Program-made: the position numbers and the translations under genes
In this document: positions 1 to 64,000 of the stretch, one piece after another
Numbering within the stretch: position 1 is the stretch's first letter
Layout: every line of letters starts with the position of its first letter
Notes under the pieces: generated by a model
The model's database searches: none
Seen by the model: only the letters and a program-made list of their open reading frames with translations
What the model was told of the DNA's origin: nothing
Source of the DNA: a virus
Direction: 5' to 3' (one strand)
Virus record (IMG/VR): IMGVR_UViG_3300023179_000038
Coordinates: 46,678-110,677 of that record
DNA: 64,000 nt

Positions 1-880
1 ATAAATATTTAGAATCATAAACATATCCACAGCCCCATCGATGTTGTAATGGTGTCTTCCAATTCCAACCAAAATCCATTGCTATTGCTTCACTATATGG
101 TTGTATTTTTTTCATATCCATAAAAAATGCTATTGCCGAATCGCAAGGAAGAGAATCTTGTGTATTTACCCACTCTGCATTGTAGTGCTTACCAATAAAC
201 ATTCTTTTAAATCCAGTTGAATCAATTAAAAAATCACACAAGATAGTCTCTCCGTTAGCAATGACATACTCTATCTCATTATTTATATTTGTTGAAAATG
301 AATCAACTACTGCATCAACTACCCTAATGCCACGCAAAACAGCATATTTGTTAAAAAACTGTACTAATTTTTTTGCATCAATATGCCAAGAATGAGCATC
401 AGGAATAACATTACCATATTCGTTTATAACTGTTTGTAAATTAATTTTATCTAAGTTTGTATCTCTATCTATTGCATATGCAATGGTTGATGCAAAATCT
501 TTCCTACTATCTATCTTAAACTGTTTATAATTATAATTTTCTAGAGTTTGTTTTGTCTTAGCCAAATGTTTAAAATATGATAGTGTCGATGTGTCTGTGT
601 AATCACAGAATGGATGAAAATATTTTTCTTTGTCTTTTCCCCAACCAACAAACATTAATCCATTTTTTACAGTTGCCCCAGTGTATTTAACAAACTCCTC
701 AATTGGCAAATCAAGTTTTTTTAATGTCTGGGCAAACACTGGAGTAGTTCCTTCTCCTGCTCCAAGAATACCAATTTTGCTGCTGTCAATAAGTGTGATA
801 TTCCATTCTGGATGTTTATGCTGAATCTGCAAAGCACTCATGTACCCTGCAGACCCACCACCGACAACAACTATTTTCAT
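1..880 (-). CDS. Flavin-dependent tryptophan halogenase-like protein (runs off window edge)
   Basis: Manual translation from ATG at 880: MKIVVVGGGSAGYMSAL...IGILGAGEGTTP...GATVKNGLMFVGW; FAD GxGxxG motif, GEGT motif and Lys in the PrnA K79-like position. Confidence 0.85.
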   Translation of the reverse strand, partial: MKIVVVGGGSAGYMSALQIQHKHPEWNITLIDSSKIGILGAGEGTTPVFAQTLKKLDLPIEEFVKYTGATVKNGLMFVGWGKDKEKYFHPFCDYTDTSTLSYFKHLAKTKQTLENYNYKQFKIDSRKDFASTIAYAIDRDTNLDKINLQTVINEYGNVIPDAHSWHIDAKKLVQFFNKYAVLRGIRVVDAVVDSFSTNINNEIEYVIANGETILCDFLIDSTGFKRMFIGKHYNAEWVNTQDSLPCDSAIAFFMDMKKIQPYSEAIAMDFGWNWKTPLQHRWGCGYVYDSKYL

Positions 881-1407
881 TATTGATTAAAACCTCTTCT
901 ATCGTACCCAAATCTATTTATCATCTCAGCGGACTCTGCCCATGTATCAGAATTTTCTTCTACTCCGTGACCTTCTACAATTCTGTTAAACATATTAAAT
1001 GCTGCACAAACAACTATTGCTTCTTTTAACTGATATTCAGAAAATCCAGAATTTAGAACTGCTTCAACATGTGTGCTATTCAGGCTTGATGGCGCAATGG
1101 TCAAAATTTTTACATAATCTAAAATACTCTTTAATTTATTTTCTTCATAGTTTCCACTGACTACATCTTCTAACTCTTTTTCGTCTGCACCAACTGAAAT
1201 TGCAAACATTTTGTGCGATCCAGTACAAAACTTACATGAGTTTAATGATGATGTAAATGCTGCAATCAACTCTCTATCTTTTGGATCTAAATGTCCAGGC
1301 TCTCTTAGTATTTCCTGTGCAAAAGAAAGTAATGGCATAAACTTGTTTGGCTGTTGCATAAATACATCTGATATGGTTTGTCCGCTTGGAACTGATTGCA
1401 ATAACAT
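880..1407 (-). CDS. Carboxymuconolactone decarboxylase/AhpD-like peroxidase-related protein
   Basis: RELIAAFTSSLNSCKFCTGSH (ExxxxxxSxxNxCxxCxxxH) motif. Confidence 0.8.
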   Translation of the reverse strand: MLLQSVPSGQTISDVFMQQPNKFMPLLSFAQEILREPGHLDPKDRELIAAFTSSLNSCKFCTGSHKMFAISVGADEKELEDVVSGNYEENKLKSILDYVKILTIAPSSLNSTHVEAVLNSGFSEYQLKEAIVVCAAFNMFNRIVEGHGVEENSDTWAESAEMINRFGYDRRGFNQ

Positions 1408-2355
1408 TTATTTTCCTATCATTAGTTGTATTGAATCTGAAAAGTTTGAACTTAGTTTAGCAATATCAGAATCGTCCATATCACCAATATCCTTGTACTT
1501 GCTATCCAGGTTTATTACAGAAACTCTTGACCCAAGTTTTTCAATAATTTTTGTCTTCATATTTCCACCTGCCTCGTCGTTGTCTGCAATAACAATTATA
1601 TCATTAAAGTATTTTTTTAATAACTCTACCTGACTATTAGATACATTTGCCCCAAGAGTTGCAACCGCTATAAATCCTACTTGATCAAGTCTTATTGCAT
1701 CAAATGACGACTCTACCACGTATACCCTATCTGCAGTCTTAACTCTATGCAGATTAAAAAGAGTTTTACTTTTTGGTAGTCCTGGCGTATTTTTAAATTG
1801 TTTTCCTTCAATAGACCTACCAACAAATCCAATTGGCATGCCGTCTGGACTATGAACTGGTATAGTAATCATATCTTGTTTTTCAGAATATCCTATAATA
1901 AACTTATTTTTAGAATAATTATTTATTTTTCTATGAGAAAGATATTCATTTGCCCTTTTAGAAGAAATCAAATTATTATTTAATTTTTTAATTATTGAAT
2001 CATCAAACTCAATAAATTCTGTTTTTGTTATTAATTTTTTATTTATATCTTTTTCAAAGTTGTTTTCTGTTTGTTTATTTTTAATAAATCTAATTGATTC
2101 AAAATATGTTTTTCCAGATACGTACATTATTAATTCAATAATGTCTACAGTGTGATGACAGGAAAAACAAAAAAATCTACCAGTATTTTTATCTACTTCT
2201 CCAGCAGGAGTTCTATTATTAGAATGAAATGGACAAAATATTATGTAATGAGAATCTACCTCAGACTCAATATTTATTCCTGAATCTGAGAGTACTCTTT
2301 CAATTTGTTCTTTTGAATAGGTATCGGTTTTGATCCATCGACTCCTAGTATCCAC
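1408..2355 (-). CDS. dnaG: DNA primase (CHC2 zinc finger + TOPRIM)
   Basis: CPFH...CFSC Zn finger; VVESSFDA and IADNDEAG TOPRIM motifs. Confidence 0.93.
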   Translation of the reverse strand: MDTRSRWIKTDTYSKEQIERVLSDSGINIESEVDSHYIIFCPFHSNNRTPAGEVDKNTGRFFCFSCHHTVDIIELIMYVSGKTYFESIRFIKNKQTENNFEKDINKKLITKTEFIEFDDSIIKKLNNNLISSKRANEYLSHRKINNYSKNKFIIGYSEKQDMITIPVHSPDGMPIGFVGRSIEGKQFKNTPGLPKSKTLFNLHRVKTADRVYVVESSFDAIRLDQVGFIAVATLGANVSNSQVELLKKYFNDIIVIADNDEAGGNMKTKIIEKLGSRVSVINLDSKYKDIGDMDDSDIAKLSSNFSDSIQLMIGK

Positions 2356-2600
2356 TCAGCGCTCTTCTTTCCTGTATATACTCCATAAACTGTTAAACAA
2401 AAATTAAATATTTGCTTTGATTCATTATATTGTACTGTAAAATCTGGTTCAATGTCAAGTCTTGGAACATATCCAAAAGCCCTCATCTCTAAAATTAAAA
2501 ATCTAATATATTCTTGTTTTAATCTACTAATTGCAGATTCATCGTAAATAGAGCCATCTAGGCTGAATGACTTTATCTTTTTGTGATGATAAGTTTTCAC
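2274..2600 (-). CDS. Hypothetical phage protein between helicase and primase
   Basis: ORF collinear with replication genes. Confidence 0.6.
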   Translation of the reverse strand: MKTYHHKKIKSFSLDGSIYDESAISRLKQEYIRFLILEMRAFGYVPRLDIEPDFTVQYNESKQIFNFCLTVYGVYTGKKSAEWILGVDGSKPIPIQKNKLKEYSQIQE

Positions 2601-2623
2601 AAAACATATTATAACTAACTATA

Positions 2624-3844
2624 TTAATTTTCATAATCTTTGTATCTATAGTATCCTTTGTCAAAATCTACCTGCACTAAAAAGTCTCCCATAAAGCCGT
2701 TCCTGTTTTTTCTGAATACACACTCAATAATATCACTATTGGTTGCACGACCCAAAGCCATAACCCAGTCAGCATCATATGCAATCTGTCTGGACCAAGC
2801 AGTTTGTCCAAGTGTTGGGGCAGTGCTTAGATCTTTTACATCATCAGGAGTTGCAGAAGAAATTGCAATTATAGGAACCTCTTCACTAATAGCCATCAGT
2901 TTAAGTTCTCTTGAAAGATTTTTCATTCTTACAGTTTCATTATCTGATTTTTGATTTGGAGCCATAAGTTGTAAATAATCAACAATCACAAAATCTGGTT
3001 TGTATTGATTTATTTTTCCACGAATAACTGATGGACTTACTTCTCCACCACTATCATTTGAAATTATATGAAATTCTGGCTTTCCTGATAATTTATTTTT
3101 ATGCCAATTTTTTAGCATGTCTAATTCTATTTCGCCATTACTTAATTTTCTATGAGACCAAAGCCCCTCACCCATAATTGCAAATACACGATTACGAACT
3201 TCAGTTTCAGACATTTCAAGACTTATCACCATTGGGGTTTTACCCTGCTTCCAGGCTTGTACAGCAAAGTAAAGAGCCAGCCAAGATTTTCCAATACCTG
3301 GATATGCTAAAAACACTCCAAGTTGTCCTGCAGTTATTCCAGATGGGAGATAGTTGTCAAATCCTGGTAATCCAGTTTTAATACCAAATTGACCATTCAT
3401 CTTTTGTTGTTTAATATTTTCAAAATATGCTATAGCAGATTCTAGATCTGTGGCATCAATATCACGAATTGCAGAAACATTTTTCTTTAATTCAGATGTC
3501 TTTGTAATTAATGAAGTTAATGCGTTAGCACTATTTCCTAACTGAACTTCACTTGCTGCAGATCGCAAAATATTCTTTAAACTATCATTTAAATATTCTG
3601 ATTGTAATTCTTGAAGGTGATGCTTTGTTGCCCCAACTTCATCTATTAAGATAAAGTCTTTAAATTTTTCTGAAACTAAGGATGGTGGAGGAACAGATCC
3701 GTTATTATTAAAATATAAATTGATAAAATTCCATATATCGTTATGAGTGTGAAGCATGCTCTCTATATTAGATTGCAACAAAACGCCAATTTGTTTATCT
3801 TTTAATACCGCCGAAATTAATCTTGCCTCTACGTTATTCATCAA
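2624..3844 (-). CDS. dnaB: DnaB-like replicative helicase
   Basis: Walker A AYPGIGKS, SLEMS, IVDYLQLM, QIAYDADW, KNRNG motifs. Confidence 0.95.
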   Translation of the reverse strand: MMNNVEARLISAVLKDKQIGVLLQSNIESMLHTHNDIWNFINLYFNNNGSVPPPSLVSEKFKDFILIDEVGATKHHLQELQSEYLNDSLKNILRSAASEVQLGNSANALTSLITKTSELKKNVSAIRDIDATDLESAIAYFENIKQQKMNGQFGIKTGLPGFDNYLPSGITAGQLGVFLAYPGIGKSWLALYFAVQAWKQGKTPMVISLEMSETEVRNRVFAIMGEGLWSHRKLSNGEIELDMLKNWHKNKLSGKPEFHIISNDSGGEVSPSVIRGKINQYKPDFVIVDYLQLMAPNQKSDNETVRMKNLSRELKLMAISEEVPIIAISSATPDDVKDLSTAPTLGQTAWSRQIAYDADWVMALGRATNSDIIECVFRKNRNGFMGDFLVQVDFDKGYYRYKDYEN

Positions 3845-4142
3845 TCCACTTCTTTGCTAGTTTTCTACGTTGTAGTCTTTCTTCAATATCCTGCTCTACT
3901 TCTATTTTTGCCTGAAATATTCTCTCTGTATTGTATGAAAAGTAATTCCAAGATGGGTTGCTAGAAACAGAAAAATAATAATCAAGTAAGTCATAACAAG
4001 TTTCCAATCCATAAGATTCAATTATAGCATCTGAAGACCACTGCTCTGCATTAATATTAAATAAATTTTTAGTATTATATCTTTGAAAATGAAGTTTATT
4101 ATAACGACTAAGCAAAGACATTCTATCCTTGCGGGTAGCCAT
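3834..4142 (-). CDS. Hypothetical protein (replication module)
   Basis: ORF overlapping helicase start. Confidence 0.6.
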   Translation of the reverse strand: MATRKDRMSLLSRYNKLHFQRYNTKNLFNINAEQWSSDAIIESYGLETCYDLLDYYFSVSSNPSWNYFSYNTERIFQAKIEVEQDIEERLQRRKLAKKWIDE

Positions 4143-4399
4143 TATTTTTCTTCTATCTCATACTTTGCTTCTTGAATTTTAGTTGTTAACTTATCTTCAA
4201 CAAACTTATAAACTCGTTCAAAAGCCTGATCAATGTTTTCTCCATTACGTCTAGAGTCAACAATCCCTAAATCAATTCTTAATGATTGAAAGTTTCCTAA
4301 ATTAAGCGTATATCCCAATGTTATATTAATTTTTGTATTTTCATTTTCTGTCATTTTATCCTCCACTAATAGAATATCATTATTCATGATATATGTCAA
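4142..4399 (-). CDS. Hypothetical phage protein
   Basis: ORF with LGYTLNLGNFQSLRIDLG; probable start at internal MTENE after GGAGG. Confidence 0.6.
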   Translation of the reverse strand: MTYIMNNDILLVEDKMTENENTKINITLGYTLNLGNFQSLRIDLGIVDSRRNGENIDQAFERVYKFVEDKLTTKIQEAKYEIEEK

Positions 4400-4411
4400 A
4401 CATTTTTATAA

Positions 4412-4954
4412 TTATAAACTTTCTGCCCAAATTGGTATAAACCTTCCATCTTCCGTTTTTGTATATGTAATCATACCATCCCCCATTCTTCTTGTCAACT
4501 CAGCCCTACTTGGAGTTATATCGTTAGTAATTAATTTATCGGCTCTTGGACGACCAATATGATACGTTGCTAAGATATCTCTAATTTCAAATACTTGTGA
4601 TTCAGAATAATACGACCTAACCTGCCAGCCAGTTTTTCCCCCAACCTGAGAGCCAGTTGGAAATGGAATTATTCTTCGTTTCATAAGGGATGGCATATAC
4701 TTTTTGTGTCGATTTATCAAATCAGCAGTTTGTCCCACAGTGTATGCTCTTTCTCTATTTCTTTTAAAATCTGAAATAAGACAACTTTCAATTCTATCCT
4801 TATTAATATTATAAAGAGAAATAATATTATTTGATCTATTTATATGATGTATCCTAACCAAATCTTTATTTAAAAACCAAACTTTTTTATTTCCAGGAAT
4901 TACAGGTAGGACATTGTAATCTTCGCTCGAAACTTTTCCTTTTCTAGTAGCCAT
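4412..4954 (-). CDS. Putative helix-turn-helix (MerR-like) DNA-binding protein
   Basis: AYTVGQTADLINRH...RSYYSESQVFEI pattern. Confidence 0.55.
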   Translation of the reverse strand: MATRKGKVSSEDYNVLPVIPGNKKVWFLNKDLVRIHHINRSNNIISLYNINKDRIESCLISDFKRNRERAYTVGQTADLINRHKKYMPSLMKRRIIPFPTGSQVGGKTGWQVRSYYSESQVFEIRDILATYHIGRPRADKLITNDITPSRAELTRRMGDGMITYTKTEDGRFIPIWAESL

Positions 4955-5091
4955 TGTCCTTCTGTCGATTCGTTAGGTGGATGAAAAAATCTTCTAGATC
5001 CACAATATAAACAGTAAATTTCAATATGCTCTACTGTAGTGTATTGCCGATCTATAAACATTTTTTTTTTACATTTTTTACATAAAATCAT
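4900..5091 (-). CDS. Small zinc-ribbon protein
   Basis: CKKC...CLYCG. Confidence 0.6.
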   Translation of the reverse strand: MILCKKCKKKMFIDRQYTTVEHIEIYCLYCGSRRFFHPPNESTEGQWLLEKEKFRAKITMSYL

Positions 5092-5534
5092 TAGTTTGGT
5101 ACACCAACAACTATTAAATTTACAGCAACAGAAACATCTCCAGTATTGTTAAATCTAATTACACCCTCTACCTTTGAAGTTGTTATTGATTTTAAAACAA
5201 CTGTAACATCTTTACCAGCATCAGTACCGCCAACGTTTATTGGTGTAGCAGTTACTACTGGCGTATACTTAAAATCTGTCGGAAAGTCATAAGTAAATGG
5301 AGATTCTTGTCCTTTTGTTCTTGTTGAACTAATTACAACATCTATATATCCGCCAATAATTCTAGCCTCTGAAGCCTTAAGATTTTGACGTCCAATTCCT
5401 GGAGCATCAACAGAAACATACTTATTATTTGAAAAAGATGTTTGAGACGATATATCGTTAATTGCATTTGCAAGTTCGTAGATGTATGATACATCCAGTG
5501 GCTGGCCTCTTTCTGGTAACGGTATTTTTGCCAT
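5091..5534 (-). CDS. Tail tip/minor tail protein
   Basis: Position at end of tail operon; FPTDFKYTPVVTAT beta-rich fibre-like segment. Confidence 0.55.
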   Translation of the reverse strand: MAKIPLPERGQPLDVSYIYELANAINDISSQTSFSNNKYVSVDAPGIGRQNLKASEARIIGGYIDVVISSTRTKGQESPFTYDFPTDFKYTPVVTATPINVGGTDAGKDVTVVLKSITTSKVEGVIRFNNTGDVSVAVNLIVVGVPN

Positions 5535-5552
5535 GATTAATCTATTATACCA

Positions 5553-5987
5553 CTAAACATTTACTTGATTTGATTCAAATAATGTAGCCCCTGAAAATCT
5601 TTCCTTGGGAAAGGTTGGTACTTGTACGGCAATTCTAAAATGATTTGCCCCCTCTTTAATAATTGTTGAATAACTAGTAGTAAACACGGTAGAAACAAAT
5701 TCCCAAGGATCACTATTCCATTTAAGATAAATATCAAATTCAGACCTTATGTTATTTGATGGATTCCAAACAACATTAATCATGTCATGAGATTGTTCAA
5801 CAGCAACACGATAATCTATCGTATCTGGGCTTGATGCTGCAATTTTATAGTTTGGTGACCAATGAGAAGTTCTGTTTTTATCTTCTGTAATAACTCTATA
5901 TTTGACAATATATTCTTGATCTGTTCCATAAAATTCTGGAAGGTCTTTTTTAACTATGACTATCTTTTTAATATTTGAATCTGACAT
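5553..5987 (-). CDS. Putative minor tail protein
   Basis: Synteny; beta-rich Fn3-like character. Confidence 0.5.
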   Translation of the reverse strand: MSDSNIKKIVIVKKDLPEFYGTDQEYIVKYRVITEDKNRTSHWSPNYKIAASSPDTIDYRVAVEQSHDMINVVWNPSNNIRSEFDIYLKWNSDPWEFVSTVFTTSYSTIIKEGANHFRIAVQVPTFPKERFSGATLFESNQVNV

Positions 5988-7126
5988 TATTGAACATCCA
6001 AAGCAAACCTAAACTCAATATAGTTTGTTGTGTTTGCAGATTTAATAATAGTTTCGGCATTGTTATTTTTAATAACGGAATACCCAGTTAAACCATATAA
6101 AGGATTATTTGTGCTATTATTTTCTAATCTAATAGCATCTAAACATACATAAAAATTATCTGTTGGAGAACCATTATCAGTTATACAAGCATAAATCTTT
6201 ACAACATCAACGCTGCTCCAAGTAAATCCAGTGCTTTTATAAAGTTCTTGTAACTGTTTTGTTGCAACAACATATCTACTATTTGAAAAATTGTGTTGAT
6301 TTGTATCTGTTCCATTATTAAGATTAACTTCAAACCTTGCCCATTGCCCATTAGGATCATTATGAATATCAGATGATGCAAATTCTAGCATAATTCTTAC
6401 ATTGTCTGGAACCGCAGTTGAACTTCCATTTTTATTTATTACTGTAAAAGAAAGCCTGATGTCATCTGTTGGAGAATTTCTATTAAAATCTAATATCGCT
6501 CCAGTTAAATGAATGTGTTCAGAATTTTGACCAACAACAATATGGTTATTAGAGTCAATTGTTAACTCAGAAGAATCTCCACTCATTACTATTGTGTTAT
6601 TAAAAAAACGACATCTTTCATATCTTTGAATTCTTTCTGTATTTGTAAAAATTCTATTATCTGAGTTTGTTTGAAATACACTGTATGGTTGATTAATAAT
6701 ATTATTGTTGTCTGATCCATCTAGCGGAGAGTAAACAATTGGAATTTCTGTTGCAGCAGTATTTGTGTGATGTTCCCAATTTTCATCTTGTGTAAATGCA
6801 TAAATAGATTTACTATCATATGCGCCAGCCTGAGAGTTTGCGCCTGCTGAAAAAACTCCGACTTCACTAATTTCATATCTTTCTTCGCTTGGTAGTTCTG
6901 CCGTTAAAACAATTTTTGATATACCATCTTCTGTTACATATCCACGAGACGTAATTGGGACACGAAACATTTCAAAATCTAACCTATCTTTGCCTGAATA
7001 GTCTCCCAGGATAGCATCAGACGTTAGTGGCTTTGCTCCACAACCAACTGCAATATAAGAGGCATATGCTGGTGCTTGACCAATCAAGTATTTTGCTAAA
7101 ATATTTTTACCAGTATTAGTTATCAT
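5987..7126 (-). CDS. Putative baseplate/minor tail protein
   Basis: MITNTGKNILAKYL...ISEVGVFS N-terminus typical of tail-fibre anchor domains. Confidence 0.6.
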   Translation of the reverse strand: MITNTGKNILAKYLIGQAPAYASYIAVGCGAKPLTSDAILGDYSGKDRLDFEMFRVPITSRGYVTEDGISKIVLTAELPSEERYEISEVGVFSAGANSQAGAYDSKSIYAFTQDENWEHHTNTAATEIPIVYSPLDGSDNNNIINQPYSVFQTNSDNRIFTNTERIQRYERCRFFNNTIVMSGDSSELTIDSNNHIVVGQNSEHIHLTGAILDFNRNSPTDDIRLSFTVINKNGSSTAVPDNVRIMLEFASSDIHNDPNGQWARFEVNLNNGTDTNQHNFSNSRYVVATKQLQELYKSTGFTWSSVDVVKIYACITDNGSPTDNFYVCLDAIRLENNSTNNPLYGLTGYSVIKNNNAETIIKSANTTNYIEFRFALDVQ

Positions 7127-7128
7127 TA

Positions 7129-7728
7129 TTATTCCACCTCATATATTGTACCATTATAAATTTTTCCACCTACTAAGATTTGAACCTCTATCTGCTCATC
7201 CCCTTGTAAATTTATTATATCAATAATAAGATTTCCTGTAGCCTCATCTATATACACTGTCTTACAATTTGGTCCAGTTCCGCAATTAGGTATTTTTTCT
7301 GATAGTTTTATTGGAAATTTATTAAAATATTCTTCTGATGTATTTTGAAGAGATAAAACATTTTGTGGATTATATTTAAAATATATGCTGCTAAGATTTT
7401 TAATTGGTTGATATATAACATTTTGTCCATTAATAATATCTGTTCTAGCAATATTTATTAATTCTTGACCACCAATATTTTCAAATATTAGGTCTGTCAT
7501 TAATTCAACTGGAACATCTTCTTCTGATATTATTATATCTGGTCTTGCTGTTTTTATACTTTGAGATTGTGCTGAATAATTTGTAGTTTGTCCTTGCATT
7601 CCAGAAGCAGCAAGAAGAGTTGGAGATATTGCTTGAACATTAGAATTAGCAGAGGTTGTACTAATTGATGCTGATTGATTAAATATTACATCTGGCGTTG
7701 TTGGATAATCAGAATAATTAAATACCAT
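7129..7728 (-). CDS. Putative minor tail protein
   Basis: Synteny. Confidence 0.5.
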   Translation of the reverse strand: MVFNYSDYPTTPDVIFNQSASISTTSANSNVQAISPTLLAASGMQGQTTNYSAQSQSIKTARPDIIISEEDVPVELMTDLIFENIGGQELINIARTDIINGQNVIYQPIKNLSSIYFKYNPQNVLSLQNTSEEYFNKFPIKLSEKIPNCGTGPNCKTVYIDEATGNLIIDIINLQGDEQIEVQILVGGKIYNGTIYEVE

Positions 7729-7729
7729 C

Positions 7730-10700
7730 TTACACTACCTCACTTAAATATACTCTTGTTTCTGGTCCATTTGTATTTCTAATATATTCAATATTATACA
7801 CTACAAATCTTGAGTCTTTAGCAGATATCTCGTTAGTTTCACTTGAATCTTTATAGTCTATCTCAACTATATCTCCTAATTGTAAGTGTGGCGTTCCAAA
7901 AGTTTGAACCCCAACAGACTTTCTTGGTTTCATAATTTTTGAAATTACCCAAGACATTACTTCCTGTGCATCATCTTGTGTTTGAATATATGGAGCATCT
8001 ATATAAAAATCTTTTTTACCATAAGTCATTCTGCTTGCCTTTATGTCGTCATATTGCTTATTAAATATTAATGGTGATTTTATTAATAAATTATTATTAA
8101 ACTTTGGATTAGAAAAATCGCTATTTTGAGAAAAATATTCATCTACGCTATAATTATGTTCTGATTCTTGAGTAAATGTTACTCCCTGTATTCTTAAATA
8201 ATTTCCACTTGTTGAATCAAGATTAAGAGATGTATCAGTTGAATTAAAAATTAAAAATTCTGCACCATAAGATCCAGCCCTAAATCCAGAAATTGCATAT
8301 CCTTTTAATTTGTTAAATGTTGGAGATATTATTGCATATAGCGCTGGATATGCTTTATCATATCTAATATTAAAATATGCTGCTTCTCTCATAATAGTTC
8401 CAAATTCCTCAAAATAAATATTGTATTTTGGAGTATTGTTTGGATCTATTCCAGATAAATATGTGGACTGCACAATACCACTCATAGAATATTTTCTAAA
8501 AGATTCATTTGCATCAATCTCAGAATCATTGATTGCAGTCATTACTGGAGTATCTAGCGCAAAAACTGTATTTTGACTATAATTGTTTGTTAAAGCATAA
8601 ATATTTTCAAACATACATCTTGCAGATCCACGAACAAAAAGAGCCATATTGTTGTAAATTGGTAGTGGATCTTTATCATCAACTATAGCAATGATCTTAT
8701 TGTTAATATATAAATAAAATCTTCTAATTGTTCCAATATTTTGATATTCTACTGCCAAGTCATATACTGTTGGATTTTCTTCTCCAACCATCCTATACTG
8801 ACCAGTAAAATTACCATCATCCACAATAATGTTTGATAATCCACCCCACAACTTTATTGGAATTGCATCTCCTTGTTTAATGGTAGTTCCCGATACATCA
8901 GAAGCACTTCTCTTTATTTTATAAAAAATAACGTTATGTAAATTTTCTGCAGAAGTATTATAGTTATTAATGTTATTTTCTGTTAATGCTAAAATTTCAA
9001 AATAATATCCTACGTTTGTTGATGGATTTATCATGACGGCCATTCCTCCAGAACCACCGCTAATATTAATATTTTGATCTGGAGTATTTCCAGTAACAAC
9101 GAAATATGTTGTAGAACCAATAGGAGTTTGACCTCTATTTTCGTTGTTTTCAATTTTTCCAACAATTCTCATTCTGGTACCAAAGTGTTTAAATCTATCA
9201 TCTAATGGCTTATTGACATATGAAATAAAATCAATTCCATTTTGAGTTGTAGTAAATGATGGTCCACTAATAACTAATGCAGATGATTGAATAGTTCCAG
9301 ACTGTGTAGATAGTATAGAATTAGATGTAACTTCGTCCTTATATGAAAGTGTTAAAAAGTTTTTAATTGTTCCAGACCTTATTGACTGCTTTGCCAATTC
9401 ATTGCTTACTCCCGCTGCTAAGTTATCAACTGGCATACTTAAAGATTGAGACTGTAAATCTTCTGTTGAAGATAGTGAAAATAATAAATCAGATTTCATG
9501 CTGCAGCCACGAACATTTAAATTATTAGACCAATATTGATTTATACCTGCATTATGAAAAGTAATACTTGTTCCAAATTGTGCACGACCATGTTTTTCAA
9601 CATCGCCATTTTTTAATCTTGTTATTTCATTGATATTTTCATAAAAAGGTTTAGCATAGATTCTTATAAGACCCGTTGGATATATTTTCCCATTATGTCG
9701 TAACTTAGAAAAATAATTTTGATAATCTTGTGTGCTTGTTATCCATACATTGCCATAATCAGTAATGCTGTACTCAACAGCATCATATTTAATTACTTCT
9801 CCATTAGCATAAAAATATCCGTTATACCTTGTAATCCAGTAAACACCTTCTCCTAAATCCATAGTATTATTTATTATTTTATGGTTTGACACAGATGGAA
9901 CTAAATTGTTAAGATCAGAATTTAGGGGTATTGCACTTAAAATATAATCTGATTGCCTGCCACTACTATCATTTATGGATTTTGTATTTTCTGTACCTTC
10001 AACTTCCCAAAGTAATGATGGCTTATATATCCAAGTTTTTTCTTTATCAATTAAACTTGCCTGTCTTATTGAGCCATAAGTTTTTTGAATATACTTTGTT
10101 TTATATTTAATTAATCCATCATTAAAAACTTCTGTATTTTGTGAAGCAATACCAACAATATTTGAAATATTACTTGAAATAGTTTTATTTTTAACAACAC
10201 CGTCTTTTTCAATATCTTTTGATCCATAAAAAACAATATCTGTATTTCTTTGATCTGTTGTTGGCATTATATAGTTTTTGCTCATACACACAAAATTATT
10301 GTATTCATCAAAAAACATAGCAGTTTGAGTTGATCTTGCTAAATCATTTAATATTTCTGCAACTGTTTTATCGGGTGGAATAAAGAAAAATGGAATAATA
10401 CTTTCTTTTTCAAAATTTATTCTTTTAAAAATATAATTAGAAAAACCTATTGAATCTAATAACATAGATATTGCACTACTAACAGAAACGTTTGTTAATA
10501 AAATTTGTGGTGCAATTAATGACTCTAAGTAAAAAAACATATCTCGTAATTGAATAGATACTGTTCGTGATCTATTATCTGTTGCTGGAAACCCTTCAGT
10601 ATACATAGTTTTGATAGGGATAAAATAACTAGATTGTTCCTCATCTGTAATGATTTCATAAAACTTTATTTGAATATTTTTTGTAATAAAATCTTTTATT

Positions 10701-12085
10701 ATGCTATTTAAGTTATTTGTATTAAATGCTTGATCATAATCAAACAACGTAAGTGATCCAGTAGATGCTAAAAGTTGACCGACTGGCAAACCAGATATAC
10801 CAATATCCGATCCAATCTTATTTAAAGCAAAATTAATTGTTTTTTCTGATAGATCTACACATAGTCTTGGAGATAGTTCAATTAAATCAAAAGTTGAATT
10901 TATCTTAGTCATAGTATCAACGACAATACGTAATCCATAAATATAAGAAAATTCACGATATTTTGTTAAACCATCTTGTGTATTAACATAGGATATTGGA
11001 GATGTTGTGTCTGTTACAAAATTAGTTAGCCTATCTATGGTTTCTTCTTGTAAATACCACCCATATGTTGGTGTAAATTTTTCATACAAACTTCCAGTCC
11101 ATATATGATACTCTCCCAAAGAAGTTTCTGAATTTTTTATTAAATAAGCATATCCGTTAATACTTTTTTCAGGCAGTAGGGTCTCTGAAGAAAATTCATC
11201 TGCTTTTATAAAAATGTTTTTATATTTTTCTGGAATTATAAGACCATAAGCAAGTTCAACATAGCCGTCAGATTTTATAATTGGAGTTCCATCATTTCTA
11301 ACTGAAGAGTTGTTAAAATTAATTATATCAACCCAATTATTGTTGCTATCCAAATATTGGATTTTCCATTTTTTAGGAGTACTTTTATTTTCATTTTGAT
11401 AAAATGGATCAGAAAATGTTTTACCCAAACTTGTGAAAGTTCCTAAATTTGTATCTCCAATATGTGTTTGCATTTTTACTATTATTCTATTTGCTGGAAC
11501 TTTTTCTTTATAAACAACAAATGGTGAAGCATCAGAAATATACGAATTTCCATTTAAATTAAAATTTGAAATACCATACTCTAATCCATCTTCTGTTCGA
11601 TAAGATGTCCAATATTTAAATAAATCATTTTTATCAGACATATAATATCTAGGTCGATTAAACATGCTCGGATTTGAATGATGAAAATATTTTCCTGAAA
11701 TAAAAGTTGCCTTATTAATTCCAGATCTTGGTCTAAACCTATTAAAACAATCCTCTAAAGAATATAACAACTTTTGTTTTTCTTTTTTAGATATTAAAAA
11801 CATAGGAGTTGAATTATCTTCTGGACTTATACCGCCATCTATTTTAACGTCAGCATCTGTTGCATTAGTATAAAAATTTCCAATATCATTAATATCAAAT
11901 GTTAAAGATGGTAGTCTATATTTTGAATCAGGGTCTGAGTCTATTGCTAATGGCCTATATCTATAATTTCCAACCTTTAATATGTTATTTGGAATGTTCA
12001 TATTCCACTCTGCAATAACTGCAGATTGAGTCCTAATAACTTCAGAGTTATCTAAATATTCTTTTAATTTTTCGTCTTGAAACAA
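7730..12085 (-). CDS. Large minor tail / tail tip hub protein (1451 aa)
   Basis: Second gene after tape measure; C-terminal GTPHLQLGDIVEI hub-like motif. Confidence 0.7.
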   Translation of the reverse strand: MFQDEKLKEYLDNSEVIRTQSAVIAEWNMNIPNNILKVGNYRYRPLAIDSDPDSKYRLPSLTFDINDIGNFYTNATDADVKIDGGISPEDNSTPMFLISKKEKQKLLYSLEDCFNRFRPRSGINKATFISGKYFHHSNPSMFNRPRYYMSDKNDLFKYWTSYRTEDGLEYGISNFNLNGNSYISDASPFVVYKEKVPANRIIVKMQTHIGDTNLGTFTSLGKTFSDPFYQNENKSTPKKWKIQYLDSNNNWVDIINFNNSSVRNDGTPIIKSDGYVELAYGLIIPEKYKNIFIKADEFSSETLLPEKSINGYAYLIKNSETSLGEYHIWTGSLYEKFTPTYGWYLQEETIDRLTNFVTDTTSPISYVNTQDGLTKYREFSYIYGLRIVVDTMTKINSTFDLIELSPRLCVDLSEKTINFALNKIGSDIGISGLPVGQLLASTGSLTLFDYDQAFNTNNLNSIIKDFITKNIQIKFYEIITDEEQSSYFIPIKTMYTEGFPATDNRSRTVSIQLRDMFFYLESLIAPQILLTNVSVSSAISMLLDSIGFSNYIFKRINFEKESIIPFFFIPPDKTVAEILNDLARSTQTAMFFDEYNNFVCMSKNYIMPTTDQRNTDIVFYGSKDIEKDGVVKNKTISSNISNIVGIASQNTEVFNDGLIKYKTKYIQKTYGSIRQASLIDKEKTWIYKPSLLWEVEGTENTKSINDSSGRQSDYILSAIPLNSDLNNLVPSVSNHKIINNTMDLGEGVYWITRYNGYFYANGEVIKYDAVEYSITDYGNVWITSTQDYQNYFSKLRHNGKIYPTGLIRIYAKPFYENINEITRLKNGDVEKHGRAQFGTSITFHNAGINQYWSNNLNVRGCSMKSDLLFSLSSTEDLQSQSLSMPVDNLAAGVSNELAKQSIRSGTIKNFLTLSYKDEVTSNSILSTQSGTIQSSALVISGPSFTTTQNGIDFISYVNKPLDDRFKHFGTRMRIVGKIENNENRGQTPIGSTTYFVVTGNTPDQNINISGGSGGMAVMINPSTNVGYYFEILALTENNINNYNTSAENLHNVIFYKIKRSASDVSGTTIKQGDAIPIKLWGGLSNIIVDDGNFTGQYRMVGEENPTVYDLAVEYQNIGTIRRFYLYINNKIIAIVDDKDPLPIYNNMALFVRGSARCMFENIYALTNNYSQNTVFALDTPVMTAINDSEIDANESFRKYSMSGIVQSTYLSGIDPNNTPKYNIYFEEFGTIMREAAYFNIRYDKAYPALYAIISPTFNKLKGYAISGFRAGSYGAEFLIFNSTDTSLNLDSTSGNYLRIQGVTFTQESEHNYSVDEYFSQNSDFSNPKFNNNLLIKSPLIFNKQYDDIKASRMTYGKKDFYIDAPYIQTQDDAQEVMSWVISKIMKPRKSVGVQTFGTPHLQLGDIVEIDYKDSSETNEISAKDSRFVVYNIEYIRNTNGPETRVYLSEVV

Positions 12086-12086
12086 A

Positions 12087-12743
12087 TTAAACCTCTTCCA
12101 AGGTTAATGATATGTTCCAAAAATCATGATTATTTCCGCCACGTTTTACTACCGTATATTGAAAATTTGTAAAAAACATTTCTATTAATTCATTATATTT
12201 TGATAAATGAGTAAAGGCATCTTCATCTTTGCCAAAATTTGCATAATTATCATAAGATAAATAAACCCAAAATGAACCAGTGTTGTTTTGATACCAATCT
12301 AAAAGTTCTACTCCACCAGCACCGCCGTCAGTTGTATATTGTTCATCTGGTGAGTTAGGTCTTCCATATCCAGAAACTGACGGTATGCCAGTTGTAGAGT
12401 TAAAGTCTGGCAAAGTATAAAAAGATCTAGAAGGCAGCATGTTCCAAGATACTTCAATAGTATTTTTATCAGCAATATGATATGATCTCATACGACCATT
12501 TACCATTCTTTCTCTTTTTTCTATTCTCATTGGACGAAAATCTATAGGTGATCTATTATCGTCTGAGAGTATTAAAAATTGATCAAAAAGATTTTCATTA
12601 GTTTCTGACCCAGTATCTGAGCCAATCTCAAGCCCAACTGGAAGATAGTATCCATCAGACAAAGTTCCAGCATTTTTGGACCAAAGCATTGCTTGTGGTC
12701 TTTGATATTTTTTTCTTCCCGATAAATATTCACTTGATGCCAT
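12087..12743 (-). CDS. Distal tail (Dit-like) protein
   Basis: Immediately follows tape measure; ends WNISLTLEEV. Confidence 0.65.
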   Translation of the reverse strand: MASSEYLSGRKKYQRPQAMLWSKNAGTLSDGYYLPVGLEIGSDTGSETNENLFDQFLILSDDNRSPIDFRPMRIEKRERMVNGRMRSYHIADKNTIEVSWNMLPSRSFYTLPDFNSTTGIPSVSGYGRPNSPDEQYTTDGGAGGVELLDWYQNNTGSFWVYLSYDNYANFGKDEDAFTHLSKYNELIEMFFTNFQYTVVKRGGNNHDFWNISLTLEEV

Positions 12744-15700
12744 TAAATTCTACCACTCCTTATTCTTAAAGAATCTATCTGCCTTATCTTAGACATTACA
12801 GTGTTTGCAATTTGTTCTGGATTTGCATCAGACCTTACATTAACACTTAAATTATAATTATAAACTGAGTTTCCGTCATATGTTCCGTTATTGATAGCCT
12901 TCATTTTGTCTACACCAAAAGAATCTACAGCATATCTACTCATCACAAATTCTCCTGGTGTTAACATTGCTGGTACTGTATCTGTTCCACGAGCAAATCC
13001 ACCAGAAACAAAATACTTAGGAACTATACCTCCATTTGCTCTTCCAAACCACCCACTAAATGTATTTGTGAGAGCATTTTTTACTGTTGAAACTGGATTA
13101 GTAACTATATTTTTAACTGCCGTCGCAACATTAGATATTCCTGTTGATACAGACTTTGCCACATTTGATACACCAGAAGCCACTGACTTAACTGCATTAG
13201 ATATAGGAGTAGTAACAGTAGAAACAACTTTAGATATTGGATTATTAACACCAAGATTCATTCCAATACTTGAAGGGCTTGTTGTAGGAACTATTTTTGT
13301 TGATGCACTTGTTACTCCCGATAATGGATTATATTTATCTGGACCAGTAAATGTTGGAACTGATGGAACGTTAGTCTGGGTATTTGACATTTGTTGTGTT
13401 TGAGGTCCTGAACCTACTTCTGTTGTTTTAGTTGGAGCATTTCCTGTATTTGTAGTGGTTGACACTACTGGAGGAGTTTCGTCATCTTTTAAAGTTACAA
13501 TTTTATGATAAGTTACATATGTTTTATTGTTAAGATCATTCCAATAATTTTTAATACTTTCTACAATTCCTAATGCAGCAAACATTGAATTTTTATATTC
13601 ATTACTACTTGTTTTTGCTGTATCAATTCCATTTTTAATAGATTCCCATTCAGATCTTGATTTATCAAGAACCCTTAAACTATTAATTAGTTCATTTTTT
13701 TGAATCTCTGCAAGCCTTATAGATTCTCGTGCTGGCTCTAATATTTTTTCTTCTAAAATTAAAATTTGATCTTGAAGGTTTTTTATTTTTTCTTCAATTT
13801 GAATTCTTGTATACCCCTGATCATTTCTAATTTTTGCAATACTATTTTCTTTTGATTGCTCAAGTGCAGATCTTTGTTGATCTATTGCATTTTGGGCTGA
13901 TTGAGATCTTGATTCTTGTACCGCTTTTGCAGCAGCAGCAATATCTCCTTGTGATAAAGCATCAGCAATTGTTAATTGAGATTTTTGTTGTTGAATTATT
14001 CTATTGTTTACTTTTTGAATTTGATCCAATGCTTTAAATTTGTCTTCATAGGAATCGTTTATTGCTTTTTCCTGATTTTCAATATCTTTAAGTCCATACT
14101 CCCAATCATCAATTTGATATTGAATTAATGCAATATTATTTTCAGTTTTTTGTATTAAATCTTTATTGTTTCTGGTATCTATGTCAAATTTTAATTCTAT
14201 AGATTTTTCCTTAGCATCAAAGGCTTCCATGGCTTTACCAAAACCTTCATCAAATAAACCTTGCATAAAGTCTATTGTCTTTATTTGTTGTGCAAGCCTT
14301 ATTGCAAACTGACTACCGCCCTGTTCTCCCGCTTCATACAGTGCTTTTAATATTGGATCTGAAATTATTGCTCTGGCTTCTTTAAATCCAAAACTATTTT
14401 TTATTGACTGCGTAATAATTTCATCTTGATTGGCTTCTTCTATTGCTTTATTTGCATCTTCAATAGCCGTGCTTCTTTTTTCTTGTTTAATAAAATCATT
14501 ATATAGCACTATCATTTTTTGAAGTTCTGCTTTATTTTTACTAGTAGCAATCATTGCCCTAAATGATTTATCGGCAATTAATTCGTATGCTTTACCAACT
14601 GGAACACCCAATTGAGTTAATTTTGCATATGCCTTATTTTGATCAACTAATTCTTGTTTTTGTTGTTGTATTGCAGATTGAAAATCTCCAGCAACAACGG
14701 AATTTAATGCTTCTTGTATATTAGTGGCATCCCTTTTTAAAGCAATTATATTTCCTTTGTTGTCAAATTTAAATAATGAATTTTTACGCTTTTCATATTC
14801 TTTTGGATCCATTCCAACAATTAATTCTATTAGATTTTGTCCAGCACCAATCGATCTTAAATCTTGCTCAATTCCACTGAATGCTGTTATTGTTTTATTA
14901 CCACCAAATAACTTATCTAGCGCTTTACGTGAAGATGCCCATCCTTCTGTAACCTTAATTTGATTTAATCTAACATCTTTTAATTTTTTAATAATATCGT
15001 CTAACGGAGAAGAACTTACTTTAGATCCTTCTACAGGAGGTATATTAGATTTTTTATCTGTAGTTACATCCTTAGAAGCAACAGTTACTTTGTATGCTGA
15101 CTCAGCATAGTAATCTCCTTCGGTTTTTCCAGGATTTGCTTTAAGCCAATTCTGAATTGCTTCCTTGTTGTTACCCTCCATATTGACCATTGTTGTTAAT
15201 GTTTGCAGGTACACCTTTTGTTGCTCTGGAGGTAATGAGTTAAAATATTCTTGATTTGCACGAAGAACCTCTATTTCTTTTGCACCAAGAATTTTTGTTG
15301 CAATTTCTAAATCAATCTTACCTTTTTGAGCGCTAATATAATCTATGGTTTTTTGTAGTTGCGCTGCTGCGATTGGATTATTGCTATAAAAACTTAAGGC
15401 AACCCCTACATCAACTACTTGACCAGACTTGCTTATCTCAGAAAATAATTTTAGATATTTTTCTGCATCAGCAGCAGTTTTTGTACTAATATCGGCAAGG
15501 AATTTAGTTTGTTGCTGCTTTAATGGTTTTCCATTTTTATCAACAAACAAACTTGATATAGCAATAGCCTGGTTTGCAAATGCACCACCAAATTTAGTTA
15601 CAATACTCATAACTTTTTCTAAAGATTTTTTATCATTACTAAATGTTTCCATTAAGTTAATAATTTGCATTGGGTCCATCTGTCCAGAAGCAACTTGCAT

Positions 15701-18700
15701 TTTTAATGTATATTGAAGTTCTTTGGACATACCACTATCATTAATTAAATCTTTAGCCATGGGAACAATGTCTTCCATTGCTGTACCCTTATATTTTTTT
15801 GTAATGGCTTTATCTATACCAGTTTCTAAAGCACCACGAACAGCACTAGAAGATTTTGCATAAGTATTTTGAATATCTGTAATCAATCTTCCGTTTTCAG
15901 CAATTAATGTTGCATTTGCTTTTTCATATTCACCCTGCAATCTAGTTGCTTCCGCAATATCATTTGCTGCCTTTGCATTTTCAATTCTTTTTTCGTATTC
16001 TAATCTTAAAGAATCTTGCATTTCTTGACTTTGTTCTAAAGCCATTTTTTGTATTGCAACATTAGCACCAGATGCTATTCCAAGTTTTTGTTGTTGTCCT
16101 TTTTGTGCAAAGTATAATGCTCCTGCTGAAATAGTTGCACCTATTGCTGCACCTATTGCAGTTCCAACAACTGGCACAACTGATCCTGCTGCTGCTCCTG
16201 TTGCTGCTCCACCGAGTATTCCACCAGCAATTGCCCCACCAATACCATAACCAGCCATACCAACTTTTGTTTGTGTTTGTGTTAATGCCCCTGGTGCTGC
16301 AGCATTCAATATTCCAAATTTTTGTTGTAAATCTTTTCTTGATTCTTCTACCAATCTTAATCTAAGTTGTAATGGATCCTTCATTAAATTTTCTCCATTA
16401 ACACCTACTAATTCAATTAATTTTGCATTAACCTGTATGCCAAAAGAGTAATCGCCCAATTCAGAAGAAATATTTGCTGCAATGCTTCTTGCCTGTGCTG
16501 GATTTATTGCTCCTGATGCAATTCCTGTTGCAAGTTGATTTAACAACTGGTTCTGTGCAGTTTGCCTTCCATTAGTTTTAATAGATTGAGATAGGTTTGA
16601 AAGCATTGCCTTGCCACCTTCAGATTGAACGTAACTTTCACCAAAAGTTGTTTTTCCTGTTTGAATCTGAAATTGAGAAAGCATTTGTGATCTTCTTCTA
16701 TCCATAATTTCGCCAGCACGAGCAGTTCCAGCGAACTCAGAAAGATCCTGAATAGCCTTTTCGCCACTACCCATGGCTTCAGCCATTTTCATTGCGTTGT
16801 CTTGTGCTTTATCAAATGCCATACGTAATGCAAGTGTTGCTGCCACTACAGCAGTTAAACCAACAGCAAATGCTCCAAGTGGACTTGTGATAAGTGGCAA
16901 TAGCATTGTTAATGTAATTAATGGCATCATTAATTTCTGTGCTACCTCGCCAACTTTTCCTGGTGCCATAGACGCAGCCATCATAACCCCAGATGCTGCC
17001 ATCATTCCAGTTCCAGCACTCATTCTATTTCTTCTGACTGAAACATTGTCTTCTTTATTTATACCATTAGCAACCATTCCAGTGATTGTGCTTTGTTTTA
17101 ATAATCTTTTTTCTTTAATAGCATCAAGTCTTTGCTGTTTATCTATTTGTCTACGCAATGATTTTTGCATTGGATCAATAGGACCAGTTCCATAAAGAGC
17201 AGTTCTAGATGCAACTGCTTTTTGTGACTGTGTTCTAGCCCCGTCAACTAGTGCTGTACCTAATTGTTTTCCAGTTATCTTTGCATCATCAATAAATTCT
17301 TTTGCTCCAACTACCAGACCCTTTCCAGATTCCTGTCCAACTTTTTGCATTCTTCTTGATGGAGATTTAATCTGTAACGCTTCTTCTGCTGCAGTTGGCA
17401 TAGAATTTACTATTCTTGCAATACCACGTTTTAAGGTTCCTTCTGTGCGTTTTGTTGCTGCAATAATTTCAGTAGTTTGTTTAGACATTGTTTCTGTTCT
17501 TGCGGTTGCTGCATCTGCCACTGCACCTGCATAAAGTCTAAAGTTTTTAGAAACATCTTTTGCTTTAATAACACCAGTTGACATATCTCTATCTATTGCA
17601 GAAAGAACTCTGCCTTGAATCATTAACTCATCACCAACAAGTGCAGTTCCTTGTGTTACTTTTGCAGTAATTGATTGAATTTGTGATTCTGTTGCACCTG
17701 ATTTAGATAAATATTGTAAATATAGTTCTCTATTTTTTCTTGAAGACTTTAAAGAGTTTGATAGATTATTCTCTGCACCAGTTTGTGTAGTCCAAACATC
17801 TGAATTCCAAGCAGCAAGCAATTTTTTCTGTGAATTATTTAATTCAATGACGTGTGCCCTGTCTAACTGTGTTGCAGCAGTAATTTGTTTAGTAGTAGCA
17901 CCAAGGGCTGTCATTTTCTTTTCAATTGCTTTTGCTGCTGCATTTGCTTGATCTAATTCTGCTTGTGCTGCTGACATACCTCGTTCACTAATTAGTTGTG
18001 TCTGTATTGTTCTTCTTTCTCCAGCGCCACGTGCATTAAATGTTGCAGTTCTTCCAACCCAATCTGATTTAGCAAATGCTGGACCTGCAATCTTGCCTTT
18101 GCTTGCTGCTGCTAAACGAACCTGCTCTTTAAATTGTTCAAGATTAATTTTTGTTTCAGATGCCAATTTTTCTAATGCAATTTTTAGTATGTCGTCAATT
18201 TGACCGAGAGTTCCATCAATAAGACTTTGAATTCTTGCAGTAGTTGCTTGTTGTTTTGTACTTATATTAAAAGATTCTTGTCCAACATTAACAGATCCTC
18301 CTGCAAACTTAGATAATCTGCCACCACCTATCATAAACTTAATTGCTGGTTTATTTGCTGGATCTTGTGCTGGTCCTGCTGGAATTACTGCTTCTCCTGG
18401 TGTAAGCATGGATGGAACGGAATCTGTTCCTCTTGCATAGTATCTTACTCCAATAGTACCTTTGTTAAATTTCTTTGGTCCTTTACTACCTCTACCGCCA
18501 ACAAAACCAGCGGTTGGCATAAACGCTGCTTGAGCACTAATTGCTTTTCTATATACATTAACCAATGCAGTAAGAGCATTGGTTTCAGATGTAAAGGTTT
18601 GTGTGAGTTTGGTATGAACTTGATCTAAAGATGATGCAACTGAGGCAGCCTCTAGTTGTTCTTGTGTCATATACTGTGTTTGATTGCCAAGGGATTGAGA

Positions 18701-20467
18701 TGATTGTCCAACTCTATTAAACAAACCTTTAACACTAGTAAATAATTTAATTATATTTGCTAAACCGTTTGCAAGCAAACCAAAAGTCATAAGCGCTACT
18801 GGTCCAATACCAGCCAAAACTGTAGTTAAAATAACAGCAAAGTTTTTTGCTCCATCACTAAGATTATTGAATCTATCTAATACTTTTGAAATAAAATCTA
18901 CAACTGGTGTTATTGCTTTTAAGAATGACTCTCCAATTGGAGCCAAAGTAAGTTTTAGATCCTCTATTGATTTTTTAAATTTATACATTGGAGATTCTTC
19001 AACACGTTTTAATTCTCGTTCTGCCAAAATAGCCAACTCTTCTGTTGTTGCCTGAGTCAAACTTAGTACACGACTTGCCTGATTTCCTTGTGCAATAACA
19101 TTTTGGAATAAAGTAGAAAGACGTGAAAATTGAAATTTACCAAATAATTGTTCTATAGCACGTGCACGATTTAATGGATCTAGTGTATCTAACGCTTTAG
19201 CAAAATCAATAACAACACCCTTAACATTTCCTTTATTTGCCTCTACAATTCCTTTAATATTTATACCCATTGATCCAAGCATTTTGCTTGCTTTTTCTGT
19301 TGGATTAATTAATGATGCAAGACCAGACTTTAATGCGTTAGCACCTTCTGATGCGTTGATACCGCCTTCTTTCATAGCGGTTAAGAAAAACGCTAAATCT
19401 TCTACATCTCCACCAAGTTGTTGTACAACTGGACCTGCTTTAGGAATTGCAATTGTTAAATCTTCAATAGATACGACAGTTTGGTTTTCAACTGCGTTAA
19501 GAAAATTAATCTTTTTTGTTAGATCTTCTGCAGCAATTCCAAATGCATTTGATAAAGAAATAGTAGTTTCTAAAGCCTGCTCTTGTTCAACTCCACCAAG
19601 TATAGAAAGTCTTGTTGCTTGATTTACCTGTGCTAATAAATCAGCCCCCATTTTACCGCTTGCAGCAGCGGTTGCTGCCATTTCCATAGTTTTTTCAACA
19701 GCAACACCATATTTTGTAAATTCTTTAGCAAGCAACTGAATCTCTTTTAACATTGCGTTTGTTTCTTCGCCAGTTGTAAACATTTCTCCATAAACACGTT
19801 TAAATCTAATTGCTTGCTCTTCAATTTGCATAAATGTTCGTGCTGCCTGAGTTCCAAGCATTGCGAGGGGAATTGTAAAACCAACCATTAACTGACGACC
19901 AGCCCACTGTGTATTTTTACCAAAATTTAAAAGATTTGTAGATCCTTGTTTTAATAATTGATTTAATAATTGCTGTCTTTGTGCTGCAATTTGAGTTTTT
20001 GTTGCCAGGCTTTCCATATCAAGCGCTAAAGGCCTAACTGCAATAGCCTTCATTGCTCCATTAGCATCACGACCCATCTTAATATATTGAGTCTGTAAAG
20101 TTTTTACTCTTTCTCTTGATACCTTTTCGATAGTATCAAACTCTTGTTTAAATAGTCTTCCAAAAGTTTTTGTTGATGCTCCAGCATACCTAAAATATTC
20201 TTTTACTGTAAATTTATTTTTTTCTAAAGCATTAGTAAATGATTCTGTAGACGTACGAATTGTACGCATATCTGCTGCAAATTTTCCAGTTGCATTTAAA
20301 GAGTTAACCAAATTTTGTTGCAAATTTGAAGATACTGCTGCAGCAGCAGCACCACTCTTTGCCATTGAGGTGTGAAAGGCTGATATTTGACGCTGAAGCA
20401 GTTTAATACTTGATAACGCTTCAGAGGTATCAATATTTACTTGTATATTTGACTGAACATCAGCCAT
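12743..20467 (-). CDS. Tape measure protein (2574 aa)
   Basis: Size, Ala-rich coiled-coil, TP901-like core (GINASEGANALKS), hydrophobic segments, position after chaperones. Confidence 0.95.
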   Translation of the reverse strand: MADVQSNIQVNIDTSEALSSIKLLQRQISAFHTSMAKSGAAAAAVSSNLQQNLVNSLNATGKFAADMRTIRTSTESFTNALEKNKFTVKEYFRYAGASTKTFGRLFKQEFDTIEKVSRERVKTLQTQYIKMGRDANGAMKAIAVRPLALDMESLATKTQIAAQRQQLLNQLLKQGSTNLLNFGKNTQWAGRQLMVGFTIPLAMLGTQAARTFMQIEEQAIRFKRVYGEMFTTGEETNAMLKEIQLLAKEFTKYGVAVEKTMEMAATAAASGKMGADLLAQVNQATRLSILGGVEQEQALETTISLSNAFGIAAEDLTKKINFLNAVENQTVVSIEDLTIAIPKAGPVVQQLGGDVEDLAFFLTAMKEGGINASEGANALKSGLASLINPTEKASKMLGSMGINIKGIVEANKGNVKGVVIDFAKALDTLDPLNRARAIEQLFGKFQFSRLSTLFQNVIAQGNQASRVLSLTQATTEELAILAERELKRVEESPMYKFKKSIEDLKLTLAPIGESFLKAITPVVDFISKVLDRFNNLSDGAKNFAVILTTVLAGIGPVALMTFGLLANGLANIIKLFTSVKGLFNRVGQSSQSLGNQTQYMTQEQLEAASVASSLDQVHTKLTQTFTSETNALTALVNVYRKAISAQAAFMPTAGFVGGRGSKGPKKFNKGTIGVRYYARGTDSVPSMLTPGEAVIPAGPAQDPANKPAIKFMIGGGRLSKFAGGSVNVGQESFNISTKQQATTARIQSLIDGTLGQIDDILKIALEKLASETKINLEQFKEQVRLAAASKGKIAGPAFAKSDWVGRTATFNARGAGERRTIQTQLISERGMSAAQAELDQANAAAKAIEKKMTALGATTKQITAATQLDRAHVIELNNSQKKLLAAWNSDVWTTQTGAENNLSNSLKSSRKNRELYLQYLSKSGATESQIQSITAKVTQGTALVGDELMIQGRVLSAIDRDMSTGVIKAKDVSKNFRLYAGAVADAATARTETMSKQTTEIIAATKRTEGTLKRGIARIVNSMPTAAEEALQIKSPSRRMQKVGQESGKGLVVGAKEFIDDAKITGKQLGTALVDGARTQSQKAVASRTALYGTGPIDPMQKSLRRQIDKQQRLDAIKEKRLLKQSTITGMVANGINKEDNVSVRRNRMSAGTGMMAASGVMMAASMAPGKVGEVAQKLMMPLITLTMLLPLITSPLGAFAVGLTAVVAATLALRMAFDKAQDNAMKMAEAMGSGEKAIQDLSEFAGTARAGEIMDRRRSQMLSQFQIQTGKTTFGESYVQSEGGKAMLSNLSQSIKTNGRQTAQNQLLNQLATGIASGAINPAQARSIAANISSELGDYSFGIQVNAKLIELVGVNGENLMKDPLQLRLRLVEESRKDLQQKFGILNAAAPGALTQTQTKVGMAGYGIGGAIAGGILGGAATGAAAGSVVPVVGTAIGAAIGATISAGALYFAQKGQQQKLGIASGANVAIQKMALEQSQEMQDSLRLEYEKRIENAKAANDIAEATRLQGEYEKANATLIAENGRLITDIQNTYAKSSSAVRGALETGIDKAITKKYKGTAMEDIVPMAKDLINDSGMSKELQYTLKMQVASGQMDPMQIINLMETFSNDKKSLEKVMSIVTKFGGAFANQAIAISSLFVDKNGKPLKQQQTKFLADISTKTAADAEKYLKLFSEISKSGQVVDVGVALSFYSNNPIAAAQLQKTIDYISAQKGKIDLEIATKILGAKEIEVLRANQEYFNSLPPEQQKVYLQTLTTMVNMEGNNKEAIQNWLKANPGKTEGDYYAESAYKVTVASKDVTTDKKSNIPPVEGSKVSSSPLDDIIKKLKDVRLNQIKVTEGWASSRKALDKLFGGNKTITAFSGIEQDLRSIGAGQNLIELIVGMDPKEYEKRKNSLFKFDNKGNIIALKRDATNIQEALNSVVAGDFQSAIQQQKQELVDQNKAYAKLTQLGVPVGKAYELIADKSFRAMIATSKNKAELQKMIVLYNDFIKQEKRSTAIEDANKAIEEANQDEIITQSIKNSFGFKEARAIISDPILKALYEAGEQGGSQFAIRLAQQIKTIDFMQGLFDEGFGKAMEAFDAKEKSIELKFDIDTRNNKDLIQKTENNIALIQYQIDDWEYGLKDIENQEKAINDSYEDKFKALDQIQKVNNRIIQQQKSQLTIADALSQGDIAAAAKAVQESRSQSAQNAIDQQRSALEQSKENSIAKIRNDQGYTRIQIEEKIKNLQDQILILEEKILEPARESIRLAEIQKNELINSLRVLDKSRSEWESIKNGIDTAKTSSNEYKNSMFAALGIVESIKNYWNDLNNKTYVTYHKIVTLKDDETPPVVSTTTNTGNAPTKTTEVGSGPQTQQMSNTQTNVPSVPTFTGPDKYNPLSGVTSASTKIVPTTSPSSIGMNLGVNNPISKVVSTVTTPISNAVKSVASGVSNVAKSVSTGISNVATAVKNIVTNPVSTVKNALTNTFSGWFGRANGGIVPKYFVSGGFARGTDTVPAMLTPGEFVMSRYAVDSFGVDKMKAINNGTYDGNSVYNYNLSVNVRSDANPEQIANTVMSKIRQIDSLRIRSGRI

Positions 20468-20482
20468 TCACTAGCACCCCAA

Positions 20483-20812
20483 TTAACTATTAGTTACAAG
20501 ACTGCCTACTAGCGATGCATCAGTTAGTTTGATTCCAGATGCTTCTTCGACAATTTTGTACACTGTTGGAAGATCTAGATTTTCTTCTAGAGCCTCCAAG
20601 TCTTCTGATAATTCTGGTTTGTATTGCTTCATAGCGATACTAACGCATTCCATAAGAAGATTCATTGATTTTTCATTATTTTCTGCTACTGCAGCAATTC
20701 CCTCAAACTTAGTCATAAATTGACGAAGTAAAGAAATTTTTAAAGGACGTACTTTTATTTTAGTTCCATCGATTAATGTTACCGTTTTTTCTTCATGTAC
20801 GGTAGTAGTCAT
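20483..20812 (-). CDS. Tail assembly chaperone, short (gpG-like) paralog
   Basis: Between major tail and tape measure; aligns with N-half of 20859-21545; RBS AAGGAGGAG. Confidence 0.75.
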   Translation of the reverse strand: MTTTVHEEKTVTLIDGTKIKVRPLKISLLRQFMTKFEGIAAVAENNEKSMNLLMECVSIAMKQYKPELSEDLEALEENLDLPTVYKIVEEASGIKLTDASLVGSLVTNS

Positions 20813-20858
20813 TTATCTCCTCCTTATAAGGTTAAATTAATTATACCACAGCGGTATT

Positions 20859-21545
20859 TTATTTTTTAGTAAGATCCTCATAGTCTAAACCAAGCCCTAT
20901 GCCAAATCCAGCCTTTGCTGCGTTGCTACCCTGTAAGGCTAAGACATCTTTTGGATTATTAGTTTTTCCTTTACTAAACACCTTTGCCTTTAATTCTTGC
21001 CAAGCATCCTTTTTCCCAGACTGTTTATCTAAGTCTACTCCTTGAATTGCTGCTAAAAATTTTTTTTCAGAATACTCTAATTCTCTTTTTATTTCTAAAG
21101 TTGCCAACATTTCTGGCATAGATAGTGATAACTCTAGTTCTTCATAATCTTTCCAAATTCCAAGCAAAAATGTTTCAGACTCTAGTTTTGCAAGATCTAA
21201 ATTGTCCCAAGTTGATCCACTATCTACTGCTTGTTTTTTTACTGATTCATCGACTTTAGAATTTACCTTAATTCCTGCTGCAATATCTAATACTTTATAT
21301 ATTGTTGGAAGATCAATACTATCTTCTAATTCTTCTATTGTTTTTATATCGGGGAAATATTGTTGCATAGATATTCTGGCACATTCTGCAAGCATAGATA
21401 TTGCTTCAGCATCATCTTTAGCATTTTTTACTAAATCAAACACAGACATAAATTCACGCAAAAATTTTATTTTTAATGGAGTAATGTATATTTCTCTTCC
21501 ATCGACTAATGATATTTTTGCACTATCATATATTTTTGTTGCCAT
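20859..21545 (-). CDS. Tail assembly chaperone, long (gpGT-like) paralog
   Basis: N-half paralogous to downstream gene, plus extra C-terminal domain (GIWKDYEELELSLSMPE). Confidence 0.75.
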   Translation of the reverse strand: MATKIYDSAKISLVDGREIYITPLKIKFLREFMSVFDLVKNAKDDAEAISMLAECARISMQQYFPDIKTIEELEDSIDLPTIYKVLDIAAGIKVNSKVDESVKKQAVDSGSTWDNLDLAKLESETFLLGIWKDYEELELSLSMPEMLATLEIKRELEYSEKKFLAAIQGVDLDKQSGKKDAWQELKAKVFSKGKTNNPKDVLALQGSNAAKAGFGIGLGLDYEDLTKK

Positions 21546-21563
21546 AGTAAATAAAGTATACCA

Positions 21564-21605
21564 AATAAAAGAAGGCTCAACCTTTATGATTGAGCCAACT
21601 TTTTA
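21564..21605. terminator. Intrinsic terminator after major tail gene (possibly bidirectional)
   Basis: GGCTCAA-loop-TTGAGCC stem flanked by A and T runs. Confidence 0.7.
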
Positions 21606-21615
21606 TTAAGTTGTA

Positions 21616-22242
21616 TTATAGGGAACGATCAACGATCTTTCCATATGATGCATTGTCATTTGGAAGTAAACGGAATGAAACTTCAAACATTGTTGCTTCA
21701 TCACGCTTTGCTCCAACAGTTACGCTCTCAATTGAGAGTGCACGATATGCAACATAGATTCTTTCAATACTGTCAGAATCTGCACAATCTCCAGTTCCTG
21801 GACCAACTGCTACCAAACCACGCTCTACTGGACATTCGCCAATATCGCCTGCGGATAAGTTTAATGTTGGATTATTACTTACAGTTTCTAGGTTGCCATC
21901 TTTGCTTGCAAGAGCAAATAATAAGTTTTCCAAAGTTGCTTCAGCAAATGTGGTATTTAGGTTAACCTGCATACCTTGCTTATATAACTTTGCAACGTCA
22001 AGAACTTGGTCTACCTGTACTTCACCGAAGTCTGGTTGAAACTGTAGTTCTATTCCGTTCATTGTATAACCTACGTTACGGAATCCTTCTTCATCTGAGA
22101 GAGTCGTTTTGTAGGATGTACCTGCAATGTATCCTGGAAGGACACCTGTCTCTGGTAAAACACCATCTTCATACGTAAATAGTGCTGCTGCACCTACGAT
22201 GATTTGTGTACTATCACCACGTGTATATGCCATATATTTCAC
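21616..22242 (-). CDS. Major tail tube protein
   Basis: VGYTMNGIELQFQPDFGEVQVDQ...TTFAEATLENL; synteny; host-like codon use. Confidence 0.85.
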   Translation of the reverse strand: MKYMAYTRGDSTQIIVGAAALFTYEDGVLPETGVLPGYIAGTSYKTTLSDEEGFRNVGYTMNGIELQFQPDFGEVQVDQVLDVAKLYKQGMQVNLNTTFAEATLENLLFALASKDGNLETVSNNPTLNLSAGDIGECPVERGLVAVGPGTGDCADSDSIERIYVAYRALSIESVTVGAKRDEATMFEVSFRLLPNDNASYGKIVDRSL

Positions 22243-22301
22243 CTCTTTTTTTTCTATAGAAATAAAAGGCGTGTTTCCTCATTGATAAGTATACAGCCTA
22301 T

Positions 22302-22895
22302 TTATGATAAAATGCCTGGTCTATCAATAATGTTTTTATTATATCTTGGTCTATCGTCAGTAGATTCCTCAACCCTTTTATATCTATTGGTTGATTGATG
22401 ATAGTCATAGTCAATAATTATCTTATTGCCCGCATAGGTTCGGGCTGTTCCAAAGTCTACTATATCCCGTGCCTCTTCTAACTGGTATATCTTGAAATCA
22501 TGAAAATAAAACTCACAATTCATACCATCAAAAACTTTACCTGTAGTCCAAACATTTAACTCTTGAGCACTTTCGTCTCCACGATCCATAAGTCTCATGA
22601 TTGCTTCTTGAATTTGAATCATCTTTAAACTTGGACTTTCGCCAGTGGCATAAAAATAATATAAGACCTGTTCGCATTTTATATGTGGGAATGTACCCCT
22701 ACGCATACGAAACATCCTATCCCATACTGCCATAGTGCCACCTTCTGGAAACTGCTTTTGTAAAGTTTCTAAAGTAGAGGGGCCAGTAGGAAAAAATGGA
22801 ATATCTTCTAAATCAGTTAGTAAAGGAATCTTTTCTTTAAGGTACTGATTTATCCATAATACTGGTGTATTTAATACTGATGTAGATTCTGTCAT
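22302..22895 (-). CDS. Putative tail terminator/completion protein
   Basis: Synteny directly upstream of major tail. Confidence 0.55.
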   Translation of the reverse strand: MTESTSVLNTPVLWINQYLKEKIPLLTDLEDIPFFPTGPSTLETLQKQFPEGGTMAVWDRMFRMRRGTFPHIKCEQVLYYFYATGESPSLKMIQIQEAIMRLMDRGDESAQELNVWTTGKVFDGMNCEFYFHDFKIYQLEEARDIVDFGTARTYAGNKIIIDYDYHQSTNRYKRVEESTDDRPRYNKNIIDRPGILS

Positions 22896-23566
22896 CTTGC
22901 AACTCCTGCGTTTGCTATCCAGCGATATCCTACTTCATAACCTTTAGACTTACCGCCCCTTTTACCAGCACTAAGATTCTTTTTGTATGACACTGGATTA
23001 GATAGATATTGTGCTACACCGCTTGTTCTTAAAAATGCTTGAGTAAAATATCTATTAAAAAATGATTCAAAAGTTTTTTCAAAACCACCCTCAACTTCAT
23101 TTCCTCCAGGATTTAAAACCTTTACTGGTTGTTTTGTAAATATCTCTTCACCGTTTACATCAAATGCTAATGCTTGTGCTTTTACAGGACGAATAGTTAC
23201 TGGAATTCCCTCTTCCATAATTTTTGCTTTATTATAAAATGGAACACGAGAGCCACGCTTTATAGACGTTGATTGTTTAAATGTTGACATAAAAGATAAA
23301 CCAAGGTTGCTTATAGTGTAGTTAATATCAAACAATCTAGCGCTAGGACTTCCAGTTTCATGCCATTCATAAACATGATGAAGCATTTGAGGATTTACTC
23401 TAGCACTTGAATCAATATATTCTTTCATTAACTCTATAGTCTCTAAACCAAGGCTAGAAAGAAACGCCCTTTTTCCACCCTGTATTCCATTTATATATCC
23501 AATTGAATATTCAATTATATTGTTCATATCTCTACGAAATGCTTTATTGTTAAATGTTACTTTCAT
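22892..23566 (-). CDS. Neck/tail completion protein
   Basis: Synteny; IRPVKAQALAF motif common in neck proteins. Confidence 0.5.
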   Translation of the reverse strand: MKVTFNNKAFRRDMNNIIEYSIGYINGIQGGKRAFLSSLGLETIELMKEYIDSSARVNPQMLHHVYEWHETGSPSARLFDINYTISNLGLSFMSTFKQSTSIKRGSRVPFYNKAKIMEEGIPVTIRPVKAQALAFDVNGEEIFTKQPVKVLNPGGNEVEGGFEKTFESFFNRYFTQAFLRTSGVAQYLSNPVSYKKNLSAGKRGGKSKGYEVGYRWIANAGVAR

Positions 23567-24012
23567 ACATCTACCGCCTGATTTTCAGATCTACGAATAA
23601 TTAATTTGTAATATTCAACATTGCCAAATGGTCCAGTAAAAGGGTCTTGTGTTGCTATTTCAAAGATAGTTGATTTGCCTTCACGAGGTCCTGATGTCTC
23701 TAAATATATCTCATTGCAATTTTTATCACGTATATTAGTTATAATTACATTTGTAATAGAGTTTTTAGCCTCTAAACTAGATATACGAATATCTGTTTTT
23801 GCACGACCTAGCAACAATTTTTCTTGAGTTATATTTATGTTTGGTTGAACTTCTTCTTTAAATGCTGTGCCTGCTGGAGCAAAAGAACATGCAATGGTTC
23901 TATCTAACATCCAAGTTTTTTTAACTTCTCCATATACACCTTGCTCAACTATTGGATGATATACGTCTGCTTGCATTGGAAATGCGAAGTCTGGAGTTTC
24001 GCATATAACCAT
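23563..24012 (-). CDS. Putative head-to-tail stopper
   Basis: Synteny and size. Confidence 0.55.
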   Translation of the reverse strand: MVICETPDFAFPMQADVYHPIVEQGVYGEVKKTWMLDRTIACSFAPAGTAFKEEVQPNINITQEKLLLGRAKTDIRISSLEAKNSITNVIITNIRDKNCNEIYLETSGPREGKSTIFEIATQDPFTGPFGNVEYYKLIIRRSENQAVDV

Positions 24013-24887
24013 TATAAAACCCCAACGTGCTTTATTGTTTTTTCATATTTAGATAATATTTTATCTACAATCAAATTTCCTGTTCCGTCAATCATTGATT
24101 TATCAAACTGAATTCTAAATTGATCTGTATTATATGAAGAAATATATCTTTTATAATAATCTAATTTTCCACAATCAATATCGTGTATAAGAATTTCTGC
24201 AGCCCTGACAATGTCAGATGGTATAGATGGATACCCTGTAGCAACAATTATCTTATAATCCCAACCCTTTGGAAACCCTCTAGGCTCATAATTTAATTCT
24301 ACAATATCTGTTGGGGATGATGGAAATAGAATTCTTGTTGATTCATCTCTATTTATTGCATCTGAATAAAACTTTGTAATTGCTGTTTTATCATCTGTTA
24401 ATATATATTCAGAAAAAAAACTTTCTGAATCTTCAATATCCCAAACTAAAATATTATTTTCATAAACTTTTAAAACTTTGTGAACATCTTTCCATACAGG
24501 AATATAATCTAATCCCAAACCAACTGTTTCAATAATTTCTTTTTTATAATAAAATTCATCACTATGAGCATCTATAATTGCTCTTGCTAATTCTTCATTT
24601 AACGAATATGATTCAATTTCTGACAAAGTTGTTCCATGATTTTTTGGGTTTGAATATGGTCGTCTTAATTCAAAAAAATATGAAGAATTATTAATTATTA
24701 ACTCATAATCATTGTCATACGTAGATGGAATTTCAATTAATACTTTAGAAGATGAGTTTGATGTAGCAACACCAATAATTTCTGATGAGTCCGCCAAATC
24801 AATAATTGTATAATTATATACCGTAGATGGATTTTCAACATCAATCAATACGGTAATCGGAAATGGCGGAACTCTCAAAATTTCCAT
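24012..24887 (-). CDS. Putative head-to-tail adaptor
   Basis: C-terminal GYPSIPSDIVRAA...TGNLIVDKILSKY adaptor-like motif. Confidence 0.65.
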   Translation of the reverse strand: MEILRVPPFPITVLIDVENPSTVYNYTIIDLADSSEIIGVATSNSSSKVLIEIPSTYDNDYELIINNSSYFFELRRPYSNPKNHGTTLSEIESYSLNEELARAIIDAHSDEFYYKKEIIETVGLGLDYIPVWKDVHKVLKVYENNILVWDIEDSESFFSEYILTDDKTAITKFYSDAINRDESTRILFPSSPTDIVELNYEPRGFPKGWDYKIIVATGYPSIPSDIVRAAEILIHDIDCGKLDYYKRYISSYNTDQFRIQFDKSMIDGTGNLIVDKILSKYEKTIKHVGVL

Positions 24888-24891
24888 TTTT

Positions 24892-25368
24892 TTACTTCTT
24901 GAATTCCAATGCTACTTCTTCTGGAGTTGCAATACGAACATGACTTCTAGTTAGCCATTTATCTGCTGCTGTCTTTTCAACAATATTATAGCCACGATAA
25001 ACTTTTCCAACTCCACTCCATGTAACATTTTTTGTAGAATATATAGCAACTGTATCAGCCTTCTTTTCTGACTTTATATTTTCAGATTTTTTAGGCTTTA
25101 GTTCAGATTTTGTTGATCCAATTACCCCTTGCTCTACAACCCCCATTGATGGAACTGTTGAAGCAGGAAATGATGGTGCAGTAATTACATTATTATCTAA
25201 AGCAGATTCTTCTACTTCTGTAATTTTTGCGTCAATATTTAATTCTGATGCCAACTCTTCTACAAGAGTTTCCTCTTTAATAGGTTCTTGCGCTGTTTCT
25301 AATTGTGCTTCTGGAGCAATCAAATCGGAAACATTTTCTATTAATGAATCTTTATTTTCTTCTGACAT
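24892..25368 (-). CDS. Acidic hypothetical protein downstream of capsid
   Basis: ORF with GGAGG RBS and its own TGTTATAAT -10. Confidence 0.6.
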   Translation of the reverse strand: MSEENKDSLIENVSDLIAPEAQLETAQEPIKEETLVEELASELNIDAKITEVEESALDNNVITAPSFPASTVPSMGVVEQGVIGSTKSELKPKKSENIKSEKKADTVAIYSTKNVTWSGVGKVYRGYNIVEKTAADKWLTRSHVRIATPEEVALEFKK

Positions 25369-25404
25369 TATGTACCTCCTAAGTATCTATTATAACAGAA
25401 TAAT

Positions 25405-25445
25405 AAAATTAAGAGGGGGAGGAGATCTACCCCCTGCCCCCTCTC
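25405..25445 (-). terminator. Intrinsic terminator after major capsid gene
   Basis: GAGGGGG/CCCCCTC stem followed by TTAATTTTATT on minus strand. Confidence 0.7.
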
Positions 25446-25462
25446 AAAGGTATTATTACAGA

Positions 25463-26593
25463 CTATGCATCTGATGCAGCGTCTGCCCACGCAATTGCGT
25501 CTTCTTCTTCCCATTGAATACCAAAGCGGACGAATACTGTGTATTCAATTGTGTCCTTCTTTGCTACGTATTCACGGTTAACAACGATATCACGTTGGAA
25601 GCCCCATACACGGTTCTGTGGGAATGTCAAATCGACATATCCTGCAGGGTAATAAGGAACTTCTTGCACATCAATTCCTAGAACACGAGTTGTACGTGCT
25701 CCACCAAATGTCTGTGCTCCACCATCAAGATATGCTTGACGGTTAGCGGATGTACCAGCAACACGACCTGCGAATGCTTCAGCAACAGCATCTGCTAAAG
25801 TACCGTTATTTTTTACGATACCTGCAAATGCATCTGTACCTGCATAAAACTTAAGATTGTTCTTAAGTGCACGATACTTACGTGGCATTGCTAGAATAAT
25901 GTTTTGCATTACTTCTGGAGTCCATGCATTATCAGCAACTGTTACTACTGATTCATGTGAATCTCCGCCATCTTTGTGCTTCTTTACGAAACCTGTCATG
26001 ATGGACAAGAAGTCACCTGTTGAGCCATCGCCATTAATGGCAAGGTCTTCAAGGTCGTTGGCAAATGCATTAGTCATTAGTCTAACTAAATGATCTTCTA
26101 ATGCAGCCCCCTCGACGTTGTCTTCAAGTGCTTCTGCAGATACTTCCCAATCAAGACGAATCTTCTTGGTTGTAAGTTCTACTTTTGAGAATGTAGCGCC
26201 AGTGTTTGTGTAATTTCCAACTGCTTGAGAAGCAGCACGAATAACACGCTCACCAACGTTAATCTTTTCTAATTCCATGGTGTTTGCTCTCATGGTCACA
26301 CGACGACCATCTTGAGCAAGAACAGTTGCATCCCACACGTAGTCAATAAAACGTTGTGCTTGTTCAGGACGCAAAATTCCGCTTGCTGCATCACCCGAAG
26401 GATCTACGGCATTTGGACCAGATGTAACACCAAAGTTGGCATTAGGAATGTTTCCAAGTGTATCAGCACCTGGATTTGTAACACCACCAATACCACCTGA
26501 AGCGAATGCACCTTGACCTTGGTATAGACCAGGGGCTGTTCCGCCTAGTTCGCCAGTTGTTCCTGGCTGGTTTTTCTTAATCTCTTCCGACAT
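25463..26593 (-). CDS. Major capsid protein (HK97 fold); start re-assigned to MSEEIKK
   Basis: GILRPEQAQRFIDYV...DLEDLAINGD; RBS GGAGGTG upstream of 26593. Confidence 0.92.
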   Translation of the reverse strand: MSEEIKKNQPGTTGELGGTAPGLYQGQGAFASGGIGGVTNPGADTLGNIPNANFGVTSGPNAVDPSGDAASGILRPEQAQRFIDYVWDATVLAQDGRRVTMRANTMELEKINVGERVIRAASQAVGNYTNTGATFSKVELTTKKIRLDWEVSAEALEDNVEGAALEDHLVRLMTNAFANDLEDLAINGDGSTGDFLSIMTGFVKKHKDGGDSHESVVTVADNAWTPEVMQNIILAMPRKYRALKNNLKFYAGTDAFAGIVKNNGTLADAVAEAFAGRVAGTSANRQAYLDGGAQTFGGARTTRVLGIDVQEVPYYPAGYVDLTFPQNRVWGFQRDIVVNREYVAKKDTIEYTVFVRFGIQWEEEDAIAWADAASDA

Positions 26594-26615
26594 ATTGTCA
26601 CCTCCTAGTGATTTT

Positions 26616-27956
26616 CTATCTAAATAGATCGGCTGTTTTGAGGAAACGTCCGCCCCATTGGGATTTATCAGATTTTTCAATCTGAAATTCCTGTACGATT
26701 TCGCCTAAATCGCCAGATTTTCGGAAAGCGGTATCTGCCTCTACAGCATCGACTCTCTTTCCAAATTCATTAAAACGATCATTAGTTGCAGCAATATCTT
26801 TGGCGACTGCATCTAAAGAACTCTTTACTTCTGCTGTATCAACTTTTGTAGACTTAAGTATTTCTACTTCTGCCTGCAAAGATTTAACAGTTTCAACTAA
26901 ATCGCTAAAGGCTGATGTAATTGTGTTTTTGATTTCTGCAACTGTATCAACAATTGAGTCATCTGACTTAGATACTTCTGCTGCAGCCTCTGCTGGCAGT
27001 GCGTCAACTGTTTCTTCAGTTTTAGCAACTTGATCATTTGATTGAACAGTCTCTTCAGATTTTTCAACAACTTCTTCAGTTGTTACAACATCTTCAGACT
27101 TTTCAACAATATCAGTAACAGCAGTATCAACTACAGTGATTGCCTCTGGAGCGATCTCTTCTGACTTACTAACTTCGGTATTTTCAACCTTATTATTTTT
27201 TGTCATAGGATTTTCCTCCTTAGTGGTCTTAGCATAAATGCCCTTAGCACTGTCTACTAAGAATTTGATTATATCCATTTTTTCGTTGTCTTCTTTTTCA
27301 ACGAAACCTATATTTTTCATTTTATTTCCAGTTGTTGGACTTATAAAAGATTCATCTTGTGAAATTGTAACTATGCCAGATTCTTCATCATAAAAAATAT
27401 TTTCTAAAACAACATCTTGACCTTTAATAACATCAACACCGTCAACTTTTTCTACATGCATAATATTTGCAAATTGATTTGCTGGAGAATCTACTAAAGA
27501 TAATTCTACTAAATCATAATCCTTAATAATTCTAATTGTGGAATCAGTTTTTTCATCATAGCCATCATCCCATTTGTTCATTTTTCCACCAATAGAAAAT
27601 CCAGTTAATGTTCCGTCTAAAACCTTTTCCCACGTATCCTGTGCACCCTTTGAAACATATGCAGAAACAAAAACACCAGAATAAAACTTTTTAGATTCTG
27701 GATCAAAATATTTATCTTCTTTAAAATTAACCATTTTCCCAACAGCAAGTGGTTGATGCATTTCACGAATATTTCCACGAAACTTTGAAAAAGCCTTTAT
27801 AGATGCATCTTGTGTAACTATATCTCCCTGTTTATCAATATTGTCAAGGGATGCAAAACCTGAGACAACACGTCTTTCTTTATCAACCTTCGTAAATGGA
27901 AGTGAAAGTCTTACAGAATCGCCAGAGGTAGCCCAATAGGCTTTAGATATAGTCAT
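26616..27956 (-). CDS. Prohead protease fused to scaffold domain
   Basis: GFAS..DKQGD, REMH, GFSIGG, ELSLVDSPAN protease motifs; acidic coiled-coil C-terminus. Confidence 0.9.
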   Translation of the reverse strand: MTISKAYWATSGDSVRLSLPFTKVDKERRVVSGFASLDNIDKQGDIVTQDASIKAFSKFRGNIREMHQPLAVGKMVNFKEDKYFDPESKKFYSGVFVSAYVSKGAQDTWEKVLDGTLTGFSIGGKMNKWDDGYDEKTDSTIRIIKDYDLVELSLVDSPANQFANIMHVEKVDGVDVIKGQDVVLENIFYDEESGIVTISQDESFISPTTGNKMKNIGFVEKEDNEKMDIIKFLVDSAKGIYAKTTKEENPMTKNNKVENTEVSKSEEIAPEAITVVDTAVTDIVEKSEDVVTTEEVVEKSEETVQSNDQVAKTEETVDALPAEAAAEVSKSDDSIVDTVAEIKNTITSAFSDLVETVKSLQAEVEILKSTKVDTAEVKSSLDAVAKDIAATNDRFNEFGKRVDAVEADTAFRKSGDLGEIVQEFQIEKSDKSQWGGRFLKTADLFR

Positions 27957-27995
27957 ACTACCTTATATTATAACGACCTTTTAACAACATCTCAA

Positions 27996-29564
27996 TTATT
28001 GAGACGATCTTCCTTCACCTTTAGGATTTCTACCATCTAATGTTGCTGTACTATCAGACTGATTGTTGACTCTTTCGGCATCTCTTTGACGTCCCTGATT
28101 TAATTGAACTGGAGTATCCCCGCCCGCAATCATTGGAAGTTTCAGTACTTCTCTTGCTTCATTTGGAACCATAATTTGAGTCTTTACAAATCTTTCAAGA
28201 ATCTGAGATTGAGCAATTTCATCTGTTAGGGTTAATTCATTAAACTTTAACTCTAAAATATCTGTCTTTTCTCTTATTATTTTATTTATTATTTTTTCAA
28301 GTTGTCTTTGTGCTGGTCGTGCAACCTGCTCTTTAAATGTACGATCTTGGGCAAGCGCTGATGCGATTGCAGAAGAATCTCCTCCACCAATCTTTGAAAG
28401 AGGAACCTGATGTGCAATTAATATGTCATCACGATTTTGTTTTCTATATCTCTCAAAAGAGCCTTCCTGAACCCCCGTTTCAATTGGATCCATCTTAAAT
28501 TCAACTTTGTTAGAATCGCTATCCCCTGGAAGAGGTATATAAAGAGTTCTGTGAGATTGCCCCTTTAGCCCTGTTTGTAAAAATCTAAACATTTTGTCTT
28601 CTGCATCTGAAGAAAGTTTTGCACCTTTTAAAGTGACTACATAACGTGGAACAGCCTTGTTAGAAAAATAATCTATGTTGTATTGTGATGCTAACTGATC
28701 ACCTTGCAAAGAAGTGATTGCAGACATGATATCTGGAACTCCATAGAAAGTGTTTAATGGAGAATATTGTTTAAAATGAATAATTTCATTTGGTCTGGTG
28801 TCTGATGTTATTGGGTTTGCGTTTTTTGCTGCAAAATTTCTAAAATAAACTACTTTATTTCCAATAATCTGTAAATATCCATCACGCAACCTACGAATAC
28901 GAATCGTTGTTGCTGGGATATGTCCTATGTAACCTATGTCTCCTGCTGTAGTTCTACCAATTTCAAGGTATCCATTGCCAATTGCCTGAACATCAGTAAA
29001 AACCTTTTCCATGGTTGTTGTAAAAGAGTCATCATCATTTAGTGATTCTAACCAATCACGTAATTCTATTTTTGCTCTTTCAATTCTATTACGTGCACGA
29101 CCAACTGAATCTTTGTCTGGAGAAGACTCTAACTTAAGCATTGTTCTTGGAGATATTTCAAAACTATAACCTAGACCAACAATGTTCTCTACTTTGGCAT
29201 CTATTGCTGCATGATTAGCAAATGATGTGTCATAATAATTAGCAAGTTCATAAACATTCCATGGTGGAGTTATGACATCAAACATTCCATAACCATTTCT
29301 ATAAACAGTTCCTGGATTTATTTCCTTTGATTGTGCGCCATTTATTCCAATTTGATTGCTGCGAGCACTATCCAAATACGATGCTGTTGGCTCAACAGAC
29401 TTGTTTATTCTGTTTGTCCTTCTTTTAAAATTATTATCTAATCCAGAAAAATTTTTTAAAACATCCCAATTTTGATTAAACGGATCAGATTTTTTAAAAA
29501 TATCATCTTGTTTAACTAAATCATCTATTTTTGCACCAATTATATATTCATTATCATCTGACAT
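27996..29564 (-). CDS. Portal protein
   Basis: GNGYLEI, NEIIHF, YGVPDI, YFSNKAVP, PNEARE motifs. Confidence 0.92.
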   Translation of the reverse strand: MSDDNEYIIGAKIDDLVKQDDIFKKSDPFNQNWDVLKNFSGLDNNFKRRTNRINKSVEPTASYLDSARSNQIGINGAQSKEINPGTVYRNGYGMFDVITPPWNVYELANYYDTSFANHAAIDAKVENIVGLGYSFEISPRTMLKLESSPDKDSVGRARNRIERAKIELRDWLESLNDDDSFTTTMEKVFTDVQAIGNGYLEIGRTTAGDIGYIGHIPATTIRIRRLRDGYLQIIGNKVVYFRNFAAKNANPITSDTRPNEIIHFKQYSPLNTFYGVPDIMSAITSLQGDQLASQYNIDYFSNKAVPRYVVTLKGAKLSSDAEDKMFRFLQTGLKGQSHRTLYIPLPGDSDSNKVEFKMDPIETGVQEGSFERYRKQNRDDILIAHQVPLSKIGGGDSSAIASALAQDRTFKEQVARPAQRQLEKIINKIIREKTDILELKFNELTLTDEIAQSQILERFVKTQIMVPNEAREVLKLPMIAGGDTPVQLNQGRQRDAERVNNQSDSTATLDGRNPKGEGRSSQ

Positions 29565-29941
29565 TAGTCTTGTGCTCCATATTTTTTAATTGTTTGTTGT
29601 GCAGCATGAACAGCACCAAGATCGTTTAAGTTTGGAATTAATCCAGACTTCATTCGATCAACTTGCTCGCTATACTCTTCATCTGTTACACGAGATAGTC
29701 CAGCAAAAAAATATGCCTCTCCGTCTGGCTCTCCATAGTGGGCTGCTGCTTGTTTTAATTCAGAAATCTTCAAAATATCACCCTTCATTGAGGGAATGTT
29801 TAGTATATTTCCTTCTCCGTCAGTAAACCACTTTCCATTTGATTTTTTCCAAACATATATTCCCCAGTCATAATTTTTTTCAACTAAAGATACTTTGGTT
29901 TCACCTATTTGACCAGGCATGCGAAATTTTTTATTTTTCAT
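29564..29941 (-). CDS. Hypothetical protein upstream of portal
   Basis: ORF; start re-assigned to MKNKK because the -10 box lies 7 nt upstream. Confidence 0.6.
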   Translation of the reverse strand: MKNKKFRMPGQIGETKVSLVEKNYDWGIYVWKKSNGKWFTDGEGNILNIPSMKGDILKISELKQAAAHYGEPDGEAYFFAGLSRVTDEEYSEQVDRMKSGLIPNLNDLGAVHAAQQTIKKYGAQD

Positions 29942-29959
29942 AACCATCAGTATACCACA

Positions 29960-32900
29960 TCATATGGCATTTTGAACTGTTGATTGCCATAGTGCGTCGG
30001 CATATATGCGATATTCATAATTATTTAACCTAAATTGTCTTGTATCATCAATAATAAATTTATTTGTACCAACGTAACTCTTATATATATCTGATGGCTT
30101 AACCCCATAATAAGAGGTGTTGGATAAAACTAATACACCTTGCCAAACATATGCAGAATCCCAATACTGCCAATCAAACTCAATGCCACCATCACTTTTT
30201 ACTCTAAACCAAGGTCTTTCTGTAATATTTTGAACTTCTTGTAAATTTGTAGATTTATAGGTAGACACAAGATTTACTAATAAAGGACCATTTATTTTAA
30301 TAGATCCTGTGTAATTATTAAAATCTAATAAACTAGAAAAAGATATTCCAATCATAGACCACTCTTTAATGTTTATTACTGGATCTTTAACAATATTTCC
30401 ATTTAAATAAAATCCAATGCCCTGCTCTATTTGTCCAGTTTTAGTATTAACTGCATAAATTTTTGCTCTTTTGCCATTGGCATTAGAAGCAACCATAAAA
30501 AATTTAATTATTGAGTCTTTAGATTCAACTTCAAATATTTGTGTTGGTGCATATGGAAAAATATCTTCATCAAATCTAATTGCCATTTGCATTGCCATAA
30601 CCTTATAGTTAGAAGATGACTCTGGATTTATGGGAATTAAAACACCACGGTTTATTAGTGGATCAAACTGACCTCTAACTTTAATTCCAGAGTGTCTTGT
30701 TAAATATAAGTATGGGGAACTGTCTTTATAAATTGTGTAAGGATTTCTATCCTTATAATTATAATATAGACCATTCTTTATATACGGATATATCGAAGTT
30801 CCAAATTTTGTGCCAATTGCATTTGGAATAATATCATTAAATGCTTGAGAGGCTAATTGAAGTTTTTTAATTTTAATTTTATTTTTTATAATATCATTGA
30901 CCTTAAATTTTAATTGTACTACTATTGCTAACTTATTGAAATCTATATTTTTAGGTGGATATATAATCATGTCATTTACAACTTCATATTTTGTTTGCAT
31001 CCAACTAGTTCCTGGCTCAATTACTCCATTTTTAGGAGCCATCTCTGTATTAATAAAAAATGAATCTGGTGCATTTGCTCCAGACTCTAAATACTGAAAA
31101 GTAATATAAGATTTAACTAATGCGTTATCCGTATCATATCTATAATTTACCTCTGAATTATTTTTTAAATCATCATAGTTTAAGTATTCAGTAAATAAAT
31201 TATTATCTAAAGATTGATACGTTCTTAATTCTGGTGAAGAATATTTTAGTTGTAACTCATTATAGGTCCATGAACTATTGACACGATCTTCAGTAAAACT
31301 TAATGGTGATGGATAGTTAATATTAAATTGAATTAAATCTAAATCATAGTAGGAATCATTTCTTGAATCCGTAACATATTGAGCAAAATACGATAGTGGA
31401 ACATGGTCTTCCCATGTACCCTCAATATCAACAGTTAGGTAAAAGTTATTAAAATTTTTAACTGATACAAGTGTATAACTTGCAGTATGAGAAATTAAAG
31501 AATCTCCTGGAAAAGAAGATGGTGTTCCTCCATCTAAAAGAAAATCCCAAAAAGATGATGGTAGTTGAACATTTCCAGATAAATCTAACTCATCTTCAAA
31601 ATACTCGTCTCCAGCATCATGATCTATTTCTTCTGTGTAATTATTAAAAACATCTTCAAAGTTTATCGGAATTCCTGAAATTGGATTAAATAAATAAGTT
31701 ATTGGTATAAGGTTTTTACTAGAGCAAAATCCTATCTTATAAACATTTCCATCAAAAGTTTTTTGTAATTCTTTGCATCCTCCTACATACAGTTTTGCAG
31801 AAGATAAATTTCCAAAAAATGATGCAATTCTTTTTCCAAAATAATCTATAAATATAGTTTTATATATTCCGACAACAAATTTTTCATCGATAAATACTGG
31901 AACTGACTGATAAAGAGTATCTATTTGTTCAGTCAAAGAACCATTTTCCATGGTTTCATATTTTAATAAGTATGTTATTTTTCCATCTATTAATTCAATA
32001 CTAAAGTACTCTTTCGTAGAATCATTATCTATTCTCAACAAAATAGTATCATTATTAAAAGATGAAACACTAAATATTCCATAAAAAGCATCTGATGAAG
32101 TAACTAGTCCAACATCATTAAATAGTAAGTATCCCTGTGTATTTTGCCAATTTTGATTTGGCTTTAATTTAAAATATTGATGATTTGTAATTTGAAGATT
32201 TACAGAGTCTGTGTAAAAATCTTCTAAACTTTTATTATTAAAAAATACTTCTGGTAATTCATAATTTTTACTTGTCAAACAATTTTCTCTTACATCTAAA
32301 TTATCTATAGAGGCTTGAGACCAAGATCCTAAATCAGGATACATATAGTTATTTGTATAATTTGCAAAAGAATAATCAATAAAAGTAGAAGTTCCACTGT
32401 ATGAAGCATTAATATTTTCTGGAATCTCTACACCTTGACCATATACAAACCTTCTTTTTGCAACAATAGATGGTATTGGATATGAATATATAGAAATACA
32501 ATCTACTTCTATAGGAAATACATCTTCATAAGAATAAAATCCAAGCCAATCTTGTTGTTTATTTTGATAGTACGGTTCTGGAAAGGACAGAGATGTAGTC
32601 AAAAGATTTAAAGATATAACCTCATCTCCATTAATCATTAATGAAGCAATATTGTTGCTATATCTTATATGTACAAGCATTGGTCTTGCCCATTCTCCAA
32701 CATAATGAGATTCAAAACTGTTTCCAATTTTTAATAAAATAAAAGGACCTTCTACATATAATCCATCATCCGAAGCAATTGGTCCAAAAATTCTTTTCTT
32801 TGTATAAGAATCAGAATTTATTTTTAACCACATTTCTACAGTATATTCTTTAAACTTTCCAGAATTATTTAAAAATCCGTATCCAGGAAATATTAAAGAT

Positions 32901-33697
32901 GGCTTATTGTTATTTGGAGAAATTGATGTTGTGCCTGTTGATCCATAAACCATTGGAATGCCAGAATTTTTTGCAACTAAAGAATTATTTTGTATAAGAT
33001 AATATCCTGGAATATTTTCTAGACCATATGACTTTGCTTCAACTGCATAATCACAATCAACATTAATTATTTCTGGAAACAATATTTTTTCTAAACCAAG
33101 AGAAGTAGAATTAAACTCTTCTGACCATTGTCCAGCAGTTACACCATTAACATAAAATATATAATCATCTTGTGTTCCACCAGAAATATAATTAATCTTT
33201 ATAACAATTTGTATTGAACCCACTTCGGATAAAATAGGAAATGTTTCTGAAACAAAAACCCATTTTCCATAAACAGATGTTCCAAAATTTTTTATTTTTT
33301 CAACAGTATCGCCAATTGTTTCATCATAGTATCGATAACCAATCTCAATTCCAGAAATATAAGAACTATTAGAATAAAAATAAGATCCAATACAAAAGTT
33401 TTGCATATAGTCATTAAGATCTTCTAAATTAAAAACCTCATCACTAATACATACAATCTGACCAGATTCTTCTGTAAAAAGATTTCCAACTATTTTTGTT
33501 ACTGAAGAAGATGGAAATGGCTCATCTGTTATATCATCATCAGAATAAGCAGAGCCTCCGTCTATTGACCAAGAATAAATATTTCTATCATTTTCTGATA
33601 TTAAAGAAATATAGTCTATGTTATCATCTAAAGCCCAAATAGATGTGGGATGTTCAGAAAATATTTTTTCTGCATACAGGTTTGAAGGAATAGACAT
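29960..33697 (-). CDS. Large virion-associated protein with LamG/concanavalin-like domain
   Basis: N-terminal YAEKIFSEHPTSIWALDD and EYTVEMWLK...LMINGDEV LamG-like pattern. Confidence 0.6.
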   Translation of the reverse strand: MSIPSNLYAEKIFSEHPTSIWALDDNIDYISLISENDRNIYSWSIDGGSAYSDDDITDEPFPSSSVTKIVGNLFTEESGQIVCISDEVFNLEDLNDYMQNFCIGSYFYSNSSYISGIEIGYRYYDETIGDTVEKIKNFGTSVYGKWVFVSETFPILSEVGSIQIVIKINYISGGTQDDYIFYVNGVTAGQWSEEFNSTSLGLEKILFPEIINVDCDYAVEAKSYGLENIPGYYLIQNNSLVAKNSGIPMVYGSTGTTSISPNNNKPSLIFPGYGFLNNSGKFKEYTVEMWLKINSDSYTKKRIFGPIASDDGLYVEGPFILLKIGNSFESHYVGEWARPMLVHIRYSNNIASLMINGDEVISLNLLTTSLSFPEPYYQNKQQDWLGFYSYEDVFPIEVDCISIYSYPIPSIVAKRRFVYGQGVEIPENINASYSGTSTFIDYSFANYTNNYMYPDLGSWSQASIDNLDVRENCLTSKNYELPEVFFNNKSLEDFYTDSVNLQITNHQYFKLKPNQNWQNTQGYLLFNDVGLVTSSDAFYGIFSVSSFNNDTILLRIDNDSTKEYFSIELIDGKITYLLKYETMENGSLTEQIDTLYQSVPVFIDEKFVVGIYKTIFIDYFGKRIASFFGNLSSAKLYVGGCKELQKTFDGNVYKIGFCSSKNLIPITYLFNPISGIPINFEDVFNNYTEEIDHDAGDEYFEDELDLSGNVQLPSSFWDFLLDGGTPSSFPGDSLISHTASYTLVSVKNFNNFYLTVDIEGTWEDHVPLSYFAQYVTDSRNDSYYDLDLIQFNINYPSPLSFTEDRVNSSWTYNELQLKYSSPELRTYQSLDNNLFTEYLNYDDLKNNSEVNYRYDTDNALVKSYITFQYLESGANAPDSFFINTEMAPKNGVIEPGTSWMQTKYEVVNDMIIYPPKNIDFNKLAIVVQLKFKVNDIIKNKIKIKKLQLASQAFNDIIPNAIGTKFGTSIYPYIKNGLYYNYKDRNPYTIYKDSSPYLYLTRHSGIKVRGQFDPLINRGVLIPINPESSSNYKVMAMQMAIRFDEDIFPYAPTQIFEVESKDSIIKFFMVASNANGKRAKIYAVNTKTGQIEQGIGFYLNGNIVKDPVINIKEWSMIGISFSSLLDFNNYTGSIKINGPLLVNLVSTYKSTNLQEVQNITERPWFRVKSDGGIEFDWQYWDSAYVWQGVLVLSNTSYYGVKPSDIYKSYVGTNKFIIDDTRQFRLNNYEYRIYADALWQSTVQNAI

Positions 33698-33733
33698 TAT
33701 GAGTCTATTTTACCACAAAGGACTGTTTATTTT

Positions 33734-34228
33734 TTAATTTTTTGGAATCCACAACTTTTCGTTACCTTTATTGTGATACCTTGCCATAACAAACAGTAGG
33801 TCCGAAAGCCTGTTTAAGTATTTTGCAATATTTATGTTTAATCCTTCAACTTTCCAAACCTCACGCTCTGCCCTTCTCACAATAGTTCTTGCGTTATGTA
33901 AGGGACCTGTAGGTAAAACAAAAGAATGAAGCGGCTCTAGGTACTCGTTATAATCATCAATTATATTTTCTAAATGAGTGATTCTTTCTTCTGATATTGT
34001 TATGGTTGGAGCACCAGAAAGTTCTGCACCAAGATCAAATAAATCACTTTGGATTCTGTCTATGATGTCATTATGATATTCCGTCGCCATTCCAATAGCG
34101 GAGTTGGCTTCATCTACTGCACCTATTGCTTCAATTAAAGAACTGCTTTTGTCTATTCTTTCATTTGTAGCGGTAGAGGTTTTTCCATCATCGCCAGTCT
34201 TTGTATAAATACGAGTTAAGTGAACCAT
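33734..34228 (-). CDS. pduO: ATP:cob(I)alamin adenosyltransferase, PduO type
   Basis: TRIYTKTGDDG, GAVDEANSAIG, IQSDLFDLGAEL, ARTIVRRAER, YLNRLSDLLFVMAR. Confidence 0.95.
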   Translation of the reverse strand: MVHLTRIYTKTGDDGKTSTATNERIDKSSSLIEAIGAVDEANSAIGMATEYHNDIIDRIQSDLFDLGAELSGAPTITISEERITHLENIIDDYNEYLEPLHSFVLPTGPLHNARTIVRRAEREVWKVEGLNINIAKYLNRLSDLLFVMARYHNKGNEKLWIPKN

Positions 34229-34392
34229 TAGTGCCCTGTCAAAGAACGCCAGATATCAACTGTAATGCTGTTGGCTATATAAAGTCCAACCAAATTTATA
34301 ACCAATTGAAATGCGTACTCAATTTTAGTAGGTTTCTTTTTTTGTAACGGAAAATCTATAACATTATATAATTCTTTATAGGCTAATCTCAT
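34228..34392 (-). CDS. 54-aa small membrane protein (not in ORF track)
   Basis: MRLAYKELYNVIDFPLQKKKPTKIEYAFQLVINLVGLYIANSITVDIWRSLTGH; start and stop overlap both neighbours. Confidence 0.65.
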   Translation of the reverse strand: MRLAYKELYNVIDFPLQKKKPTKIEYAFQLVINLVGLYIANSITVDIWRSLTGH

Positions 34393-34844
34393 GGAAATAT
34401 TAACTCTCCTTTAGGACCAGTCCAAACCAATCCAACTGAGTCTCCTGGATTTAAATATTGTTGATCTATGGCAAGTTGTCCCCAACCCCACTCATTGCGT
34501 GGAAATGGAATAACTTGTTTTTCTTTTATTATAATTGCCCAATACGCTTCTGCGGGTGGCATAACTTCACAAGACTCTGCCTTTTCATCTGGCAAACCAT
34601 TAACTCTACAAACTACTCCAAGTCCGTATTTTTTAGTGCCTTCTATTTCAAGGTTGGCTTGTTTTAAAACATCTAAAGCAAGAATGCTACTAGATGATTC
34701 TACACATTTTTCTAACTTTGTTTGATTATCTAAAACTCCATAATCAACATAAAGATTTATACAGTTGTTATCTGGTTTGTTTATAACAAACAGTGTTGCT
34801 CCAACTGCTATAAAAATTGCTAATGATGCTAGTATTTTTTTCAT
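34389..34844 (-). CDS. Exported DUF4430/SCO2322-like (transcobalamin C-terminal-like) protein
   Basis: Signal/anchor peptide; ALDVLKQA..GTKKYGLGVVCRVNGLP..C..PPAEAYW..W..L.PGDSVG pattern. Confidence 0.65.
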   Translation of the reverse strand: MKKILASLAIFIAVGATLFVINKPDNNCINLYVDYGVLDNQTKLEKCVESSSSILALDVLKQANLEIEGTKKYGLGVVCRVNGLPDEKAESCEVMPPAEAYWAIIIKEKQVIPFPRNEWGWGQLAIDQQYLNPGDSVGLVWTGPKGELIFP

Positions 34845-34854
34845 TTTATCCCAC

Positions 34855-36891
34855 TTAGTATAATTTTATCTCACAAGCGTCTGTACTGCAATAGGCTTCA
34901 CCTTGTGCTTCTAGATTTTCTACTCCATCATAGATGGCAGACCAGTCAATCTTTGCAATTTTGCCTACGTAAGAATTGTACTCTTCTCTTGTAATATTGT
35001 TATATGGTTGTTGTGGAAATGTTTCATTGCCCATTGGCAAAAATGAAACAGCCTTTAATTCGCCCTCATAAAGATGAAGTGCTGGAGCCACATGTTTTTT
35101 TTCTGTTTCTTTATCAAATGATAGAGTTACAGATACTCCATTATCAGACCAGTATTTTTGAGCGGTAGCAGCCAAACCAATCTTTTCAAAAAGACTTACA
35201 TCTTTTTCAGAACGTGGATGTTCAGATGCTACTGGAAAATATACTACTGAAGTATTGGCAGACACTAAGTCTGCTTCTACTTTATACCCTGCTGCTTTGA
35301 ATAAATGAAGCATTGGATCTGTATTTCCAAACCTTATGGCACGTAGATAAAATGCCCCTCCTGGACCCCAGTGAACTCCTGGTGTTGCACCAGAAAGTAG
35401 TGAAACGGATCCTGAAGGTTTGACAGTAGTTACACGAATTGATTCACGTACACACAGCCACTCAGAGTATGAGTGATCGTATGCTTTAATTTTTTTATAC
35501 CCTTCGTCCATCCATTCACGAACTGCTGGCATGCCTTTTGTATCTGCAAAAGATGCAATACCAGTTAAAGATGTTCCAATACGACGATTACGTTGCATAA
35601 TACCATTTGTGGTTTGCCAATGTGTTGGCATCAGGGTTACAGTCTTTCCATATAAATACGCAAACTTTAGTGTACGAAGAAAATCTTCTTTATCTTCATG
35701 ACGGTTTAAGTGAACCTCTACTAACGTACATAGTTCGTATGATTCTAATGGTTGTTCTGCACATGGATTAAAGCCCATTACACGATAATCTTTTCCATCT
35801 GGTGCATCTGCAAGTCTTCCATAGTTACGAGCAACGTCAAGCCAAATAAATCCTGGCTCTCCATTATCTGCAATTAAATCAACATAGTCTTCATAGTTTG
35901 TTCCAACTTCTGCAGCAATAGAGTTATTGGACATCCAAGCCCACCCTGGATTTTTTGGATCATAAGAATTACGTTCTGGAAAAACCTCTGCATTTTTTAA
36001 ATTACTAAAATCTTTGTCATCTGCATCTCCTAAAGCAAGAGTGGCAGAACGACGAACATTTCCTGAAACTACGCAGGTACCAATAAGATTAACAATATCT
36101 ACTATTGCACGAGAGTCAAATTTGTCCCCTGCCCTAGATCCTATAATTTTTGTAATACGGTTGTGTAAGTCCATTAATGGCTCTGGACCACTGGCTACCC
36201 CACCAAAACCCTTAATAGGTGCTCCTAGAGGCCTTATAAAGTCATACGTGAACTGTTGTATAGGTTGGTTTGGACGCAGGTATGAATTAATTAATAATCT
36301 TACAGACTCAACCCAACCCTCTCTAGTATCAGGAATTTCATATATTGAGGGTGGCTCTGTTGGCGCATAGATTAACATTTCTTTCTCTTGTCCAAGGGTA
36401 TCAAACCCTACCCCTATGCCTAGCATTAATGCATCCATTACCCAGGCAAACAATGCCCCTGGATCATTACGATCAATGTCACGAGTAGAAACCATTGCAC
36501 AATTTTGTAAAGCAGCAGAGTTGCGTTTTTCCATTGTCATAGGAGTACCAAAAGCCCATAAGCCACGACCAGGGGGAGTCCATTTTAAATTAAACATTCG
36601 ATCAAATGCTTCTTGTGCAGATTTTTGTGCCTTATAGTCGTTCCAAGGTAAACGATTTTCTTTAGCATGATTTTTTTGAACAGAATACATTCCTTCAATT
36701 ACACGTTTGCAAACTTCATACCATCTTTCTTTAGTATTGTCTTCTTTCATGCGAGAATATGTTCTAATAAAAGTAATCTCTCCCAAAGAATTACTAGCAG
36801 CATCTTTAAATCCGAAGGGCGCTTCAAGTTTTTTATAACTCTCTATAAAATCTAATGATAATTTAAAAGAAAAAAAGTCTGACATATGCAT
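34855..36891 (-). CDS. nrdJ: Class II (AdoCbl-dependent) ribonucleotide reductase, monomeric RTPR type
   Basis: PPGRGLW, GNVRRSA, NPCAEQPLESYELCTL, TTVKPSGSVS, C-terminal CSTDAC. Confidence 0.95.
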   Translation of the reverse strand: MHMSDFFSFKLSLDFIESYKKLEAPFGFKDAASNSLGEITFIRTYSRMKEDNTKERWYEVCKRVIEGMYSVQKNHAKENRLPWNDYKAQKSAQEAFDRMFNLKWTPPGRGLWAFGTPMTMEKRNSAALQNCAMVSTRDIDRNDPGALFAWVMDALMLGIGVGFDTLGQEKEMLIYAPTEPPSIYEIPDTREGWVESVRLLINSYLRPNQPIQQFTYDFIRPLGAPIKGFGGVASGPEPLMDLHNRITKIIGSRAGDKFDSRAIVDIVNLIGTCVVSGNVRRSATLALGDADDKDFSNLKNAEVFPERNSYDPKNPGWAWMSNNSIAAEVGTNYEDYVDLIADNGEPGFIWLDVARNYGRLADAPDGKDYRVMGFNPCAEQPLESYELCTLVEVHLNRHEDKEDFLRTLKFAYLYGKTVTLMPTHWQTTNGIMQRNRRIGTSLTGIASFADTKGMPAVREWMDEGYKKIKAYDHSYSEWLCVRESIRVTTVKPSGSVSLLSGATPGVHWGPGGAFYLRAIRFGNTDPMLHLFKAAGYKVEADLVSANTSVVYFPVASEHPRSEKDVSLFEKIGLAATAQKYWSDNGVSVTLSFDKETEKKHVAPALHLYEGELKAVSFLPMGNETFPQQPYNNITREEYNSYVGKIAKIDWSAIYDGVENLEAQGEAYCSTDACEIKLY

Positions 36892-36970
36892 AATCTCCTA
36901 TTGTTTTGAATAACTAATTATAGCAGAGTTTTCAAAAAAGAAAAACTCTACCTAAAGTTATAGTATAGAG

Positions 36971-37477
36971 TTATTTAGATTCTAAAACAATCTGTCTTAA
37001 TTTTGATATTAGGGCTTCAATATTATTAATATGAAGTTTATAAAATTCATATTTTGTGTTTTGAACTTGGTCCAACTCATTTGCATATAAAATTTCTAGT
37101 AAAGATAATTGTTTTTGTGGATCTAAATTCATGGAGTTTTTTAAAATAATTTCATTTCGATCTTTTAATGAAAAATAATATACAAGTTCTTCTGCATCTT
37201 TACCTATATAAAGAATCACATCTTCTTTGTTAATTTTATCCTTTAAATTAAATTTTTCAGTACCATAGCAAGAATGATAAAGTCCAGCCAGACATGTTTT
37301 CTCTGAAGCACCCATACTTTTTAATAAAAAGAAAACATTGTATAGGTGTGCAAAAAGAGAACCCCTTAAGTGAGGAATATGTTTTATTTTATCAAAAAGG
37401 TATTTAACTGCTAATACTTCTTTTTCTGTAAATTTAATTTCTTTTTCTGTAAAGTTAATCATTATTAATTTATCCAA
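36971..37477 (-). CDS. HD-like DUF6817-type protein
   Basis: HLRGSLFAHL...CLAGLYHSCYGTE...IGKDAEELVYYF...ANELDQ. Confidence 0.65.
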   Translation of the reverse strand: MDKLIMINFTEKEIKFTEKEVLAVKYLFDKIKHIPHLRGSLFAHLYNVFFLLKSMGASEKTCLAGLYHSCYGTEKFNLKDKINKEDVILYIGKDAEELVYYFSLKDRNEIILKNSMNLDPQKQLSLLEILYANELDQVQNTKYEFYKLHINNIEALISKLRQIVLESK

Positions 37478-37480
37478 AAA

Positions 37481-38227
37481 TTATCTATAAGATTTTTTGT
37501 GCCAAAAAAATCTTTTATACCCAGAGTTAAATACACTTCTTATATTTGCTGTTATATTTTTAACTTGAGAAACTTTTTCTTGTGTTTCTATATATTCTGA
37601 TTCGTATTCTTCTCTCTTAAATGGGATTATTTGCAATAAAGGTGTTCCTTTTGAAACAACGCCTTTAAAATTCTTTTTTACTAAAAAAGACATTAAACCA
37701 TTAGATGGATAGGTATCAGTATCAATTATTGCAGATATTGTAAATAATGGAGAAACTTCTTGATGTTGTGGTTGTATAAAGAGTGTGCTATATCCAGGAT
37801 CGGTTTCAACAGCCCAAATAACATTTACTCTAAATAAATACTCAATGTATTGGTCTTTGTCAAATGGATATCCAGTAACTTGTTTAATATCATGATTTCC
37901 AATTAAAGCCTTGTTTCCAAGACTAACAAACGTTTTCATTACTTCGGGAATATCAAAGTGTGGATTATCTCCAGTTGTATCTATATATATATCAAACGGT
38001 GCCTTTATTATATACCCACTTGAAAGCATATCTAAAAATGCAATACATCTTTTAACAGTTATTTGCTGATGACCATTTACTGGTGTTGTATCGTTATTAT
38101 AAAAACTTTCAAGTTTTTTATACCAAATTGGTATATTTTTTGAAGCAGGTTCTGGAGCAGGAAAAACATTTTTTATTTTTGGAAAAGTGTTAATAAACCT
38201 AACTACTGAAGGCCTGTTTTTTTTCAT
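37481..38227 (-). CDS. Hypothetical beta-rich protein (DUF6065-like)
   Basis: PEPASKNIPIWYK, TVKRC, W..ETDPGYSTLF, GTPLLQIIPFKRE. Confidence 0.5.
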   Translation of the reverse strand: MKKNRPSVVRFINTFPKIKNVFPAPEPASKNIPIWYKKLESFYNNDTTPVNGHQQITVKRCIAFLDMLSSGYIIKAPFDIYIDTTGDNPHFDIPEVMKTFVSLGNKALIGNHDIKQVTGYPFDKDQYIEYLFRVNVIWAVETDPGYSTLFIQPQHQEVSPLFTISAIIDTDTYPSNGLMSFLVKKNFKGVVSKGTPLLQIIPFKREEYESEYIETQEKVSQVKNITANIRSVFNSGYKRFFWHKKSYR

Positions 38228-38271
38228 ATTAACAGTATATCACAATAACTAAATTGGATAAATATGTTATA

Positions 38272-39441
38272 TTAAGCAGGAGTACTTGGAGTAAAGTCTT
38301 TTACAAGCATTTTCTTAGTAAAGAAGTTATCATATGGCTCGCAGTTTATAGCAACTTTTTGCATATATAATTCTACAGCCTCAACAAGTTCAATATCAAC
38401 AAATGCATTGTCTTCAAATGAATATCTTTGATATGTTGTATCTATTTGTGATGATTGAATAAACTTTACAACGCCATCTTTTTTAGTTAAAATCCAGTGT
38501 GTATTAGAAAACATATCTCCATCAATGTATACGAAGTCTGTTTCTGTTTGAATACCAATCCATGTAATTGTAGTTTCAACAACATTTAAATCTGATACAT
38601 TTACGTTTGAAGGAAGTGTCCAATTTTGCCAATATGCTGCAGAGTTATCATTAGACTCATCTCCAAGATCTAAGGCTAAAAGTTTATCTCCAACTTGAAG
38701 TTGACCAGCAGGCTTTGTTGCTTGTGGTTCACCTGCAACTGTTGATAAAAGAACTTCTGTATTTATGTTTAGTGACCAGTCAAAGCCAAATGCACCAAAA
38801 GCACCAAATGCACCAAAAGCACCGAAAGGTGCAAAGGAAAATGTTGTAGTTACGTTGTTTGAGTTTGAAGATGTTCCAGAGTTTCCATTGGCATTAGTTG
38901 CACGAACGTTATATGACTGTGCAGTTCCTTGCTCTTGTCCAACGTCAACAGATGTTGATGATGTATTTCCAGATTTACCATCTGTTGATTGCCAGAAATA
39001 ATTAGTTATTGCGCTACCACCGTTATTTGGCGCTGACCAAGAAATTCTGTCAACTCCAGCAGATGGTGATGATGCTGAAGGCGCTGAAGGTGTTTGTGGT
39101 ACGGTTGTTGCAGTAATGCTATTAGACGCAGCAGATGCTGGAGAGTTTCCAACTGCATTTGTTGCTACAACTGTAAATGTGTATGCTGTGCCTGATTGTA
39201 GACCAGTTACAGATATAGGAGATGATGCTCCTGAAGCAGTATATGATCCTGGAGAGGATGTTACTGTATAAGATGTAGCAGCAGGGCCTGATGAATCATG
39301 TGTAAAGGTTACATCTGCTCGTCCATTATTAAATGCACGTCCCGATCCAACATTTGTTGCTGATACTGAAGTTGGTGCCTTTGGCTCCAAAAAGTCATTT
39401 GATGCTTGGGACTTTTTACCTGATTTTTTACCTGCTGCCAT
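38272..39441 (-). CDS. Fn3-domain protein with (FGA)n repeat and C-terminal Hint-like domain
   Basis: Two Fn3 units (VTGLQSGTAYTFTVVATN); FGA repeats; SLNINTEV..LQVGDKLL..SNTHWIL..INCEPYDNFF Hint blocks. Confidence 0.75.
   Translation of the reverse strand: MAAGKKSGKKSQASNDFLEPKAPTSVSATNVGSGRAFNNGRADVTFTHDSSGPAATSYTVTSSPGSYTASGASSPISVTGLQSGTAYTFTVVATNAVGNSPASAASNSITATTVPQTPSAPSASSPSAGVDRISWSAPNNGGSAITNYFWQSTDGKSGNTSSTSVDVGQEQGTAQSYNVRATNANGNSGTSSNSNNVTTTFSFAPFGAFGAFGAFGAFGFDWSLNINTEVLLSTVAGEPQATKPAGQLQVGDKLLALDLGDESNDNSAAYWQNWTLPSNVNVSDLNVVETTITWIGIQTETDFVYIDGDMFSNTHWILTKKDGVVKFIQSSQIDTTYQRYSFEDNAFVDIELVEAVELYMQKVAINCEPYDNFFTKKMLVKDFTPSTPA
38783..38840 (-). repeat. 9-bp tandem repeat encoding FGA x4
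   Basis: gcaccaaa(a/t) units. Confidence 0.85.
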
Positions 39442-39473
39442 TTTGAATCTCCTTTTTCCTACTTAGTTTTTTA

Positions 39474-40823
39474 TTAAGCCATTAAGTCGCCGTATACAAC
39501 CCATGTGTTTTCTGCTCTCTTGAAAAGAGTTGCAGATGACCATTGAGTGCGTAACTTTAAGCCTGGTGTAGCATTAACTGTAACTCCAGCAGATGCTGCA
39601 ATTGTAACCTGTCCAGTTGAAGTTTGAAGAATATCAATAGATGTTCCTACTGGATATGCTACTGCAGAGTTTGCAGGAATTGTAATTGTAGTTGCAGATG
39701 ATGAAGCAACTTCAATCAAAGAATCTCTTTCAGTAAGTGATGAAAGTGTATATGAAGCAGATTTTTGAATAATTGGTGTTCTAGATGGTACACCTTCTTT
39801 AGATTGAGTTCCATCTGTAAAGGCTACTCCAGATGCTGCAACTGTTACAAGACCTGTAAATGTTGGAGTATTGATTGGTGCTTTTGCAGCAAGTCCATTA
39901 GTAACTGTTGTTGCAAAGTTTGCATCGTCACCAAGTGCTGCTGCAAGTTCATCAAGAGTATTAAGTGCTGCTGGGGCAGATGCGATTACTGCATTTACCT
40001 GAGATGTTGCATCTGCAATAGCCTCTGACTTAGCAGTTGCGATTGCTGCAGCCTGTGCTGTAGATACTGGCTTGTTTGCATCTGATGTATTGTCAACATT
40101 TCCAAGTCCTACTGAAGACTTTGTAAGTGCTGCTACTGCAGTTGCAATCTTTGAGTCTGCTGCTGTTCCTGCTGCTGTAACTGCATCTGTTTCTGCTGTA
40201 TCTACATAAGACATTGTTGCAAGAAGCGATGTATTTGCAATTCCATGAACATTTGTTGTTTGTGAATTGTGTGTTGAAATCTTTGTATCTGCTGCTGTTC
40301 CTGCTGCTGTAATTGCTGCTGTTTCAGCATCTGAAGCCTTTCCATCAGTATAAACTTTTGTTGCAAGAAGTGCTGTGTCGGCAATTCCATGAACATTTAT
40401 TGTTGCTGCTGTGTGGTCAGATAATTGAGTTAAACTAGCCTTTTGTGATAGGGCAACCAGCATGGTTGATGCAAATGTTGCGTCATCTTCAATTGCTGCT
40501 GCTAACTCATTAAGTGTATCTAATGCTCCTGGAGCACCATCAATTAGGTTTCCTAATTGTGATAAAGGAACTCTTCCTTGTGCGTCAAGTGATGCTACAC
40601 CGTTTACTTGTCCCTTTGTGTCTACTGGAACATAGTCATCTAGGGATCCGCCAAGATCTTCTAAATTTTTAAAATATGATAAATCTTCCCAATGGTTAAT
40701 TCCATCACCAATTTTAAATTGTCCAGTATCAGATTCAAATCCGATTTCTCCTGCTGCCAAAATTGGGTCTGCTGCAGTCCATTGTGCTGCGGTTCCTCTG
40801 CGCTGTTGCATTCTTGTTGCCAT
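39474..40823 (-). CDS. Tail fibre with Mtd-N-like N-terminal domain
   Basis: RMQQRRGTAAQW..DPILAAGEIGFESDTGQFKIGDG; APGALDTLNELAAA repeats. Confidence 0.8.
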   Translation of the reverse strand: MATRMQQRRGTAAQWTAADPILAAGEIGFESDTGQFKIGDGINHWEDLSYFKNLEDLGGSLDDYVPVDTKGQVNGVASLDAQGRVPLSQLGNLIDGAPGALDTLNELAAAIEDDATFASTMLVALSQKASLTQLSDHTAATINVHGIADTALLATKVYTDGKASDAETAAITAAGTAADTKISTHNSQTTNVHGIANTSLLATMSYVDTAETDAVTAAGTAADSKIATAVAALTKSSVGLGNVDNTSDANKPVSTAQAAAIATAKSEAIADATSQVNAVIASAPAALNTLDELAAALGDDANFATTVTNGLAAKAPINTPTFTGLVTVAASGVAFTDGTQSKEGVPSRTPIIQKSASYTLSSLTERDSLIEVASSSATTITIPANSAVAYPVGTSIDILQTSTGQVTIAASAGVTVNATPGLKLRTQWSSATLFKRAENTWVVYGDLMA

Positions 40824-40872
40824 GTTTTATATCTCCTTGTGGGTTCTTCCCGTTATATTATAACATCAATTT

Positions 40873-41334
40873 TTAATTGAAGTTATCGATTGCAAATCCA
40901 CCATCCCATGTTATTGTCCATGCATTAGTGTTGTAACTTCCAGCATCAACTGGTGTAGAACTTGCGTCATTATAGTAGCCAGCATCTTGATATTGACTTA
41001 CTATAAAACCAGTTCCATCAATTGCAGTATCATGAATGTGCTGTGGTAAATCAATTGTGTCATTCATTGTTGCAAGAGTAACCCATTGATTGTCAGCAAA
41101 AAACGAAATTCTTCCAGTTAACGAATCAAGATATAATTGTCCACTTACTGCAGATTCTGGTGCGCTTTCATATGAAGAAATTGCAAAATTGGCTAAAGAA
41201 TCATCTACGTATAATTTAGTAGCAGCGTGTGTGTCAATTGTTGGAGATCCAACAACTACCGCACCTCCAAAACTACCAGTTCCATTAACCTGTAGTCCAT
41301 TTTTTACTCTAAAGTCTTTGTTGACTGTAGCCAT
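40873..41334 (-). CDS. Small tail fibre-associated protein
   Basis: KDFRVKNGL N-terminus; HAATKLYVD fibre motif. Confidence 0.6.
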   Translation of the reverse strand: MATVNKDFRVKNGLQVNGTGSFGGAVVVGSPTIDTHAATKLYVDDSLANFAISSYESAPESAVSGQLYLDSLTGRISFFADNQWVTLATMNDTIDLPQHIHDTAIDGTGFIVSQYQDAGYYNDASSTPVDAGSYNTNAWTITWDGGFAIDNFN

Positions 41335-41352
41335 TTAACATCTTCTCCTTTA

Positions 41353-43002
41353 TTAGTCACCGTATGCAAGCAACATGCCAGATACGATAACCTCTGTTGA
41401 ATTATTTTGTGCATTTACCTTTAATGAGTACGATCCATTTGAAAATTCTGCGGTAACATCCCCAAGAATTCCATTTGTATGTACTATTGCATATTCTGTA
41501 ATTGCTACATTACCAGCGTCATCCTTAGTTACTAGAACTTCGGAAACTTGTGAGTGCTGTCCTTCACGAACTCTCACAAGAAACTTTGCTGCAGGGAATG
41601 AATTTCCATTCCAAGTATAAACAGTTGATACACCTGAGTTTGCAATAAATGTGTATGTACCAACTTGCTTTGTTGCCCAGGTAAAATTTATCTCCTGATA
41701 TGTTGGAGAAGCATTTGCGTTACCTGCTGCAATTGCGTCATTGATATTTCCACCTACAGCATCAATTGCTCTTTGATTTGTAAAGTATAAATTTGATCCT
41801 TCAGAAATATCATCTGTATCAAGTGCCTCAATTGTTGAATTAACACCAGATATGGCATTAGCAATATCTGTTGCTACTGCATCTTGTGCACGTTGATCTG
41901 TAAAGTATTTGTTTAAACCTTCTGCAACATCATCTGTATCAAGATCATCAATACGAGTGTTTGTTGCTGAATCAAGACCGTCTGCATAAGACTGTGCTGC
42001 TGCTTGTGCTGCCGAAGCAGAGCCTGCTGCATCGTAATTTACAGCAAGACCGTCAGCGTAATCTTCTGCTGCTGTCTGAGCATTATTTGCTGCAGTTGTA
42101 GCGAATGATTCTGCGTTAGACTGTGCTGTATTTGCATAGCCTTGTGCTGCTGTATCAAGATCAGAAATTTCTGAATCTACATAAGATGTATCAGCCTTTG
42201 TTGCAACCAAGTTAGCAACATCTGTTGCATAGTTTGGATTGTCAGCAATTGCTGCTGCTAACTCATTTAATGTATTAAGAAGATCAGGAGCAGAATCTAC
42301 AAGACCTGCAACTGCGCCATCTGTGTATGTGTTAGAAGAGGCAATGGCTGCTGCTTGTGCAGCGTTAGCCTTTGTAGTGGCATCTGCTGATGCAGTTGCC
42401 TCTGCTGCTGCTTGTGCAGCGTTAGCCTTTGTAGTAGCATCTGCTGATGCAGTTGCCTCTGCTGCTGCTTGTGCAGCGTTAGCCTTTGTAGTGGCATCTG
42501 CTGATGCAGTTGCCTCTGCTGCTGCTTGTGCAGCGTTAGCCTTTGTAGTAGCATCTGTTGCTGCATCTGAAATTGCTTCTGCCTTAGCGGTAGCAACTTC
42601 TGCATCTGTAGCAAAATCTGCATCAAGACTTGTTGAAATTTGTACATTTTGTGTACCATCAAAAGATACAGAACCTGTTATATCTCCTGTTAATTCAATT
42701 GTACGAGCAGTTTGAAGTGCTGTTGCGGTATCTGCATTACCAGTTAAATCACCAGTTACATCACCAGTTACATTTCCACTTAAATTAGCAGTAATGGTTC
42801 CAGCAGAAAAGTTTCCATCTGCATTACGTTTTACAATTGTGCTTGGTGTATTTTGATCTGTTGCTGTTCCACCAATAAGACTTACAATGTAGTCTTGGTC
42901 TGCTTGTTTCTTTGTAAGAATGTCATTACCAGCGACGGTTGCTTCTGCACCTTCAACGATAAGACCTTGCTTTATTTTAAAGTTTTTGGTTATTGTTGCC
43001 AT
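41353..43002 (-). CDS. Tail fibre protein with Ala-rich repeats; start MATITKNF
   Basis: GNADTATALQTARTI, LNTLNELAAA, TDDISEGSNLYFTNQRA; RBS AAGGAG. Confidence 0.8.
   Translation of the reverse strand: MATITKNFKIKQGLIVEGAEATVAGNDILTKKQADQDYIVSLIGGTATDQNTPSTIVKRNADGNFSAGTITANLSGNVTGDVTGDLTGNADTATALQTARTIELTGDITGSVSFDGTQNVQISTSLDADFATDAEVATAKAEAISDAATDATTKANAAQAAAEATASADATTKANAAQAAAEATASADATTKANAAQAAAEATASADATTKANAAQAAAIASSNTYTDGAVAGLVDSAPDLLNTLNELAAAIADNPNYATDVANLVATKADTSYVDSEISDLDTAAQGYANTAQSNAESFATTAANNAQTAAEDYADGLAVNYDAAGSASAAQAAAQSYADGLDSATNTRIDDLDTDDVAEGLNKYFTDQRAQDAVATDIANAISGVNSTIEALDTDDISEGSNLYFTNQRAIDAVGGNINDAIAAGNANASPTYQEINFTWATKQVGTYTFIANSGVSTVYTWNGNSFPAAKFLVRVREGQHSQVSEVLVTKDDAGNVAITEYAIVHTNGILGDVTAEFSNGSYSLKVNAQNNSTEVIVSGMLLAYGD
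42348..42557 (-). repeat. 57-bp tandem repeat, about 3.7 copies (DATTKANAAQAAAEATASA)
   Basis: ctgcttgtgc recurs at 42351, 42408, 42465, 42522. Confidence 0.9.
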
Positions 43003-43018
43003 TTTTTTTATCTCCTTT

Positions 43019-43465
43019 TTATGCCTTAAGTCCAATACGTGCAAAACGTGCTGTGACTGGCGTAATTGCAGGATCTGGAGTGACTGTTAAGGTCACGGTA
43101 TTTCCAGCCCGTGAGACGCTAATGGTGCCAATATTCCCATCGTTGTCTATAGTTCCATATTCGCTGACGTTAATGTTTGATCCGTCAACTAAAATTGTTA
43201 TTTCTGTAGCATAAAACTTATTATTACCTGCCGATGTCATAGACAAAGAAACAATATATTTAATCATGCGCCAATCTGATGCATTGAAATTATCTATTAT
43301 TGTTGCGTTTTCTATTCCATTGACTGTATTTTCGTTATTGCCTGCTGTTCCAAGATCTGTTGCTTGTGAAGTAGCAGAGTCAATTAAATCTTCATAATCT
43401 TCCTGTGTAGGACGATCACCAGTTTGAAATTTTTCTTTTACTAGGGGTATTGATATTCTTGACAT
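43019..43465 (-). CDS. Virion/tail fibre-associated protein
   Basis: FQTGDRPTQEDYEDLIDS; C-domain resembles C-terminus of adjacent fibre (KYIV..EI.I..SEYG). Confidence 0.6.
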   Translation of the reverse strand: MSRISIPLVKEKFQTGDRPTQEDYEDLIDSATSQATDLGTAGNNENTVNGIENATIIDNFNASDWRMIKYIVSLSMTSAGNNKFYATEITILVDGSNINVSEYGTIDNDGNIGTISVSRAGNTVTLTVTPDPAITPVTARFARIGLKA

Positions 43466-43495
43466 GGTTATATTATAACCTCCATTTTTAAATTA

Positions 43496-43720
43496 TTAAA
43501 GAATATAGTTGCTAAACCCAATTATTGCTATACCAATTGGTGCAGGATTTGAACTACTATATCCTTCAATTCTAATGTTTTTAAACTTTACCCTAAAAGG
43601 CAAGGTTTCATTTATTTTAACTTCTCTAGTTTTGTTTTTTAAATTAATTATTGCATACGATTTGGAGTCAATTTTTTTAATTTTATTGGTATTGTTGTAT
43701 AACAAAGTTGCTGATGCCAT
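43496..43720 (-). CDS. Hypothetical protein
   Basis: Translationally coupled ORF. Confidence 0.55.
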   Translation of the reverse strand: MASATLLYNNTNKIKKIDSKSYAIINLKNKTREVKINETLPFRVKFKNIRIEGYSSSNPAPIGIAIIGFSNYIL

Positions 43721-44124
43721 TAATCAGTTACATCCTCAAGAATTATCATGCTACCTTGTGCAACAGTCCATACATTTGTTTGTCCAGCATTTGTTAGTTG
43801 TATATCAAATATGTCTCCAGTTTCAAGTATTTGAGACTCTGACGAAGTAAGGGATACTGTAAACTCTCCTAAAAGATCATCAGCATCTGCTTCTGGTACT
43901 AGGGTTAAAACTAAAACAGCGTCATCAGAAATAACACCAGGATTAGAATTAGGTCTTTTAATTTTTATTAAAATATCCCAATCAGGAATAACAAGAGGTT
44001 CTTTTTCATCATCTGTAACATATACCTTGAATGATGCTGTATCTCCACGAACTACCGTCCAATTAATTGTTGGAGGTTTGTTTCCTATATCATATGATGA
44101 TGCTGATCCACGCAGAGTTGCCAT
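43720..44124 (-). CDS. BppU-N-like baseplate/adaptor protein
   Basis: VVRGDT..F...FDIQL..VWTVAQG.MIILEDVT. Confidence 0.55.
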   Translation of the reverse strand: MATLRGSASSYDIGNKPPTINWTVVRGDTASFKVYVTDDEKEPLVIPDWDILIKIKRPNSNPGVISDDAVLVLTLVPEADADDLLGEFTVSLTSSESQILETGDIFDIQLTNAGQTNVWTVAQGSMIILEDVTD

Positions 44125-44144
44125 AATATTAGATTATACCATAA

Positions 44145-44672
44145 TTAAGATAATCCGTTTTTAAGTGCTCCCCAAGTTCCATTACCTTTTGCTTCAACAA
44201 TAATAATTCCAGTTGCTGCACTAACATTAGCAACAATTCCTACAGCACCAGATCCACCAGTAGGTCTGGTGACAGTAAGTCCACCACTTTCTCCAACATA
44301 AACAACCGATCCTGCTGGAGATAAATCACTTGTATTTATATTATCTAAAACTCCAGCCACAATAACCAAACCCTGTTCATTATTTTCTAGTTGTTCTTTT
44401 AATAGTCCAAGTATTGGTTGTGAAGTTGATGCTATTGCTTTATTAACATGTGTAACTCCATTTGCAGAAGTTGTTACATAAACTGGAGTTCTTTTTTCTA
44501 ATGTAATACCACTTACATTTTTAACATTCATTTGAAAAGCAGAGATTCCTAATGATGGAAGAACAACCCTAAGCCTCTCAGCCAATTGCTCAATATCACC
44601 ATGTACATTTACTGGATCTTCTGCTATAGGAAATGGTAAATTAAATCCATATCCTGTATTTCCCGTTGCCAT
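44145..44672 (-). CDS. Virion structural protein (decoration/fibre-like)
   Basis: N-terminal LPFP..DPVNVHGDIEQLA; VYVGESGGLT.TRP motif. Confidence 0.5.
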   Translation of the reverse strand: MATGNTGYGFNLPFPIAEDPVNVHGDIEQLAERLRVVLPSLGISAFQMNVKNVSGITLEKRTPVYVTTSANGVTHVNKAIASTSQPILGLLKEQLENNEQGLVIVAGVLDNINTSDLSPAGSVVYVGESGGLTVTRPTGGSGAVGIVANVSAATGIIIVEAKGNGTWGALKNGLS

Positions 44673-44700
44673 ATTTATTTATTATACCACTTTTACGCAC

Positions 44701-44730
44701 TTGACATAATAAATAATATCATGTTATACT
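44701..44730 (+). promoter_or_regulatory. Housekeeping-sigma promoter for transglycosylase gene
   Basis: TTGACA-N18-TATACT with extended TG. Confidence 0.75.
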
Positions 44731-44784
44731 TATATATGAATAACACCCTTAAAAAAGGTGTTTTTTGTTTCTAAGGAGGAAACT

Positions 44785-45348
44785 ATGATTACTTTTATGA
44801 ATAATAATAAGAACATCATTGGCATACTCAGCATATTGGTAATGTTTTCCGTTTGGTCAAACATTGCTAATGCTTCTGAAAACCGATTAAACGATAGTAA
44901 AACTATTATGCTTGAAGAGACTATGGAGGCCACGCAAGTGGCCAAAAGTGTTTCTAAGGCTAAAGAAGATCAGTTAGAAAGATATTCTAATGCTACATCT
45001 CTATCTGATGAAGATCTAAAAAACTTGCTTAATTTAGTAGGTTTTAAGGGTCAAAATCTTAAGGAGGCTTGGGCCATTGCTAAAAAAGAGTCTAATGGAA
45101 GACCATTGGCTTTTAACAGCAACCATGAAACTGGTGACTTATCTTATGGTATGTTCCAAATTAATATGATTGATTCTCTTGGTCCAGACCGTAGAGAAAA
45201 GTTTGATCTTGACTCTAATGCTGAACTATTCAATCCCGTAAAAAATGCAGAAATTGCATATTATATGACAAATGGTGGAGATGATTGGTCTTCTTGGAAA
45301 GGCATAACTCCAAAGACCCAAATGTGGATGAATAAATTTCCTAAGTAG
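44785..45348 (+). CDS. Exported lytic transglycosylase (SLT/lysozyme-like)
   Basis: Signal peptide; AIAKKESNG catalytic Glu; SYGMFQIN; NPVKNAEIAY; WSSW; RBS AAGGAGG. Confidence 0.85.
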   Translation: MITFMNNNKNIIGILSILVMFSVWSNIANASENRLNDSKTIMLEETMEATQVAKSVSKAKEDQLERYSNATSLSDEDLKNLLNLVGFKGQNLKEAWAIAKKESNGRPLAFNSNHETGDLSYGMFQINMIDSLGPDRREKFDLDSNAELFNPVKNAEIAYYMTNGGDDWSSWKGITPKTQMWMNKFPK

Positions 45349-45360
45349 TAAAATAAATTA

Positions 45361-45388
45361 GGACCTCTCTTAGGAGGGGTTCTTTTTT
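45361..45388 (+). terminator. Intrinsic terminator after transglycosylase
   Basis: GGACCTCTC-TTAG-GAGGGGTTC-TTTTTT. Confidence 0.75.
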
Positions 45389-46362
45389 ATTTCTTGAAGT
45401 ATCCAGTTATAAGTTTTTTCAATTCCCTCTTTTAATGTCATAGAATAATCCCAACCTAACTTTTCTTTAACCAGGTTGTTATTAGAATTTCTACCCCTGA
45501 CACCCAAGGGTCCAGTAATATGCATTTTACTTAAAACCTTGCTTTCAACACTACAGGCAATATCTACTAACTGATTTATAGTAACTATTTCTTCAGACCC
45601 AATATTAACTGGTCCAGTAAAATCTGATTGCATGAGTCTTCTTGTTGCTTCTATGCATTCATCAATGTATAGGAATGAGCGGGTTTGTTCTCCGTCCCCC
45701 CAAATTTCTACAGAATCTTTTGCTTGTATAACTTTACGACATATTGCAGCAGGGGCCTTTTCTTTTCCACCATCCCAAGTTCCTTCTGGGCCATAAATAT
45801 TATGATATCTGGCAATGGCTACAGGAATTTTATTGTTTCTATTAAAGGCTAAAAACATTCTCTCGCTAAACAGTTTTTCCCAACCATATTCGCTGTCAGG
45901 ATCTGCAGGGTATGCATCAGACTCTTTAAGGCCAGGATTATTTACATCTAACTGCTTATAGTCAGGATACATGCAAGCAGAACTTGAATAAAATATTTTG
46001 GTTTTATTAATATCGTGTTTTGCGTTTAATCTTGATTGAGCCCTTAAAAGATTAAGATTTATAAGTGCAGAATTTTCCATAATTTGAGAATCATTTATGC
46101 CAGTAAAAATATATCCTGCGCCACCCATATCTGCAGCAAATTGATATATTTCATCAAATGCTATTGTGCCCACGAGATGTATAATGCTTTCAATATTTTC
46201 ATAGACAGATAAATCTTTTTTCATAAATTCATCTGCTTTTGTTTTTGAAAAATCTGGAAACTTTAAATCAACACCACGAACCCAATATCCTTCAGATTTA
46301 AGCCTATTAACCATATGGCTACCTATAAAACCACCTGCACCTAAAACTAATGCTGATTTCAT
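45370..46362 (-). CDS. GDP-mannose 3,5-epimerase-like extended SDR
   Basis: GAGGFIG, AADMGGAGYI, YSSSACMYP, YGWEKLFSE, GGKEKAPAAICRK, GVRGRNS. Confidence 0.88.
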   Translation of the reverse strand: MKSALVLGAGGFIGSHMVNRLKSEGYWVRGVDLKFPDFSKTKADEFMKKDLSVYENIESIIHLVGTIAFDEIYQFAADMGGAGYIFTGINDSQIMENSALINLNLLRAQSRLNAKHDINKTKIFYSSSACMYPDYKQLDVNNPGLKESDAYPADPDSEYGWEKLFSERMFLAFNRNNKIPVAIARYHNIYGPEGTWDGGKEKAPAAICRKVIQAKDSVEIWGDGEQTRSFLYIDECIEATRRLMQSDFTGPVNIGSEEIVTINQLVDIACSVESKVLSKMHITGPLGVRGRNSNNNLVKEKLGWDYSMTLKEGIEKTYNWILQEIKKNPS

Positions 46363-46404
46363 TACTTCCTCACAATAATCTTAACTAAAGTATATGGCAA
46401 TATT

Positions 46405-47352
46405 TTAAACTAAAACAGATATTTGTTTTTCCCAAAACTCAGAAATATGTAAATGTCTGTGTAGTCCAGGATGTGGCCAATGTGCTCCAGAACCTTTTAG
46501 CCGTCCATAGTTATAGGGGATTTTATGATAGTCATATGCGTGTTCAAATATGTCTGGATATTTATCTTTATATTCTTTATGGCATCCCTGCCAATTTATC
46601 ATTTCAAAATAAGGAGGCAATCCAGATATATTTTCTGGATTACATCCAAACTCAAAGGCTGTAGGAAATTGTGTTTTTGTTGTGTCTGTAACGTAATGTC
46701 TAAAATTATTTTTTAAAAATTTTTCTTCTTTTTCTGTTAATCTATTTGACCATGTAGTCCAAATTAATTTAATATCATTAGATTCACAAAAAGCCTCTAG
46801 CATTTTAATATGATCTAGATTTTGATAATAGACCCACTCATATGGCAAAATTTCTTCATAGTCCCAAGGAGCCGATGCCTTTGTTTTTTTTTCTTTATGA
46901 TTAATGTACCACATGTGCATTGCATTAGCATCTTGGCTAATAAAATAAAATCTTTCAAAATTAGCAAAATGTGCAAGTACTACTTTTGGTTTATATTTGT
47001 ACTGATGAATCATTCCAAAAAAACTTGACACCAATAGATTTGCAGATGCTCCAGAATAAGATATGTTTCCAATGGGCTTATTAATTTTGTCTGAAAGAAT
47101 ATTAGACCATCTAAGGTTTTCTGGCATTCCCTGTCCTAATGTCAATGAGCATCCTAAAACTACAACTTCTGGATTTGTAGAAAATTCTACAGATCTCAGT
47201 CCATCACTATTCCATACATAATTATATTCTGGTCTTTCTATTTCTGAATGTGATGCCAATACTGCATTAGTAACAGAATAATTTGTATTAGGGTATTTTC
47301 TATTGATTCCACAATAAGGAATAACTCTTGGGTTAAATATATCAAATAGCAT
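46405..47352 (-). CDS. SGNH-like hydrolase/acyltransferase-type protein
   Basis: LGCSLTLGQG block I, GAS block II, C-terminal HPG..H. Confidence 0.55.
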   Translation of the reverse strand: MLFDIFNPRVIPYCGINRKYPNTNYSVTNAVLASHSEIERPEYNYVWNSDGLRSVEFSTNPEVVVLGCSLTLGQGMPENLRWSNILSDKINKPIGNISYSGASANLLVSSFFGMIHQYKYKPKVVLAHFANFERFYFISQDANAMHMWYINHKEKKTKASAPWDYEEILPYEWVYYQNLDHIKMLEAFCESNDIKLIWTTWSNRLTEKEEKFLKNNFRHYVTDTTKTQFPTAFEFGCNPENISGLPPYFEMINWQGCHKEYKDKYPDIFEHAYDYHKIPYNYGRLKGSGAHWPHPGLHRHLHISEFWEKQISVLV

Positions 47353-47429
47353 TAGTATGTGTACCCACCTTTTTTAATTTTTCTATATTTTTTCCACATA
47401 ATAAATTTATAAACAATTCTTTTTAGCAT
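47352..47429 (-). CDS. 25-aa basic micropeptide (not in ORF track)
   Basis: MLKRIVYKFIMWKKYRKIKKGGYTY; overlaps both neighbours. Confidence 0.5.
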   Translation of the reverse strand: MLKRIVYKFIMWKKYRKIKKGGYTY

Positions 47430-48454
47430 TTTGACTCTGCCCATTCTCTCCACCACATTTTTCTTCCGTTATCAAGTTCATGGTTATTCCAAGAATATGG
47501 TTGTCCTGTTGCTTTTTGAGGATTGTCAAAAAAGTCCCAGGTTTCATTTCCTTTCTGATTTCTATTTCTATGTATATAGGCAGTGTATGTGCTTCCCGAT
47601 GTACCAACAAAATTTGTAGCATTATGCATTACTAGATTACAAATAAGACCAAACACAACTTCATCTTGAAATGGTAAAGACATAAATTCATTTTTAAAAT
47701 TATTTACAATGTACTCATCTAGCAATATAAACCTATGCTTGTTGTCTTGAATCATTTTGTGTCCTGGTTGACATGTTGTTACAACTATTGGCAAATTGTT
47801 TTGTGCAAACCTATCTAACCATGACTCAAACATTTCTTGTTTTGTTTCAAACATTTTAACATGATCTGAAAGCCTTAAATGCATTCCTTGAAAATGTCCT
47901 ATTGAGTGATATATTTTATTTGCTAAATCAAAATACTCTTGTTTAAATTTAACTGAAGATATTGCTTTATTAAGGCTGTTGCTTCTTTTGTAAAAAAATC
48001 TTGAATACCAACCTAGAGTTAGTTTTAGGTGAAGTATTTTGTCTAGTGGAAGTCTTTTTCTTCCTTCTGCAAAATACTTTTCATCATCAGAAAAATCTTG
48101 ATAATTGCTATAATAAAAATTATTTAAAATATCATCAATAACTAACTCTTCTTGTTTAAAACTATCTATTTTTTCATTAATAAAAACTAAATTTGAATCA
48201 AAATCTATAAGATCTAACAAGTGAGGATACTGATCTGGATTTGTAAAACCCTCTCTTTGTTTATTGTAAAATCTGCTAGGAGTATAAATTGGAATATTGT
48301 CAGTATTATAAAGTTTTTTGTCTGCAGTATATTGTGTATAGTGAATTATTGCTGGCACATTTAATTCATGAGATAATCCAGTTGCTAATTCAAGACTCAT
48401 TACTTGATTTATTAAGCCTGTAGGATTATATAATTGAAAAAATAACTTATTCAT
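47423..48454 (-). CDS. Protein O-fucosyltransferase-like GT-B glycosyltransferase
   Basis: GLINQ N-terminal motif, GMHLRLSD, and IC...A.NFVGTSGSTYT GDP-sugar-binding motif. Confidence 0.75.
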   Translation of the reverse strand: MNKLFFQLYNPTGLINQVMSLELATGLSHELNVPAIIHYTQYTADKKLYNTDNIPIYTPSRFYNKQREGFTNPDQYPHLLDLIDFDSNLVFINEKIDSFKQEELVIDDILNNFYYSNYQDFSDDEKYFAEGRKRLPLDKILHLKLTLGWYSRFFYKRSNSLNKAISSVKFKQEYFDLANKIYHSIGHFQGMHLRLSDHVKMFETKQEMFESWLDRFAQNNLPIVVTTCQPGHKMIQDNKHRFILLDEYIVNNFKNEFMSLPFQDEVVFGLICNLVMHNATNFVGTSGSTYTAYIHRNRNQKGNETWDFFDNPQKATGQPYSWNNHELDNGRKMWWREWAESKC

Positions 48455-49045
48455 TTACATAGTTTCTATTTTGGGTTTTTCTTTAGTATTTGTTTTTCTA
48501 ATGTCTGTGTATAAGTATTGAGCACCATGTTTAAAAAACCAGTGATCTGGCTCTGTATAAAAAAAGAATGCATTGGCAACCAAATTAGTTTTTGGATTTG
48601 GAAAATCTTCTCTCCAATGTTGTTGATCATTGCCATATGATATAACTGCATCATTTTCTTCTGCTTCAAACTTTATACCCTCAACATAAAAATCCCAAGG
48701 TGTTTTATGAAAAATCGTGTAGTTTATATGATATGTACAAGCGTTGTCGTCCTTGTGTTTCCAAAGTTTTGCTTTATCCCCTTCATAAATACTTAGCACA
48801 CACCATGATGGCAATAAAGTTTCTGACTCAAATTCTTCTCTTGCCAAAGGTAATAACATTTCATGAAACTTTCTAAGTGGCTCTATATTTGTACCGTGAG
48901 TATTGTCCCAAATTGTCCATTGGTGTCTACCAAACGATTCATCATAAGTACTCTTGTCTGTTGACCATAAGTTCATTGCTAGATTTTGCAACTCTAAATG
49001 TTCTGCTGGTGGAAATACTGTTTTTAATAAATAAGGAGTTTTCAT
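48455..49045 (-). CDS. 2OG-Fe(II) oxygenase-like protein
   Basis: Y..G..L.KHKD (HxD) and distal HWRE. Confidence 0.75.
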   Translation of the reverse strand: MKTPYLLKTVFPPAEHLELQNLAMNLWSTDKSTYDESFGRHQWTIWDNTHGTNIEPLRKFHEMLLPLAREEFESETLLPSWCVLSIYEGDKAKLWKHKDDNACTYHINYTIFHKTPWDFYVEGIKFEAEENDAVISYGNDQQHWREDFPNPKTNLVANAFFFYTEPDHWFFKHGAQYLYTDIRKTNTKEKPKIETM

Positions 49046-49046
49046 T

Positions 49047-49289
49047 TTACCACTTACTTAATGGACATACTGCTTTTTCTAGTTTTGTTTTTAAATGCAT
49101 TAGACATCCACACTTTTTACACTGCTTTGTTAATTTAATAAGTTCTGGACAAGACTTACATATGGAGTATCTATCTGTTGCTTTTTTTTCGTCTGCCCAT
49201 TCGGCATTAGGATTTGCAAGATCCCAAGGTCTTGTTTCTCCAAGATTTTTTTTCCATTTTTGATACGGGGATAAGTTTTCTTCCAACAT
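49047..49289 (-). CDS. Small Cys-rich protein (DUF6171-like)
   Basis: R..ICKSC..QCKKCGCLMHLKT.L..AVCPLSKW. Confidence 0.7.
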   Translation of the reverse strand: MLEENLSPYQKWKKNLGETRPWDLANPNAEWADEKKATDRYSICKSCPELIKLTKQCKKCGCLMHLKTKLEKAVCPLSKW

Positions 49290-49298
49290 ATCTTACTC

Positions 49299-49691
49299 CT
49301 AAACTATTTCAAAAGTTATTTCAGGATTACTACTTAATGCAGCAATAAGCATATCATTAGTAGCCACTCCTACGCAATATCCTATACCGCCATAATAAAC
49401 ATTATTAACAATAAAAGCAATAGATTCACAACCGTCTACACAAAAATCTAATGGATTGCATGCAGGTTTGTGCTCTTCGCCTTCTGGGGCAATAAAAGAT
49501 GATCCATCCCAAATACTTTTTCTTGCTGGAAAATAATTTAAATGAGTTATATTTAAAGCAGTTGGATTATTTGAAAGTACATAACATTTATCATCTAATA
49601 AAGGATCTACAGAGGTTCCATCAGAATTTATTTCAATAGATAAAAAATTTATTTTATCTCCATCTATATTAGCAAAAAAATCTTTTTTCAT
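49299..49691 (-). CDS. Hypothetical protein (fibre-associated)
   Basis: WDGSSF and AALSSNP motifs. Confidence 0.5.
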   Translation of the reverse strand: MKKDFFANIDGDKINFLSIEINSDGTSVDPLLDDKCYVLSNNPTALNITHLNYFPARKSIWDGSSFIAPEGEEHKPACNPLDFCVDGCESIAFIVNNVYYGGIGYCVGVATNDMLIAALSSNPEITFEIV

Positions 49692-49712
49692 AGTAATCAG
49701 TATACCTTATCC

Positions 49713-50558
49713 TTAGTCATTACATCCAAGGAATACTCCACAACTATTGTAAATGCTTGCATAACCACCGCACCGTGGCTCACCATAAGTATAGTAGTAT
49801 CCGCTACAATTTTGTGCTACTGGAGTAGGTGCTGGAGTAGGTGCTGGAGTAGGTGCTGGAGTAGGTGAAGGTGTTGGTGCTACATATCCACAGAGTGCAG
49901 AATTAGTTTCTATAAGTCTTGGTGGGCAACTGGTTTGATATGTTGTGTCGTATCTATTTTGATATAAGTTATATCCTATACATGAGGTTGCGTCGTCATC
50001 TACACAATTTGGTGCTACTGGAGTAGGTGCTGGAGTAGGGGTAGGGGCTACTGGTGTTGGTGCAGGAATTCCACAAAAACCTCTTCCCAAATACATGTCT
50101 GGACAACTTGCTGGGAATCCTCGTTGATAAACATCTCCGTATCCTTGAGCATTAACATTTAAACAATAAGTTGAACCATCAAGGTAGTCACATGCTACTG
50201 GAGTAGGTGTAGGTACTGGAGTAGGTGTAGGCGCCACTGGAGTAGGTGTAGGTGCTGGTGTAGGTGCTGGTGTAGGTGTTGGTGTAGGTGTTGGTGCTAC
50301 TGGAGTAACACTGTAAACGTAATACTCAAAATCTAGAACTGACTCATATTTTAATAAACTGTTTGTATCGTTTCTACCTTTAACTTTATTATTGTTAGAA
50401 GATGTTGCACCAGAACTATTACCTAATGGAGTTTCATTACCTAAATTAAATCCTGAATTGGTAATTGCCTGTCTTGCATCATTTAAAGATAAACCTTCAA
50501 GGTCTGGAACTCTTCCCATACCTTTTGATGATGCCCACTTGCCAAGGAATCCTAACAT
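49713..50558 (-). CDS. PASTA-like domain + Pro/Thr-rich linkers + Cys-rich modules protein
   Basis: VPDLEGLSLNDARQAITNSGF; three (PT/PA)n tracts separating three Cys-rich modules. Confidence 0.75.
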   Translation of the reverse strand: MLGFLGKWASSKGMGRVPDLEGLSLNDARQAITNSGFNLGNETPLGNSSGATSSNNNKVKGRNDTNSLLKYESVLDFEYYVYSVTPVAPTPTPTPTPAPTPAPTPTPVAPTPTPVPTPTPVACDYLDGSTYCLNVNAQGYGDVYQRGFPASCPDMYLGRGFCGIPAPTPVAPTPTPAPTPVAPNCVDDDATSCIGYNLYQNRYDTTYQTSCPPRLIETNSALCGYVAPTPSPTPAPTPAPTPAPTPVAQNCSGYYYTYGEPRCGGYASIYNSCGVFLGCND

Positions 50559-50566
50559 GGGATTAC

Positions 50567-51196
50567 CTATGCTGTCAAATCGCCAATAAGTATCCAGGTA
50601 TTCGTATCATATTTGATAAGAGTTGCGCCAGAATACCTTGCAGCAATTTTTTTATTAGAATTTTTACTATTAACTGTTACGCCAACGCCTTCAGCAATAG
50701 TTACACCTCCAGTATTTAGTCTTACAATATCCAATCTTTGTCCAGTAGCAAAAGGCATGGAAGAGTTTGGCGGAATAGTAATTGTAATATTGCTATCAGA
50801 ATTTACCAATATTGTTTGACCTGCATCTGAAATATCTAAAGTATAATTATTTGTTTTTACACTTAACGTTGTTGTGTCTAGCATTCCTACCCAAGACGTT
50901 CCATTGTATATTTGAACTTGATTTATATTTGTTCCGCCATTTGTTTGTTCAACAAAACATACTGTTCCCTTTGTTGGAGAGGTTATGATAGAATCTCTTG
51001 TAGATGGATTTTGAAATCTATTAACTCCTGCTTTTGCACGAACAACATCATTAAAGGTTACAACATTTCCAAATGTATGAACTTGTGTCCAGTTATATGG
51101 AACATTAGAATTTGCTACGCCAGCAGCAGCATACCAAGTATCGGTAACTTGATCATACATATATAAAACTTTACTTGTTGAACTAATTGTTGACAT
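50567..51196 (-). CDS. Tail fibre-like protein
   Basis: C-domain NYTL..D...ITIPPNSS.PF..G...WILIGDL paralogous to 39474-40823 C-terminus. Confidence 0.7.
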   Translation of the reverse strand: MSTISSTSKVLYMYDQVTDTWYAAAGVANSNVPYNWTQVHTFGNVVTFNDVVRAKAGVNRFQNPSTRDSIITSPTKGTVCFVEQTNGGTNINQVQIYNGTSWVGMLDTTTLSVKTNNYTLDISDAGQTILVNSDSNITITIPPNSSMPFATGQRLDIVRLNTGGVTIAEGVGVTVNSKNSNKKIAARYSGATLIKYDTNTWILIGDLTA

Positions 51197-51197
51197 T

Positions 51198-51437
51198 TTA
51201 TAGCCCCAACGCCCTTAAATCATCTTCTGTAATTCCAAGTTCAGCAAACTTTGATTTAGCAATTTCTTTTTTAATTTCATTTTCTCTAATCTCTTGTTCT
51301 TTTATTTCGGCTTCGGCTTTTGCATTTGCTATTTTTTCATCTTCTATACGATTTATTTCTATTTCTTCTGGTGTTAAATCTACTTCAAATATTTCACCAG
51401 TTTCACAATTTACAACTGTTTTTTTGTATGTATTCAT
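51198..51437 (-). CDS. Putative tail fibre chaperone
   Basis: VNCETGE..LTPEE..AKSK.AELGITEDD; follows fibre gene. Confidence 0.55.
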   Translation of the reverse strand: MNTYKKTVVNCETGEIFEVDLTPEEIEINRIEDEKIANAKAEAEIKEQEIRENEIKKEIAKSKFAELGITEDDLRALGL

Positions 51438-52513
51438 TATTTGACTCCATATAACAGAACTTGACCTGAATTATAATTAACATTTTGGTCAAGGTATAAA
51501 GTGATACTTGTAATAGCGTTGGTACTTGCGTAACCTCCCCAAGAACCTACTGCCGTTTTAGTACCGCCAGATTGTTCAAAGTATCCAAAATTAGTAATTG
51601 CTTTAAAATAACTGCTACTTGCATAATTATATATTGTGACAACAAAAGTATTGTTGTTGCTACTATTTGATATATTATATCCAGCCGATAGGTTAAGTGA
51701 ACCAGCAGTTGTAGTATTAGAATTGTTTGAGCCACCACTATTTTGTCTGTTATCGGTCGTTACTTTATCAGTGTCGCCATTTGGTCTTAAAAAAATTTGA
51801 GTATTATAGGTAGGGAAATTGGCGCCGTTAATAACTAATACTAAATTATTATAAGCACCAGGAATTGAAGTTATATCAGTTTGCCTGTTTGATAAAGTGG
51901 TTGTACTAATCAAAGTCATACCACCACTAGAAGCATCAGCCCATTCAGGAGCGGTAGCCCCAGAATTAACTTTCAATACTTGACCAGCAGTTCCAATTGG
52001 TAAAACACTTACAGTATCATTACTAGTACCGTAAAGTATATCGCCAGCATTATTTACTACACTTTGTATATCATCTATAATGTCCCAAGAAGAACTTCCT
52101 TCATTGTAAATATATGCACGACGTGGAGAAGAATCTTTGTCAACCCACACCAAACCATCAACTAAGTCTTCTGTTGGTGCCTCATTTTGATAAATTGCAG
52201 TAGCATATGTGGTTGTGATTGGTGAACCACTTGAATCTGATGCCATTGCAATATATCCATCTTGTGGATTTGTTAATGATCCTATTTGTGCAATGGTTAA
52301 AAAATCAGATCCTATTCCTATGGTTTCTATTGAGGTTACTTGATCTTGTAAATCTTTTAGGTGTCCTGCTAAAGAATCTTCTAAAATATCATCTTCTTGA
52401 GTAGGAACGGTTGTTGTTCCATAATGAAATAATTTTAATGCTGCTTGAATATCCGCTGCTTCAGCATAAGATGGAATTTTTGTCTTATAAATATTACCAA
52501 TATCTTCAGCCAT
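51437..52513 (-). CDS. Tail fibre-like protein
   Basis: GDILY..LPIGTAGQVLKV..PEW; GGMTLISTTTL..ITSI..LYGVK. Confidence 0.7.
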   Translation of the reverse strand: MAEDIGNIYKTKIPSYAEAADIQAALKLFHYGTTTVPTQEDDILEDSLAGHLKDLQDQVTSIETIGIGSDFLTIAQIGSLTNPQDGYIAMASDSSGSPITTTYATAIYQNEAPTEDLVDGLVWVDKDSSPRRAYIYNEGSSSWDIIDDIQSVVNNAGDILYGTSNDTVSVLPIGTAGQVLKVNSGATAPEWADASSGGMTLISTTTLSNRQTDITSIPGAYNNLVLVINGANFPTYNTQIFLRPNGDTDKVTTDNRQNSGGSNNSNTTTAGSLNLSAGYNISNSSNNNTFVVTIYNYASSSYFKAITNFGYFEQSGGTKTAVGSWGGYASTNAITSITLYLDQNVNYNSGQVLLYGVK

Positions 52514-52532
52514 TATTAATCACCATTTTAGA

Positions 52533-53111
52533 TTATACCATAGAAATGAACAAATGTATGGTTCTTTGACCAGAAGGATTTACCCATTCTCCTTCAATTA
52601 ATTCACTAGCAAATATAGTTATTGGCAAAGTTTCAGATCCTGTTCCTCCAGATATATCGTCAACAGAAATCGAAGATGCTATGGGATTTGTTCCACTAAT
52701 GGAATATTGAACATTAAAGTTGTTAGAAGTGACTGAACCTATAAGTTCAAAAGGTATTAGGTTAATAAGAGGAATGTTTATATCTGTAGAATTAGACACA
52801 AATGCTTTATCTGTATTGAAAGAATATACGTTTGGTAGTAATGAAAGTATTTGTTGCCATTGAGTTCCCCCAGGAATTTGAACCAATTGATATATTGTTG
52901 CAAATCCATCATGAGACTGCTGAACATTTAAATAAAAATCATATACTTGTGCATCTAATTCTATTGTGGTTGTAGATGTTGGTTCTCCGTTTCCAGCAAA
53001 AAATAAACTTCCACGATCACCTTTAGGACCATAATCAACTTCAACGTTTATAGTTTCTGGTCCTCCTAAAACTAAAAGTTCATCCGTAGAAACTAAGACC
53101 TCTGTTGTCAT
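52533..53111 (-). CDS. Virion structural protein
   Basis: GPKGDRGS; located in structural cluster; probable start MTTEV. Confidence 0.5.
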   Translation of the reverse strand: MTTEVLVSTDELLVLGGPETINVEVDYGPKGDRGSLFFAGNGEPTSTTTIELDAQVYDFYLNVQQSHDGFATIYQLVQIPGGTQWQQILSLLPNVYSFNTDKAFVSNSTDINIPLINLIPFELIGSVTSNNFNVQYSISGTNPIASSISVDDISGGTGSETLPITIFASELIEGEWVNPSGQRTIHLFISMV

Positions 53112-53112
53112 T

Positions 53113-53526
53113 TTATGCCAATCCAACAACGCTTGTAACTTGATCAGTTACAGAAATATTTCCAGTTAATAGTGTTAGTACCATTGGATAGTCTGTTCCT
53201 GGTTTTGTTACTTGAACATCATAAACATAGGTTTTTGTTGGATCTAAATATGAAGAATCTTCTGGCCTAATTGTGCAGGTAACATAATTTCCATTATCAG
53301 AAATTTTTGCTAAACATTTATGATATCCAGTTGCTGAGTTTCCACCTCTTGTTTCTGCAAAAGCAAAAATTGCAGTATCCCATTGATCGGTGTTTGGATT
53401 AGAGTCGTGGTCGTATCTATACTCGGAAAGATCAAAGGTGTTGCCAGAACTGTCTTTAGGGTATATCCTAAACTGATAAGTATCACCCTTATAATAACTA
53501 ATGTTGTATGTGCCTGGAAATGACAT
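53113..53526 (-). CDS. BppU-N-like adaptor protein
   Basis: YKGDTYQF...YVYDVQV..TLLTGNISVTDQVT. Confidence 0.6.
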   Translation of the reverse strand: MSFPGTYNISYYKGDTYQFRIYPKDSSGNTFDLSEYRYDHDSNPNTDQWDTAIFAFAETRGGNSATGYHKCLAKISDNGNYVTCTIRPEDSSYLDPTKTYVYDVQVTKPGTDYPMVLTLLTGNISVTDQVTSVVGLA

Positions 53527-53542
53527 AGTTCCTCCTGCTTTA

Positions 53543-54259
53543 TTATATCACAGAGATGTAAATGCTATTCATTCTTACAAGACTATCAAAATCAGTTCTT
53601 ATTTGTGGTACACCAGAAGAATTTTTTATTTTTTCATTTTCTATAAAAAAGTCTTGAGTTACATTAATATTATAGTCGTATTGATACTTTAAAGAAGCCA
53701 CAAACTGAGACATATCTTGTAAATTTTTTGATAAATAGGTTCTTATCCAAACCTCTGTATTATTATTTAAGGTAGTAATGTCAAAATTATATGAAATAAA
53801 AACATGACTTCCTTCTTTTAAACCCTTTAAATTAATTGTTCTAGATTCAGAATTCCAAAAACTAACAGCCCCTTTTGGCAAATATAGTTCATTGGAGGAA
53901 TCTTTATTAGATTCAACAAAGACACTAACCCATCCATCATCACCTTTAGTAATACCAGTTTTTATCTGTTTTTTATTTGTATTGTAATAAGATGCCCAAC
54001 CTGGCTGTTGACCAGAAGAAGACAGTGAACTCTCGCCATCTTTTCCTTTAGGCCCAACACTTCCAGTCTCTCCCTTATCCCCCTTTTCTCCACGCTCACC
54101 TTTTTCCCCCTTATCCCCCTTTGGCCCTTGGGGTCCTTCTGGGCCTTGTGGTCCTAAAACTGGAACATAGTTTGTTGATAAATCTGGATAAGACTGAGCA
54201 ACTTGATCTGCATATTTGTTTTTTTTATTAGGGAAATCCATAGATTTAGAAACAGCCAT
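53543..54259 (-). CDS. Collagen-like (GXY) repeat protein
   Basis: GPQGPEGPQGPKGDKGEKGERGEKGDKGETG. Confidence 0.8.
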   Translation of the reverse strand: MAVSKSMDFPNKKNKYADQVAQSYPDLSTNYVPVLGPQGPEGPQGPKGDKGEKGERGEKGDKGETGSVGPKGKDGESSLSSSGQQPGWASYYNTNKKQIKTGITKGDDGWVSVFVESNKDSSNELYLPKGAVSFWNSESRTINLKGLKEGSHVFISYNFDITTLNNNTEVWIRTYLSKNLQDMSQFVASLKYQYDYNINVTQDFFIENEKIKNSSGVPQIRTDFDSLVRMNSIYISVI

Positions 54260-54398
54260 AACTACATTATCTCACGATATTTAGTTTGTTATAGTTGTAA
54301 GTACATGCTGTGTCATTTGCTCACCTTAAAAATTTTATTTTTTATTTTAATAACTGATGGTAATTCTGGTCGTGGGGTTGAAACTTTAACTACTGACA

Positions 54399-54779
54399 TT
54401 ATAAACTCCCTGTAACATCACCGATAACAGATATAGTTCCTATTACGGGAGTCCAAATTGTATTTTCATCAATTGCAACCTGAAGATCAAATGTTAACTC
54501 TGTAACAATCGACTTGTAACCAGTGCCCCATAATTCAGTAATAGATGAAGGAGCCAAAATGTCAACATATCCATTGCCTGCGGTAACTTCTAGTTCATCT
54601 AGAGCATCTGACTGAGGATCGTAAGTGGTTGCTTGATATGTCCAATCGGATGTGTTAAAGTAAGTGATTTCATCATCTTCTAAAAACTCTACACGTAGCG
54701 GAGATGTGTCACCTCTAACAATTTGCCATTTAATTCTAACTGGATCTGCTCCAAAAGTCTCGGGTCCGCATAGTGTCAT
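54399..54779 (-). CDS. BppU-N-like adaptor protein
   Basis: IVRGDTSPL..FDLQV..WTPVIGTISVIGDVT. Confidence 0.55.
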   Translation of the reverse strand: MTLCGPETFGADPVRIKWQIVRGDTSPLRVEFLEDDEITYFNTSDWTYQATTYDPQSDALDELEVTAGNGYVDILAPSSITELWGTGYKSIVTELTFDLQVAIDENTIWTPVIGTISVIGDVTGSL

Positions 54780-54976
54780 AATCATTGATTATACCATAAA
54801 ATAAAATTAATAATTAAACAATATTTTATCTTTGTATTTTGTTTTGTGGTATAGTAGTTATAGGGTTTGTGGGGACTTTGCACTAGAGATGCATTCTTAC
54901 TTCCACCATTAGATGTAACAAAAAATCTATGGGGGGAGGGGGGGACTTTCCCTCAGAGATACTACTTATAAAATAA

Positions 54977-55258
54977 TTATCTTTTACTAATATAATCTAA
55001 TAATATTTGATACATGCTGTCTATTTTTCTATTAAGTTCATTTTGTTCTTTTTCTTCTCTTATCATGTGATCTTTTAACAATAAAACATCGTTTTCTAAT
55101 CTAGAAATTGCGTCTTTCATCGAGTTTCCGCCATTGGGTTTAAACTCTGCTTTTATTTCATCAAAATAATGTTTTGTTAACCACTTGATTCCGCCAGACA
55201 ACAATGCTATAATAGAAAGTATTGTGAGAATTAAACCTGCAAAATCAAAATATGTCAT
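54977..55258 (-). CDS. Single-TM membrane protein, holin-like candidate
   Basis: N-terminal TM, PNGGNSMKDAISRLE, coiled-coil C-terminus. Confidence 0.55.
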   Translation of the reverse strand: MTYFDFAGLILTILSIIALLSGGIKWLTKHYFDEIKAEFKPNGGNSMKDAISRLENDVLLLKDHMIREEKEQNELNRKIDSMYQILLDYISKR

Positions 55259-55289
55259 TATTGGTTAAGTATAACAGTGTTTTTAAAAA

Positions 55290-56057
55290 ATGAAAACTAA
55301 AATACTTTCAACGTTAGAGCATTCTAAAAAGTTAATAATTTCGCCAGATATGGATGGTTTTATGTCGGCGCAGTTATTAAATAGATATAATGGTTCTAAG
55401 ATAGTTGGGACCTACGATAAAAATATTTTATGTCTTGCAGACAATATTAGTCCTAGGGATTGTCTTTTTGTAGATTGCGATATAAATCATCCAGATTATG
55501 TTTCTATTGGCAATCATATGCGACTACTACAGGACAATATGTCTAACAAAAGTTTTAATCCAAATGTTCATTTCAACATAACAAGATACTTTGACAAATT
55601 CCCATTTGCAACCGCATTTTTGATTGCATTTGCTACAGAGATTGACACATCGACAAATGATATAGAACGCATGGCCTATGCTGATTCCACATTAAGGAAT
55701 ATGGAGTCTTACAGCAACAACATGCGAACATGGTCTAATAGGATGAAATGTCCATCTGTTGACTATATAATAGAAAATACAGATATTGCAAAAGATACAG
55801 ATAATAAAATTAGACAGATATACACAACACAATCTTTTACATCTAAAAAATACGGTAAAAAAAGATATATAGAAACCCTAAACCAACAATTTAAAAAGGA
55901 GGGGATTGAGCATGAAGAGATTACCCACGGATATAAGTATTTATCGGACAAGGTTGGTTTAACCACTATGAAGAAGTATATGTGTGATATTTTCTCATAT
56001 GCTGAGATTTTTTCAGGAGAGTATTCAGTTACATATTATGATACTATAGATTGGTGA
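55290..56057 (+). CDS. DHH-like phosphoesterase
   Basis: SPDMDGFMSA (DxDG), FVDCD, GNH, YADS. Confidence 0.55.
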   Translation: MKTKILSTLEHSKKLIISPDMDGFMSAQLLNRYNGSKIVGTYDKNILCLADNISPRDCLFVDCDINHPDYVSIGNHMRLLQDNMSNKSFNPNVHFNITRYFDKFPFATAFLIAFATEIDTSTNDIERMAYADSTLRNMESYSNNMRTWSNRMKCPSVDYIIENTDIAKDTDNKIRQIYTTQSFTSKKYGKKRYIETLNQQFKKEGIEHEEITHGYKYLSDKVGLTTMKKYMCDIFSYAEIFSGEYSVTYYDTIDW

Positions 56058-56254
56058 TAGATGATGTTAAGTTTTCAGATTTATTTAATCCTTCTCAGCC
56101 AAGAAGTGATAGGGAGTTAATTGAATACCGTCTGAAAATTTGTAATGGTTGTGCAAGTTTTAATAAAAGACTTGCAAAATGTAAAAAATGTGGTTGTTTC
56201 ATGAAATTAAAAACAACATTAAAACTAGCGAAATGTCCAATAGGGAAATGGTGA
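56051..56254 (+). CDS. Small Cys-rich protein (paralog of 49047-49289)
   Basis: RLKICNGC..CKKCGCFMKLKT.L..AKCPIGKW. Confidence 0.7.
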   Translation: MVIDDVKFSDLFNPSQPRSDRELIEYRLKICNGCASFNKRLAKCKKCGCFMKLKTTLKLAKCPIGKW

Positions 56255-56259
56255 GTAAT

Positions 56260-56445
56260 ATGAATAGAGAAGAAGTAATTGAACTAATGACTGAAACAAT
56301 TTTAAATTTAAACATTGGTTTGGCACGTCAAAATAATATGCCTGAAGATCAAATTGATAAAATGGTAGAAAATGCCAAACCTCAATTTAGAGTAGTTAAT
56401 GGTATTTTATATGATGTGCTAAAAGAGAATGGTGCTTTTAATTAA
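56260..56445 (+). CDS. Hypothetical protein
   Basis: Probable start MNREEVIE. Confidence 0.5.
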   Translation: MNREEVIELMTETILNLNIGLARQNNMPEDQIDKMVENAKPQFRVVNGILYDVLKENGAFN

Positions 56446-56983
56446 TTACAAAGACATTGGTCACAGCATTTGTCTTGAAAAATTTTTAATGCCAAACCAT
56501 CATTAATAATAGGTTCGTCTTCTTGTAATCTTGCTATCTCTGTTTCAAAACCTTTAGGGGTTTGTCTACTCCATGATTCTGTATGTCTAGATTCCATGTT
56601 CCTCCATGTATTTTAGACGTTCCATTAATTTATGATGTTCTGGATCTTCAAGCATTTCTTTAATAGCGTCTGTAACTTTTTTACTTGGTTTACCGTCGTC
56701 TGGTCTACCTAAATCTTCCCAAAATTTTTCTCTACCTATAGAGTCTGTTTCTTTTATTTGATTTGACTCAAACTCAAAAGATGATGCAATCATTTGCAAG
56801 AAGAACAAAAATTATTTGCTCTTAGATTTTCTTTAGTAACCCAAATAACCTTGCCACAGTGGTAGCAAGATTTCATAGAGTAATTTTTTTCTCTACGGTC
56901 TTTACGAATTTCTAGTCCTAGTAAGTGCATAAATATATTCTAGCATACTTGATCTACTCTGTCAAATAGTGTATACTGGTTAT

Positions 56984-57205
56984 ATGGAAAATCCTTATAT
57001 GGAAAATAAATTAAGATGGCTTGCTGCAGAAAAAAATATGTCAGACCTAATTGCTGCTTCAGGAGCGTTTAACTTAGATGAGGCTCTTGTTGCTGTTGCC
57101 AAACTACATTTTCCACAAGGCACATCAGGTAACAGATGCAAAGAAGATAAAAAACCTTGGCCTTGTCCAACCATTATGGCCATTGAAAAAGAATTGACAA
57201 AATGA
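56984..57205 (+). CDS. Hypothetical protein, probably leaderless
   Basis: TATACT 6 nt before ATG at 56984; C..D..PWPCPT motif. Confidence 0.55.
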   Translation: MENPYMENKLRWLAAEKNMSDLIAASGAFNLDEALVAVAKLHFPQGTSGNRCKEDKKPWPCPTIMAIEKELTK

Positions 57206-57365
57206 TAACTGATAATTTAACTTGGGAAGAAGAAGACCAAAACCTTTGGAAAGGTTGGACCTACAGCCTTTCAAAAAACAGATATTATTTTGATGATATA
57301 GGAAATGAATCTTTAGCAGAATTCTGGAATGATCCATTTTTAAACCAAGCATATGAGGAGAGATT

Positions 57366-57755
57366 ATGATATTTCACAAGCATTTACTTATTAACGCTAA
57401 GGTAAAGGATCCAATTAATAGTGAAGATCAAGGTGTTGATTTTCTTACCCGCTTAGTTGATCGTATAGATATGAAGATTATCAAAGGACCTTTTGCGTCT
57501 TATGTTGACAAACCAGGCAATCGTGGACTTACGGCTATAGTAATGATTGAGACTAGTCATATTGCTTTTCATATATGGGATGAGATAGATCCGTCATTAG
57601 TTCAGTTTGATTTATATACCTGCGGAAAATTAAATCTTGCTCAGGTTCTTCTTGCTTTTGGAGAGACCTTTAATATTATAAATATTGACTATCAATTATT
57701 CGATAGAGAAAACGGATTTGTATTAGAAGATAAAGGCTCTTGGCCAGAAATCTGA
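57366..57755 (+). CDS. speD: S-adenosylmethionine decarboxylase proenzyme
   Basis: HLLI, GLTAIVMIETSHIAFHIW (self-cleavage at SH), DLYTCG. Confidence 0.85.
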   Translation: MIFHKHLLINAKVKDPINSEDQGVDFLTRLVDRIDMKIIKGPFASYVDKPGNRGLTAIVMIETSHIAFHIWDEIDPSLVQFDLYTCGKLNLAQVLLAFGETFNIINIDYQLFDRENGFVLEDKGSWPEI

Positions 57756-58437
57756 AAAAATTTTTAAAAAGCGTTTTCATAAAAATCTGAATATTTTTCT
57801 CAAATGTATGATACAGGTTTAAAAAAATAAAATAAAAAAAATATAGTGAGCACACTACTTAGAGTAGTGGGCCCTATCATAATTTGCAAGGGTGCCACCA
57901 TTTTCTAGGTGGGCCTTGCGTCTTAATTGCTCAGCAGAATACTCAGCCATTTATTTATATTTTCTCATCACTCTAATAGAATAAATCAATCCTATAGTAG
58001 CAACGAGCAACCATGTAGGCAATTCTATTGCTACACCATTTGGATATAGGTTGTTAATATAAAATGCTATATATTCTAAATCTGCGTAGAACTCCATTTT
58101 ATTCCTTGTCCTCTCCGAACATTTCTACTAACACCTTGTTAGCATTTTGTAAAGCCTCTATGGCTTCGTTAATCTTATCAGCGTTAGTCATAGTTAGTTT
58201 CCTATCTTAGCAGACATAACCCAACGGCTTTCGTTAGGTGAAAGGTATTTGTGAGAGATAACTCCTTGAGATGATACCAACATCTCTAGGTATGCCTTTC
58301 GGCTCATGTAGTTTCCTACTGTATTGCGAAACAAATTGTTATCGCCTGTATTAGATGAAGCCATAACATGGTTAGGCTCTAGTACTATTGTATTTAGTGA
58401 AGTCATTTTAACTTCCTTTCTTTTTTCTATACCCGCT

Positions 58438-58459
58438 AGTCTAGCAGGGGGGTCTGACA
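58438..58459 (-). promoter_or_regulatory. PafBC/RecA-NDp-type promoter
   Basis: TGTCAG-N10-TAGACT on minus strand. Confidence 0.7.
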
Positions 58460-58487
58460 TTTTGGGGTCTTATTTGCTTAGGCTCAC

Positions 58488-58503
58488 TGTGATTTGTATC
58501 ACA
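58488..58503. promoter_or_regulatory. CRP-family-like site (perfect)
   Basis: TGTGA-TTTGTA-TCACA. Confidence 0.7.
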
Positions 58504-58783
58504 TTTATTTGCTAAGGCTCATACCCTAAACTTTCTATATTTAATTTGATACTGGTATCCTATCATAGATAATCCTAAAAGTCAAGAGCAGACACGGCGT
58601 GTCGCATGTGATTTATACCACAAGACAATTGGTGCAAATCGGACATGACCTCGGCGCTAACGGCGTGTCGTCCACATGATATAAATCACACCCTTATGTT
58701 ACGCTTAAGTTATCCACATGACGTACATCACATCAGCGAATTGTCTGCTATGTCCGTTTTGTTATATCTACTGGCTAGTAGAA

Positions 58784-58805
58784 TGTCAGTGGTAGGTGTT
58801 AGAAT
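58784..58805 (+). promoter_or_regulatory. PafBC/RecA-NDp-type promoter
   Basis: TGTCAGTG...: TGTCAG-N10-TAGAAT. Confidence 0.72.
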
Positions 58806-58856
58806 ACTAGTATAAAGATTGAAAAAGAAGTAAATCTCTTAAAGAAAGGAATTCAA

Positions 58857-59368
58857 ATGAATTCACTACTAAATAAAAAGTGTGCTAAACACTTACCAAA
58901 TAAGTTAGCGATATCATTGGTAAATGATATAAAATATACCTTCTGTGAAAATTGTGAGCAGAATATTTATTCTCACTATATTGAGGATAGCGAATTGCTA
59001 TCTTATTGGTCTTCATGGAAGGTAGGTAAGTAATATGGAAAAACTTATTTGCTGTTTTTGTGAAAGTGTTTCATCTAGTGAAGCAAAGTTTTGTTTCTCA
59101 TGTAATGAATATAAAGGCTTAATGCCAATATCTAAATTTGATAATCTCTACGGAAGGAGATAAATAAATGATAACTAAAAAATGTATATCATGTAATGGT
59201 ACCGCTATGGTATCTAAAGTTTCTATCCCTGCTATTTGCGATAATTGTATCGCTAAGAATTGGAGTAAATAAATGATAACTCTTAATTGTCGTCTATGTG
59301 ATGAAAAAGTTTCTAGCAATTTATTTGATGAGCAAGATATAATTACTTGCTCAAATTGTTGGGAATAA
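58857..59368 (+). CDS. Four consecutive Cys-rich microprotein ORFs (58857-59033, 59035-59163, 59168-59272, 59273-59368)
   Basis: Manual translation; tightly packed with RBS-like motifs and CxxC pairs. Confidence 0.65.
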
Positions 59369-59735
59369 AAAAATGCTTAACGAAATAAAAAATAAAGTAA
59401 TTCGTATTCAAGAGTTGCGTCGTAGTAATGCTGCGACAGCAATTCCAAATAAAAAAAAATATACTAGAAAGGTAAAACATAAAAATGGAAAAACAAAATA
59501 AAGATATTTTTAATTTTGAAAAAGCAATTCAATTAGATCACTTAACAAAAGATGAATTAGAATTAGTAGAAAATATTTTAAAAGATTTTAAATAAATTCT
59601 GCTAAAAAAATCCCGAGGCGTTTTGTCCCAAATGTCCGTTTACGTACGATGTGTTTAAGATCACAGAAATCTTGTGGCGTAAATCACACCGCTGAGCGTC
59701 TTACTATTTAAGACTACTCGTGGGTAATTTGTAAA

Positions 59736-59757
59736 TGTCTGCTAATTTTGGTAAACT
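59736..59757 (+). promoter_or_regulatory. PafBC/RecA-NDp-type promoter
   Basis: TGTCTG-N10-TAAACT. Confidence 0.6.
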
Positions 59758-59795
59758 TACAGAGTAATAAAAATAAAGAAAGGAAGTGGCTATAA

Positions 59796-59996
59796 ATGGC
59801 TAACTTATACACAATAGAAAACCTGCTAGAAGGTAAAGAGTATAATTCACGCTCTCTAAATGGTGAAATAATAAACGCAGAAAAAACAGACCATTGGTTT
59901 GGTAATGGAAAAGAAGCGTATCGTGTTCTAATCAGAACGCCTTATTCTTATAAAGACCACTATCGCATAATAGCGGTAAAAGTAGGTGATGAATAA
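59796..59996 (+). CDS. Hypothetical early protein
   Basis: ORF after GAAAGGA RBS. Confidence 0.65.
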   Translation: MANLYTIENLLEGKEYNSRSLNGEIINAEKTDHWFGNGKEAYRVLIRTPYSYKDHYRIIAVKVGDE

Positions 59997-60113
59997 TGGG
60001 ATATATTGAAATCTTTCGCCTTGATGAGCAGGGCGCTGGCTGGGTTGACCTTTCTGAGGCTACCCCTCAAGAATTGCTAGACCTTGAAATAGGCTTATTT
60101 CAGGAAGGGGCTT

Positions 60114-60129
60114 TGTGAGATAAATCACA
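60114..60129. promoter_or_regulatory. CRP-family-like site (perfect)
   Basis: TGTGA-GATAAA-TCACA. Confidence 0.7.
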
Positions 60130-60157
60130 AGGCAACACACCCCTAGCAGGTAGAAAA

Positions 60158-60179
60158 TGTCAGGGGTTTTTGATAGGAT
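60158..60179 (+). promoter_or_regulatory. PafBC/RecA-NDp-type promoter
   Basis: TGTCAG-N10-TAGGAT. Confidence 0.7.
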
Positions 60180-60213
60180 AGTCTTATCAAACAATAAAGA
60201 AAGGTAATCAGAA

Positions 60214-60399
60214 ATGACTTATACTGTAAAACTAGAAACCTATAATGGTGCTGTAAAAAATATCAACCTACCTTCTAAAGGTGCTGTTGCTCAATTCATA
60301 AACACTTACCCAAACCAACTACCTGTTGGCGTATCTGTTAAATTAAATTGTGATGTGCTTGGTATTAGTGGCACACTACGAGGAAAGGCGTTAGCATAA
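60214..60399 (+). CDS. Hypothetical early protein
   Basis: ORF after GAAAGG RBS. Confidence 0.65.
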   Translation: MTYTVKLETYNGAVKNINLPSKGAVAQFINTYPNQLPVGVSVKLNCDVLGISGTLRGKALA

Positions 60400-60529
60400 T
60401 GATAAATTCTGTAATGTCTTTTGATTGTAATGAGTGTAATGGTAAAGGTTTAATCTTTTGGGGAGATAACCTTGACTACAATGTAGAAAAATGCGAGTGC
60501 GATAATTTTGCGTTAGGAAATTTATTCTA

Positions 60530-60733
60530 ATGAAAACAATTAAACACTCTCTACACTTTGTAACTGAGTTAGATGAAACTAATCCAACTGCTAAACAATT
60601 ATTAGACTTACCTGCTGATGAGCAAATAATGCTTTTAGAGGGTATGCTTAAAGAATTAGTTGCCCCTAAGTTATCTAAAACAATTAAAGAGTTAAACGAA
60701 AATAATTCTTTTGCAACTCTAAGGTTGGCTTAA
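60530..60733 (+). CDS. Hypothetical early protein
   Basis: Coupled ORF. Confidence 0.6.
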   Translation: MKTIKHSLHFVTELDETNPTAKQLLDLPADEQIMLLEGMLKELVAPKLSKTIKELNENNSFATLRLA

Positions 60734-60735
60734 TA

Positions 60736-60927
60736 ATGATGACTAGAAAAGACTATATAAAAACCGCAAATATCTTAAAAGGATTTGTTGATGAAATTCC
60801 ACAAACCACTTATGAGGATTTAGTAAATGAATTTGCTGAGTGGTTCAAATCTGATAATGATAATTTTGATTTTGCAAGATTTGAAAAGGCTTGCGGAATT
60901 GATGAGATTGGTTTAATTCCAGTTTAA
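60736..60927 (+). CDS. Hypothetical early protein
   Basis: MTRKDY..A....DN.NFD.ARF.KAC motif. Confidence 0.65.
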   Translation: MMTRKDYIKTANILKGFVDEIPQTTYEDLVNEFAEWFKSDNDNFDFARFEKACGIDEIGLIPV

Positions 60928-60973
60928 TAAATAAAATCCCCTCTAGAACAAATGTTCGGAGGGGGCCGAGGGG

Positions 60974-60994
60974 TTTTCCACAGGTTTATCCACA
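60974..60994 (+). promoter_or_regulatory. Tandem DnaA boxes
   Basis: TTTTCCACA-ggt-TTATCCACA. Confidence 0.65.
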
Positions 60995-61047
60995 GGCCTT
61001 TACGTGTGATTAAAAACACACCCTGAATTCCCCAGATTTTTTGATTT

Positions 61048-61069
61048 TGTCAGCCTAATCTGATAGGAT
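61048..61069 (+). promoter_or_regulatory. PafBC/RecA-NDp-type promoter
   Basis: TGTCAG-N10-TAGGAT. Confidence 0.7.
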
Positions 61070-61094
61070 AAAGATATAACGAAAGGAAAACTAA

Positions 61095-61280
61095 ATGAGT
61101 AAAATAAAAAATGCTATTGAGCAGATAGTTAATTGTGATTATTGCTATGGCGTAGGTTGGGAATACTACGGAAATAATGAGGATTGGAATATAGACCCTT
61201 GCGAGTGTAATTTGTATTGTATTCCTTCTGATGAGATAATGGAATACCACCAATTATTTAGAACAAAGGAGAACGCATAA
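61095..61280 (+). CDS. Small Cys-rich early protein
   Basis: CDYC.G.G...CECN. Confidence 0.6.
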   Translation: MSKIKNAIEQIVNCDYCYGVGWEYYGNNEDWNIDPCECNLYCIPSDEIMEYHQLFRTKENA

Positions 61281-61489
61281 TGGAATATAACTATTCACTT
61301 ACTACTTCGTATGACGGAGAGTTAATTCATACCCTGCGAGTTAGCGATATGCTAGAAGCAGTAGACGCATGGAATAAATGTGTAGACTATGGAACAGCCA
61401 AAGAATACGCAACCTATAACTTGTCAGACCCTATGGGCAAAATGTACACTAAAACCTTCTACACTAACGGAGAAGTAAGTGTTAGATAA
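61280..61489 (+). CDS. Hypothetical early protein
   Basis: Coupled ORF with GGAG RBS. Confidence 0.6.
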   Translation: MEYNYSLTTSYDGELIHTLRVSDMLEAVDAWNKCVDYGTAKEYATYNLSDPMGKMYTKTFYTNGEVSVR

Positions 61490-61588
61490 TTTAATTGATA
61501 TGGTGGTAGATATGCGGTCTGCCACCCTTGATCAAAATAAGATAATCGCATATAATCAGATATTAGAAATAATTGAGGAGAAACTATA

Positions 61589-61885
61589 ATGGGAAGTGTA
61601 ACAGCAATAGGTCTAGCGGATACAACGCTAGACTTAGAAACACAATTACTTTATCACTTACAGGGTAATCACTATCCACCAGTTCCTAAAGAAATGGTTC
61701 AACCTTGTATTGAAGCAATTGACGCATACTATGACGAGGATTACTCACGCATGATAGATATGCCAATGGTTGGTAATTATCAAATTACTTACAAAGGCAA
61801 TAAGCAAGCACCAGCAAGCGCAATAGTAAGCCAGCACCACTTAGAGTGGTTTATTAATCCAGCAGATGAGGACTTGTATGAGTAA
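61589..61885 (+). CDS. Hypothetical early protein
   Basis: HLQGNHYPPVP...HHLEWF; GAGGAG RBS. Confidence 0.65.
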   Translation: MGSVTAIGLADTTLDLETQLLYHLQGNHYPPVPKEMVQPCIEAIDAYYDEDYSRMIDMPMVGNYQITYKGNKQAPASAIVSQHHLEWFINPADEDLYE

Positions 61886-61956
61886 AGAATTGCAAGATAA
61901 ATTAGATAAGGCTTCAAAATTATTGGAGCCTATCTTGTGGGAAACATTGGCAGAAA

Positions 61957-62208
61957 TTGAGGAACAAAATGATTGATCTAGAAAATGATGATACTATTCA
62001 GATTGTGGACTATGTAAAGGTTGACTTATTAACTTCAGGGCAATTAGAAATTGACGATTGCATTCTAATTGGTGATGAAGTTGTGTCTATTGTAGATATA
62101 GTTTCACTACCTGATGGATACACTTTAAAAGTTGTAAATGATTTTGGTGAAAGAGATATCATTGAAGTTGGTGAATACGACCAATTTGATTTAATGATGT
62201 TGCAATAA
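61957..62208 (+). CDS. Hypothetical acidic early protein
   Basis: ORF; probable start MIDLE. Confidence 0.55.
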   Translation: MRNKMIDLENDDTIQIVDYVKVDLLTSGQLEIDDCILIGDEVVSIVDIVSLPDGYTLKVVNDFGERDIIEVGEYDQFDLMMLQ

Positions 62209-62294
62209 AGCGGGGCCCGAGGCGATGTCCGTTTTGTCCTATTTAAGCAATTACGTGCACTTGTATTTTTGTCCTGAAAACGTTATAATTAATT

Positions 62295-63017
62295 ATGACC
62301 CAATTAAAGAGATCTTATGACAGAAAAGTGGCTAACCTTGTATCAAAAAACGGAAAGCAAGCAGCAATTGCAAACACGTTCGGTTTACCCGCTGGAAAGA
62401 ATTATTCATGCCCTGGTGCCACTATGGTTTGTGAGAATGTTTGTTATGCAGGAAAACTCGAAAAACTCTTCAAAGGAGTAAAGACTAATCTCCTGCACAA
62501 TTGGGAGTTGTTAAAAGACGCAGATCAAGAAACTATGGAAAAGTTATTGGGTGCAATGATTGATGATTTTAGAACAGATTGTGAGAAGAAAGACGCAGTT
62601 ATGCTATTTCGTATTCACTGGGATGGTGATTTTTTTAATGATACTTATACCAACGCATGGCGCAATGTAATTAGAAATAATTTTGATATAAAATTTTGGG
62701 TATACACTAGAGTACACTCTGCAGCGCTAATGCTCAAAGGTATACCTAATCTATCTTTATACTATTCAACAGATAGCGAAAATAAAGAGATAGGTGTTAG
62801 TCTTAAAAAAGATCATGGTGTTAGACTTGCATACCTTGCTAAAAATTTTGCAATAGGCCAAGCAGATATGAAAGAATTATTTAATCGTCCTGGCGCTAAG
62901 TGTCCTGAGAACTTAAAGTCAATTCCCCTTATCTCAAATGCTGGAAGCGCTTGCGTATCTTGCGGATTGTGTGTATACTCTAAGAGTGATATCGTATTCT
63001 CATCATCTAAAAAATAG
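62295..63017 (+). CDS. GP88-like (radical-SAM-related) phage protein
   Basis: FGLPAG..SCPGAT..C...CYA, FRIHWDGDF, FWVYTR, C-terminal CP..C..C.LC. Confidence 0.7.
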   Translation: MTQLKRSYDRKVANLVSKNGKQAAIANTFGLPAGKNYSCPGATMVCENVCYAGKLEKLFKGVKTNLLHNWELLKDADQETMEKLLGAMIDDFRTDCEKKDAVMLFRIHWDGDFFNDTYTNAWRNVIRNNFDIKFWVYTRVHSAALMLKGIPNLSLYYSTDSENKEIGVSLKKDHGVRLAYLAKNFAIGQADMKELFNRPGAKCPENLKSIPLISNAGSACVSCGLCVYSKSDIVFSSSKK

Positions 63018-63114
63018 GAGAAAAAAGTGGATTGGAAATTCTACCTATTTTGCTGGATAATCTTATTTCTTATTTATCAGTAAAATGTCCGTTATGTCCG
63101 TTTCGATATGGTGG

Positions 63115-63130
63115 TGTGAGATACATCACA
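63115..63130. promoter_or_regulatory. CRP-family-like site (perfect)
   Basis: TGTGA-GATACA-TCACA. Confidence 0.7.
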
Positions 63131-63239
63131 GATACCATATCTCAAAATATGAGATTATTAGAAAAATAACTTGTATTTTTAGCCAAAAAATGTTAGACTT
63201 AAACAGTAAGTAAAACCAACAAGAAAGAAGGAAAACCAA

Positions 63240-63406
63240 ATGGCAGTATCAACAGCAACCTACAAAGTAGGCGACACTTATACTTCTCAGAAGTCTAAGA
63301 TTACAGGCACAATTCAAGAAATCAAGCCAAACACAGACGGAACTTCCGTTCGTGTAAAACTTGATGTTAATGGTCAAACACGCTGGACAACTTGGACAGC
63401 AAAGTA
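63240..63406 (+). CDS. About 54-aa small protein (not in ORF track)
   Basis: MAVSTATYKVGDTYTSQKSKITGTIQEI...RWTTWTAK; upstream TTGTAT-N17-TAGACT promoter and AAGGA RBS. Confidence 0.65.
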
Positions 63407-63519
63407 ATTCCTAATACAGGAAAAGACCTGAGCATGTCTGCTAAAACTGCTCAACTTGAAATTATCATAGCAAAATGCTAGGATAGAAACCCCTAACAAA
63501 GAAAAGGAAAACGACCCAA

Positions 63520-63945
63520 ATGGCAACAAGAGGAAAAGCAATAAATGTAAAAATTGCTACATCTAAGGTTATTACAGCCTTAGAAAATAGATTAGCAGAA
63601 CTAGAGGCTAACTACAAAAAGCAAGATGAAAACGAAGCAAATTATCAAAAAGCACTAGAGGCTTGGAAAAAAGATTTATTTGCTTATGCTATCGCTAACA
63701 TCTCTAAGGCAGAAAATGTTAGAACCAACTATCGCAACTGGACAAAATCTCTAAATATAGATTTTGACTTAACAGCATCAGAAAATGAGTTCCCTGCTGA
63801 ACCAACTAGGGACTTTCAACAACTTCATCAACACTCTTACAATGAGCAAAAAGAGGAAATGGAAAACGCTATTCGTATCCTTAAAATGACGGACGAGGAA
63901 ACAGTTAGCACATCTACATACAACGCTATCGCAAGATACTTGTAA
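63520..63945 (+). CDS. Hypothetical coiled-coil protein
   Basis: ORF with AAGGA RBS. Confidence 0.65.
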   Translation: MATRGKAINVKIATSKVITALENRLAELEANYKKQDENEANYQKALEAWKKDLFAYAIANISKAENVRTNYRNWTKSLNIDFDLTASENEFPAEPTRDFQQLHQHSYNEQKEEMENAIRILKMTDEETVSTSTYNAIARYL

Positions 63946-64000
63946 TTAGATGGGGGAAGGGTATTTGACTTCCCCCCTAAAAAATGTTAGACTTAATACA

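Follow-up and report, generated by a model that had tools for sequence, protein, structure and literature searches.

A freshwater virus record of 110,677 bp (99% complete according to CheckV) carries four genes that probably form a phage-borne cobalamin salvage cassette, a single translationally coupled unit in which a small protein, p151, would capture vitamin B12, a PduO-type adenosyltransferase (PduO) would activate it, and a ribonucleoside-triphosphate reductase (RTPR)-type NrdJ would use it. Confidence in this reading is moderate, and the binding of B12 by p151 is inferred. The unit has the appearance of a bacterial B12-salvage operon copied into a virus, with a micro-protein, p54, in the slot of the energy-coupling factor (ECF) S component. 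An earlier note on this DNA had proposed just such a capture-activate-use pathway, and the interpretation is supported in silico by the enzyme assignments, predicted fold, gene linkage, and bacterial counterparts described below.

Organization of the cassette

The window, i.e., the whole 64,000-nucleotide stretch of DNA, which belongs to the 110,677-bp record, contains the four genes at 33734-36891 (Table 1). The earlier description of them as tightly coupled was exact in its coordinates, and the junctions could be read directly: NrdJ and p151 are 10 nt apart, p151 overlaps p54 at ATGA, and p54 in turn overlaps PduO at TAATG. Both small genes are genuine rather than chance open reading frames, p151 because its homologs form 170 clusters at 90% identity and have four invariant cysteines, and p54 because its last nine residues are invariant in 49 orthologs despite third-position codon changes.

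Table 1. Features of the cassette region, in window coordinates
Feature	Position	Strand	Description
nrdJ	34855..36891	-	678 aa; monomeric class II, adenosylcobalamin-dependent ribonucleoside-triphosphate reductase (RTPR), by homology
p151	34389..34844	-	151 aa; hydrophobic signal/anchor plus transcobalamin beta-domain/DUF4430 fold (predicted)
p54	34228..34392	-	54 aa; predicted single-pass micro membrane protein
pduO	33734..34228	-	164 aa; PduO-type ATP:cob(I)alamin adenosyltransferase, by homology
TGcTATAAT	36917..36925	-	possible extended -10 element; by eye, low confidence

The possible -10 element lies ~25 nt upstream of the nrdJ start and is followed by an AGGAG ribosome-binding site. It is absent from the output of a two-hexamer promoter scan, and the promoter and terminator scan of the cassette region returned no more sites than chance. 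The window has no tRNAs and, in a search with Rfam, no cobalamin riboswitch. Genes resembling those for tail fibers neighbor the cassette. The phage also encodes WhiB, so its host is probably an actinobacterium.

Ribonucleotide reductase and adenosyltransferase

NrdJ scored 356.2 bits against TIGR02505 (curated equivalog cut-off 340.05), matched the Pfam families PF17975, PF21995, and PF02867 (RNR_Alpha, RNR-II_ins_dom, and Ribonuc_red_lgC), and was recovered over its full length by phmmer with the RTPR of L. leichmannii, 1L1L (E 1.6e-97). The cysteine segments of NrdJ and 1L1L align as NCAMVS/NCWFVA, NPCAEQPL/NPCGEISL, ELCTL/EPCNL, and CSTDAC/CEGGAC, and this alignment places all five catalytic cysteines in the phage protein, namely the NPC(A/G)E thiyl cysteine, the redox pair, and the C-terminal CxxxxC, roles that we take to carry over from established knowledge of RTPR. 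Homology identifies NrdJ as an adenosylcobalamin (AdoCbl)-dependent RTPR, predicted to make dNTPs from NTPs. PduO matched PF01923 along positions 1-170 of the 171 in the profile, at 2.8e-47 and 161 bits where the cut-off is 24, and TIGR00636 with 150 bits (cut-off 108), and the motif YTKTGDDGKT was read directly at its N-terminus; by homology, it is predicted to convert cob(I)alamin and ATP to AdoCbl. The enzyme names given in the earlier note were borne out, with both TIGR models matched above their curated cut-offs.

The p151 protein

Residues ~4-22 of p151 form an N-terminal hydrophobic segment (Kyte-Doolittle mean 2.0-3.0) that lacks a lipobox, and residues 27-145 are predicted to form an extracytoplasmic beta-grasp domain. 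Fold and context place the protein on the exterior side of the host membrane, held through its N-terminal signal/anchor. The earlier label of exported protein remains apt as to the extracytoplasmic location but not as to free export, since a signal/anchor without a lipobox makes anchoring more likely. A role as a B12 "Trojan horse" displayed on the virion was ruled out because p151 bears this signal/anchor sequence.

No usable direct family match was found for p151 in Pfam (E≤10), NCBIfam, or PHROGs, and Pfam Cobalamin_bind did not match it. The DUF4430 model (PF14478) matched neither p151 nor the six-frame genome at E≤10, and the SCO2322 model NF040672 (cut-off 85 bits) matched neither p151 (E≤1) nor the genome (E≤10). 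A profile of the p151 family found nothing among PDB sequences, p151 itself had no match in 50,697 GenBank phage records, and its fold had no match in BFVD at E≤0.001.

The AF2 model (pLDDT 87.8, pTM 0.77) matched 2BB6, 5NO0, 3U7Z, 4KKJ, and 2PMV with Z 10.2-10.8 in VIA-align, the next match having Z 6.2, and these best matches had an rmsd of 2.6-3.1 Å over 93-96 aligned residues. All five are beta domains of transcobalamin, haptocorrin, or intrinsic factor, or the DUF4430 structure 3U7Z, which aligned at Z 10.3 and 3.1 Å over 95 of 96 residues. Foldseek agreed, with 3U7Z (E 6e-4) and the transcobalamin beta domain as top matches. The beta domains of B12 carriers and 3U7Z are thus the sole strong matches of the model, as the earlier note's suggested likeness to transcobalamin would have it. 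Across 27 diverse orthologs, p151 retains four invariant cysteines and ~38 invariant positions; W102, W119, R80, and E90 of p151 are among the invariant residues.

Relative to the beta domains of transcobalamin, intrinsic factor, and haptocorrin (PF01122), the fold is common across the entire p151 ectodomain, yet the sequence is only 13-21% identical to these domains and to 3U7Z, and p151 has two likely disulfides of its own. It is the beta-like half only, without the alpha6-alpha6 barrel partner, and no alpha-toroid match was found anywhere in the phage genome. In some distant p151 homologs the domain is joined to an alpha-alpha toroid, an arrangement known from transcobalamin, and one distant homolog has a sub-threshold Cobalamin_bind match. 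Very tight binding by transcobalamin requires both domains. The isolated beta domain of human transcobalamin binds cobalamin (Cbl) and cobinamide (Cbi) by itself (PMC5599065).

The p54 micro-protein

Orthologs of p54 are either 44 or 54 aa long and comprise 49 distinct sequences, whose start always lies inside the ATGA overlap with p151. The last nine residues, DIWRSLTGH, are invariant in 79 loci, including those without PduO, and the third position varies in every tail codon except that of Trp. Because the residues are invariant while synonymous positions vary, the peptide is, judging from these alignments, under strong purifying selection. One hydrophobic helix (Kyte-Doolittle median 1.53) is flanked by net charges of +3 (N side) and 0 (C side), and the predicted orientation has the basic N-terminus in the cytoplasm and the DIWRSLTGH tail facing outward.

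Searches with p54 gave no match in Pfam (E≤10), NCBIfam, or the PHROGs, only noise-level Protein Atlas matches (all below 0.85), and no similarity to CbrT of L. intestinalis. Motif and HMM searches found no counterpart in cellular ECF loci, none was found in CbrT, and the searches that were run met p54 in phage DNA only. No relative of this new micro-protein is known. The name "Sss1/SecE" in one JGI record is unsupported, as no Pfam family, SecE included, matched at E≤10. The idea of reading an interaction of p151 and p54 from their co-variation was dropped, because mosaic recombination is evident from the identities even within this pair of genes.

Linkage among related viruses

Lack of structural similarity and lack of linkage in relatives were among the outcomes that the earlier note named as refuting it, and neither was seen: the similarity is described above, and the linkage was found in a set of 80 related viral contigs, counting only loci with room to check. 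NrdJ lies directly upstream of p151 in 65/65 loci, p54 follows p151 in all 78, and PduO is present in 72 of 75, having been lost in three (L025, L031, and L032). None of 78 loci holds a frameshifted or truncated copy. The linkage persists with different flanking genes and in a lineage (L074) whose NrdJ is only 27% identical. Scans of viral contigs for distant p151-like proteins yielded L173 from one scan and nothing from two; this 43%-identical lineage retains the p151-p54-PduO trio. Median identity is 77% for p151, 89% for NrdJ, and 93% for PduO.

Bacterial counterparts

The closest sequence relatives of p151 are proteins of the SCO2322 family (NF040672) of Actinomycetota, which phmmer reached from p151 at E 1e-10 to 1e-15 and which are ~30-45% identical to it; 39 of 76 distant p151 homologs match NF040672. 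Four cysteines plus R, E, and W positions are common to both, both are extracytoplasmic, and both are associated with B12 use. The cellular proteins differ in being lipoproteins with an LxGC lipobox and in having an ~11-residue insertion, and their gene is followed by EcfT-A-A' and an S component, whereas phage p151 is followed by p54. The cellular SCO2322 loci that were examined all come from a single family, the Microbacteriaceae, where fused EcfT-A-A' comes after the gene in 71/71 loci and an ECF S component in 64/64, and a convergent gene for B12-dependent MetH adjoins it in 59/59. Because one family supplied every locus, these counts are not independent. No cobalamin riboswitch was found with Rfam in nine cellular SCO2322 loci, and the S component cannot be tied to CbrT, as it had no PDB sequence match. 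Where the earlier note had called p151 DUF4430/SCO2322-like and placed such proteins beside ECF genes, the placement, the fold, and the homology to SCO2322 members stand, and a direct match to either family model does not. As a distant member of the SCO2322 superfamily, p151 is of the sort found ahead of B12-type ECF transporters in bacteria (CbrS/DUF4430 in Lactobacillus, SCO2322 in Actinomycetota), and it is a predicted corrinoid binder; its link to B12 is inferred from fold and gene neighborhood only, and there are no ligand-binding data for p151, the SCO2322 proteins, or CbrS.

The nearest parallel in gene order comes from lactobacilli. L. delbrueckii has a colinear operon, nrdJ-cbrS-cbrT-pduO, that belongs to the vitamin B12 transporter ECF-CbrT (Santos et al. 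2018, PMC5997447), and RefSeq gives the order nrdJ, DUF4430, ECF S component, and adenosyltransferase in L. intestinalis, with overlapping junctions. The phage has the same series, namely nrdJ of the RTPR type, a beta-domain protein that is small and either exported or anchored, a membrane protein, and an adenosyltransferase of the PduO type, and it shares the tight coupling and the logic of import, adenosylation, and use. The third gene departs most, as the phage has a single-pass peptide of 44-54 aa in place of a six-helix ECF S component of ~175 aa; moreover, p151 is signal-anchored rather than a lipoprotein, and the cassette is virus-borne and needs a host transporter. Sequence similarity between p151 and CbrS is only marginal: hhalign aligned the p151 family with the L. 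intestinalis DUF4430 protein (CbrS) at E 1.5e-4 over 36 columns with a probability of only 52%, and found no match with two shorter Lactobacillaceae proteins.

Proposed mechanism and alternatives

The phage appears to lack import machinery of its own: no ECF S component (PF12822) was matched in its genome, and neither EcfT nor an ABC ATPase is encoded, the only ABC_tran match being below the cut-off. A B12-binding Rossmann domain was not matched in the genome either. As inferred here, p151 would bind extracellular cobalamin, or a corrinoid related to it, and hand the ligand to an importer of the host, probably its ECF system, which would increase the B12 available while infection proceeds; once the cofactor had been reduced, a step that depends on the host, PduO would adenosylate it for NrdJ. 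With less confidence, p54 is inferred to be a membrane neighbor of p151, its DIWRSLTGH tail exposed on that same outer side, and may be an obligatory partner in docking, hand-off, or anchoring. A bolder version, which is conceivable but unlikely, makes p151 and p54 the two pieces of a minimal receptor for cobalamin that the phage itself invented: the beta-like domain would grip the nucleotide side of B12, the invariant ...TGH tail of p54 would supply an axial histidine ligand or a lid (the part played in transcobalamin by the alpha domain), and the pair would plug into or re-target the host importer, replacing both the host binder and a dedicated S component.

The ligand itself might be different. 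p151 could bind another tetrapyrrole or an incomplete corrinoid (heme, cobinamide, or pseudocobalamin), so that the cassette would scavenge a precursor or some other cofactor. Such latitude has precedent, since the transcobalamin beta domain accepts cobinamide too (PMC5599065), ECF-CbrT carries both Cbl and Cbi (PMC5997447), and in L. sakei an ECF operon whose exported proteins resemble the beta and alpha parts of transcobalamin has been connected with heme uptake through deletion and docking (bioRxiv 10.1101/864751). This is nonetheless doubtful, as p151 is coupled between an AdoCbl-using and an AdoCbl-forming enzyme (65/65 and 72/75 loci), its cellular homologs adjoin B12-dependent MetH, and the phage has no corrinoid-remodeling or heme-using genes among the families searched. 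It is also improbable, and a little more so, that p151 and p54 are non-nutritional, serving for instance in superinfection exclusion or in masking a B12-uptake component of the host surface that serves related phages as a receptor, with their position reflecting captured-operon ancestry and not a shared function. The faster evolution of p151 (median 77% vs 89% and 93% for the enzymes) is what proteins exposed at the surface typically show when host or phage exerts pressure on them, the neighboring genes are tail-fiber-like, and p54 lacks a cellular counterpart; against this, the ATGA/TAATG coupling binds translation of the pair to that of the enzymes, the unit persists with different flanks and a very different NrdJ, the trio is kept in the distant L173 lineage, and neither protein resembles known exclusion proteins (PADLOC was outside the search).

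That p151 and p54 are merely decaying remnants of a captured nrdJ-cbrS-cbrT-pduO operon, with an S component that has shrunk to a stub and with NrdJ and PduO alone of consequence to the phage, would account for a gene order equal to that of the Lactobacillus operon, for a p54 that occupies the S-component slot while far too small to be one, and perhaps for the three losses of PduO. Decay is very hard to reconcile, however, with the invariant cysteines, ~38 invariant positions, and confident fold of p151, with a p54 tail that stays the same in 79 loci despite synonymous changes, with the absence of frameshifted or truncated copies in 78 loci, and with a p54 unlike CbrT; the evidence for purifying selection already argues against it. 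Cobalamin salvage remains the preferred reading.

Implications for RTPR viruses

Phage NrdJ of the RTPR type is widespread. Viruses with a B12-dependent RTPR are abundant in aquatic systems, where B12 is scarce and hosts are mostly unable to make it. It has been suggested that viruses with an RTPR-type NrdJ might "regulate or enhance B12 uptake" (Wu et al. 2023, PMC10547690), and no phage gene named for B12 capture was found in the literature searched. The cassette, with 80 viral contigs and 170 protein clusters at 90% identity, is a concrete and widespread candidate for how these viruses secure the vitamin. If the salvage reading is true, no other set of phage auxiliary genes before it would span vitamin capture, activation, and use, and it would offer a handle on the function of bacterial CbrS, DUF4430, and SCO2322 proteins. 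PduO occurs in 15 of 50,697 GenBank phage records, mostly short unannotated ones, and the related actinophage DSL-LC01 has the RTPR alone, whereas the phage described here has the full four-gene set.

Cassette organization and encoded enzymes

The cassette comprises four consecutive minus-strand open reading frames, at coordinates identical to those in an earlier note that had proposed a B12 module. The tight coupling described there was also confirmed: a 10-nt spacer, read from the sequence, lies between nrdJ and p151, an ATGA overlap joins the p151 stop to the p54 start, and a TAATG overlap joins the p54 stop to the pduO start. A terminator scan found no intrinsic terminator inside the unit on the minus strand.

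Cassette genes and neighbouring features in the window
Feature	Position	Strand	Description
nrdJ	34855-36891	minus	ORF, 678 aa
p151	34389-34844	minus	ORF, 151 aa
p54	34228-34392	minus	ORF, 54 aa
pduO	33734-34228	minus	ORF, 164 aa
1245-aa gene	29960-33697	minus	weak Laminin_G_3 match
DUF6817 gene	36971-37477	minus	PF20680, 4e-18; phrog_20220
fn3 gene	38272-39441	minus	fn3-containing protein
Mtd_N gene	39474-40823	minus	major tropism determinant N-terminal protein

Both enzymes had been named in the earlier note, as a class II ribonucleotide reductase (RNR) and PduO, and both score above family cut-offs. By sequence homology, NrdJ is a monomeric adenosylcobalamin (AdoCbl)-dependent ribonucleoside-triphosphate reductase (RTPR): it scores 356 bits against TIGR02505 (cut-off 340), matches Pfam RNR domains, and aligns over its full length with L. 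leichmannii RTPR 1L1L (E 1.6e-97), with the motif around the thiyl-radical Cys, both redox Cys, and both cysteines of the C-terminal CxxxxC in register. The pduO product is identified in the same way as a PduO-type ATP:cob(I)alamin adenosyltransferase, with 150 bits against TIGR00636 (cut-off 108) and coverage of the entire PF01923 profile (E 2.8e-47). Homology thereby shows a requirement for AdoCbl in RTPR and its production by PduO. NrdJ is the sole B12 user found in the phage genome, in which a domain search detected no B12-binding Rossmann domain.

A single virus record of 110,677 bp, with a CheckV completeness of 99%, contains the window. The left part of this record, outside the window, encodes a WhiB-family protein (PF02467, E 3e-13, G000:C1:14888-15061 in the full record). 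WhiB is characteristic of actinobacteria and of the phages that infect them, and an actinobacterial host is therefore likely, an inference based only on this gene and the actinobacterial affinity of p151.

Fold and relatives of p151

The p151 protein has no usable match in Pfam (even at E≤10), NCBIfam, or PHROGs, and DUF4430 and SCO2322 models searched against the phage genome did not find it. Its family contains 170 clusters at 90% identity, nearly all 150-152 aa, with 180 matches among 50%-identity representatives, and 38 positions, four Cys among them, are invariant in an alignment of 27 diverse orthologues. The N-terminus has a basic start, then a strongly hydrophobic segment of 17-19 residues, without a lipobox or conserved signal-peptidase site; this segment is read as a putative signal-anchor or signal peptide, which would leave the rest of p151 on the outer side of the membrane.

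A confident AlphaFold2 model of p151 (input alignment of 68 sequences; mean pLDDT 87.8, pTM 0.77) was compared with 48,161 PDB representatives in an unbiased structural scan. The top matches were bovine transcobalamin (Z 10.8), the isolated human transcobalamin beta domain (Z 10.4), the DUF4430 structure 3U7Z (Z 10.3), haptocorrin (Z 10.3), and intrinsic factor (Z 10.2), each with 93-96 residues aligned at an rmsd of 2.6-3.1 Å and spanning the whole ectodomain, while the sixth, a generic beta-grasp, reached only Z 6.2. Foldseek independently ranked 3U7Z and the transcobalamin beta domain first. The proposed transcobalamin likeness was thus borne out in scores, rmsd, and aligned residues only; B12-contact residues and disulfide geometry were outside the comparison. 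The ectodomain fold is shared with the beta domains of transcobalamin, haptocorrin, and intrinsic factor, but the phage lacks their alpha-toroid. The isolated transcobalamin beta domain alone binds cobalamin and cobinamide (PMC5599065).

Remoter phmmer matches of p151 are actinobacterial lipoproteins, and 39 of 76 distant homologues scanned match the 'SCO2322 family' (NCBIfam NF040672). These relatives have in common with p151 its four Cys and a number of R, E, and W positions, but differ from the lipobox-free phage protein in being lipoproteins. The 80 cellular loci fetched are exclusively from Microbacteriaceae, including the freshwater genera Aurantimicrobium, Aquiluna, Pontimonas, and Rhodoglobus; counts cover only loci with room to check and are not independent, because all come from one bacterial family. 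A fused EcfT-EcfA-EcfA' protein directly follows the SCO2322 gene (71/71), an ECF S component comes after it (64/64), and a convergent gene for B12-dependent methionine synthase (MetH) adjoins the unit (59/59), in agreement with the ECF association stated in the earlier note. Across these loci (L081-L160), the ECF module is one polypeptide of ~570-690 aa with an EcfT/CbiQ-like N-terminus and two ABC ATPase domains, and the unit, at about 8500-10500 in each locus, lies tail-to-tail with metH. Neither the window nor nine of the Microbacteriaceae SCO2322 loci yielded a cobalamin riboswitch. Fold and context support p151 as a putative extracytoplasmic, transcobalamin-beta-like accessory protein of the kind preceding B12-type ECF transporters.

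In a few homologues the domain is fused to a squalene-cyclase or prenyltransferase-type alpha-alpha toroid, a transcobalamin-like two-domain make-up as judged from domain matches, and one homologue has a sub-threshold match to eukaryotic Cobalamin_bind. Five large bacterial proteins of 650-1030 aa combine both domains, with the p151-like domain N-terminal and the toroid downstream in four (P0188, P0213, P0240, P0183) and the p151-like domain C-terminal in P0209. These are candidate bacterial 'full-length transcobalamin-like' proteins, with domain order mostly reversed relative to mammalian carriers.

Conservation across phages and the p54 micro-protein

Linkage of p151 to nrdJ and pduO in relatives held in 80 IMG/VR loci, counting those with room to check: NrdJ is the immediate upstream neighbour of p151 in 65/65, p54 comes after p151 in 78/78, and PduO is next in 72/75. 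The unit is retained in a lineage with different neighbours (L042; NrdJ 63% identical, PduO about 50%) and in another where NrdJ is only 27% identical (L074), and on viral contig L173 a p151 relative with 43% identity again precedes a small ORF, whose product ends in ...EIWRSMTGH, and then PduO. Within the main lineage p151 evolves fastest, with a median identity of 77% versus 89% for NrdJ and 93% for PduO.

The p54 ORF is a real gene. It comes in 49 distinct forms, 44 or 54 aa long, that always start in the ATGA overlap and end at the PduO start, and the C-terminal nonapeptide DIWRSLTGH is practically invariant, although encoded by 45 nucleotide versions in which the third position varies in all codons except Trp. 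This tail is kept in three loci without PduO, so a role merely as the PduO ribosome-binding site is ruled out. The protein contains a single helix of moderate hydrophobicity (Kyte-Doolittle median 1.53), with a basic N side (+3) and a neutral C side, and is predicted to be N-in, C-out, in which case the tail would share a membrane face with the p151 domain. No family match was found in Pfam, NCBIfam, or PHROGs, nor any counterpart in cellular ECF loci or in CbrT, and a large protein database holds only two p54 entries.

A colinear Lactobacillus operon

The phage gene order is shared with the L. delbrueckii nrdJ-cbrS-cbrT-pduO cluster, which surrounds ECF-CbrT, an experimentally proven B12 transporter (Santos et al. 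2018, PMC5997447). On a 319-kb L. intestinalis replicon, RefSeq annotates nrdJ, a 'DUF4430 domain-containing protein' (128 aa, with lipobox), an 'ECF transporter S component' (174 aa), and an adenosyltransferase, with overlapping junctions, and an L. reuteri plasmid has nrdJ, DUF4430, an IS30 element, and the adenosyltransferase. The third gene of the Lactobacillus operon encodes an ECF S component, whereas that of the phage encodes p54. The p151-family profile matches the C-terminal 36 columns of the L. intestinalis DUF4430 protein (E 1.5e-4, probability 52%), and a YW...WAQ.G..QQ...D.V motif occupies an equivalent place in both; this match is suggestive, not conclusive, and two shorter Lactobacillaceae proteins were not matched. 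On Mycobacterium intracellulare plasmid pM018 (L179), two hypothetical genes and then a DNA polymerase come after an RTPR-type nrdJ, a phage-like context with no DUF4430 or PduO annotated nearby.

The logic and gene order are those already known from this bacterial operon; what is new is the phage-borne form, with the S component replaced by a phage-specific micro-protein. No match to p151 was found in 50,697 GenBank phage records, just 15 of which, mostly short and unannotated, encode PduO, and the p151 fold has no BFVD match at E≤0.001. The related DSL-LC01, an actinophage from a lake, has only the RTPR, unlike the four-gene cassette. In the literature searched, no phage gene for B12 capture is described, and enhanced B12 uptake by RTPR viruses has only been speculated upon (Wu et al. 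2023, PMC10547690).

Proposed pathway and alternatives

The mechanism favoured here, with moderate confidence and without binding or expression data, begins with p151, which would take cobalamin at the cell surface and pass it to a host importer. Any import must rely on host machinery, since a search of the phage genome found no ECF S component, alpha-toroid, or ABC ATPase above cut-off. Host reductants would yield cob(I)alamin, PduO would adenosylate it, and NrdJ would use the adenosylated cofactor to make dNTPs for phage replication. That p54 may be a membrane partner of p151 is more weakly inferred than the capture route.

The ligand of p151 may instead be a different tetrapyrrole, a possibility supported by a heme report in L. 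sakei (bioRxiv 10.1101/864751), and p151 and p54 could have a non-nutritional role at the surface, such as exclusion. Decay of the operon would also account for the middle genes, but is contradicted by the selection data.

Neighbouring genes

The DUF6817 gene, between a 248-aa gene and nrdJ, had a tblastn match in 0/80 related loci and therefore appears to have been inserted in this genome specifically, immediately upstream of the cassette. The 1245-aa gene directly after the cassette is 40-58% identical across loci, versus 70-97% for its flanking genes, and probably encodes a fast-evolving host-recognition protein. Three fragmentary viral records (L025, L031, L032) keep nrdJ-p151-p54 and lack pduO, with no PF01923 match elsewhere in them; there the p54 stop directly precedes a large 1245-aa-type gene. 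As the fn3 and Mtd_N genes lie upstream, the nucleotide and B12 genes are embedded among fibre-like genes.

Follow-up and report, generated by a model that had tools for sequence, protein, structure and literature searches.

A 389-residue protein encoded beside a phage tail-fibre gene ends in a Hint domain that most likely serves as a removable C-terminal cap, cleaving at the bond between Trp222 and Ser223; we infer this cleavage from the fold of the domain, its conservation and the domain swaps found among orthologues. To the explanation as a whole, in which an accessory protein of the fibre module carries a self-removing Hint cap and the genes downstream are bystanders, we assign a probability of about 0.6. 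The cap most likely does a job that is done by a different self-cutting domain in sister phages.

The features of the locus are collected in Table 1, with positions counted in the window, the whole 64,000-nucleotide stretch of DNA that was analysed. Its source is an uncultured freshwater phage. The Hint protein and its homologues have the N-terminus MAxxKKxG...NDFLxPxAPT in common. Pfam identified Fn3 in the window protein (PF00041, E 1e-7), and titin-type Fn3 matches span residues ~40-190, from which two Fn3 domains were counted; this Fn3-Fn3 stretch would be the portion left as the mature protein. The aromatic tract that follows is disordered, with a pLDDT below 50 in the AlphaFold model, and its (FGA)4 portion is coded by a 9-bp tandem repeat (4.8 copies, 38786-38828, TRF score 65-76). 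Among relatives, the 40 residues preceding the Hint domain contain 25% F, 17% P and 17% G.

Table 1. Positions of the Hint gene, its parts and the neighbouring genes in the window
Feature	Position	Strand	Basis
Whole Hint gene: Fn3-Fn3-aromatic repeat-Hint protein, 389 aa	38272..39441	(-)	ORF list; N-terminus common to homologues
Two Fn3 domains, aa ~22-198	38848..39378	(-)	Pfam PF00041 and titin Fn3 matches
Aromatic low-complexity tract FSFAPFGAFGAFGAFGAFGFDW, aa 201-222	38776..38841	(-)	Tandem repeat, sequence, low pLDDT
Predicted scissile bond Trp222-Ser223 (tgg tca)	38773..38778	(-)	Alignment with inteins and Hedgehog
Hint domain, aa 223-382, 160 aa	38296..38775	(-)	AF2 model, Foldseek/VIA-align, profile matches
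Ser223, opening SLNINTEV	38773-38775	(-)	
Block B S312-N-T-H315 (TxxH equivalent)	38497..38508	(-)	Conservation in 168 relatives
Family-specific motif C367-E-P-Y-D371 in block F	38329..38343	(-)	Conservation and HMM position mapping
K381-D382, replacing intein penultimate His and terminal Asn	38296..38301	(-)	Structural alignment, residue counts
7-aa tail FTPSTPA, unconserved, no C-extein	38275..38295	(-)	Variable in relatives
Upstream fibre gene, Mtd_N N-terminus	39474..40823	(-)	Pfam Mtd_N, tail-fibre PHROGs
C-terminal ~100 aa of upstream fibre gene	39477-39776	(-)	Constant neighbour of Hint genes
DUF6065-like / phrog_7084 gene	37481..38227	(-)	PHROG E 5e-39, Atlas DUF6065 clusters
DUF6817 gene	36971..37477	(-)	PF20680 E 4e-18, weak HD_4

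Fold and active-site residues of the C-terminal domain

Searched alone against Pfam, the C-terminal domain gave no match. Its AlphaFold model (pLDDT 83, pTM 0.79) was matched best by Foldseek to BIL2 (6y75, E 2e-7, probability 1.00), followed by inteins, the C. thermocellum BIL 2lwy and Hedgehog 1at0. With VIA-align, the model superposed on BIL2 with Z 18.4 and an rmsd of 1.9 Å over 138 aligned residues and on inteins and Hedgehog HhC with Z 16-17, and more than 50 inteins, BILs and HhC matched it overall (Z 14-18.4, rmsd 1.6-2.8 Å). As modelled, the domain clearly has the horseshoe-like Hint fold. A profile search of PDB sequences, built on a domain-only alignment since the full-length homologue profile was swamped by Fn3, also returned the BIL 2lwy (E 0.004) and the gp41-1 intein (E 0.007). 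The generic PF14890 was weakly matched by 7/48 relatives (best E 1e-5), weak matches to PF13403 were also seen, and the domain belongs to a previously unmodelled subfamily.

Residues 24..183 of the model correspond to intein residues 1..last in VIA-align. Ser223 is accordingly the counterpart of the first residue in the RecA, DnaE and gp41-1 inteins and of Hedgehog Cys258, and model residue 183, which pairs with the last intein residue, is Asp382; the chain runs ...MLVKD and then continues for 7 residues. HMM alignments to the gp41-1 and Pho RadA inteins place D371 at the block-F His position. Conservation was assessed over 168 distinct relatives of the domain. Position 1 is occupied by nucleophiles only (Ser in 162, Cys in 6), block B has [ST] in 159 (95%) and His in 165 (98%), and the C-E-P-x-D motif is conserved at 91% for C, 98% for E, 99% for P and 97% for D. 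By position count, the domain ends with D in 150 relatives, with N in 14 and with E in 4, or by HMM column with D in 150 and N in 11, and the penultimate residue is F in 81, H in 45 and Y in 30. The tail beyond the domain has a median of 5 residues, with a variable residue following the Asp, and the -1 residue just before the domain is highly variable.

Across relatives, the residues for splicing and C-cleavage, namely the block-F Asp and His, the penultimate His and the Asn, are replaced; the block-F Asp position holds Ala in the window protein and Ser in most relatives, and a His-Asn terminus is limited to a few distant members (P0047, P0131 and L164). Splicing is thus excluded by the loss of the His-Asn/+1 nucleophile set, with the nucleophile and block B being kept, and N-terminal cleavage exposing the FG tail would be the reaction to expect from these residues. 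The original prediction had read the domain as Hint-like and non-splicing, placed directly after the aromatic tract, opening with Ser, keeping a block-B-like SNTH and ending in LVKD instead of VHN, and each of these points was borne out by the structural match to BIL2 and by the residue mapping.

C-terminal modules of orthologues and the case for self-removal

A search with the Fn3-aromatic part only found 1349 shorter proteins, and among the best 120 of these 1349, 93 end no more than 12 residues from the aromatic run. Hint-less orthologues of 225-260 residues match the N-terminal part at 60-83% identity and 100% coverage, and Hint-less orthologues sit at the same locus, after fibA. At 83% identity, the Hint-less P0139 (237 aa) ends near the aromatic run, and P0144 has the C-terminus ...GDW, compared to ...FDW followed by the Ser in the window protein. 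That the Hint-less orthologues end exactly at the FG tail fits the earlier proposal that autoprocessing "exposes" this tail, with cleavage itself being the predicted step. In three further orthologues (P0159, P0165 and P0179, N-terminal parts 67-71% identical), a Peptidase_S74 domain showing the SDERIK Ser-x4-Lys spacing stands straight after the repeat; the Pfam search of the window Hint protein gave no Peptidase_S74 match, and an IMG/VR scan seeded with P0159 found no S74-bearing locus. Cys-rich knobs occupy the same C-terminal position in other orthologues, and canonical Cys...His-Asn-Lys Hint variants are found at the same spot with tails of 1-4 residues, so that only the N-terminal junction can matter in these variants. 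The combination of aromatic repeat and Hint recurs among the 168 relatives and is therefore not a chance pairing, but the FG tract is weakened as an obligate partner of Hint since 21/168 Hint proteins have Pro-rich linkers instead and most FG-tailed orthologues are without Hint.

In the mechanism that we propose, Ser223 would attack the Trp222 carbonyl in an N-to-O acyl shift assisted by Ser312 and His315 of block B, and the ester would be resolved, most likely by water. A conserved cluster of acidic residues, Glu368/Asp371/Asp382, may activate this water from positions predicted to match the block-F His and terminal Asn of inteins. Cleavage would yield a ~22-kDa Fn3-Fn3-FG protein, acting as an accessory of the tail-fibre module, and a free ~19-kDa Hint domain, with no splicing possible because there is neither a C-extein nor a +1 nucleophile. 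The domain would thereby work as a removable cap or assembly aid, functionally equivalent to the Peptidase_S74 of orthologues. Some points count against this reading. The block-F Asp, which helps the first acyl shift in class 1 inteins, is replaced by Ala/Ser, and the N-to-O shift is slower at Ser than at Cys. The non-cleaving Cys-rich knobs imply that a module at this position need not be removed, and chaperone activity in folding is not known for Hint domains. The strictly conserved C-E-P-x-D and terminal Asp may indicate a chemistry different from simple hydrolysis.

We consider it unlikely that the domain is non-catalytic, that is, a permanent structural or receptor-binding knob formed by a degenerate intein-like fold at the end of the aromatic tail, with its conserved residues retained for folding or binding. 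Such a knob would agree with the lost block-F Asp and His, penultimate His and Asn and with the non-enzymatic Cys-rich knobs of orthologues, and the new conserved motif could be its binding site; however, the restriction of position 1 to Ser/Cys in 168/168 relatives and the 98% conservation of the block B His are typical of a catalytic rather than a structural constraint. The domain also lies invariably at the far C-terminal end, after a flexible linker, and S74, whose self-cleavage is proven, can take its place.

Still less probable is a ligation, comparable to the cholesteroylation of Hedgehog or the isopeptide conjugation by BUBL/BIL2, in which a specific nucleophile attacks the Trp222 ester and is thereby joined covalently to the Fn3-FG protein. 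The nucleophile would be a Lys or hydroxyl group on a partner within the virion (e.g. the upstream fibre), a lipid or an amine of the cell wall. The nearest structure, BIL2 of Tetrahymena BUBL1, does form Lys-isopeptides without ATP (PMC8616854), the N-terminal modules (Fn3, PASTA, TSP1) are binding domains, the strongly conserved C-E-P-x-D and Asp cluster is a possible site of acceptor binding or activation, and the directly upstream gene ends in one ~100-residue domain in all 71/71 observable Hint loci, at three genomic positions. Yet most orthologues are Hint-less with a plain free C-terminus after the repeat, so that ligation cannot be essential to the function of the protein; in addition, only 7 residues follow the Hint domain, leaving no adduct-recognition region, the cleavage-only S74 substitutes at the same place and the -1 residue is highly variable. 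A more specific form, which we regard as slightly more doubtful again, would make the domain an ATP-independent ligase welding an Fn3/PASTA adhesin to the upstream fibre protein or to a Gram-positive host wall, with the ester captured by an amine or hydroxyl and the C-E-P-x-D/Asp cluster being the acceptor-activating site; if true, phages would be using a covalent reaction of the sortase or BUBL kind, with an exchangeable adhesin, during assembly or adsorption.

Neighbouring genes

The C-terminus of the upstream fibre protein is 43% identical to the C-terminus of the product of 50567-51196. The parallel drawn previously with a cassette at 45-50 kb holds in one respect only: each of the two repeat-rich proteins comes after a fibre gene that shares this C-terminal domain.

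The DUF6065-like and DUF6817-like genes named in the original prediction are both present downstream of the Hint gene. In VIA-align, the top 22 matches of the DUF6065-like protein were all dUTPases or dCTP deaminases (Z 9.2-5.3, the next match having Z 4.4), although Foldseek matched this dUTPase-like fold with an E of only 0.01. The protein contains IIDTDTY (compare motif 3, G-x-I-D-x-D-Y), in which D169/D171 are invariant, and inspection by eye found none of the other dUTPase motifs. Haloarchaeal viruses (Halorubrum/Haloarcula) and cyanophages have this protein too. The gene was present in 20 and absent from 13 loci with Hint, compared to 10 and 5 without Hint (Fisher P = 0.76); it belongs with the NrdJ nucleotide block and not with the Hint protein. 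Homologues of the DUF6817 protein were found in 0 of ~240 related loci, and its gene is a genome-specific insertion and a bystander to the Hint protein. The further suggestion that these two enzymes tailor the FGA tail after autoprocessing is therefore highly improbable: the three genes stand side by side on one strand of the window and 59/80 related loci have a DUF6065-like gene after the Hint gene, but, besides the predicted dUTPase-like fold of a protein encoded beside NrdJ and the absence of DUF6817 elsewhere, the DUF6065-like gene also lies beside Hint-less orthologues, does not follow second-site Hint genes and occurs in viruses of the collection in which tblastn found no Hint relative.

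Relation to known self-processing domains and distribution

Known Hint domains comprise selfish inteins, the processing domains of Hedgehog proteins and the BIL domains found in surface or toxin proteins of bacteria. Several of these classes were rejected for the window protein. A splicing intein does not agree with a tail that begins with Phe and offers no C-extein Cys/Ser/Thr, nor with Lys381-Asp382 in place of His-Asn, and the same Lys-Asp speaks against an A-type BIL. An intein insertion in a conserved host site, where alleles free of the intein have the two flanks joined, does not fit either, as Hint-less orthologues simply stop after the aromatic repeat. The block F Cys recalls the invariant one of class 3 inteins, but in the low-scoring HMM alignments F:4 is Ala364, with Cys367 three residues further on; the domain opens with a nucleophile, which most class 3 inteins do not, and the WCT motif is absent.

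B-type BIL domains (Amitai et al. 2003; Dassa et al. 2004), as far as the summary in PMC7765530 describes them, resemble the window domain in their Hint fold, in keeping the intein N-terminal and block B motifs with a different C-terminal motif, in lying in variable regions of non-conserved proteins and in the expected N-junction cleavage without splicing. The window family differs in being phage-restricted, always at the extreme C-terminus and based on a Ser rather than a Cys nucleophile, with a C-E-P-x-D ... [FHY]-D signature of its own; the likeness to B-type BILs was judged by motif pattern. BIL2 of Tetrahymena BUBL1 (PDB 6y75/6tmm), the best structural match, likewise acts on a module N-terminal to it, but it is only 13-15% identical, has Cys1 and Asn143 and lies between ubiquitin-like domains; BIL2 forms isopeptide bonds (PMC8616854), a transfer that is hypothetical for the window domain. 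The Hint domain of Hedgehog HhC (PDB 1at0, Z 16.6) likewise lies at the C-terminus and detaches itself from the cargo on its N-terminal side without Asn cyclisation, as we predict for the window domain. HhC uses Cys1, Asp46 and Cys143 together with a sterol-recognition region and transfers its cargo to cholesterol; the window domain, in contrast, has a Ser nucleophile and no Cys at the +1-like position, which is not conserved, so a role like that of Hedgehog C143 was rejected, and no adduct (sterol) recognition region follows Asp382. The Peptidase_S74 of tailspikes and fibres (endoNF, T5 LTF) is a self-cleaving folding aid, an intramolecular chaperone (PMC8326128). It holds the same position as the Hint domain and presumably the same role of C-terminal self-removal, but fold and chemistry are unrelated (S74 is trimeric and helical and uses a Ser-Lys dyad, whereas the monomeric Hint domain would act by acyl shift), and the chaperone function is proven for S74 and an analogy for the window domain.

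Literature searches for a Hint or BIL domain in the tail or fibre proteins of phages yielded only inteins in TerL, helicase and RNR, and no published description of an Fn3-aromatic repeat-Hint fibre-accessory protein was found. A phage-specific Hint domain on such a protein would represent a second, independent solution to a disposable C-terminal fibre module, one that in nature alternates with the self-cleaving chaperone Peptidase_S74, with a Cys knob or with no module at all. The relatives form a natural series from the canonical Cys...His-Asn to Ser...C-E-P-x-D...Asp, suited to the study of how the C-terminal half of an intein active site can be rebuilt for cleavage-only chemistry. The aromatic (FGA / FxFxP / FFP) repeat tail is a widespread, unstudied sequence type in virion proteins, and a small, Ser-based, splicing-dead Hint domain might serve as a self-removing tag. 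In 50,697 phage records, tblastn of the Hint protein gave no match. Judging by a scan of 185,579 prokaryote species genomes, which returned a single match, on a 10-kb Lake Mendota MAG contig, the Hint subfamily is phage-restricted.

Fold and conservation of the C-terminal domain

The Hint protein comprises a conserved N-terminus, two Fn3 domains, an aromatic FG tract and a C-terminal domain of 160 aa (Ser223 to Asp382) followed by a tail of 7 aa, and the elements named in the original prediction were all found, each where it had been placed, in this IMG/VR virus record (110,677 bp, 99% complete). Searched alone against Pfam, the C-terminal domain gave no match. A structure model of it, with 47 homologues as input (pLDDT 83, FG tract <50), matched Hint structures only: the best Foldseek match was the bacterial intein-like domain (BIL) BIL2 of Tetrahymena BUBL1 (E 2e-7), followed by the Ssp DnaB intein, a C. 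thermocellum BIL, gp41-1 and Hedgehog HhC, and VIA-align returned Z 18.4 against BIL2 (rmsd 1.9 A, 138 residues) and Z 16-17 against inteins and HhC. The Hint fold, on which the original prediction had staked itself, thus holds in the model, and by predicted structure the C-terminal domain is a Hint domain. Because VIA-align places intein residues 1 to last on model residues 24 to 183, Ser223 takes the place of Cys1 and Asp382 that of the terminal Asn. A domain-only profile weakly matched BIL 2lwy (E 0.004) and gp41-1 (E 0.007), with Asp371 aligned to the block-F His, Ala364 to the block-F Asp and Lys381-Asp382 to His-Asn, while 7 of 48 homologues reached PF14890 Intein_splicing.

Of 168 distinct full Hint domains, 162 had Ser at position 1 and the other 6 Cys; block B read [ST]xxH ([ST] 95%, His 98%), and a family-specific C-E-P-x-D motif was conserved at 91-99%. 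The penultimate residue was F, H or Y. Asp was the final residue of 150 domains; counting by position gave 14 with Asn and 4 with Glu there, the HMM column 11 with Asn. Residue -1 and the first residue of the tail (median 5 aa) were variable. Distant members keep canonical Cys...His-Asn ends, with tails of 1-4 aa and FG repeats in front. We regard the domain as a novel, phage-specific form within the Hint/BIL group, and no description of this phage Hint family was found in the published literature. A HMMER search of 1.8 billion representatives gave only 95 clusters, nearly all with the domain at the extreme C-terminus. The family is essentially viral: 216 IMG/VR stretches carry it; tblastn found no match in isolate phage records; 185,579 prokaryote species genomes yielded one, a 10-kb MAG contig from Lake Mendota; and relatives in BFVD come from uncultured Caudovirales, one auto-named 'Hint domain containing protein'. 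One related protein, P0134 (1108 aa), carries two tandem C-terminal Hint-like domains (residues ~770-924 and ~945-1105), the second weakly matching PF05203 Hom_end_hint.

Exchangeable C-terminal modules and a proposed cleavage

The Fn3 part alone (aa 1-199) returned 1349 shorter proteins, the best of 225-260 aa with 60-83% identity across their full length, and in 93 of the top 120 the aromatic run lay <=12 residues from the protein end (...FGFSPPFR in P0139; ...AAGDW in P0144, versus ...GFDW before Ser223 here). Such orthologues without Hint also occupy the locus after the fibre gene fibA. In three others, Peptidase_S74 (E ~1e-12), a domain that serves tailspikes and fibres as an intramolecular chaperone and cleaves itself (PMC8326128), directly follows the aromatic repeat, with a motif SDERIK of Ser-x4-Lys dyad spacing; at their C-terminus, further orthologues carry either a Hint of canonical Cys...His-Asn-Lys form or a small knob rich in Cys. 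The C-terminal module is therefore optional and exchangeable, and self-processing in two of its forms, and this series points to Fn3-Fn3-aromatic tail as the mature functional unit. Same-locus orthologues L164:4001-5209 and L165:1632-2816 bear a Hint variant behind the FG tract with a Cys start and a Ser-His-Asn-Lys end; that of L099:5001-6245, likewise behind an FG repeat, starts with Cys, ends ...VYHLYPID and was not picked up by the family HMM. Aromatic tails vary in repeat and length (FGAFGFTP, FAFTPYSFTP, (FFP/FFPP)n runs >100 residues); their period-3 repeats suggest polyproline-II-like structure, and the repeat DNA may be a recombination point for swapping C-terminal modules.

The original prediction of a non-splicing Hint domain that cleaves at its N-terminus is supported, and the orthologue series strengthens it; fold, residue mapping, conservation and domain swaps are demonstrated here, but the cleavage itself, its acceptor and its purpose we infer. 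With no C-extein present, splicing cannot occur, and with a tail of only 7 aa, Asn-type C-cleavage would not matter. In the best reading (probability roughly 0.6), Ser223, aided by Ser312/His315, would attack the Trp222 carbonyl in an N-to-O acyl shift, and hydrolysis of the ester would set the Hint cap free. The intein C-terminal catalytic set is replaced by the conserved C-E-P-x-D motif and Asp382, a cluster that might, speculatively, activate the resolving nucleophile. A Hint domain serving as a permanent knob without catalysis is unlikely. Less likely still is transfer of the ester to a nucleophile of a partner, as BIL2 and Hedgehog do.

Fibre locus, host and downstream genes

Across 80 loci selected for Hint, the usual order was fibC-fibB-fibA(Mtd_N)-HINT-(DUF6065-like)-NrdJ; Hint genes also stood at a second site (after the 50567-51196 homologue) and a third (behind a short fibA). 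All 71 observable loci have, directly upstream of Hint, a gene that ends in a common ~100-aa C-terminal domain, ~50% identical to the C-termini of minor tail proteins from Gordonia phages. This domain always precedes a Hint gene or a repeat-rich accessory gene. The second-site protein of the window corresponds to second-site Hint proteins in position and, over part of its length, by homology, but lacks Hint; in relatives L005, L012 and L019 that gene encodes FxFTP linkers, TSP1-like modules and a C-terminal Hint.

Features of the Hint locus and related sites
Feature	Position	Strand	Remarks
Hint protein gene	38272-39441	(-)	389 aa
Aromatic tract FSFAPFGAFGAFGAFGAFGFDW	aa 201-222; window 38776-38841		DNA is a 9-bp tandem repeat, 4.8 copies
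Aromatic-tail examples	L123, L126-L128, L140, L147 (~aa 195-300 of Fn3 orthologue); L145; window 38776-38841
~100-aa fibre C-terminal domain	39477-39776 and 50570-50860	(-)	in 39474-40823 and 50567-51196; 43% identity
Second-site protein	49713-50558	(-)	PASTA-like N-terminus, PT-rich linkers, Cys-rich modules; after fibre paralogue 50567-51196
phrog_7084 / DUF6065-like gene	37481-38227	(-)	adjoins NrdJ (class II RNR)
DUF6817 gene	36971-37477	(-)	weakly HD-like; between DUF6065-like gene and nrdJ

The nearest NrdJ is that of Actinomycetia phage DSL-LC01, at 61%, with that of Mycobacterium phage Gaia next at 60%, and PASTA modules occur among relatives; together with the Gordonia-like fibre C-domain and the Lake Mendota MAG match, these sequence affinities suggest freshwater Actinobacteria as the host.

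Structure prediction gives the DUF6065-like protein a dUTPase/dCTP-deaminase-like fold: its model (pLDDT 83) matched only dUTPase and dCTP-deaminase structures, with the top 22 VIA-align matches at Z 9.2-5.3 and the next at Z 4.4, Foldseek being weaker (E ~0.01), and it bears an IIDTDxY motif (motif 3-like) with invariant Asp169/Asp171. The gene also occurs in Halorubrum/Haloarcula viruses and cyanophages, from a collection in which a tblastn search for relatives of the Hint protein came back empty. In 48 distinct loci not picked for Hint, it was present within 4 kb in 20 and absent in 13 with Hint, versus 10 and 5 without (P = 0.76), and is thus independent of Hint. The DUF6817 gene looks recently acquired, as no homologue was found in ~240 related phage loci. 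The proposal that these two proteins tailor the FG tail is accordingly not credible, and the predicted tailoring cassette is rejected. Some related phages (e.g. L050, L053, L075) carry two DUF6065-like paralogues in tandem.

Follow-up and report, generated by a model that had tools for sequence, protein, structure and literature searches.

A promoter box ahead of small genes of a lake phage resembles that of actinobacterial PafBC-dependent DNA-damage promoters

The window (the whole stretch of DNA analysed, 64 kb from an uncultured freshwater phage) contains five intergenic TGTC(A/T)G-N10-TAnnnT sites packed into 2.6 kb, which raises the question of whether a host or a phage factor reads this box. 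The first-pass annotation had proposed that the phage wires its early genes to the PafBC damage sensor of an actinobacterial host or, alternatively, encodes a PafBC-like activator of its own. This interpretation is partly supported: the motif, its spacing, its flanks, its conservation and a likely actinobacterial host stand, and the phage-encoded PafBC-like activator does not.

A pattern scan recovered the five sites at the coordinates first annotated. The leftward promoter (58438-58459, minus strand) shows TGTCAG, 10 nt and TAGACT, with a TGC extended -10, and is followed by an ORF of 70 aa (58194-58406, minus strand) whose ATG lies 31 nt past the -10 box and for which the PHROG comparison gave no match. 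The other four promoters are on the plus strand. The promoter at 58784-58805 shows TGTCAGTG, 8 nt and TAGAAT, with a TGT extended -10, and precedes six small ORFs (58857-59595) of 58, 42, 34, 31, 42 and 36 aa, several of which contain CxxC pairs and whose Pfam matches are weak zinc-ribbon ones only. The promoter at 59736-59757 carries the variant TGTCTG, 10 nt and TAAACT, with a TGG extended -10 and TTGTAA at the -35 position, and precedes two small ORFs (59796-60118) of 66 and 40 aa. The promoters at 60158-60179 and 61048-61069 both show TGTCAG, 10 nt and TAGGAT with a TGA extended -10; the former precedes four small ORFs (60214-60927) of 61, 43, 67 and 63 aa, and the latter, which also shows TTGATT at the -35 position, precedes two (61095-61489) of 61 and 69 aa, a unit that may extend to a gene of the GP88 family (62295-63017). 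The hexamer is thus TGTCAG in four of the five sites and TGTCTG in one, and the distance from the -10 box to the start codon is, in site order, 31, 51, 38, 34 and 25 nt. As previously claimed, each site is followed by a ribosome binding site of the AAGGA/GAAAGG type and an ATG (5/5), and no box element is found ahead of structural genes, nor before replication genes. These show extended -10 promoters of the TGGTATAAT type, often leaderless. The size and layout of the genes downstream of the box suggest that they are early, and the five promoters together would serve about 15 small genes without assigned function.

The window contains six matches to the pattern in total, against 1.84 ± 1.17 expected, and none of 100 shuffles reached six; the sixth match, at 29114, is intragenic. 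Scanning the whole genome (110,677 bp), a check proposed with the original annotation, added a single match, also intragenic, at genome position 26958. The shortness of the motif is all that speaks for chance or for functionless, recently duplicated DNA, and we regard such an origin as extremely improbable. About 0.07 sites are expected from base composition in the 2.6-kb stretch where five are seen, the spacers differ among the five copies in a way that duplication does not account for, the sites always lie at a set distance ahead of a ribosome binding site and an ATG, and the motif is kept in phages at 66-81% protein identity.

These are seven related lake phages, with that range of head protease identity, which have 3-10 sites each, clustered in the equivalent region, while a reversed-pattern control gave 0-4 matches per strand. 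The conservation at fixed spacing on which the first-pass annotation had staked its reading is therefore present in these relatives. Across the clade, TGTCAG is found at 34 of 35 distinct sites, the GTC triplet is invariant, and anchoring the search on the -10 box turned up only three one-mismatch variants of the hexamer. Neither box sites nor the regional GP88 gene are present in relative G003 (93% complete); relative G004 lacks the GP88 gene too, yet has box sites. In G003 the box region is probably missing, not changed. The Streptomyces phages Wakanda, Comrade and Coruscant and the Rhodococcus phage Grayson, whose hosts possess PafBC, are not enriched in the motif relative to the reversed-pattern control, nor is the Vibrio phage Thalassa, included as non-actinobacterial control. 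The lack of enrichment in the cultured relatives counts against PafBC as the reader of the box and indicates that the motif is not shared throughout the wider family of these phages.

The DNA-damage response of actinobacteria has PafBC as its master activator. How this activator works, namely by sigma adaptation triggered by ssDNA, was solved only between 2021 and 2025; a 2025 article by Rafique et al. reportedly has pafBC and mycobacteriophage resistance as its subject. PafBC promoters by definition lack a -35 element. Their consensus is tGTCgg(N10)tA(N3)T; its box lies at -28 to -23 and is read by PafB, one of the subunits of PafBC, through the bases of the two G:C pairs in GTC (PMC8635444). 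The RecA-NDp promoters of Mycobacterium and other Actinobacteria depend on PafBC through sigma adaptation (PMC8635444, PMC6789036, PMC11804915). The match to PafBC promoters claimed for the phage sites is borne out, since both their box and the exact 10-nt spacing coincide with this published consensus (PMC8635444). Both kinds of promoter show a 22-nt bipartite motif, with TGTC(R)G at -28 to -23, exactly 10 nt and TAnnnT, a G as third base of the -10 box, and common flanks, A-rich 5' of the box and A/T followed by G/C G/C on its 3' side. TGTCAGTG, also seen in the original PafBC consensus, is present among the phage sites, whereas in the TGTCTG site of the window position 5 falls outside the R of TGTCRG.

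A metagenome scan for recA loci with TGTCNG-N10-TAnnnT returned at least 80 loci, all on contigs of 50-74% GC, a sampled range that leaves the scan silent on low-GC lake hosts. The RecA protein from one of the listed loci had its best matches in the RecA of M. smegmatis and M. tuberculosis. Among the 80 recA loci listed, position 5 of the box is G in 43, A in 27, C in nine and T in one, so that it is mostly G, while it is A in 34 of the 35 phage sites. Since the recA set was picked by its core motif, only the free positions are informative when 75 environmental actinobacterial recA promoters are compared with the 35 phage sites, and these positions show a common A/T at +6, G/C at +7 and +8, and A-rich -3 and -2. 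Furthermore, the spacer likeness between phage and recA promoters was 7.79, against 7.04 ± 0.16 for shuffled spacers, and was reached by none of 200 shuffles. Individual promoters show the same likeness: 19 of 22 bases of the leftward promoter are common to the recA promoter of metagenome locus L145, and 18 of 22 bases of the promoter at 58784-58805 to that of locus L135.

The phage sites differ from PafBC promoters in elements that polymerase could use directly. A TGn extended -10 directly 5' of the -10 box is found in all five window sites and in 33 of the 35 clade sites, and is absent from the 75 recA promoters. Two of the five window sites (59736 and 61048), but not the other three, have TTG at the -35 position, separated from the -10 box by 17 nt, and so do about half of the clade's 35 sites, against none by definition in PafBC promoters. 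TGTCAG itself was ruled out as the -35 element of a -35/-10 pair, as its spacing is 10 nt and not 17. Given the extended -10 in nearly all sites and the -35-like TTG in about half, firing without PafBC is possible, and sigA alone might fire these promoters, TGTCAG then being a contact of polymerase or the operator of a host or phage repressor acting, for example, in early shut-off. Operators within promoter spacers are common, and at some sites TGTCAG pairs with the CTGATA after it in what may be taken for an imperfect inverted repeat. However, the second half-site of this repeat is merely the extended -10 with the -10 box, and full symmetry would need a C that just 10 of the 35 sites have. 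In addition, the likeness to activator-dependent recA promoters reaches into flanks and spacer, and the -10 hexamers of the box class (TAGGAT, TAGACT and TAAACT) are weaker than the TATAAT and TATACT of other genes, TATAAT being that of the other extended -10 promoters of the genome. These weaker hexamers fit activator dependence, and we consider the use of sigA alone unlikely.

If an activator is involved, it could be of phage origin. T4 middle promoters consist of a MotA box at -30 plus a -10 box, and the phage sites, with a box near -26/-30 and a -10 that often carries TG, have this geometry. In such a scheme the TGTCAG class would be read by a MotA/AsiA-like activator and be delayed, and sigma70-type promoters would be immediate-early. 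Canonical box-free TTGACT-17-TGnTAGACT promoters are indeed found nearby, with sigma70-type examples elsewhere at 63171-63199 and 63965-63993; the hexamer varies less than the host consensus, and dozens of small ORFs of the phage have no family match. Against this, no MotA or AsiA homologue (PF09158, PF09010) was matched at E ≤ 1 in six genomes, no Sigma70_r2 or Sigma70_r4 domain in the phage genome, and no WYL domain in the phage or any of 10 relatives, the last of which also leaves the PafBC-like phage activator of the first-pass annotation without support. Moreover, box, flanks and spacers resemble host recA promoters, a likeness that a private phage factor does not need. A phage-encoded reader of the box, which could be a non-homologous analogue of the T4 proteins, appears improbable, and a host PafBC orthologue remains the preferred one.

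This reading calls for an actinobacterial host, which is likely on the sequence evidence: a WhiB gene, leaderless extended -10 promoters and a head protease closest to those of Streptomyces phages (42% identity). The WhiB gene is present in this phage and in all six near-complete relatives, and among the control genomes searched for WhiB only Corynebacterium gave a match at E ≤ 0.001. Two other hosts were considered. An epimerase gene with 65-70% identity to genes of cyanophages suggested a cyanophage, an assignment dropped after the WhiB, leaderless promoter and Streptomyces-phage protease results; a Beijerinckiaceae MAG (4.2 Mb) was rejected as host because its sole WhiB match lies on a misbinned, phage-like contig of 5.6 kb. 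A search with NrdJ gave phage-clade proteins of 86-95% identity for all the best 120 matches, with no cellular relative among them, and a search with a WhiB representative and two cluster look-ups gave only short metagenomic or phage-sized contigs. Streamlined lake actinobacteria might be without PafBC.

A second element accompanies the box. Palindromes resembling CRP/GlxR sites are found upstream of 24 of the 35 box promoters, at preferred offsets (start to start) of 43-44, 53-54 and 63-65 nt, in steps of roughly one helical turn. In the window, TGTGA-N6-TCACA palindromes are located at 58488-58503, beginning 44 nt upstream of the leftward TGTCAG box, and at 60114-60129, 44 nt upstream of box 60158 (start to start), and a TGTGA-N6-ACACA palindrome at 61005-61020, 43 nt upstream of box 61048. 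Two palindromes (59650-59665 and 59673-59688) lie 86 and 63 nt upstream of box 59736, and two weaker ones (58675-58690 and 58717-58732) lie 109 and 67 nt upstream of box 58784. In class I CRP/GlxR promoters TGTGA-N6-TCACA is centred near -61.5, -72.5 or -82.5.

The host, box reader, timing and trigger that we infer would combine as follows. The five promoters would be used by the host's RNA polymerase and housekeeping sigma factor (sigA/HrdB type), TGTC(A/T)G at -28 to -23 taking the place and the sequence of the '-26 element' read by PafB, next to an actinobacterial -10 TAGnnT with TGn. A host PafBC orthologue loaded with ssDNA would dock on the box beside polymerase held at the -10, as in sigma adaptation, and raise transcription; the extended -10, together with the -35 TTG in two of five promoters, would give some basal firing independent of PafBC, and the helically phased palindromes upstream would probably add a second host input. 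For early genes the damage signal requires a source of ssDNA at infection, which we assume; that the incoming phage DNA itself triggers PafBC is speculation. From sequence comparison, we give an even chance to the prediction that a host PafBC orthologue raises the box promoters. Somewhat more tentatively, a lytic and very abundant clade of lake phages may switch a block of small genes by host PafBC and CRP/GlxR, gated by DNA ends or damage and by the cAMP state, through 'upgraded' PafBC promoters that combine box and extended -10.

The search of the open literature turned up no phage promoters based on the PafBC box, and this phage would, if the reading is true, be the first to exploit sigma adaptation. 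Such wiring would give lytic phages that infect the most abundant actinobacteria of lakes a new mode of viral gene timing, a host-factor counterpart of T4 MotA/AsiA. The box would also serve as a sequence marker by which uncultured phages could be assigned to hosts among the actinobacteria, and the promoters would be natural, compact and strong PafBC-responsive ones for actinobacterial genetic tools. If the box has another reader, this would be a new regulator conserved over a very abundant phage clade.

Compared with known systems, the phage sites precede small genes without assigned function, and PafBC promoters repair genes. A -26 box is present in the phage core promoters, and no such box is described for CRP/GlxR targets, the palindromes being candidate sites. 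The early arrays of strong promoters in T5-like and T7-like phages, the former distantly related to the lake phage through the head protease, also have closely spaced host-type promoters with few small genes apiece, but these show a plain sigma70 consensus and no activator box. The parallel between PafBC and T4 middle-promoter geometry has been drawn before (PMC8635444). In T4 middle promoters, as in the lake phage, a box located between the -35 and -10 positions acts instead of, or in addition to, a -35 element, often with an extended -10; T4, however, provides its own activator and co-activator (MotA/AsiA, 'sigma appropriation'), whereas in the lake phage no homologue of these was found and the box imitates a host motif.

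The virus record spans 110,677 bp (33% GC, 99% complete), and the window is its last 64 kb. The pattern TGTCWG-N10-TANNNT was found six times in the window, compared with 1.84 ± 1.17 times in shuffled sequences. The pattern scan recovered all five of the TGTC-N10-TAnnnT promoters listed by the first-pass annotation: one on the minus strand (58438-58459) and four on the plus strand (58784, 59736, 60158 and 61048). The sixth window match (29114) and the only other match in a scan of the whole genome (genome position 26958) are both intragenic. Base composition predicts about 0.07 sites in the 2.6 kb that hold the five, and coincidence is therefore a vanishingly improbable explanation. The box promoters are not copies of one another, because their spacers all differ.

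Each of the five sites is followed, 25-51 nt downstream, by an ATG preceded by a ribosome-binding site of the AAGGA/GAAAGG type, so the described arrangement of box, ribosome-binding site and small ORF is present at all five. The leftward promoter serves one ORF of 70 aa, and the rightward ones serve six, two, four and at least two small ORFs. Pfam and PHROG searches gave no significant match for any of these ORFs and weak zinc-ribbon matches for two, and no known DNA-binding domain was found among them in the same databases. The first four ORFs of the first rightward unit (58, 42, 34 and 31 aa; 58857-59368) all have CxxC motifs in pairs, and zinc-ribbon matches in Pfam are no more than weak; they resemble a mini zinc-ribbon protein family. 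The small-gene block is flanked by genes encoding an S-adenosylmethionine decarboxylase-like protein (57366-57755; PF02675, E = 2e-12) and a GP88-family protein (62295-63017; PF17338, E = 5.6e-51).

A site profile was built from 35 distinct sites, the five of the window and 30 from four related phages, and gave the consensus aaWT-TGTCAG-W-S-S-N4-TG-n-TAG(g/a)(a/c)T. An extended -10 TG marks 33 of the 35 sites, including all five of the window. About half of the 35 also carry a TTG where a canonical -35 would lie, with a 17-nt spacer; the window has two such sites, 59736 (TTGTAA) and 61048 (TTGATT). A scan for hexamer variation, anchored solely on the -10 box and the downstream ribosome-binding site, showed that the hexamer is almost invariant: 32 sites read TGTCAG without a mismatch, and the only one-mismatch variants are the three TGTCTG, TGTCAC and AGTCAG. 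It is improbable, in our judgement, that the box is an operator within the spacer or a plain polymerase contact, at promoters needing no activator; the TG extension and the TTG are compatible with such promoters, and the -10 hexamers of the box class are weaker than those of the other promoter types of the genome.

The box promoters form a distinct class. A boxless class, TTGTAT or TTGACT-17-TGnTAGACT, was found at 63171-63199, 63456-63484, 63965-63993 and, on the minus strand, 58585-58557. Those at 63171-63199 and 63965-63993 are near-identical canonical promoters (TTGTAT or TTGACT, 17 nt, AAAAATGTTAGACTTAA) without the TGTCAG box; the contig ends within the latter, and the gene array therefore carries over to the beginning of the genome record. 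Many TGGTATAAT/TATACT extended -10 boxes stand ahead of replication and structural genes; minus-strand examples of the TGGTATAAT/TGGTATACT type lie at 44681-44689, 44133-44141, 21555-21563, 5544-5552 and 54788-54796. The ATG lies only 8-12 nt downstream of them, and the mRNAs of these genes therefore appear to be leaderless, a habit typical of actinobacteria. As had been noticed from the sequence, no box promoter precedes structural genes, which show these other promoter types.

Using the head maturation protease as query, 470 related loci were found in IMG/VR. Box promoters, at the fixed spacing, were found in seven related lake phages (G001, G002, G004, G005, G007, G008 and G009; protease identity 66-81%). 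Each has 3-10 of them (a reversed control pattern gave 0-4 matches per strand), clustered around a divergent hinge like that at 58460-58856. The relative G003 has no box promoter; its genome is 93% complete and a neighboring gene is absent, so that the region is probably missing. The box is not enriched in the closest cultured relatives, a Rhodococcus phage and Streptomyces phages of Stanwilliamsviridae (protease identity to the latter 42%), nor in an outgroup Vibrio T5-like phage; the box is therefore a trait of the lake clade and not of the wider phage family. Public metagenomes contain this clade in great abundance: a homologue search with NrdJ (34855-36891) was saturated by it, with 8000 of 8000 scored candidates at E ≤ 1e-50, and the best 120 of the 8000 show 86-95% identity on contigs of up to 191 kb.

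Palindromes of the form TGTGA-N6-TCACA (≤1 mismatch) occur eight times in the genome, seven of them in the small-gene region (58488-58503, 58607-58622, 59650-59665, 59673-59688, 60114-60129, 61005-61020 and 63115-63130); the remaining one (genome position 24218) looks fortuitous. Across five phages, palindromes lie upstream of 24 of the 35 box promoters, and their start-to-start offsets to the box cluster at 43-44, 53-54 and 63-65 nt, in steps of about one helical turn. Both the palindrome sequence and this phasing match the arrangement of class I CRP/GlxR sites. Two further motifs recur. The genome has seven copies of ATGTCCG(T/A)TT, often near an CCGAGGCG element; six lie in small-gene intergenic blocks (58646 on the minus strand, 58750, 59632, 62225, 63085 and 63094). 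This motif includes a TGTCCG core but no -10 at the right distance from it. CGGCGTGTC(G) is found at 58595-58604 and 58661-58670 and in two loci of relatives (L120 and L121); in the relatives the distance from the start of its TGTCG to the TGTCAG box is precisely 14 nt, a position immediately 5' of the -35 TTG, and its reverse complement GACAC recurs upstream of hinge promoters.

Four lines point to an actinobacterial host. The phage has a WhiB gene, as does every one of the six near-complete relatives (in 14 control genomes, one, Corynebacterium, gave a match at E ≤ 0.001); the protease is closest to those of Streptomyces and Rhodococcus phages; the leaderless extended -10 promoters and TAGnnT -10 boxes are of actinobacterial style; and the genome carries a GP88-family gene. 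A WhiB 64% identical to that of the phage was found on a 5.6-kb contig (JBIPLL010000608.1) of a Beijerinckiaceae MAG from Lake Mendota. No other WhiB occurs in this 4.2-Mb MAG; the contig is thus probably a misbinned fragment of a related phage, which points to a fresh-water habitat. A nucleotide-sugar epimerase gene (45386-46355) is 65-70% identical in DNA to genes of the marine cyanophages S-SSM7 and P-TIM68, a likeness that suggests gene exchange between aquatic phages of unrelated hosts.

The in vivo consensus of PafBC, the actinobacterial DNA-damage activator, is tGTCgg(N10)tA(N3)T, with the box at -23 to -28 (the "-26 element") and no -35 element; the HTH domain of PafB recognizes both G:C pairs in the GTC of the box, with PafBC lodged between the DNA and sigma region 4 (PMC8635444). 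ssDNA activates PafBC, and the activator joins a polymerase already bound to the promoter (PMC11804915). For comparison, metagenome contigs were scanned for TGTCNG-N10-TAnnnT 90-120 nt before recA GKG codons and Walker A codons, giving at least 80 loci on contigs of 50-74% GC. Among the matches listed, position 5 of the box is G in 43, A in 27, C in 9 and T in one, far from the composition of those GC-rich contigs. RecA of one 52% GC contig scored 607 bits against M. smegmatis and 598 against M. tuberculosis (best), versus 481 against E. coli. At positions left free by the pattern, phage sites and the listed recA matches share an A-rich -3/-2, A/T at +6, G/C at both +7 and +8, and a -10 whose third base is G; the G/C is present in 31 (+7) and 29 (+8) of the 35 phage sites despite the 33% GC genome. 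Phage spacers match their best recA spacer at 7.79 of 14 free positions, compared with 7.04 ± 0.16 after shuffling of the spacer letters (0 of 200 shuffles reach 7.79), and the window's two hinge promoters share 19 and 18 of 22 bases with recA promoters on the metagenome loci L145 and L135, respectively.

We give about an even chance to the full mechanism in which a host PafBC orthologue acts at the TGTCAG of host-polymerase promoters. Host RNAP-sigA would engage the TG-extended -10, and the ssDNA-loaded orthologue would then dock at TGTCAG and stabilize initiation. The extended -10, plus the TTG where present, would give a PafBC-free basal level, and the phased CRP/GlxR-like sites would be a second host input. 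At infection, ssDNA might be supplied by resection of the incoming linear genome, by nicking or by degradation of host DNA. A phage-encoded reader was also considered. The genome shows no WYL, Sigma70 region 2 or 4, MotA C-terminal or AsiA domain; WYL is likewise absent from ten relatives searched, which lends no support to the suggested phage PafBC-like activator. A private activator of the MotA kind, which would read the TGTCAG box, is unlikely, since neither MotA nor AsiA was found in the phage or in five relatives.

The promoter type itself is known; arrays of it on a lytic phage, as a hybrid with an extended -10, were not reported in the searchable literature. A 2025 paper reportedly deals with pafBC and mycobacteriophage resistance. 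The proposed wiring of the phage promoters to host PafBC agrees with the box, its spacing, its flanks and the spacers, which resemble those of recA and PafBC promoters. Two differences are clear: the recA promoters among the matches listed lack the TG extension and the TTG at -35, whereas nearly all of the phage box promoters have the former and about half the latter.

Follow-up and report, generated by a model that had tools for sequence, protein, structure and literature searches.

The 64-kb window analysed here belongs to an IMG/VR phage genome of 110,677 bp (33% GC) that comes from an uncultured lake-water virus. The early region of this phage consists of small promoter-bounded gene cassettes encoding many tiny proteins, mostly zinc ribbons with CxxC motifs. 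We searched the DNA for TGTGA-N6-TCACA, a 16-base palindrome, and scored the sites by their number of mismatches. All nine sites listed in the initial annotation were found again at their positions, three of them perfect, four with one mismatch and two with two mismatches. Their reported non-coding placement also held, the nine boxes being intergenic except for the one at 60114, which overlaps the stop codon of a 40-aa ORF.

Every box lies upstream of an early promoter, typically with one box per promoter. On the leftward side, box 1 (58488..58503, perfect) is centred 52.5 bp upstream of the -10 element of PL1 (58438..58459, minus strand; TGTCAG-N10-TAGACT), a promoter of PafBC/RecA-NDp-like geometry (PMC8635444). 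Box 2 (58607..58622, one mismatch) is centred at the same 52.5 bp from the -10 of PL2 (58557..58585, minus strand), which is sigma70-like (TTGACT-17-TAGGAT) and has a TG extension. The promoters described next are on the plus strand. PR1 (58784..58805, TGTCAG-N10-TAGAAT) is preceded by two boxes with two mismatches each, box 3 (58675..58690) at 117.5 bp from the -10 and box 4 (58717..58732) at 75.5 bp; because their left half, CATGA, lacks the G that the family logo shows without exception, both are probably weaker or half sites. PR2 (59736..59757, TGTCTG-N10-TAAACT) follows boxes 5 (59650..59665) and 6 (59673..59688), each with one mismatch, at 94.5 and 71.5 bp, respectively. Box 7 (60114..60129, perfect), which reaches into the end of ORF 59996-60118, precedes the -10 of PR3 (60158..60179) by 52.5 bp, and box 8 (61005..61020, one mismatch) precedes that of PR4 (61048..61069) by 51.5 bp; both promoters read TGTCAG-N10-TAGGAT. 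Finally, PR6 (63171..63199), a sigma70-like promoter (TTGTAT-17-TAGACT) with an extended -10 (TGTTAGACT) that is conserved in relatives, has box 9 (63115..63130, perfect) 71.5 bp ahead of its -10, and the half-sites of this box show at least 90% conservation across 66 distinct relatives. At the hinge and at PR2 there are two to four boxes, with spacings of 23, 42 and 68 bp.

Most core promoters of this region have TGTC[A/T]G at about -26 instead of a canonical -35. Five copies of TGTC[A/T]G-N10-TAnnnT occur within 2.6 kb and two others in the rest of the genome. Their form is that of the PafBC (RecA-NDp) motif of mycobacteria, tGTCgg(N10)tA(N3)T, whose -26 element replaces the -35 (PMC8635444). 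Three promoters of the window (PR5, PR7 and PR8) have no box, and neither do 71 of the 110 TGTCNG-type promoter groups in relatives. A scan for the generic sigma70 consensus returned 27 matches with 24.6 expected and was uninformative in this AT-rich DNA.

The proposed comparison with shuffled sequence bore out an enrichment of perfect sites: three are present where 0.09 were expected, a number reached by none of 100 shuffles. Sites with at most one mismatch were only mildly in excess over the whole window (7 against 3.2 expected). Their clustering was extreme, as seven of the eight such sites in the entire 110,677 bp fall inside a single 4.6-kb stretch. In 80 related IMG/VR loci, together 1.33 Mb, we counted 351 perfect and 341 one-mismatch boxes, with about two perfect ones expected. 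In five complete relatives, the perfect boxes are all confined to one early stretch of at most 11 kb, and the reversed pattern, used as a control, scored 0. The phage and its relatives have 9-15 sites per genome. A footprint across the 66 distinct relatives revealed conservation only at the half-sites and the -35/-10 elements, and mismatch counts at fixed promoter distances were bimodal, either 0-1 or 5-10. The cultured Streptomyces relatives LukeCage and Jada lack the array and show background levels only, which rules out its inheritance from Stanwilliamsviridae relatives. The array is specific to this freshwater clade; the wider phage family does not need it, since the cultured members from Streptomyces do without.

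The distance from box centre to -10 proved to be quantised, with peaks at 52.5, 62.5 and 72.5-73.5 bp, a ladder that held up when each orthologous promoter group was counted once. Thirty of 39 groups then fell inside three 3-bp spacing bins, and the best period was 10.5 bp (R = 0.85), a fit matched by none of 20,000 null draws. Spacing within single orthologous promoters jumps by about 10 bp, and the same ladder is present at a sigma70-like promoter. Off-phase spacings of 57.5, 64.5 and 90.5 bp occur in some orthologous groups. None of the boxes overlaps a -10 or a -26/-35 element. Their placement is that of sites at Class I CRP-dependent promoters, which lie ahead of the -35 on a single helical face, at allowed positions some 10-11 bp apart. 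Class I activation by CRP involves contact with the alpha-CTD of RNA polymerase, from positions -61.5, -71.5, -82.5 and -92.5 when counted from a mapped transcription start. Assuming that the -10 begins at -12, the box centres would lie near -64.5, -74.5, -84.5 and -106.5; on this assumed start site they would differ by about 3 bp from the Class I positions known in E. coli.

The logo derived from 236 promoter-linked family sites is aTGTGAt-nwAn-ATCACA, without any variation in GTG and CAC. At position 6, 52% of the sites have T and 2% have A; A predominates at position 11 (69%, with T in 1%) and at position 9 (72%). These preferences exclude an operator for Rex, whose consensus is reportedly TTGTGAA-N4-TTCACAA and which would need A6 and T11. 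The 16-bp inverted repeat with its 6-bp spacer is the operator form of CRP/GlxR, and the family logo also has the secondary preferences of these regulators (T6, A11 and a central TA). Speaking of an actinobacterial Crp/GlxR calls for some caution, given the 33% GC of the phage and a host that is probably a freshwater actinobacterium. The consensus sites of GlxR (TGTGANNTANNTCACA) and of E. coli CRP (AAATGTGAtctagaTCACATTT) both contain T6, A11 and the central TA (PMC4254451, PMC5449483). The family logo bears out in detail the initial assignment of the palindromes to the CRP family, for the E. coli protein as well as for GlxR of C. glutamicum (PMC5449483, PMC4254451). CRP of M. tuberculosis recognises a similar palindrome, with sites at, for example, -62.5 and -69.5 (PMC4117774).

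The boxes are found beyond this clade. Paired perfect copies occur in unrelated WhiB-encoding phages of 45, 47, 54 and 60% GC, which share no early genes with the phage studied here. Box arrays occur in phages without WhiB as well, and the motif alone therefore cannot name its binder. Our literature search found no published description of CRP boxes in actinophages.

The actinobacterial setting presumed by the initial annotation is supported by the presence of WhiB, by structural genes akin to those of Streptomyces Stanwilliamsviridae and by the PafBC-like core promoters. Because the phage encodes WhiB, its host is an actinobacterium, probably a freshwater one. The sole match to WhiB was a 5.6-kb contig of a Lake Mendota MAG, probably a mis-binned phage fragment, and a search with the class II RNR returned no cellular relative. 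Those Planktophila phages that have been isolated are members of another family, of 39 kb.

Pfam and PHROG scans, first with 151 ORFs and later with the 46 early ones, identified WhiB as the sole regulator. The phage genome contains no cNMP-binding, HTH_Crp, WYL, HTH_3, sigma-r4 or (class III) cyclase domain, and no HTH was detected among the 46 early ORFs at E<=0.1. A phage-encoded Crp was thus rejected as reader of the boxes, none being found in the domain scans of the genome. The one match to a 'DNA binding protein' turned out to be a DenV-like glycosylase.

Taken together, the motif and its phasing incline us, with moderate confidence, to regard the boxes as docking sites for a host dimer of the Crp/GlxR type that would serve as a Class-I-like upstream activator of the immediate-early promoters. 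The arrangement suggests that a global regulator of the host helps to start the infection. A dimeric CRP-family protein of the actinobacterial host would bind the boxes built into these promoters. Since every box lies whole helical turns ahead of its promoter, the dimer would always meet RNA polymerase on one and the same side, as it does at Class I CRP-dependent promoters, and could recruit or stabilise the enzyme at promoters that mostly have no canonical -35. We infer that the binder is the host Crp, that its effect is activation and that the signal is cAMP or nutritional state.

The boxes might instead be read by a dimeric regulator that is encoded by the phage or delivered with the virion, has no recognisable domain and operates as a timing switch, turning the immediate-early promoters on or off. 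We consider this unlikely. The initial annotation had suggested looking for such a protein; no recognisable one emerged, and the small early ORFs are possible novel binders. The early region is indeed full of uncharacterised small ORFs, many of them CxxC zinc ribbons, and the confinement of the array to the freshwater clade, with its absence from Streptomyces relatives, would suit a reader made by the phage. Against it stand the lack of any HTH, wHTH or CRP-like domain anywhere in the genome, the recurrence of the same box type in unrelated WhiB phages that have no early genes in common with this one, and a logo that copies the CRP consensus even at positions 6 and 11. Moreover, boxes are present at the earliest promoters to either side of the divergent hinge, so that an activator acting there would have to exist before phage genes are expressed.

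A host CRP-family protein could also act negatively and silence or delay early transcription in some states of the host. The motif and its conservation fit such an effect just as they fit activation, and CRP-family proteins are able to repress (PMC5449483). This may take the form of restraint by the host or of a pseudolysogeny-like brake of the phage, exerted by upstream binding or by looping between boxes, for which the distances of 23, 42 and 68 bp at the hinge and PR2 could allow, as they could for cooperative binding. Boxes that stay clear of the -10 and -26/-35 elements and occupy promoter-distal, helically phased single positions are, however, typical of activation, and we regard a negative effect as improbable.

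The initial annotation had left a choice between gating of early transcription and titration of the host regulator. The 10.5-bp phasing agrees with the former. A decoy that draws the regulator off its own regulon while phage DNA replicates could exploit 9-15 sites per genome, multiplied by replication; yet a pure decoy array requires no phasing, and a fixed distance to a promoter would be superfluous for it, whereas the boxes are locked to the ladder, occur typically once per promoter and only upstream of promoters, and are not densely packed. We therefore hold titration to be very improbable.

Folding of the DNA around the boxes gave a mixed picture. Those at 60114 and 63115, whose arms are extended, folded much better than shuffles (z = -6.5 and -4.2, respectively), and the other four regions folded, with five boxes, behaved like shuffles. 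Terminator-like sites number nine where 3.2 were expected, with few inside the intergenic blocks. That the palindromes are not protein sites but RNA or DNA hairpins at which transcripts terminate or are processed, or else joints where mobile cassettes of early genes recombine, is hardly credible despite these two folds and the resemblance of the small promoter-bounded cassettes to PeSL cassettes (PMC2839356), since 227 of the 252 unique perfect family boxes lack extended arms, the half-sites are invariant and do not covary, no T-tract follows the boxes and none matches an Rfam family.

Activation by a host Crp, if it occurs, may be one of two inputs. We speculate that the immediate-early promoters of an abundant freshwater actinophage family are two-input devices, in which a -26 element of PafBC type would report the host's sensor of single-stranded DNA or damage and a phased CRP box would report cAMP or energy status. 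Two global signals of the host would then allow the phage to take its launch decision without a regulator of its own, and unrelated lineages of actinophages would have taken up the CRP input convergently. This proposal is tentative and we think it rather doubtful as it stands.

To our knowledge, phages of the dominant freshwater actinobacteria have received almost no experimental study. The boxes bear on the open question of what sets the onset of infection in lytic phages whose hosts are slow-growing oligotrophs, and activation by a host Crp, if true, would provide a concrete and readily testable link between host physiology and phage take-over. Hundreds of environmental genomes carry the box, and unrelated actinophages have it as well. 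Its natural spacing variants of one, two and three turns offer material for studying how an actinobacterial Crp might activate promoters without a -35. Should the binder be a phage protein instead, it would represent a new DNA-binding fold that mimics the specificity of CRP.

Among known systems, Class I CRP promoters of the E. coli lac type share with the phage the same 16-bp palindrome, T6/A11, a preference for TA or A in the centre and positions whole turns apart. Here, in contrast, the sites are phage-borne, they stand at nearly every immediate-early promoter as candidates for binding, most of the promoters have TGTC[A/T]G at about -26 and no -35, and the centres would be displaced by about 3 bp. 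Mycobacterial CRP and GlxR, which have the same consensus, are mostly activators (PMC5449483, PMC4254451, PMC4117774). The PafBC promoters of mycobacteria resemble five of the phage promoters in geometry, with a -26 element for the -35, whereas the phage copies have A or T rather than G as fifth base and an upstream CRP-type box in addition. In the PeSL cassettes of T4-type phages, each unit of small early genes is bounded by a strong early promoter and a stem-loop terminator (PMC2839356). Both systems arrange small early genes in short units between repeated regulatory modules with an early promoter; the module of the present phage, from another lineage and host, combines operator and promoter, and a stem-loop terminator is weak or absent. 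Marine cyanomyophages carry 1-16 sites for NtcA, a CRP-family protein, before phage genes, and these have been read as exploiting a host regulator of nutrient status (PMC3037559). Those sites have a different motif (GTA-N8-TAC), belong to a different host phylum and phage type, and are scattered over many functions rather than gathered at immediate-early genes, with no helical ladder reported. Common to the cyanomyophages and the lake-water phage are multiple sites for a host CRP-family regulator, here a candidate one, placed before phage genes.

The nine CRP-type palindromes (TGTGA-N6-TCACA; boxes 1-9) that the initial annotation had placed at 58488, 58607, 58675, 58717, 59650, 59673, 60114, 61005 and 63115 were all confirmed. 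Every box is intergenic, with that at 60114 overlapping a stop codon, and perfect boxes are enriched, at three versus 0.09 expected from shuffles. Genome-wide, seven of the eight boxes with at most one mismatch fall within 58488-63130. The boxes at 58675 and 58717, with two mismatches each and a CATGA half-site, are probably weak, as neither has a G that is invariant across the family. Box 1 lies between two directly repeated copies of the 17-nt sequence TTATTTGCT(T)AGGCTCA (58470-58486 and 58505-58521). At the hinge, the divergent start near 58.5 kb, two elements (58591-58603 and 58660-58670) each stand directly upstream of a box: GACACGGCGTGTC, which is palindromic, and another copy of ACGGCGTGTCG.

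With a 240-aa early gene (62295-63017) as query, we recruited 80 related loci (1.33 Mb) out of at least 579 IMG/VR matches. These loci contain 351 perfect and 341 one-mismatch boxes, about two perfect ones being expected at the rate from window shuffles. The perfect boxes of five complete relatives (105-114 kb) are all confined to one stretch of at most 11 kb per genome, and a reversed control pattern gave zero matches in the same genomes. When the orthologous intergenic block 3' of the 240-aa gene was aligned from 66 distinct relatives, TGTGA and TCACA were at least 90% conserved and the spacer and flanks drifted; the only other strongly conserved islands were the -35 and the extended -10. 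In cultured Streptomyces relatives (LukeCage and Jada) the array is missing and matches are scattered at background level only, which makes the array an innovation of the freshwater clade. At the hinge of many relatives (for example locus L028 at 6496, L030 at 5050, L037 at 4307), two boxes abut exactly 16 bp apart (TGTGg...TCACATGTGt...TCACA), a placement with paired dimers predicted on opposite helix faces; the weak CATGA-type pair of the window looks like a remnant of this arrangement.

Other words accompany the boxes. ATGTCCG(TTT) is repeated in box-bearing intergenic blocks (58640, 58750, 59632, 62225, 63085 and 63094), mostly just upstream of boxes, and occurs 370 times in the 80 related loci versus 71 in Markov shuffles; in an unrelated WhiB phage locus, L137, it stands 3' of a box. 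DnaA-box-like words (TTATCCACA, TTTTCCACAGG and TTATCCACAGG) adjoin CRP-type boxes at 58710 and 60974-60994, and TT[ATG]TCCACA numbers 368 in related loci versus 55 expected. L096, from an unrelated WhiB phage of 54% GC, has dense DnaA-like clusters beside box arrays, and at 13000-14500 densely arrayed TGTGACGGGTGTCACA-type boxes are interspersed with DnaA-like boxes and TTCGAAC-N4-GTTCG palindromes.

Five promoters at 58438-61069 follow the pattern TGTC[A/T]G-N10-TAnnnT, which has only two further matches in the 110-kb genome and shares its geometry with the mycobacterial PafBC/RecA-NDp motif, tGTCgg(N10)tA(N3)T (PMC8635444). Other promoters resemble the sigma70 type and carry an extended -10. 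Each of the nine boxes is assignable to a promoter. Measured from the box centre to the first -10 base, the spacing is 52.5 bp at the leftward promoters PL1 and PL2 and the rightward PR3, 51.5 bp at PR4, 71.5 bp at PR6, 71.5 and 94.5 bp for the boxes of PR2, and 75.5 and 117.5 bp for those of PR1, both weak. Among relatives, distances to the nearest box show maxima at 52.5, 61.5-62.5 and 71.5-73.5 bp. Promoters were grouped by downstream sequence, so that one inherited promoter was not counted repeatedly; 39 of the 110 resulting groups have a box, and in 30 of these 39 the modal spacing lies in the 51.5-53.5, 61.5-63.5 or 71.5-73.5 bins. The best-fitting period, 10.5 bp (R = 0.85), was matched by none of 20,000 uniform nulls. 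Spacing also switches between 52.5, 62.5 and 72.5 bp among members of a single orthologous group, and the sigma70-like promoter 3' of the 240-aa gene occurs in the same three spacing classes (19, 8 and 36 sequences). Such a helical-repeat constraint is the mark of a protein that, once bound, must face the transcription machinery. A pure decoy array titrating the regulator, initially offered as the alternative to cAMP or nutrient gating, is unlikely because titration requires no phasing and the boxes are phased. A second palindrome, ATCTCA-N5-TGAGAT (63139-63155), between box 9 and the PR6 -35, is moderately conserved in relatives and suggests a second operator.

The logo of 236 promoter-linked sites, aTGTGAt-nwAn-ATCACA, agrees with E. 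coli CRP and GlxR (PMC5449483, PMC4254451), in keeping with the original assignment to the CRP-family consensus. Mismatches never fall at GTG or CAC; positions 6 and 11 almost never hold A (2%) and T (1%), respectively, and this near-absence ruled out a Rex-type operator. At fixed promoter distances sites have either 0-1 or 5-10 mismatches, a bimodal distribution, and the box is thus a discrete element. A hairpin was rejected: half-site sequence is conserved without covariation, arm extension is absent in 227 of 252 unique family boxes, four of six folded regions are no more stable than shuffles, and the box regions have no Rfam match.

The window takes up the 64 kb at the right-hand end of an IMG/VR virus record 110,677 bp long, 99% complete (CheckV), and has ~33% GC. 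The portal protein shares 45-47% identity with portals of ~130-kb Streptomyces siphoviruses (Stanwilliamsviridae). The genome encodes WhiB as well as a GP88-family protein in common with mycobacteriophages, which makes the host an actinobacterium. The sole match in cellular bins, a 5.6-kb contig of a Lake Mendota Beijerinckiaceae MAG (JBIPLL010000608.1) whose WhiB is 64% identical to that of the phage, is probably a mis-binned phage fragment. Leftward genes fill most of the genome, and the tiny ORFs that start at the hinge form a rightward block, which runs past the contig end and resumes at genome positions 1-10,951. Very small early ORFs (31-60 aa; window 58857-59365 and 60399-61280) with paired CxxC motifs occur in runs and have weak Pfam matches to zinc ribbons.

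Domain scans turned up no Crp-type or HTH candidate for the phage-encoded regulator that the initial annotation had suggested looking for. WhiB was the only transcription factor among the displayed families in Pfam scans of 151 ORFs; cNMP-binding, HTH_Crp, WYL, HTH_3 and sigma region 4 domains and a class III cyclase were not found in the genome, and the 46 early ORFs, mostly zinc ribbons, gave no HTH even at E<=0.1. A PHROG match to 'DNA binding protein' turned out to be a DenV-like glycosylase. Since boxes are present at the earliest promoters to either side of the hinge, an activator would have to be in the cell beforehand.

An IMG/VR scan for pairs of perfect boxes separated by 5-35 bp returned at least 116 stretches, with ~3 expected by chance on our own estimate. 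Among the matches listed, 33 of 80 fetched loci (26-71% GC) have no protein in common with this phage, and WhiB is encoded by four of ten records tested, the other six being without it. The four WhiB-positive loci (45, 47, 54 and 60% GC) have at most WhiB in common with this phage; in one, 10 nt separate the box from a downstream TTGACA, placing the box a helical turn inside the 52.5 class. Because the same operator recurs in unrelated actinophages, these comparisons favour a common host factor, for which Crp/GlxR is the obvious candidate. A complete 94.7-kb phage of 26% GC without WhiB (L126, IMGVR_UViG_3300045988_163471) has 17 perfect boxes within 7.3 kb; CRP-type box arrays therefore occur in non-actinobacterial, very AT-rich phages too.

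We propose that a host Crp/GlxR-type dimer would bind the box and, from one helix face, aid RNA polymerase at promoters mostly devoid of a -35. We infer the direction of the effect, any involvement of cAMP and what PafBC contributes. We found no published description of CRP-type boxes on actinophage promoters. The proposed arrangement resembles Class I CRP promoters (PMC5449483), and mycobacterial CRP sites are documented at -62.5 and -69.5 (PMC4117774). Multiple sites for NtcA, a CRP-family regulator, are known in cyanomyophages (PMC3037559), as are repeated early-promoter cassettes in T4-type phages (PMC2839356).
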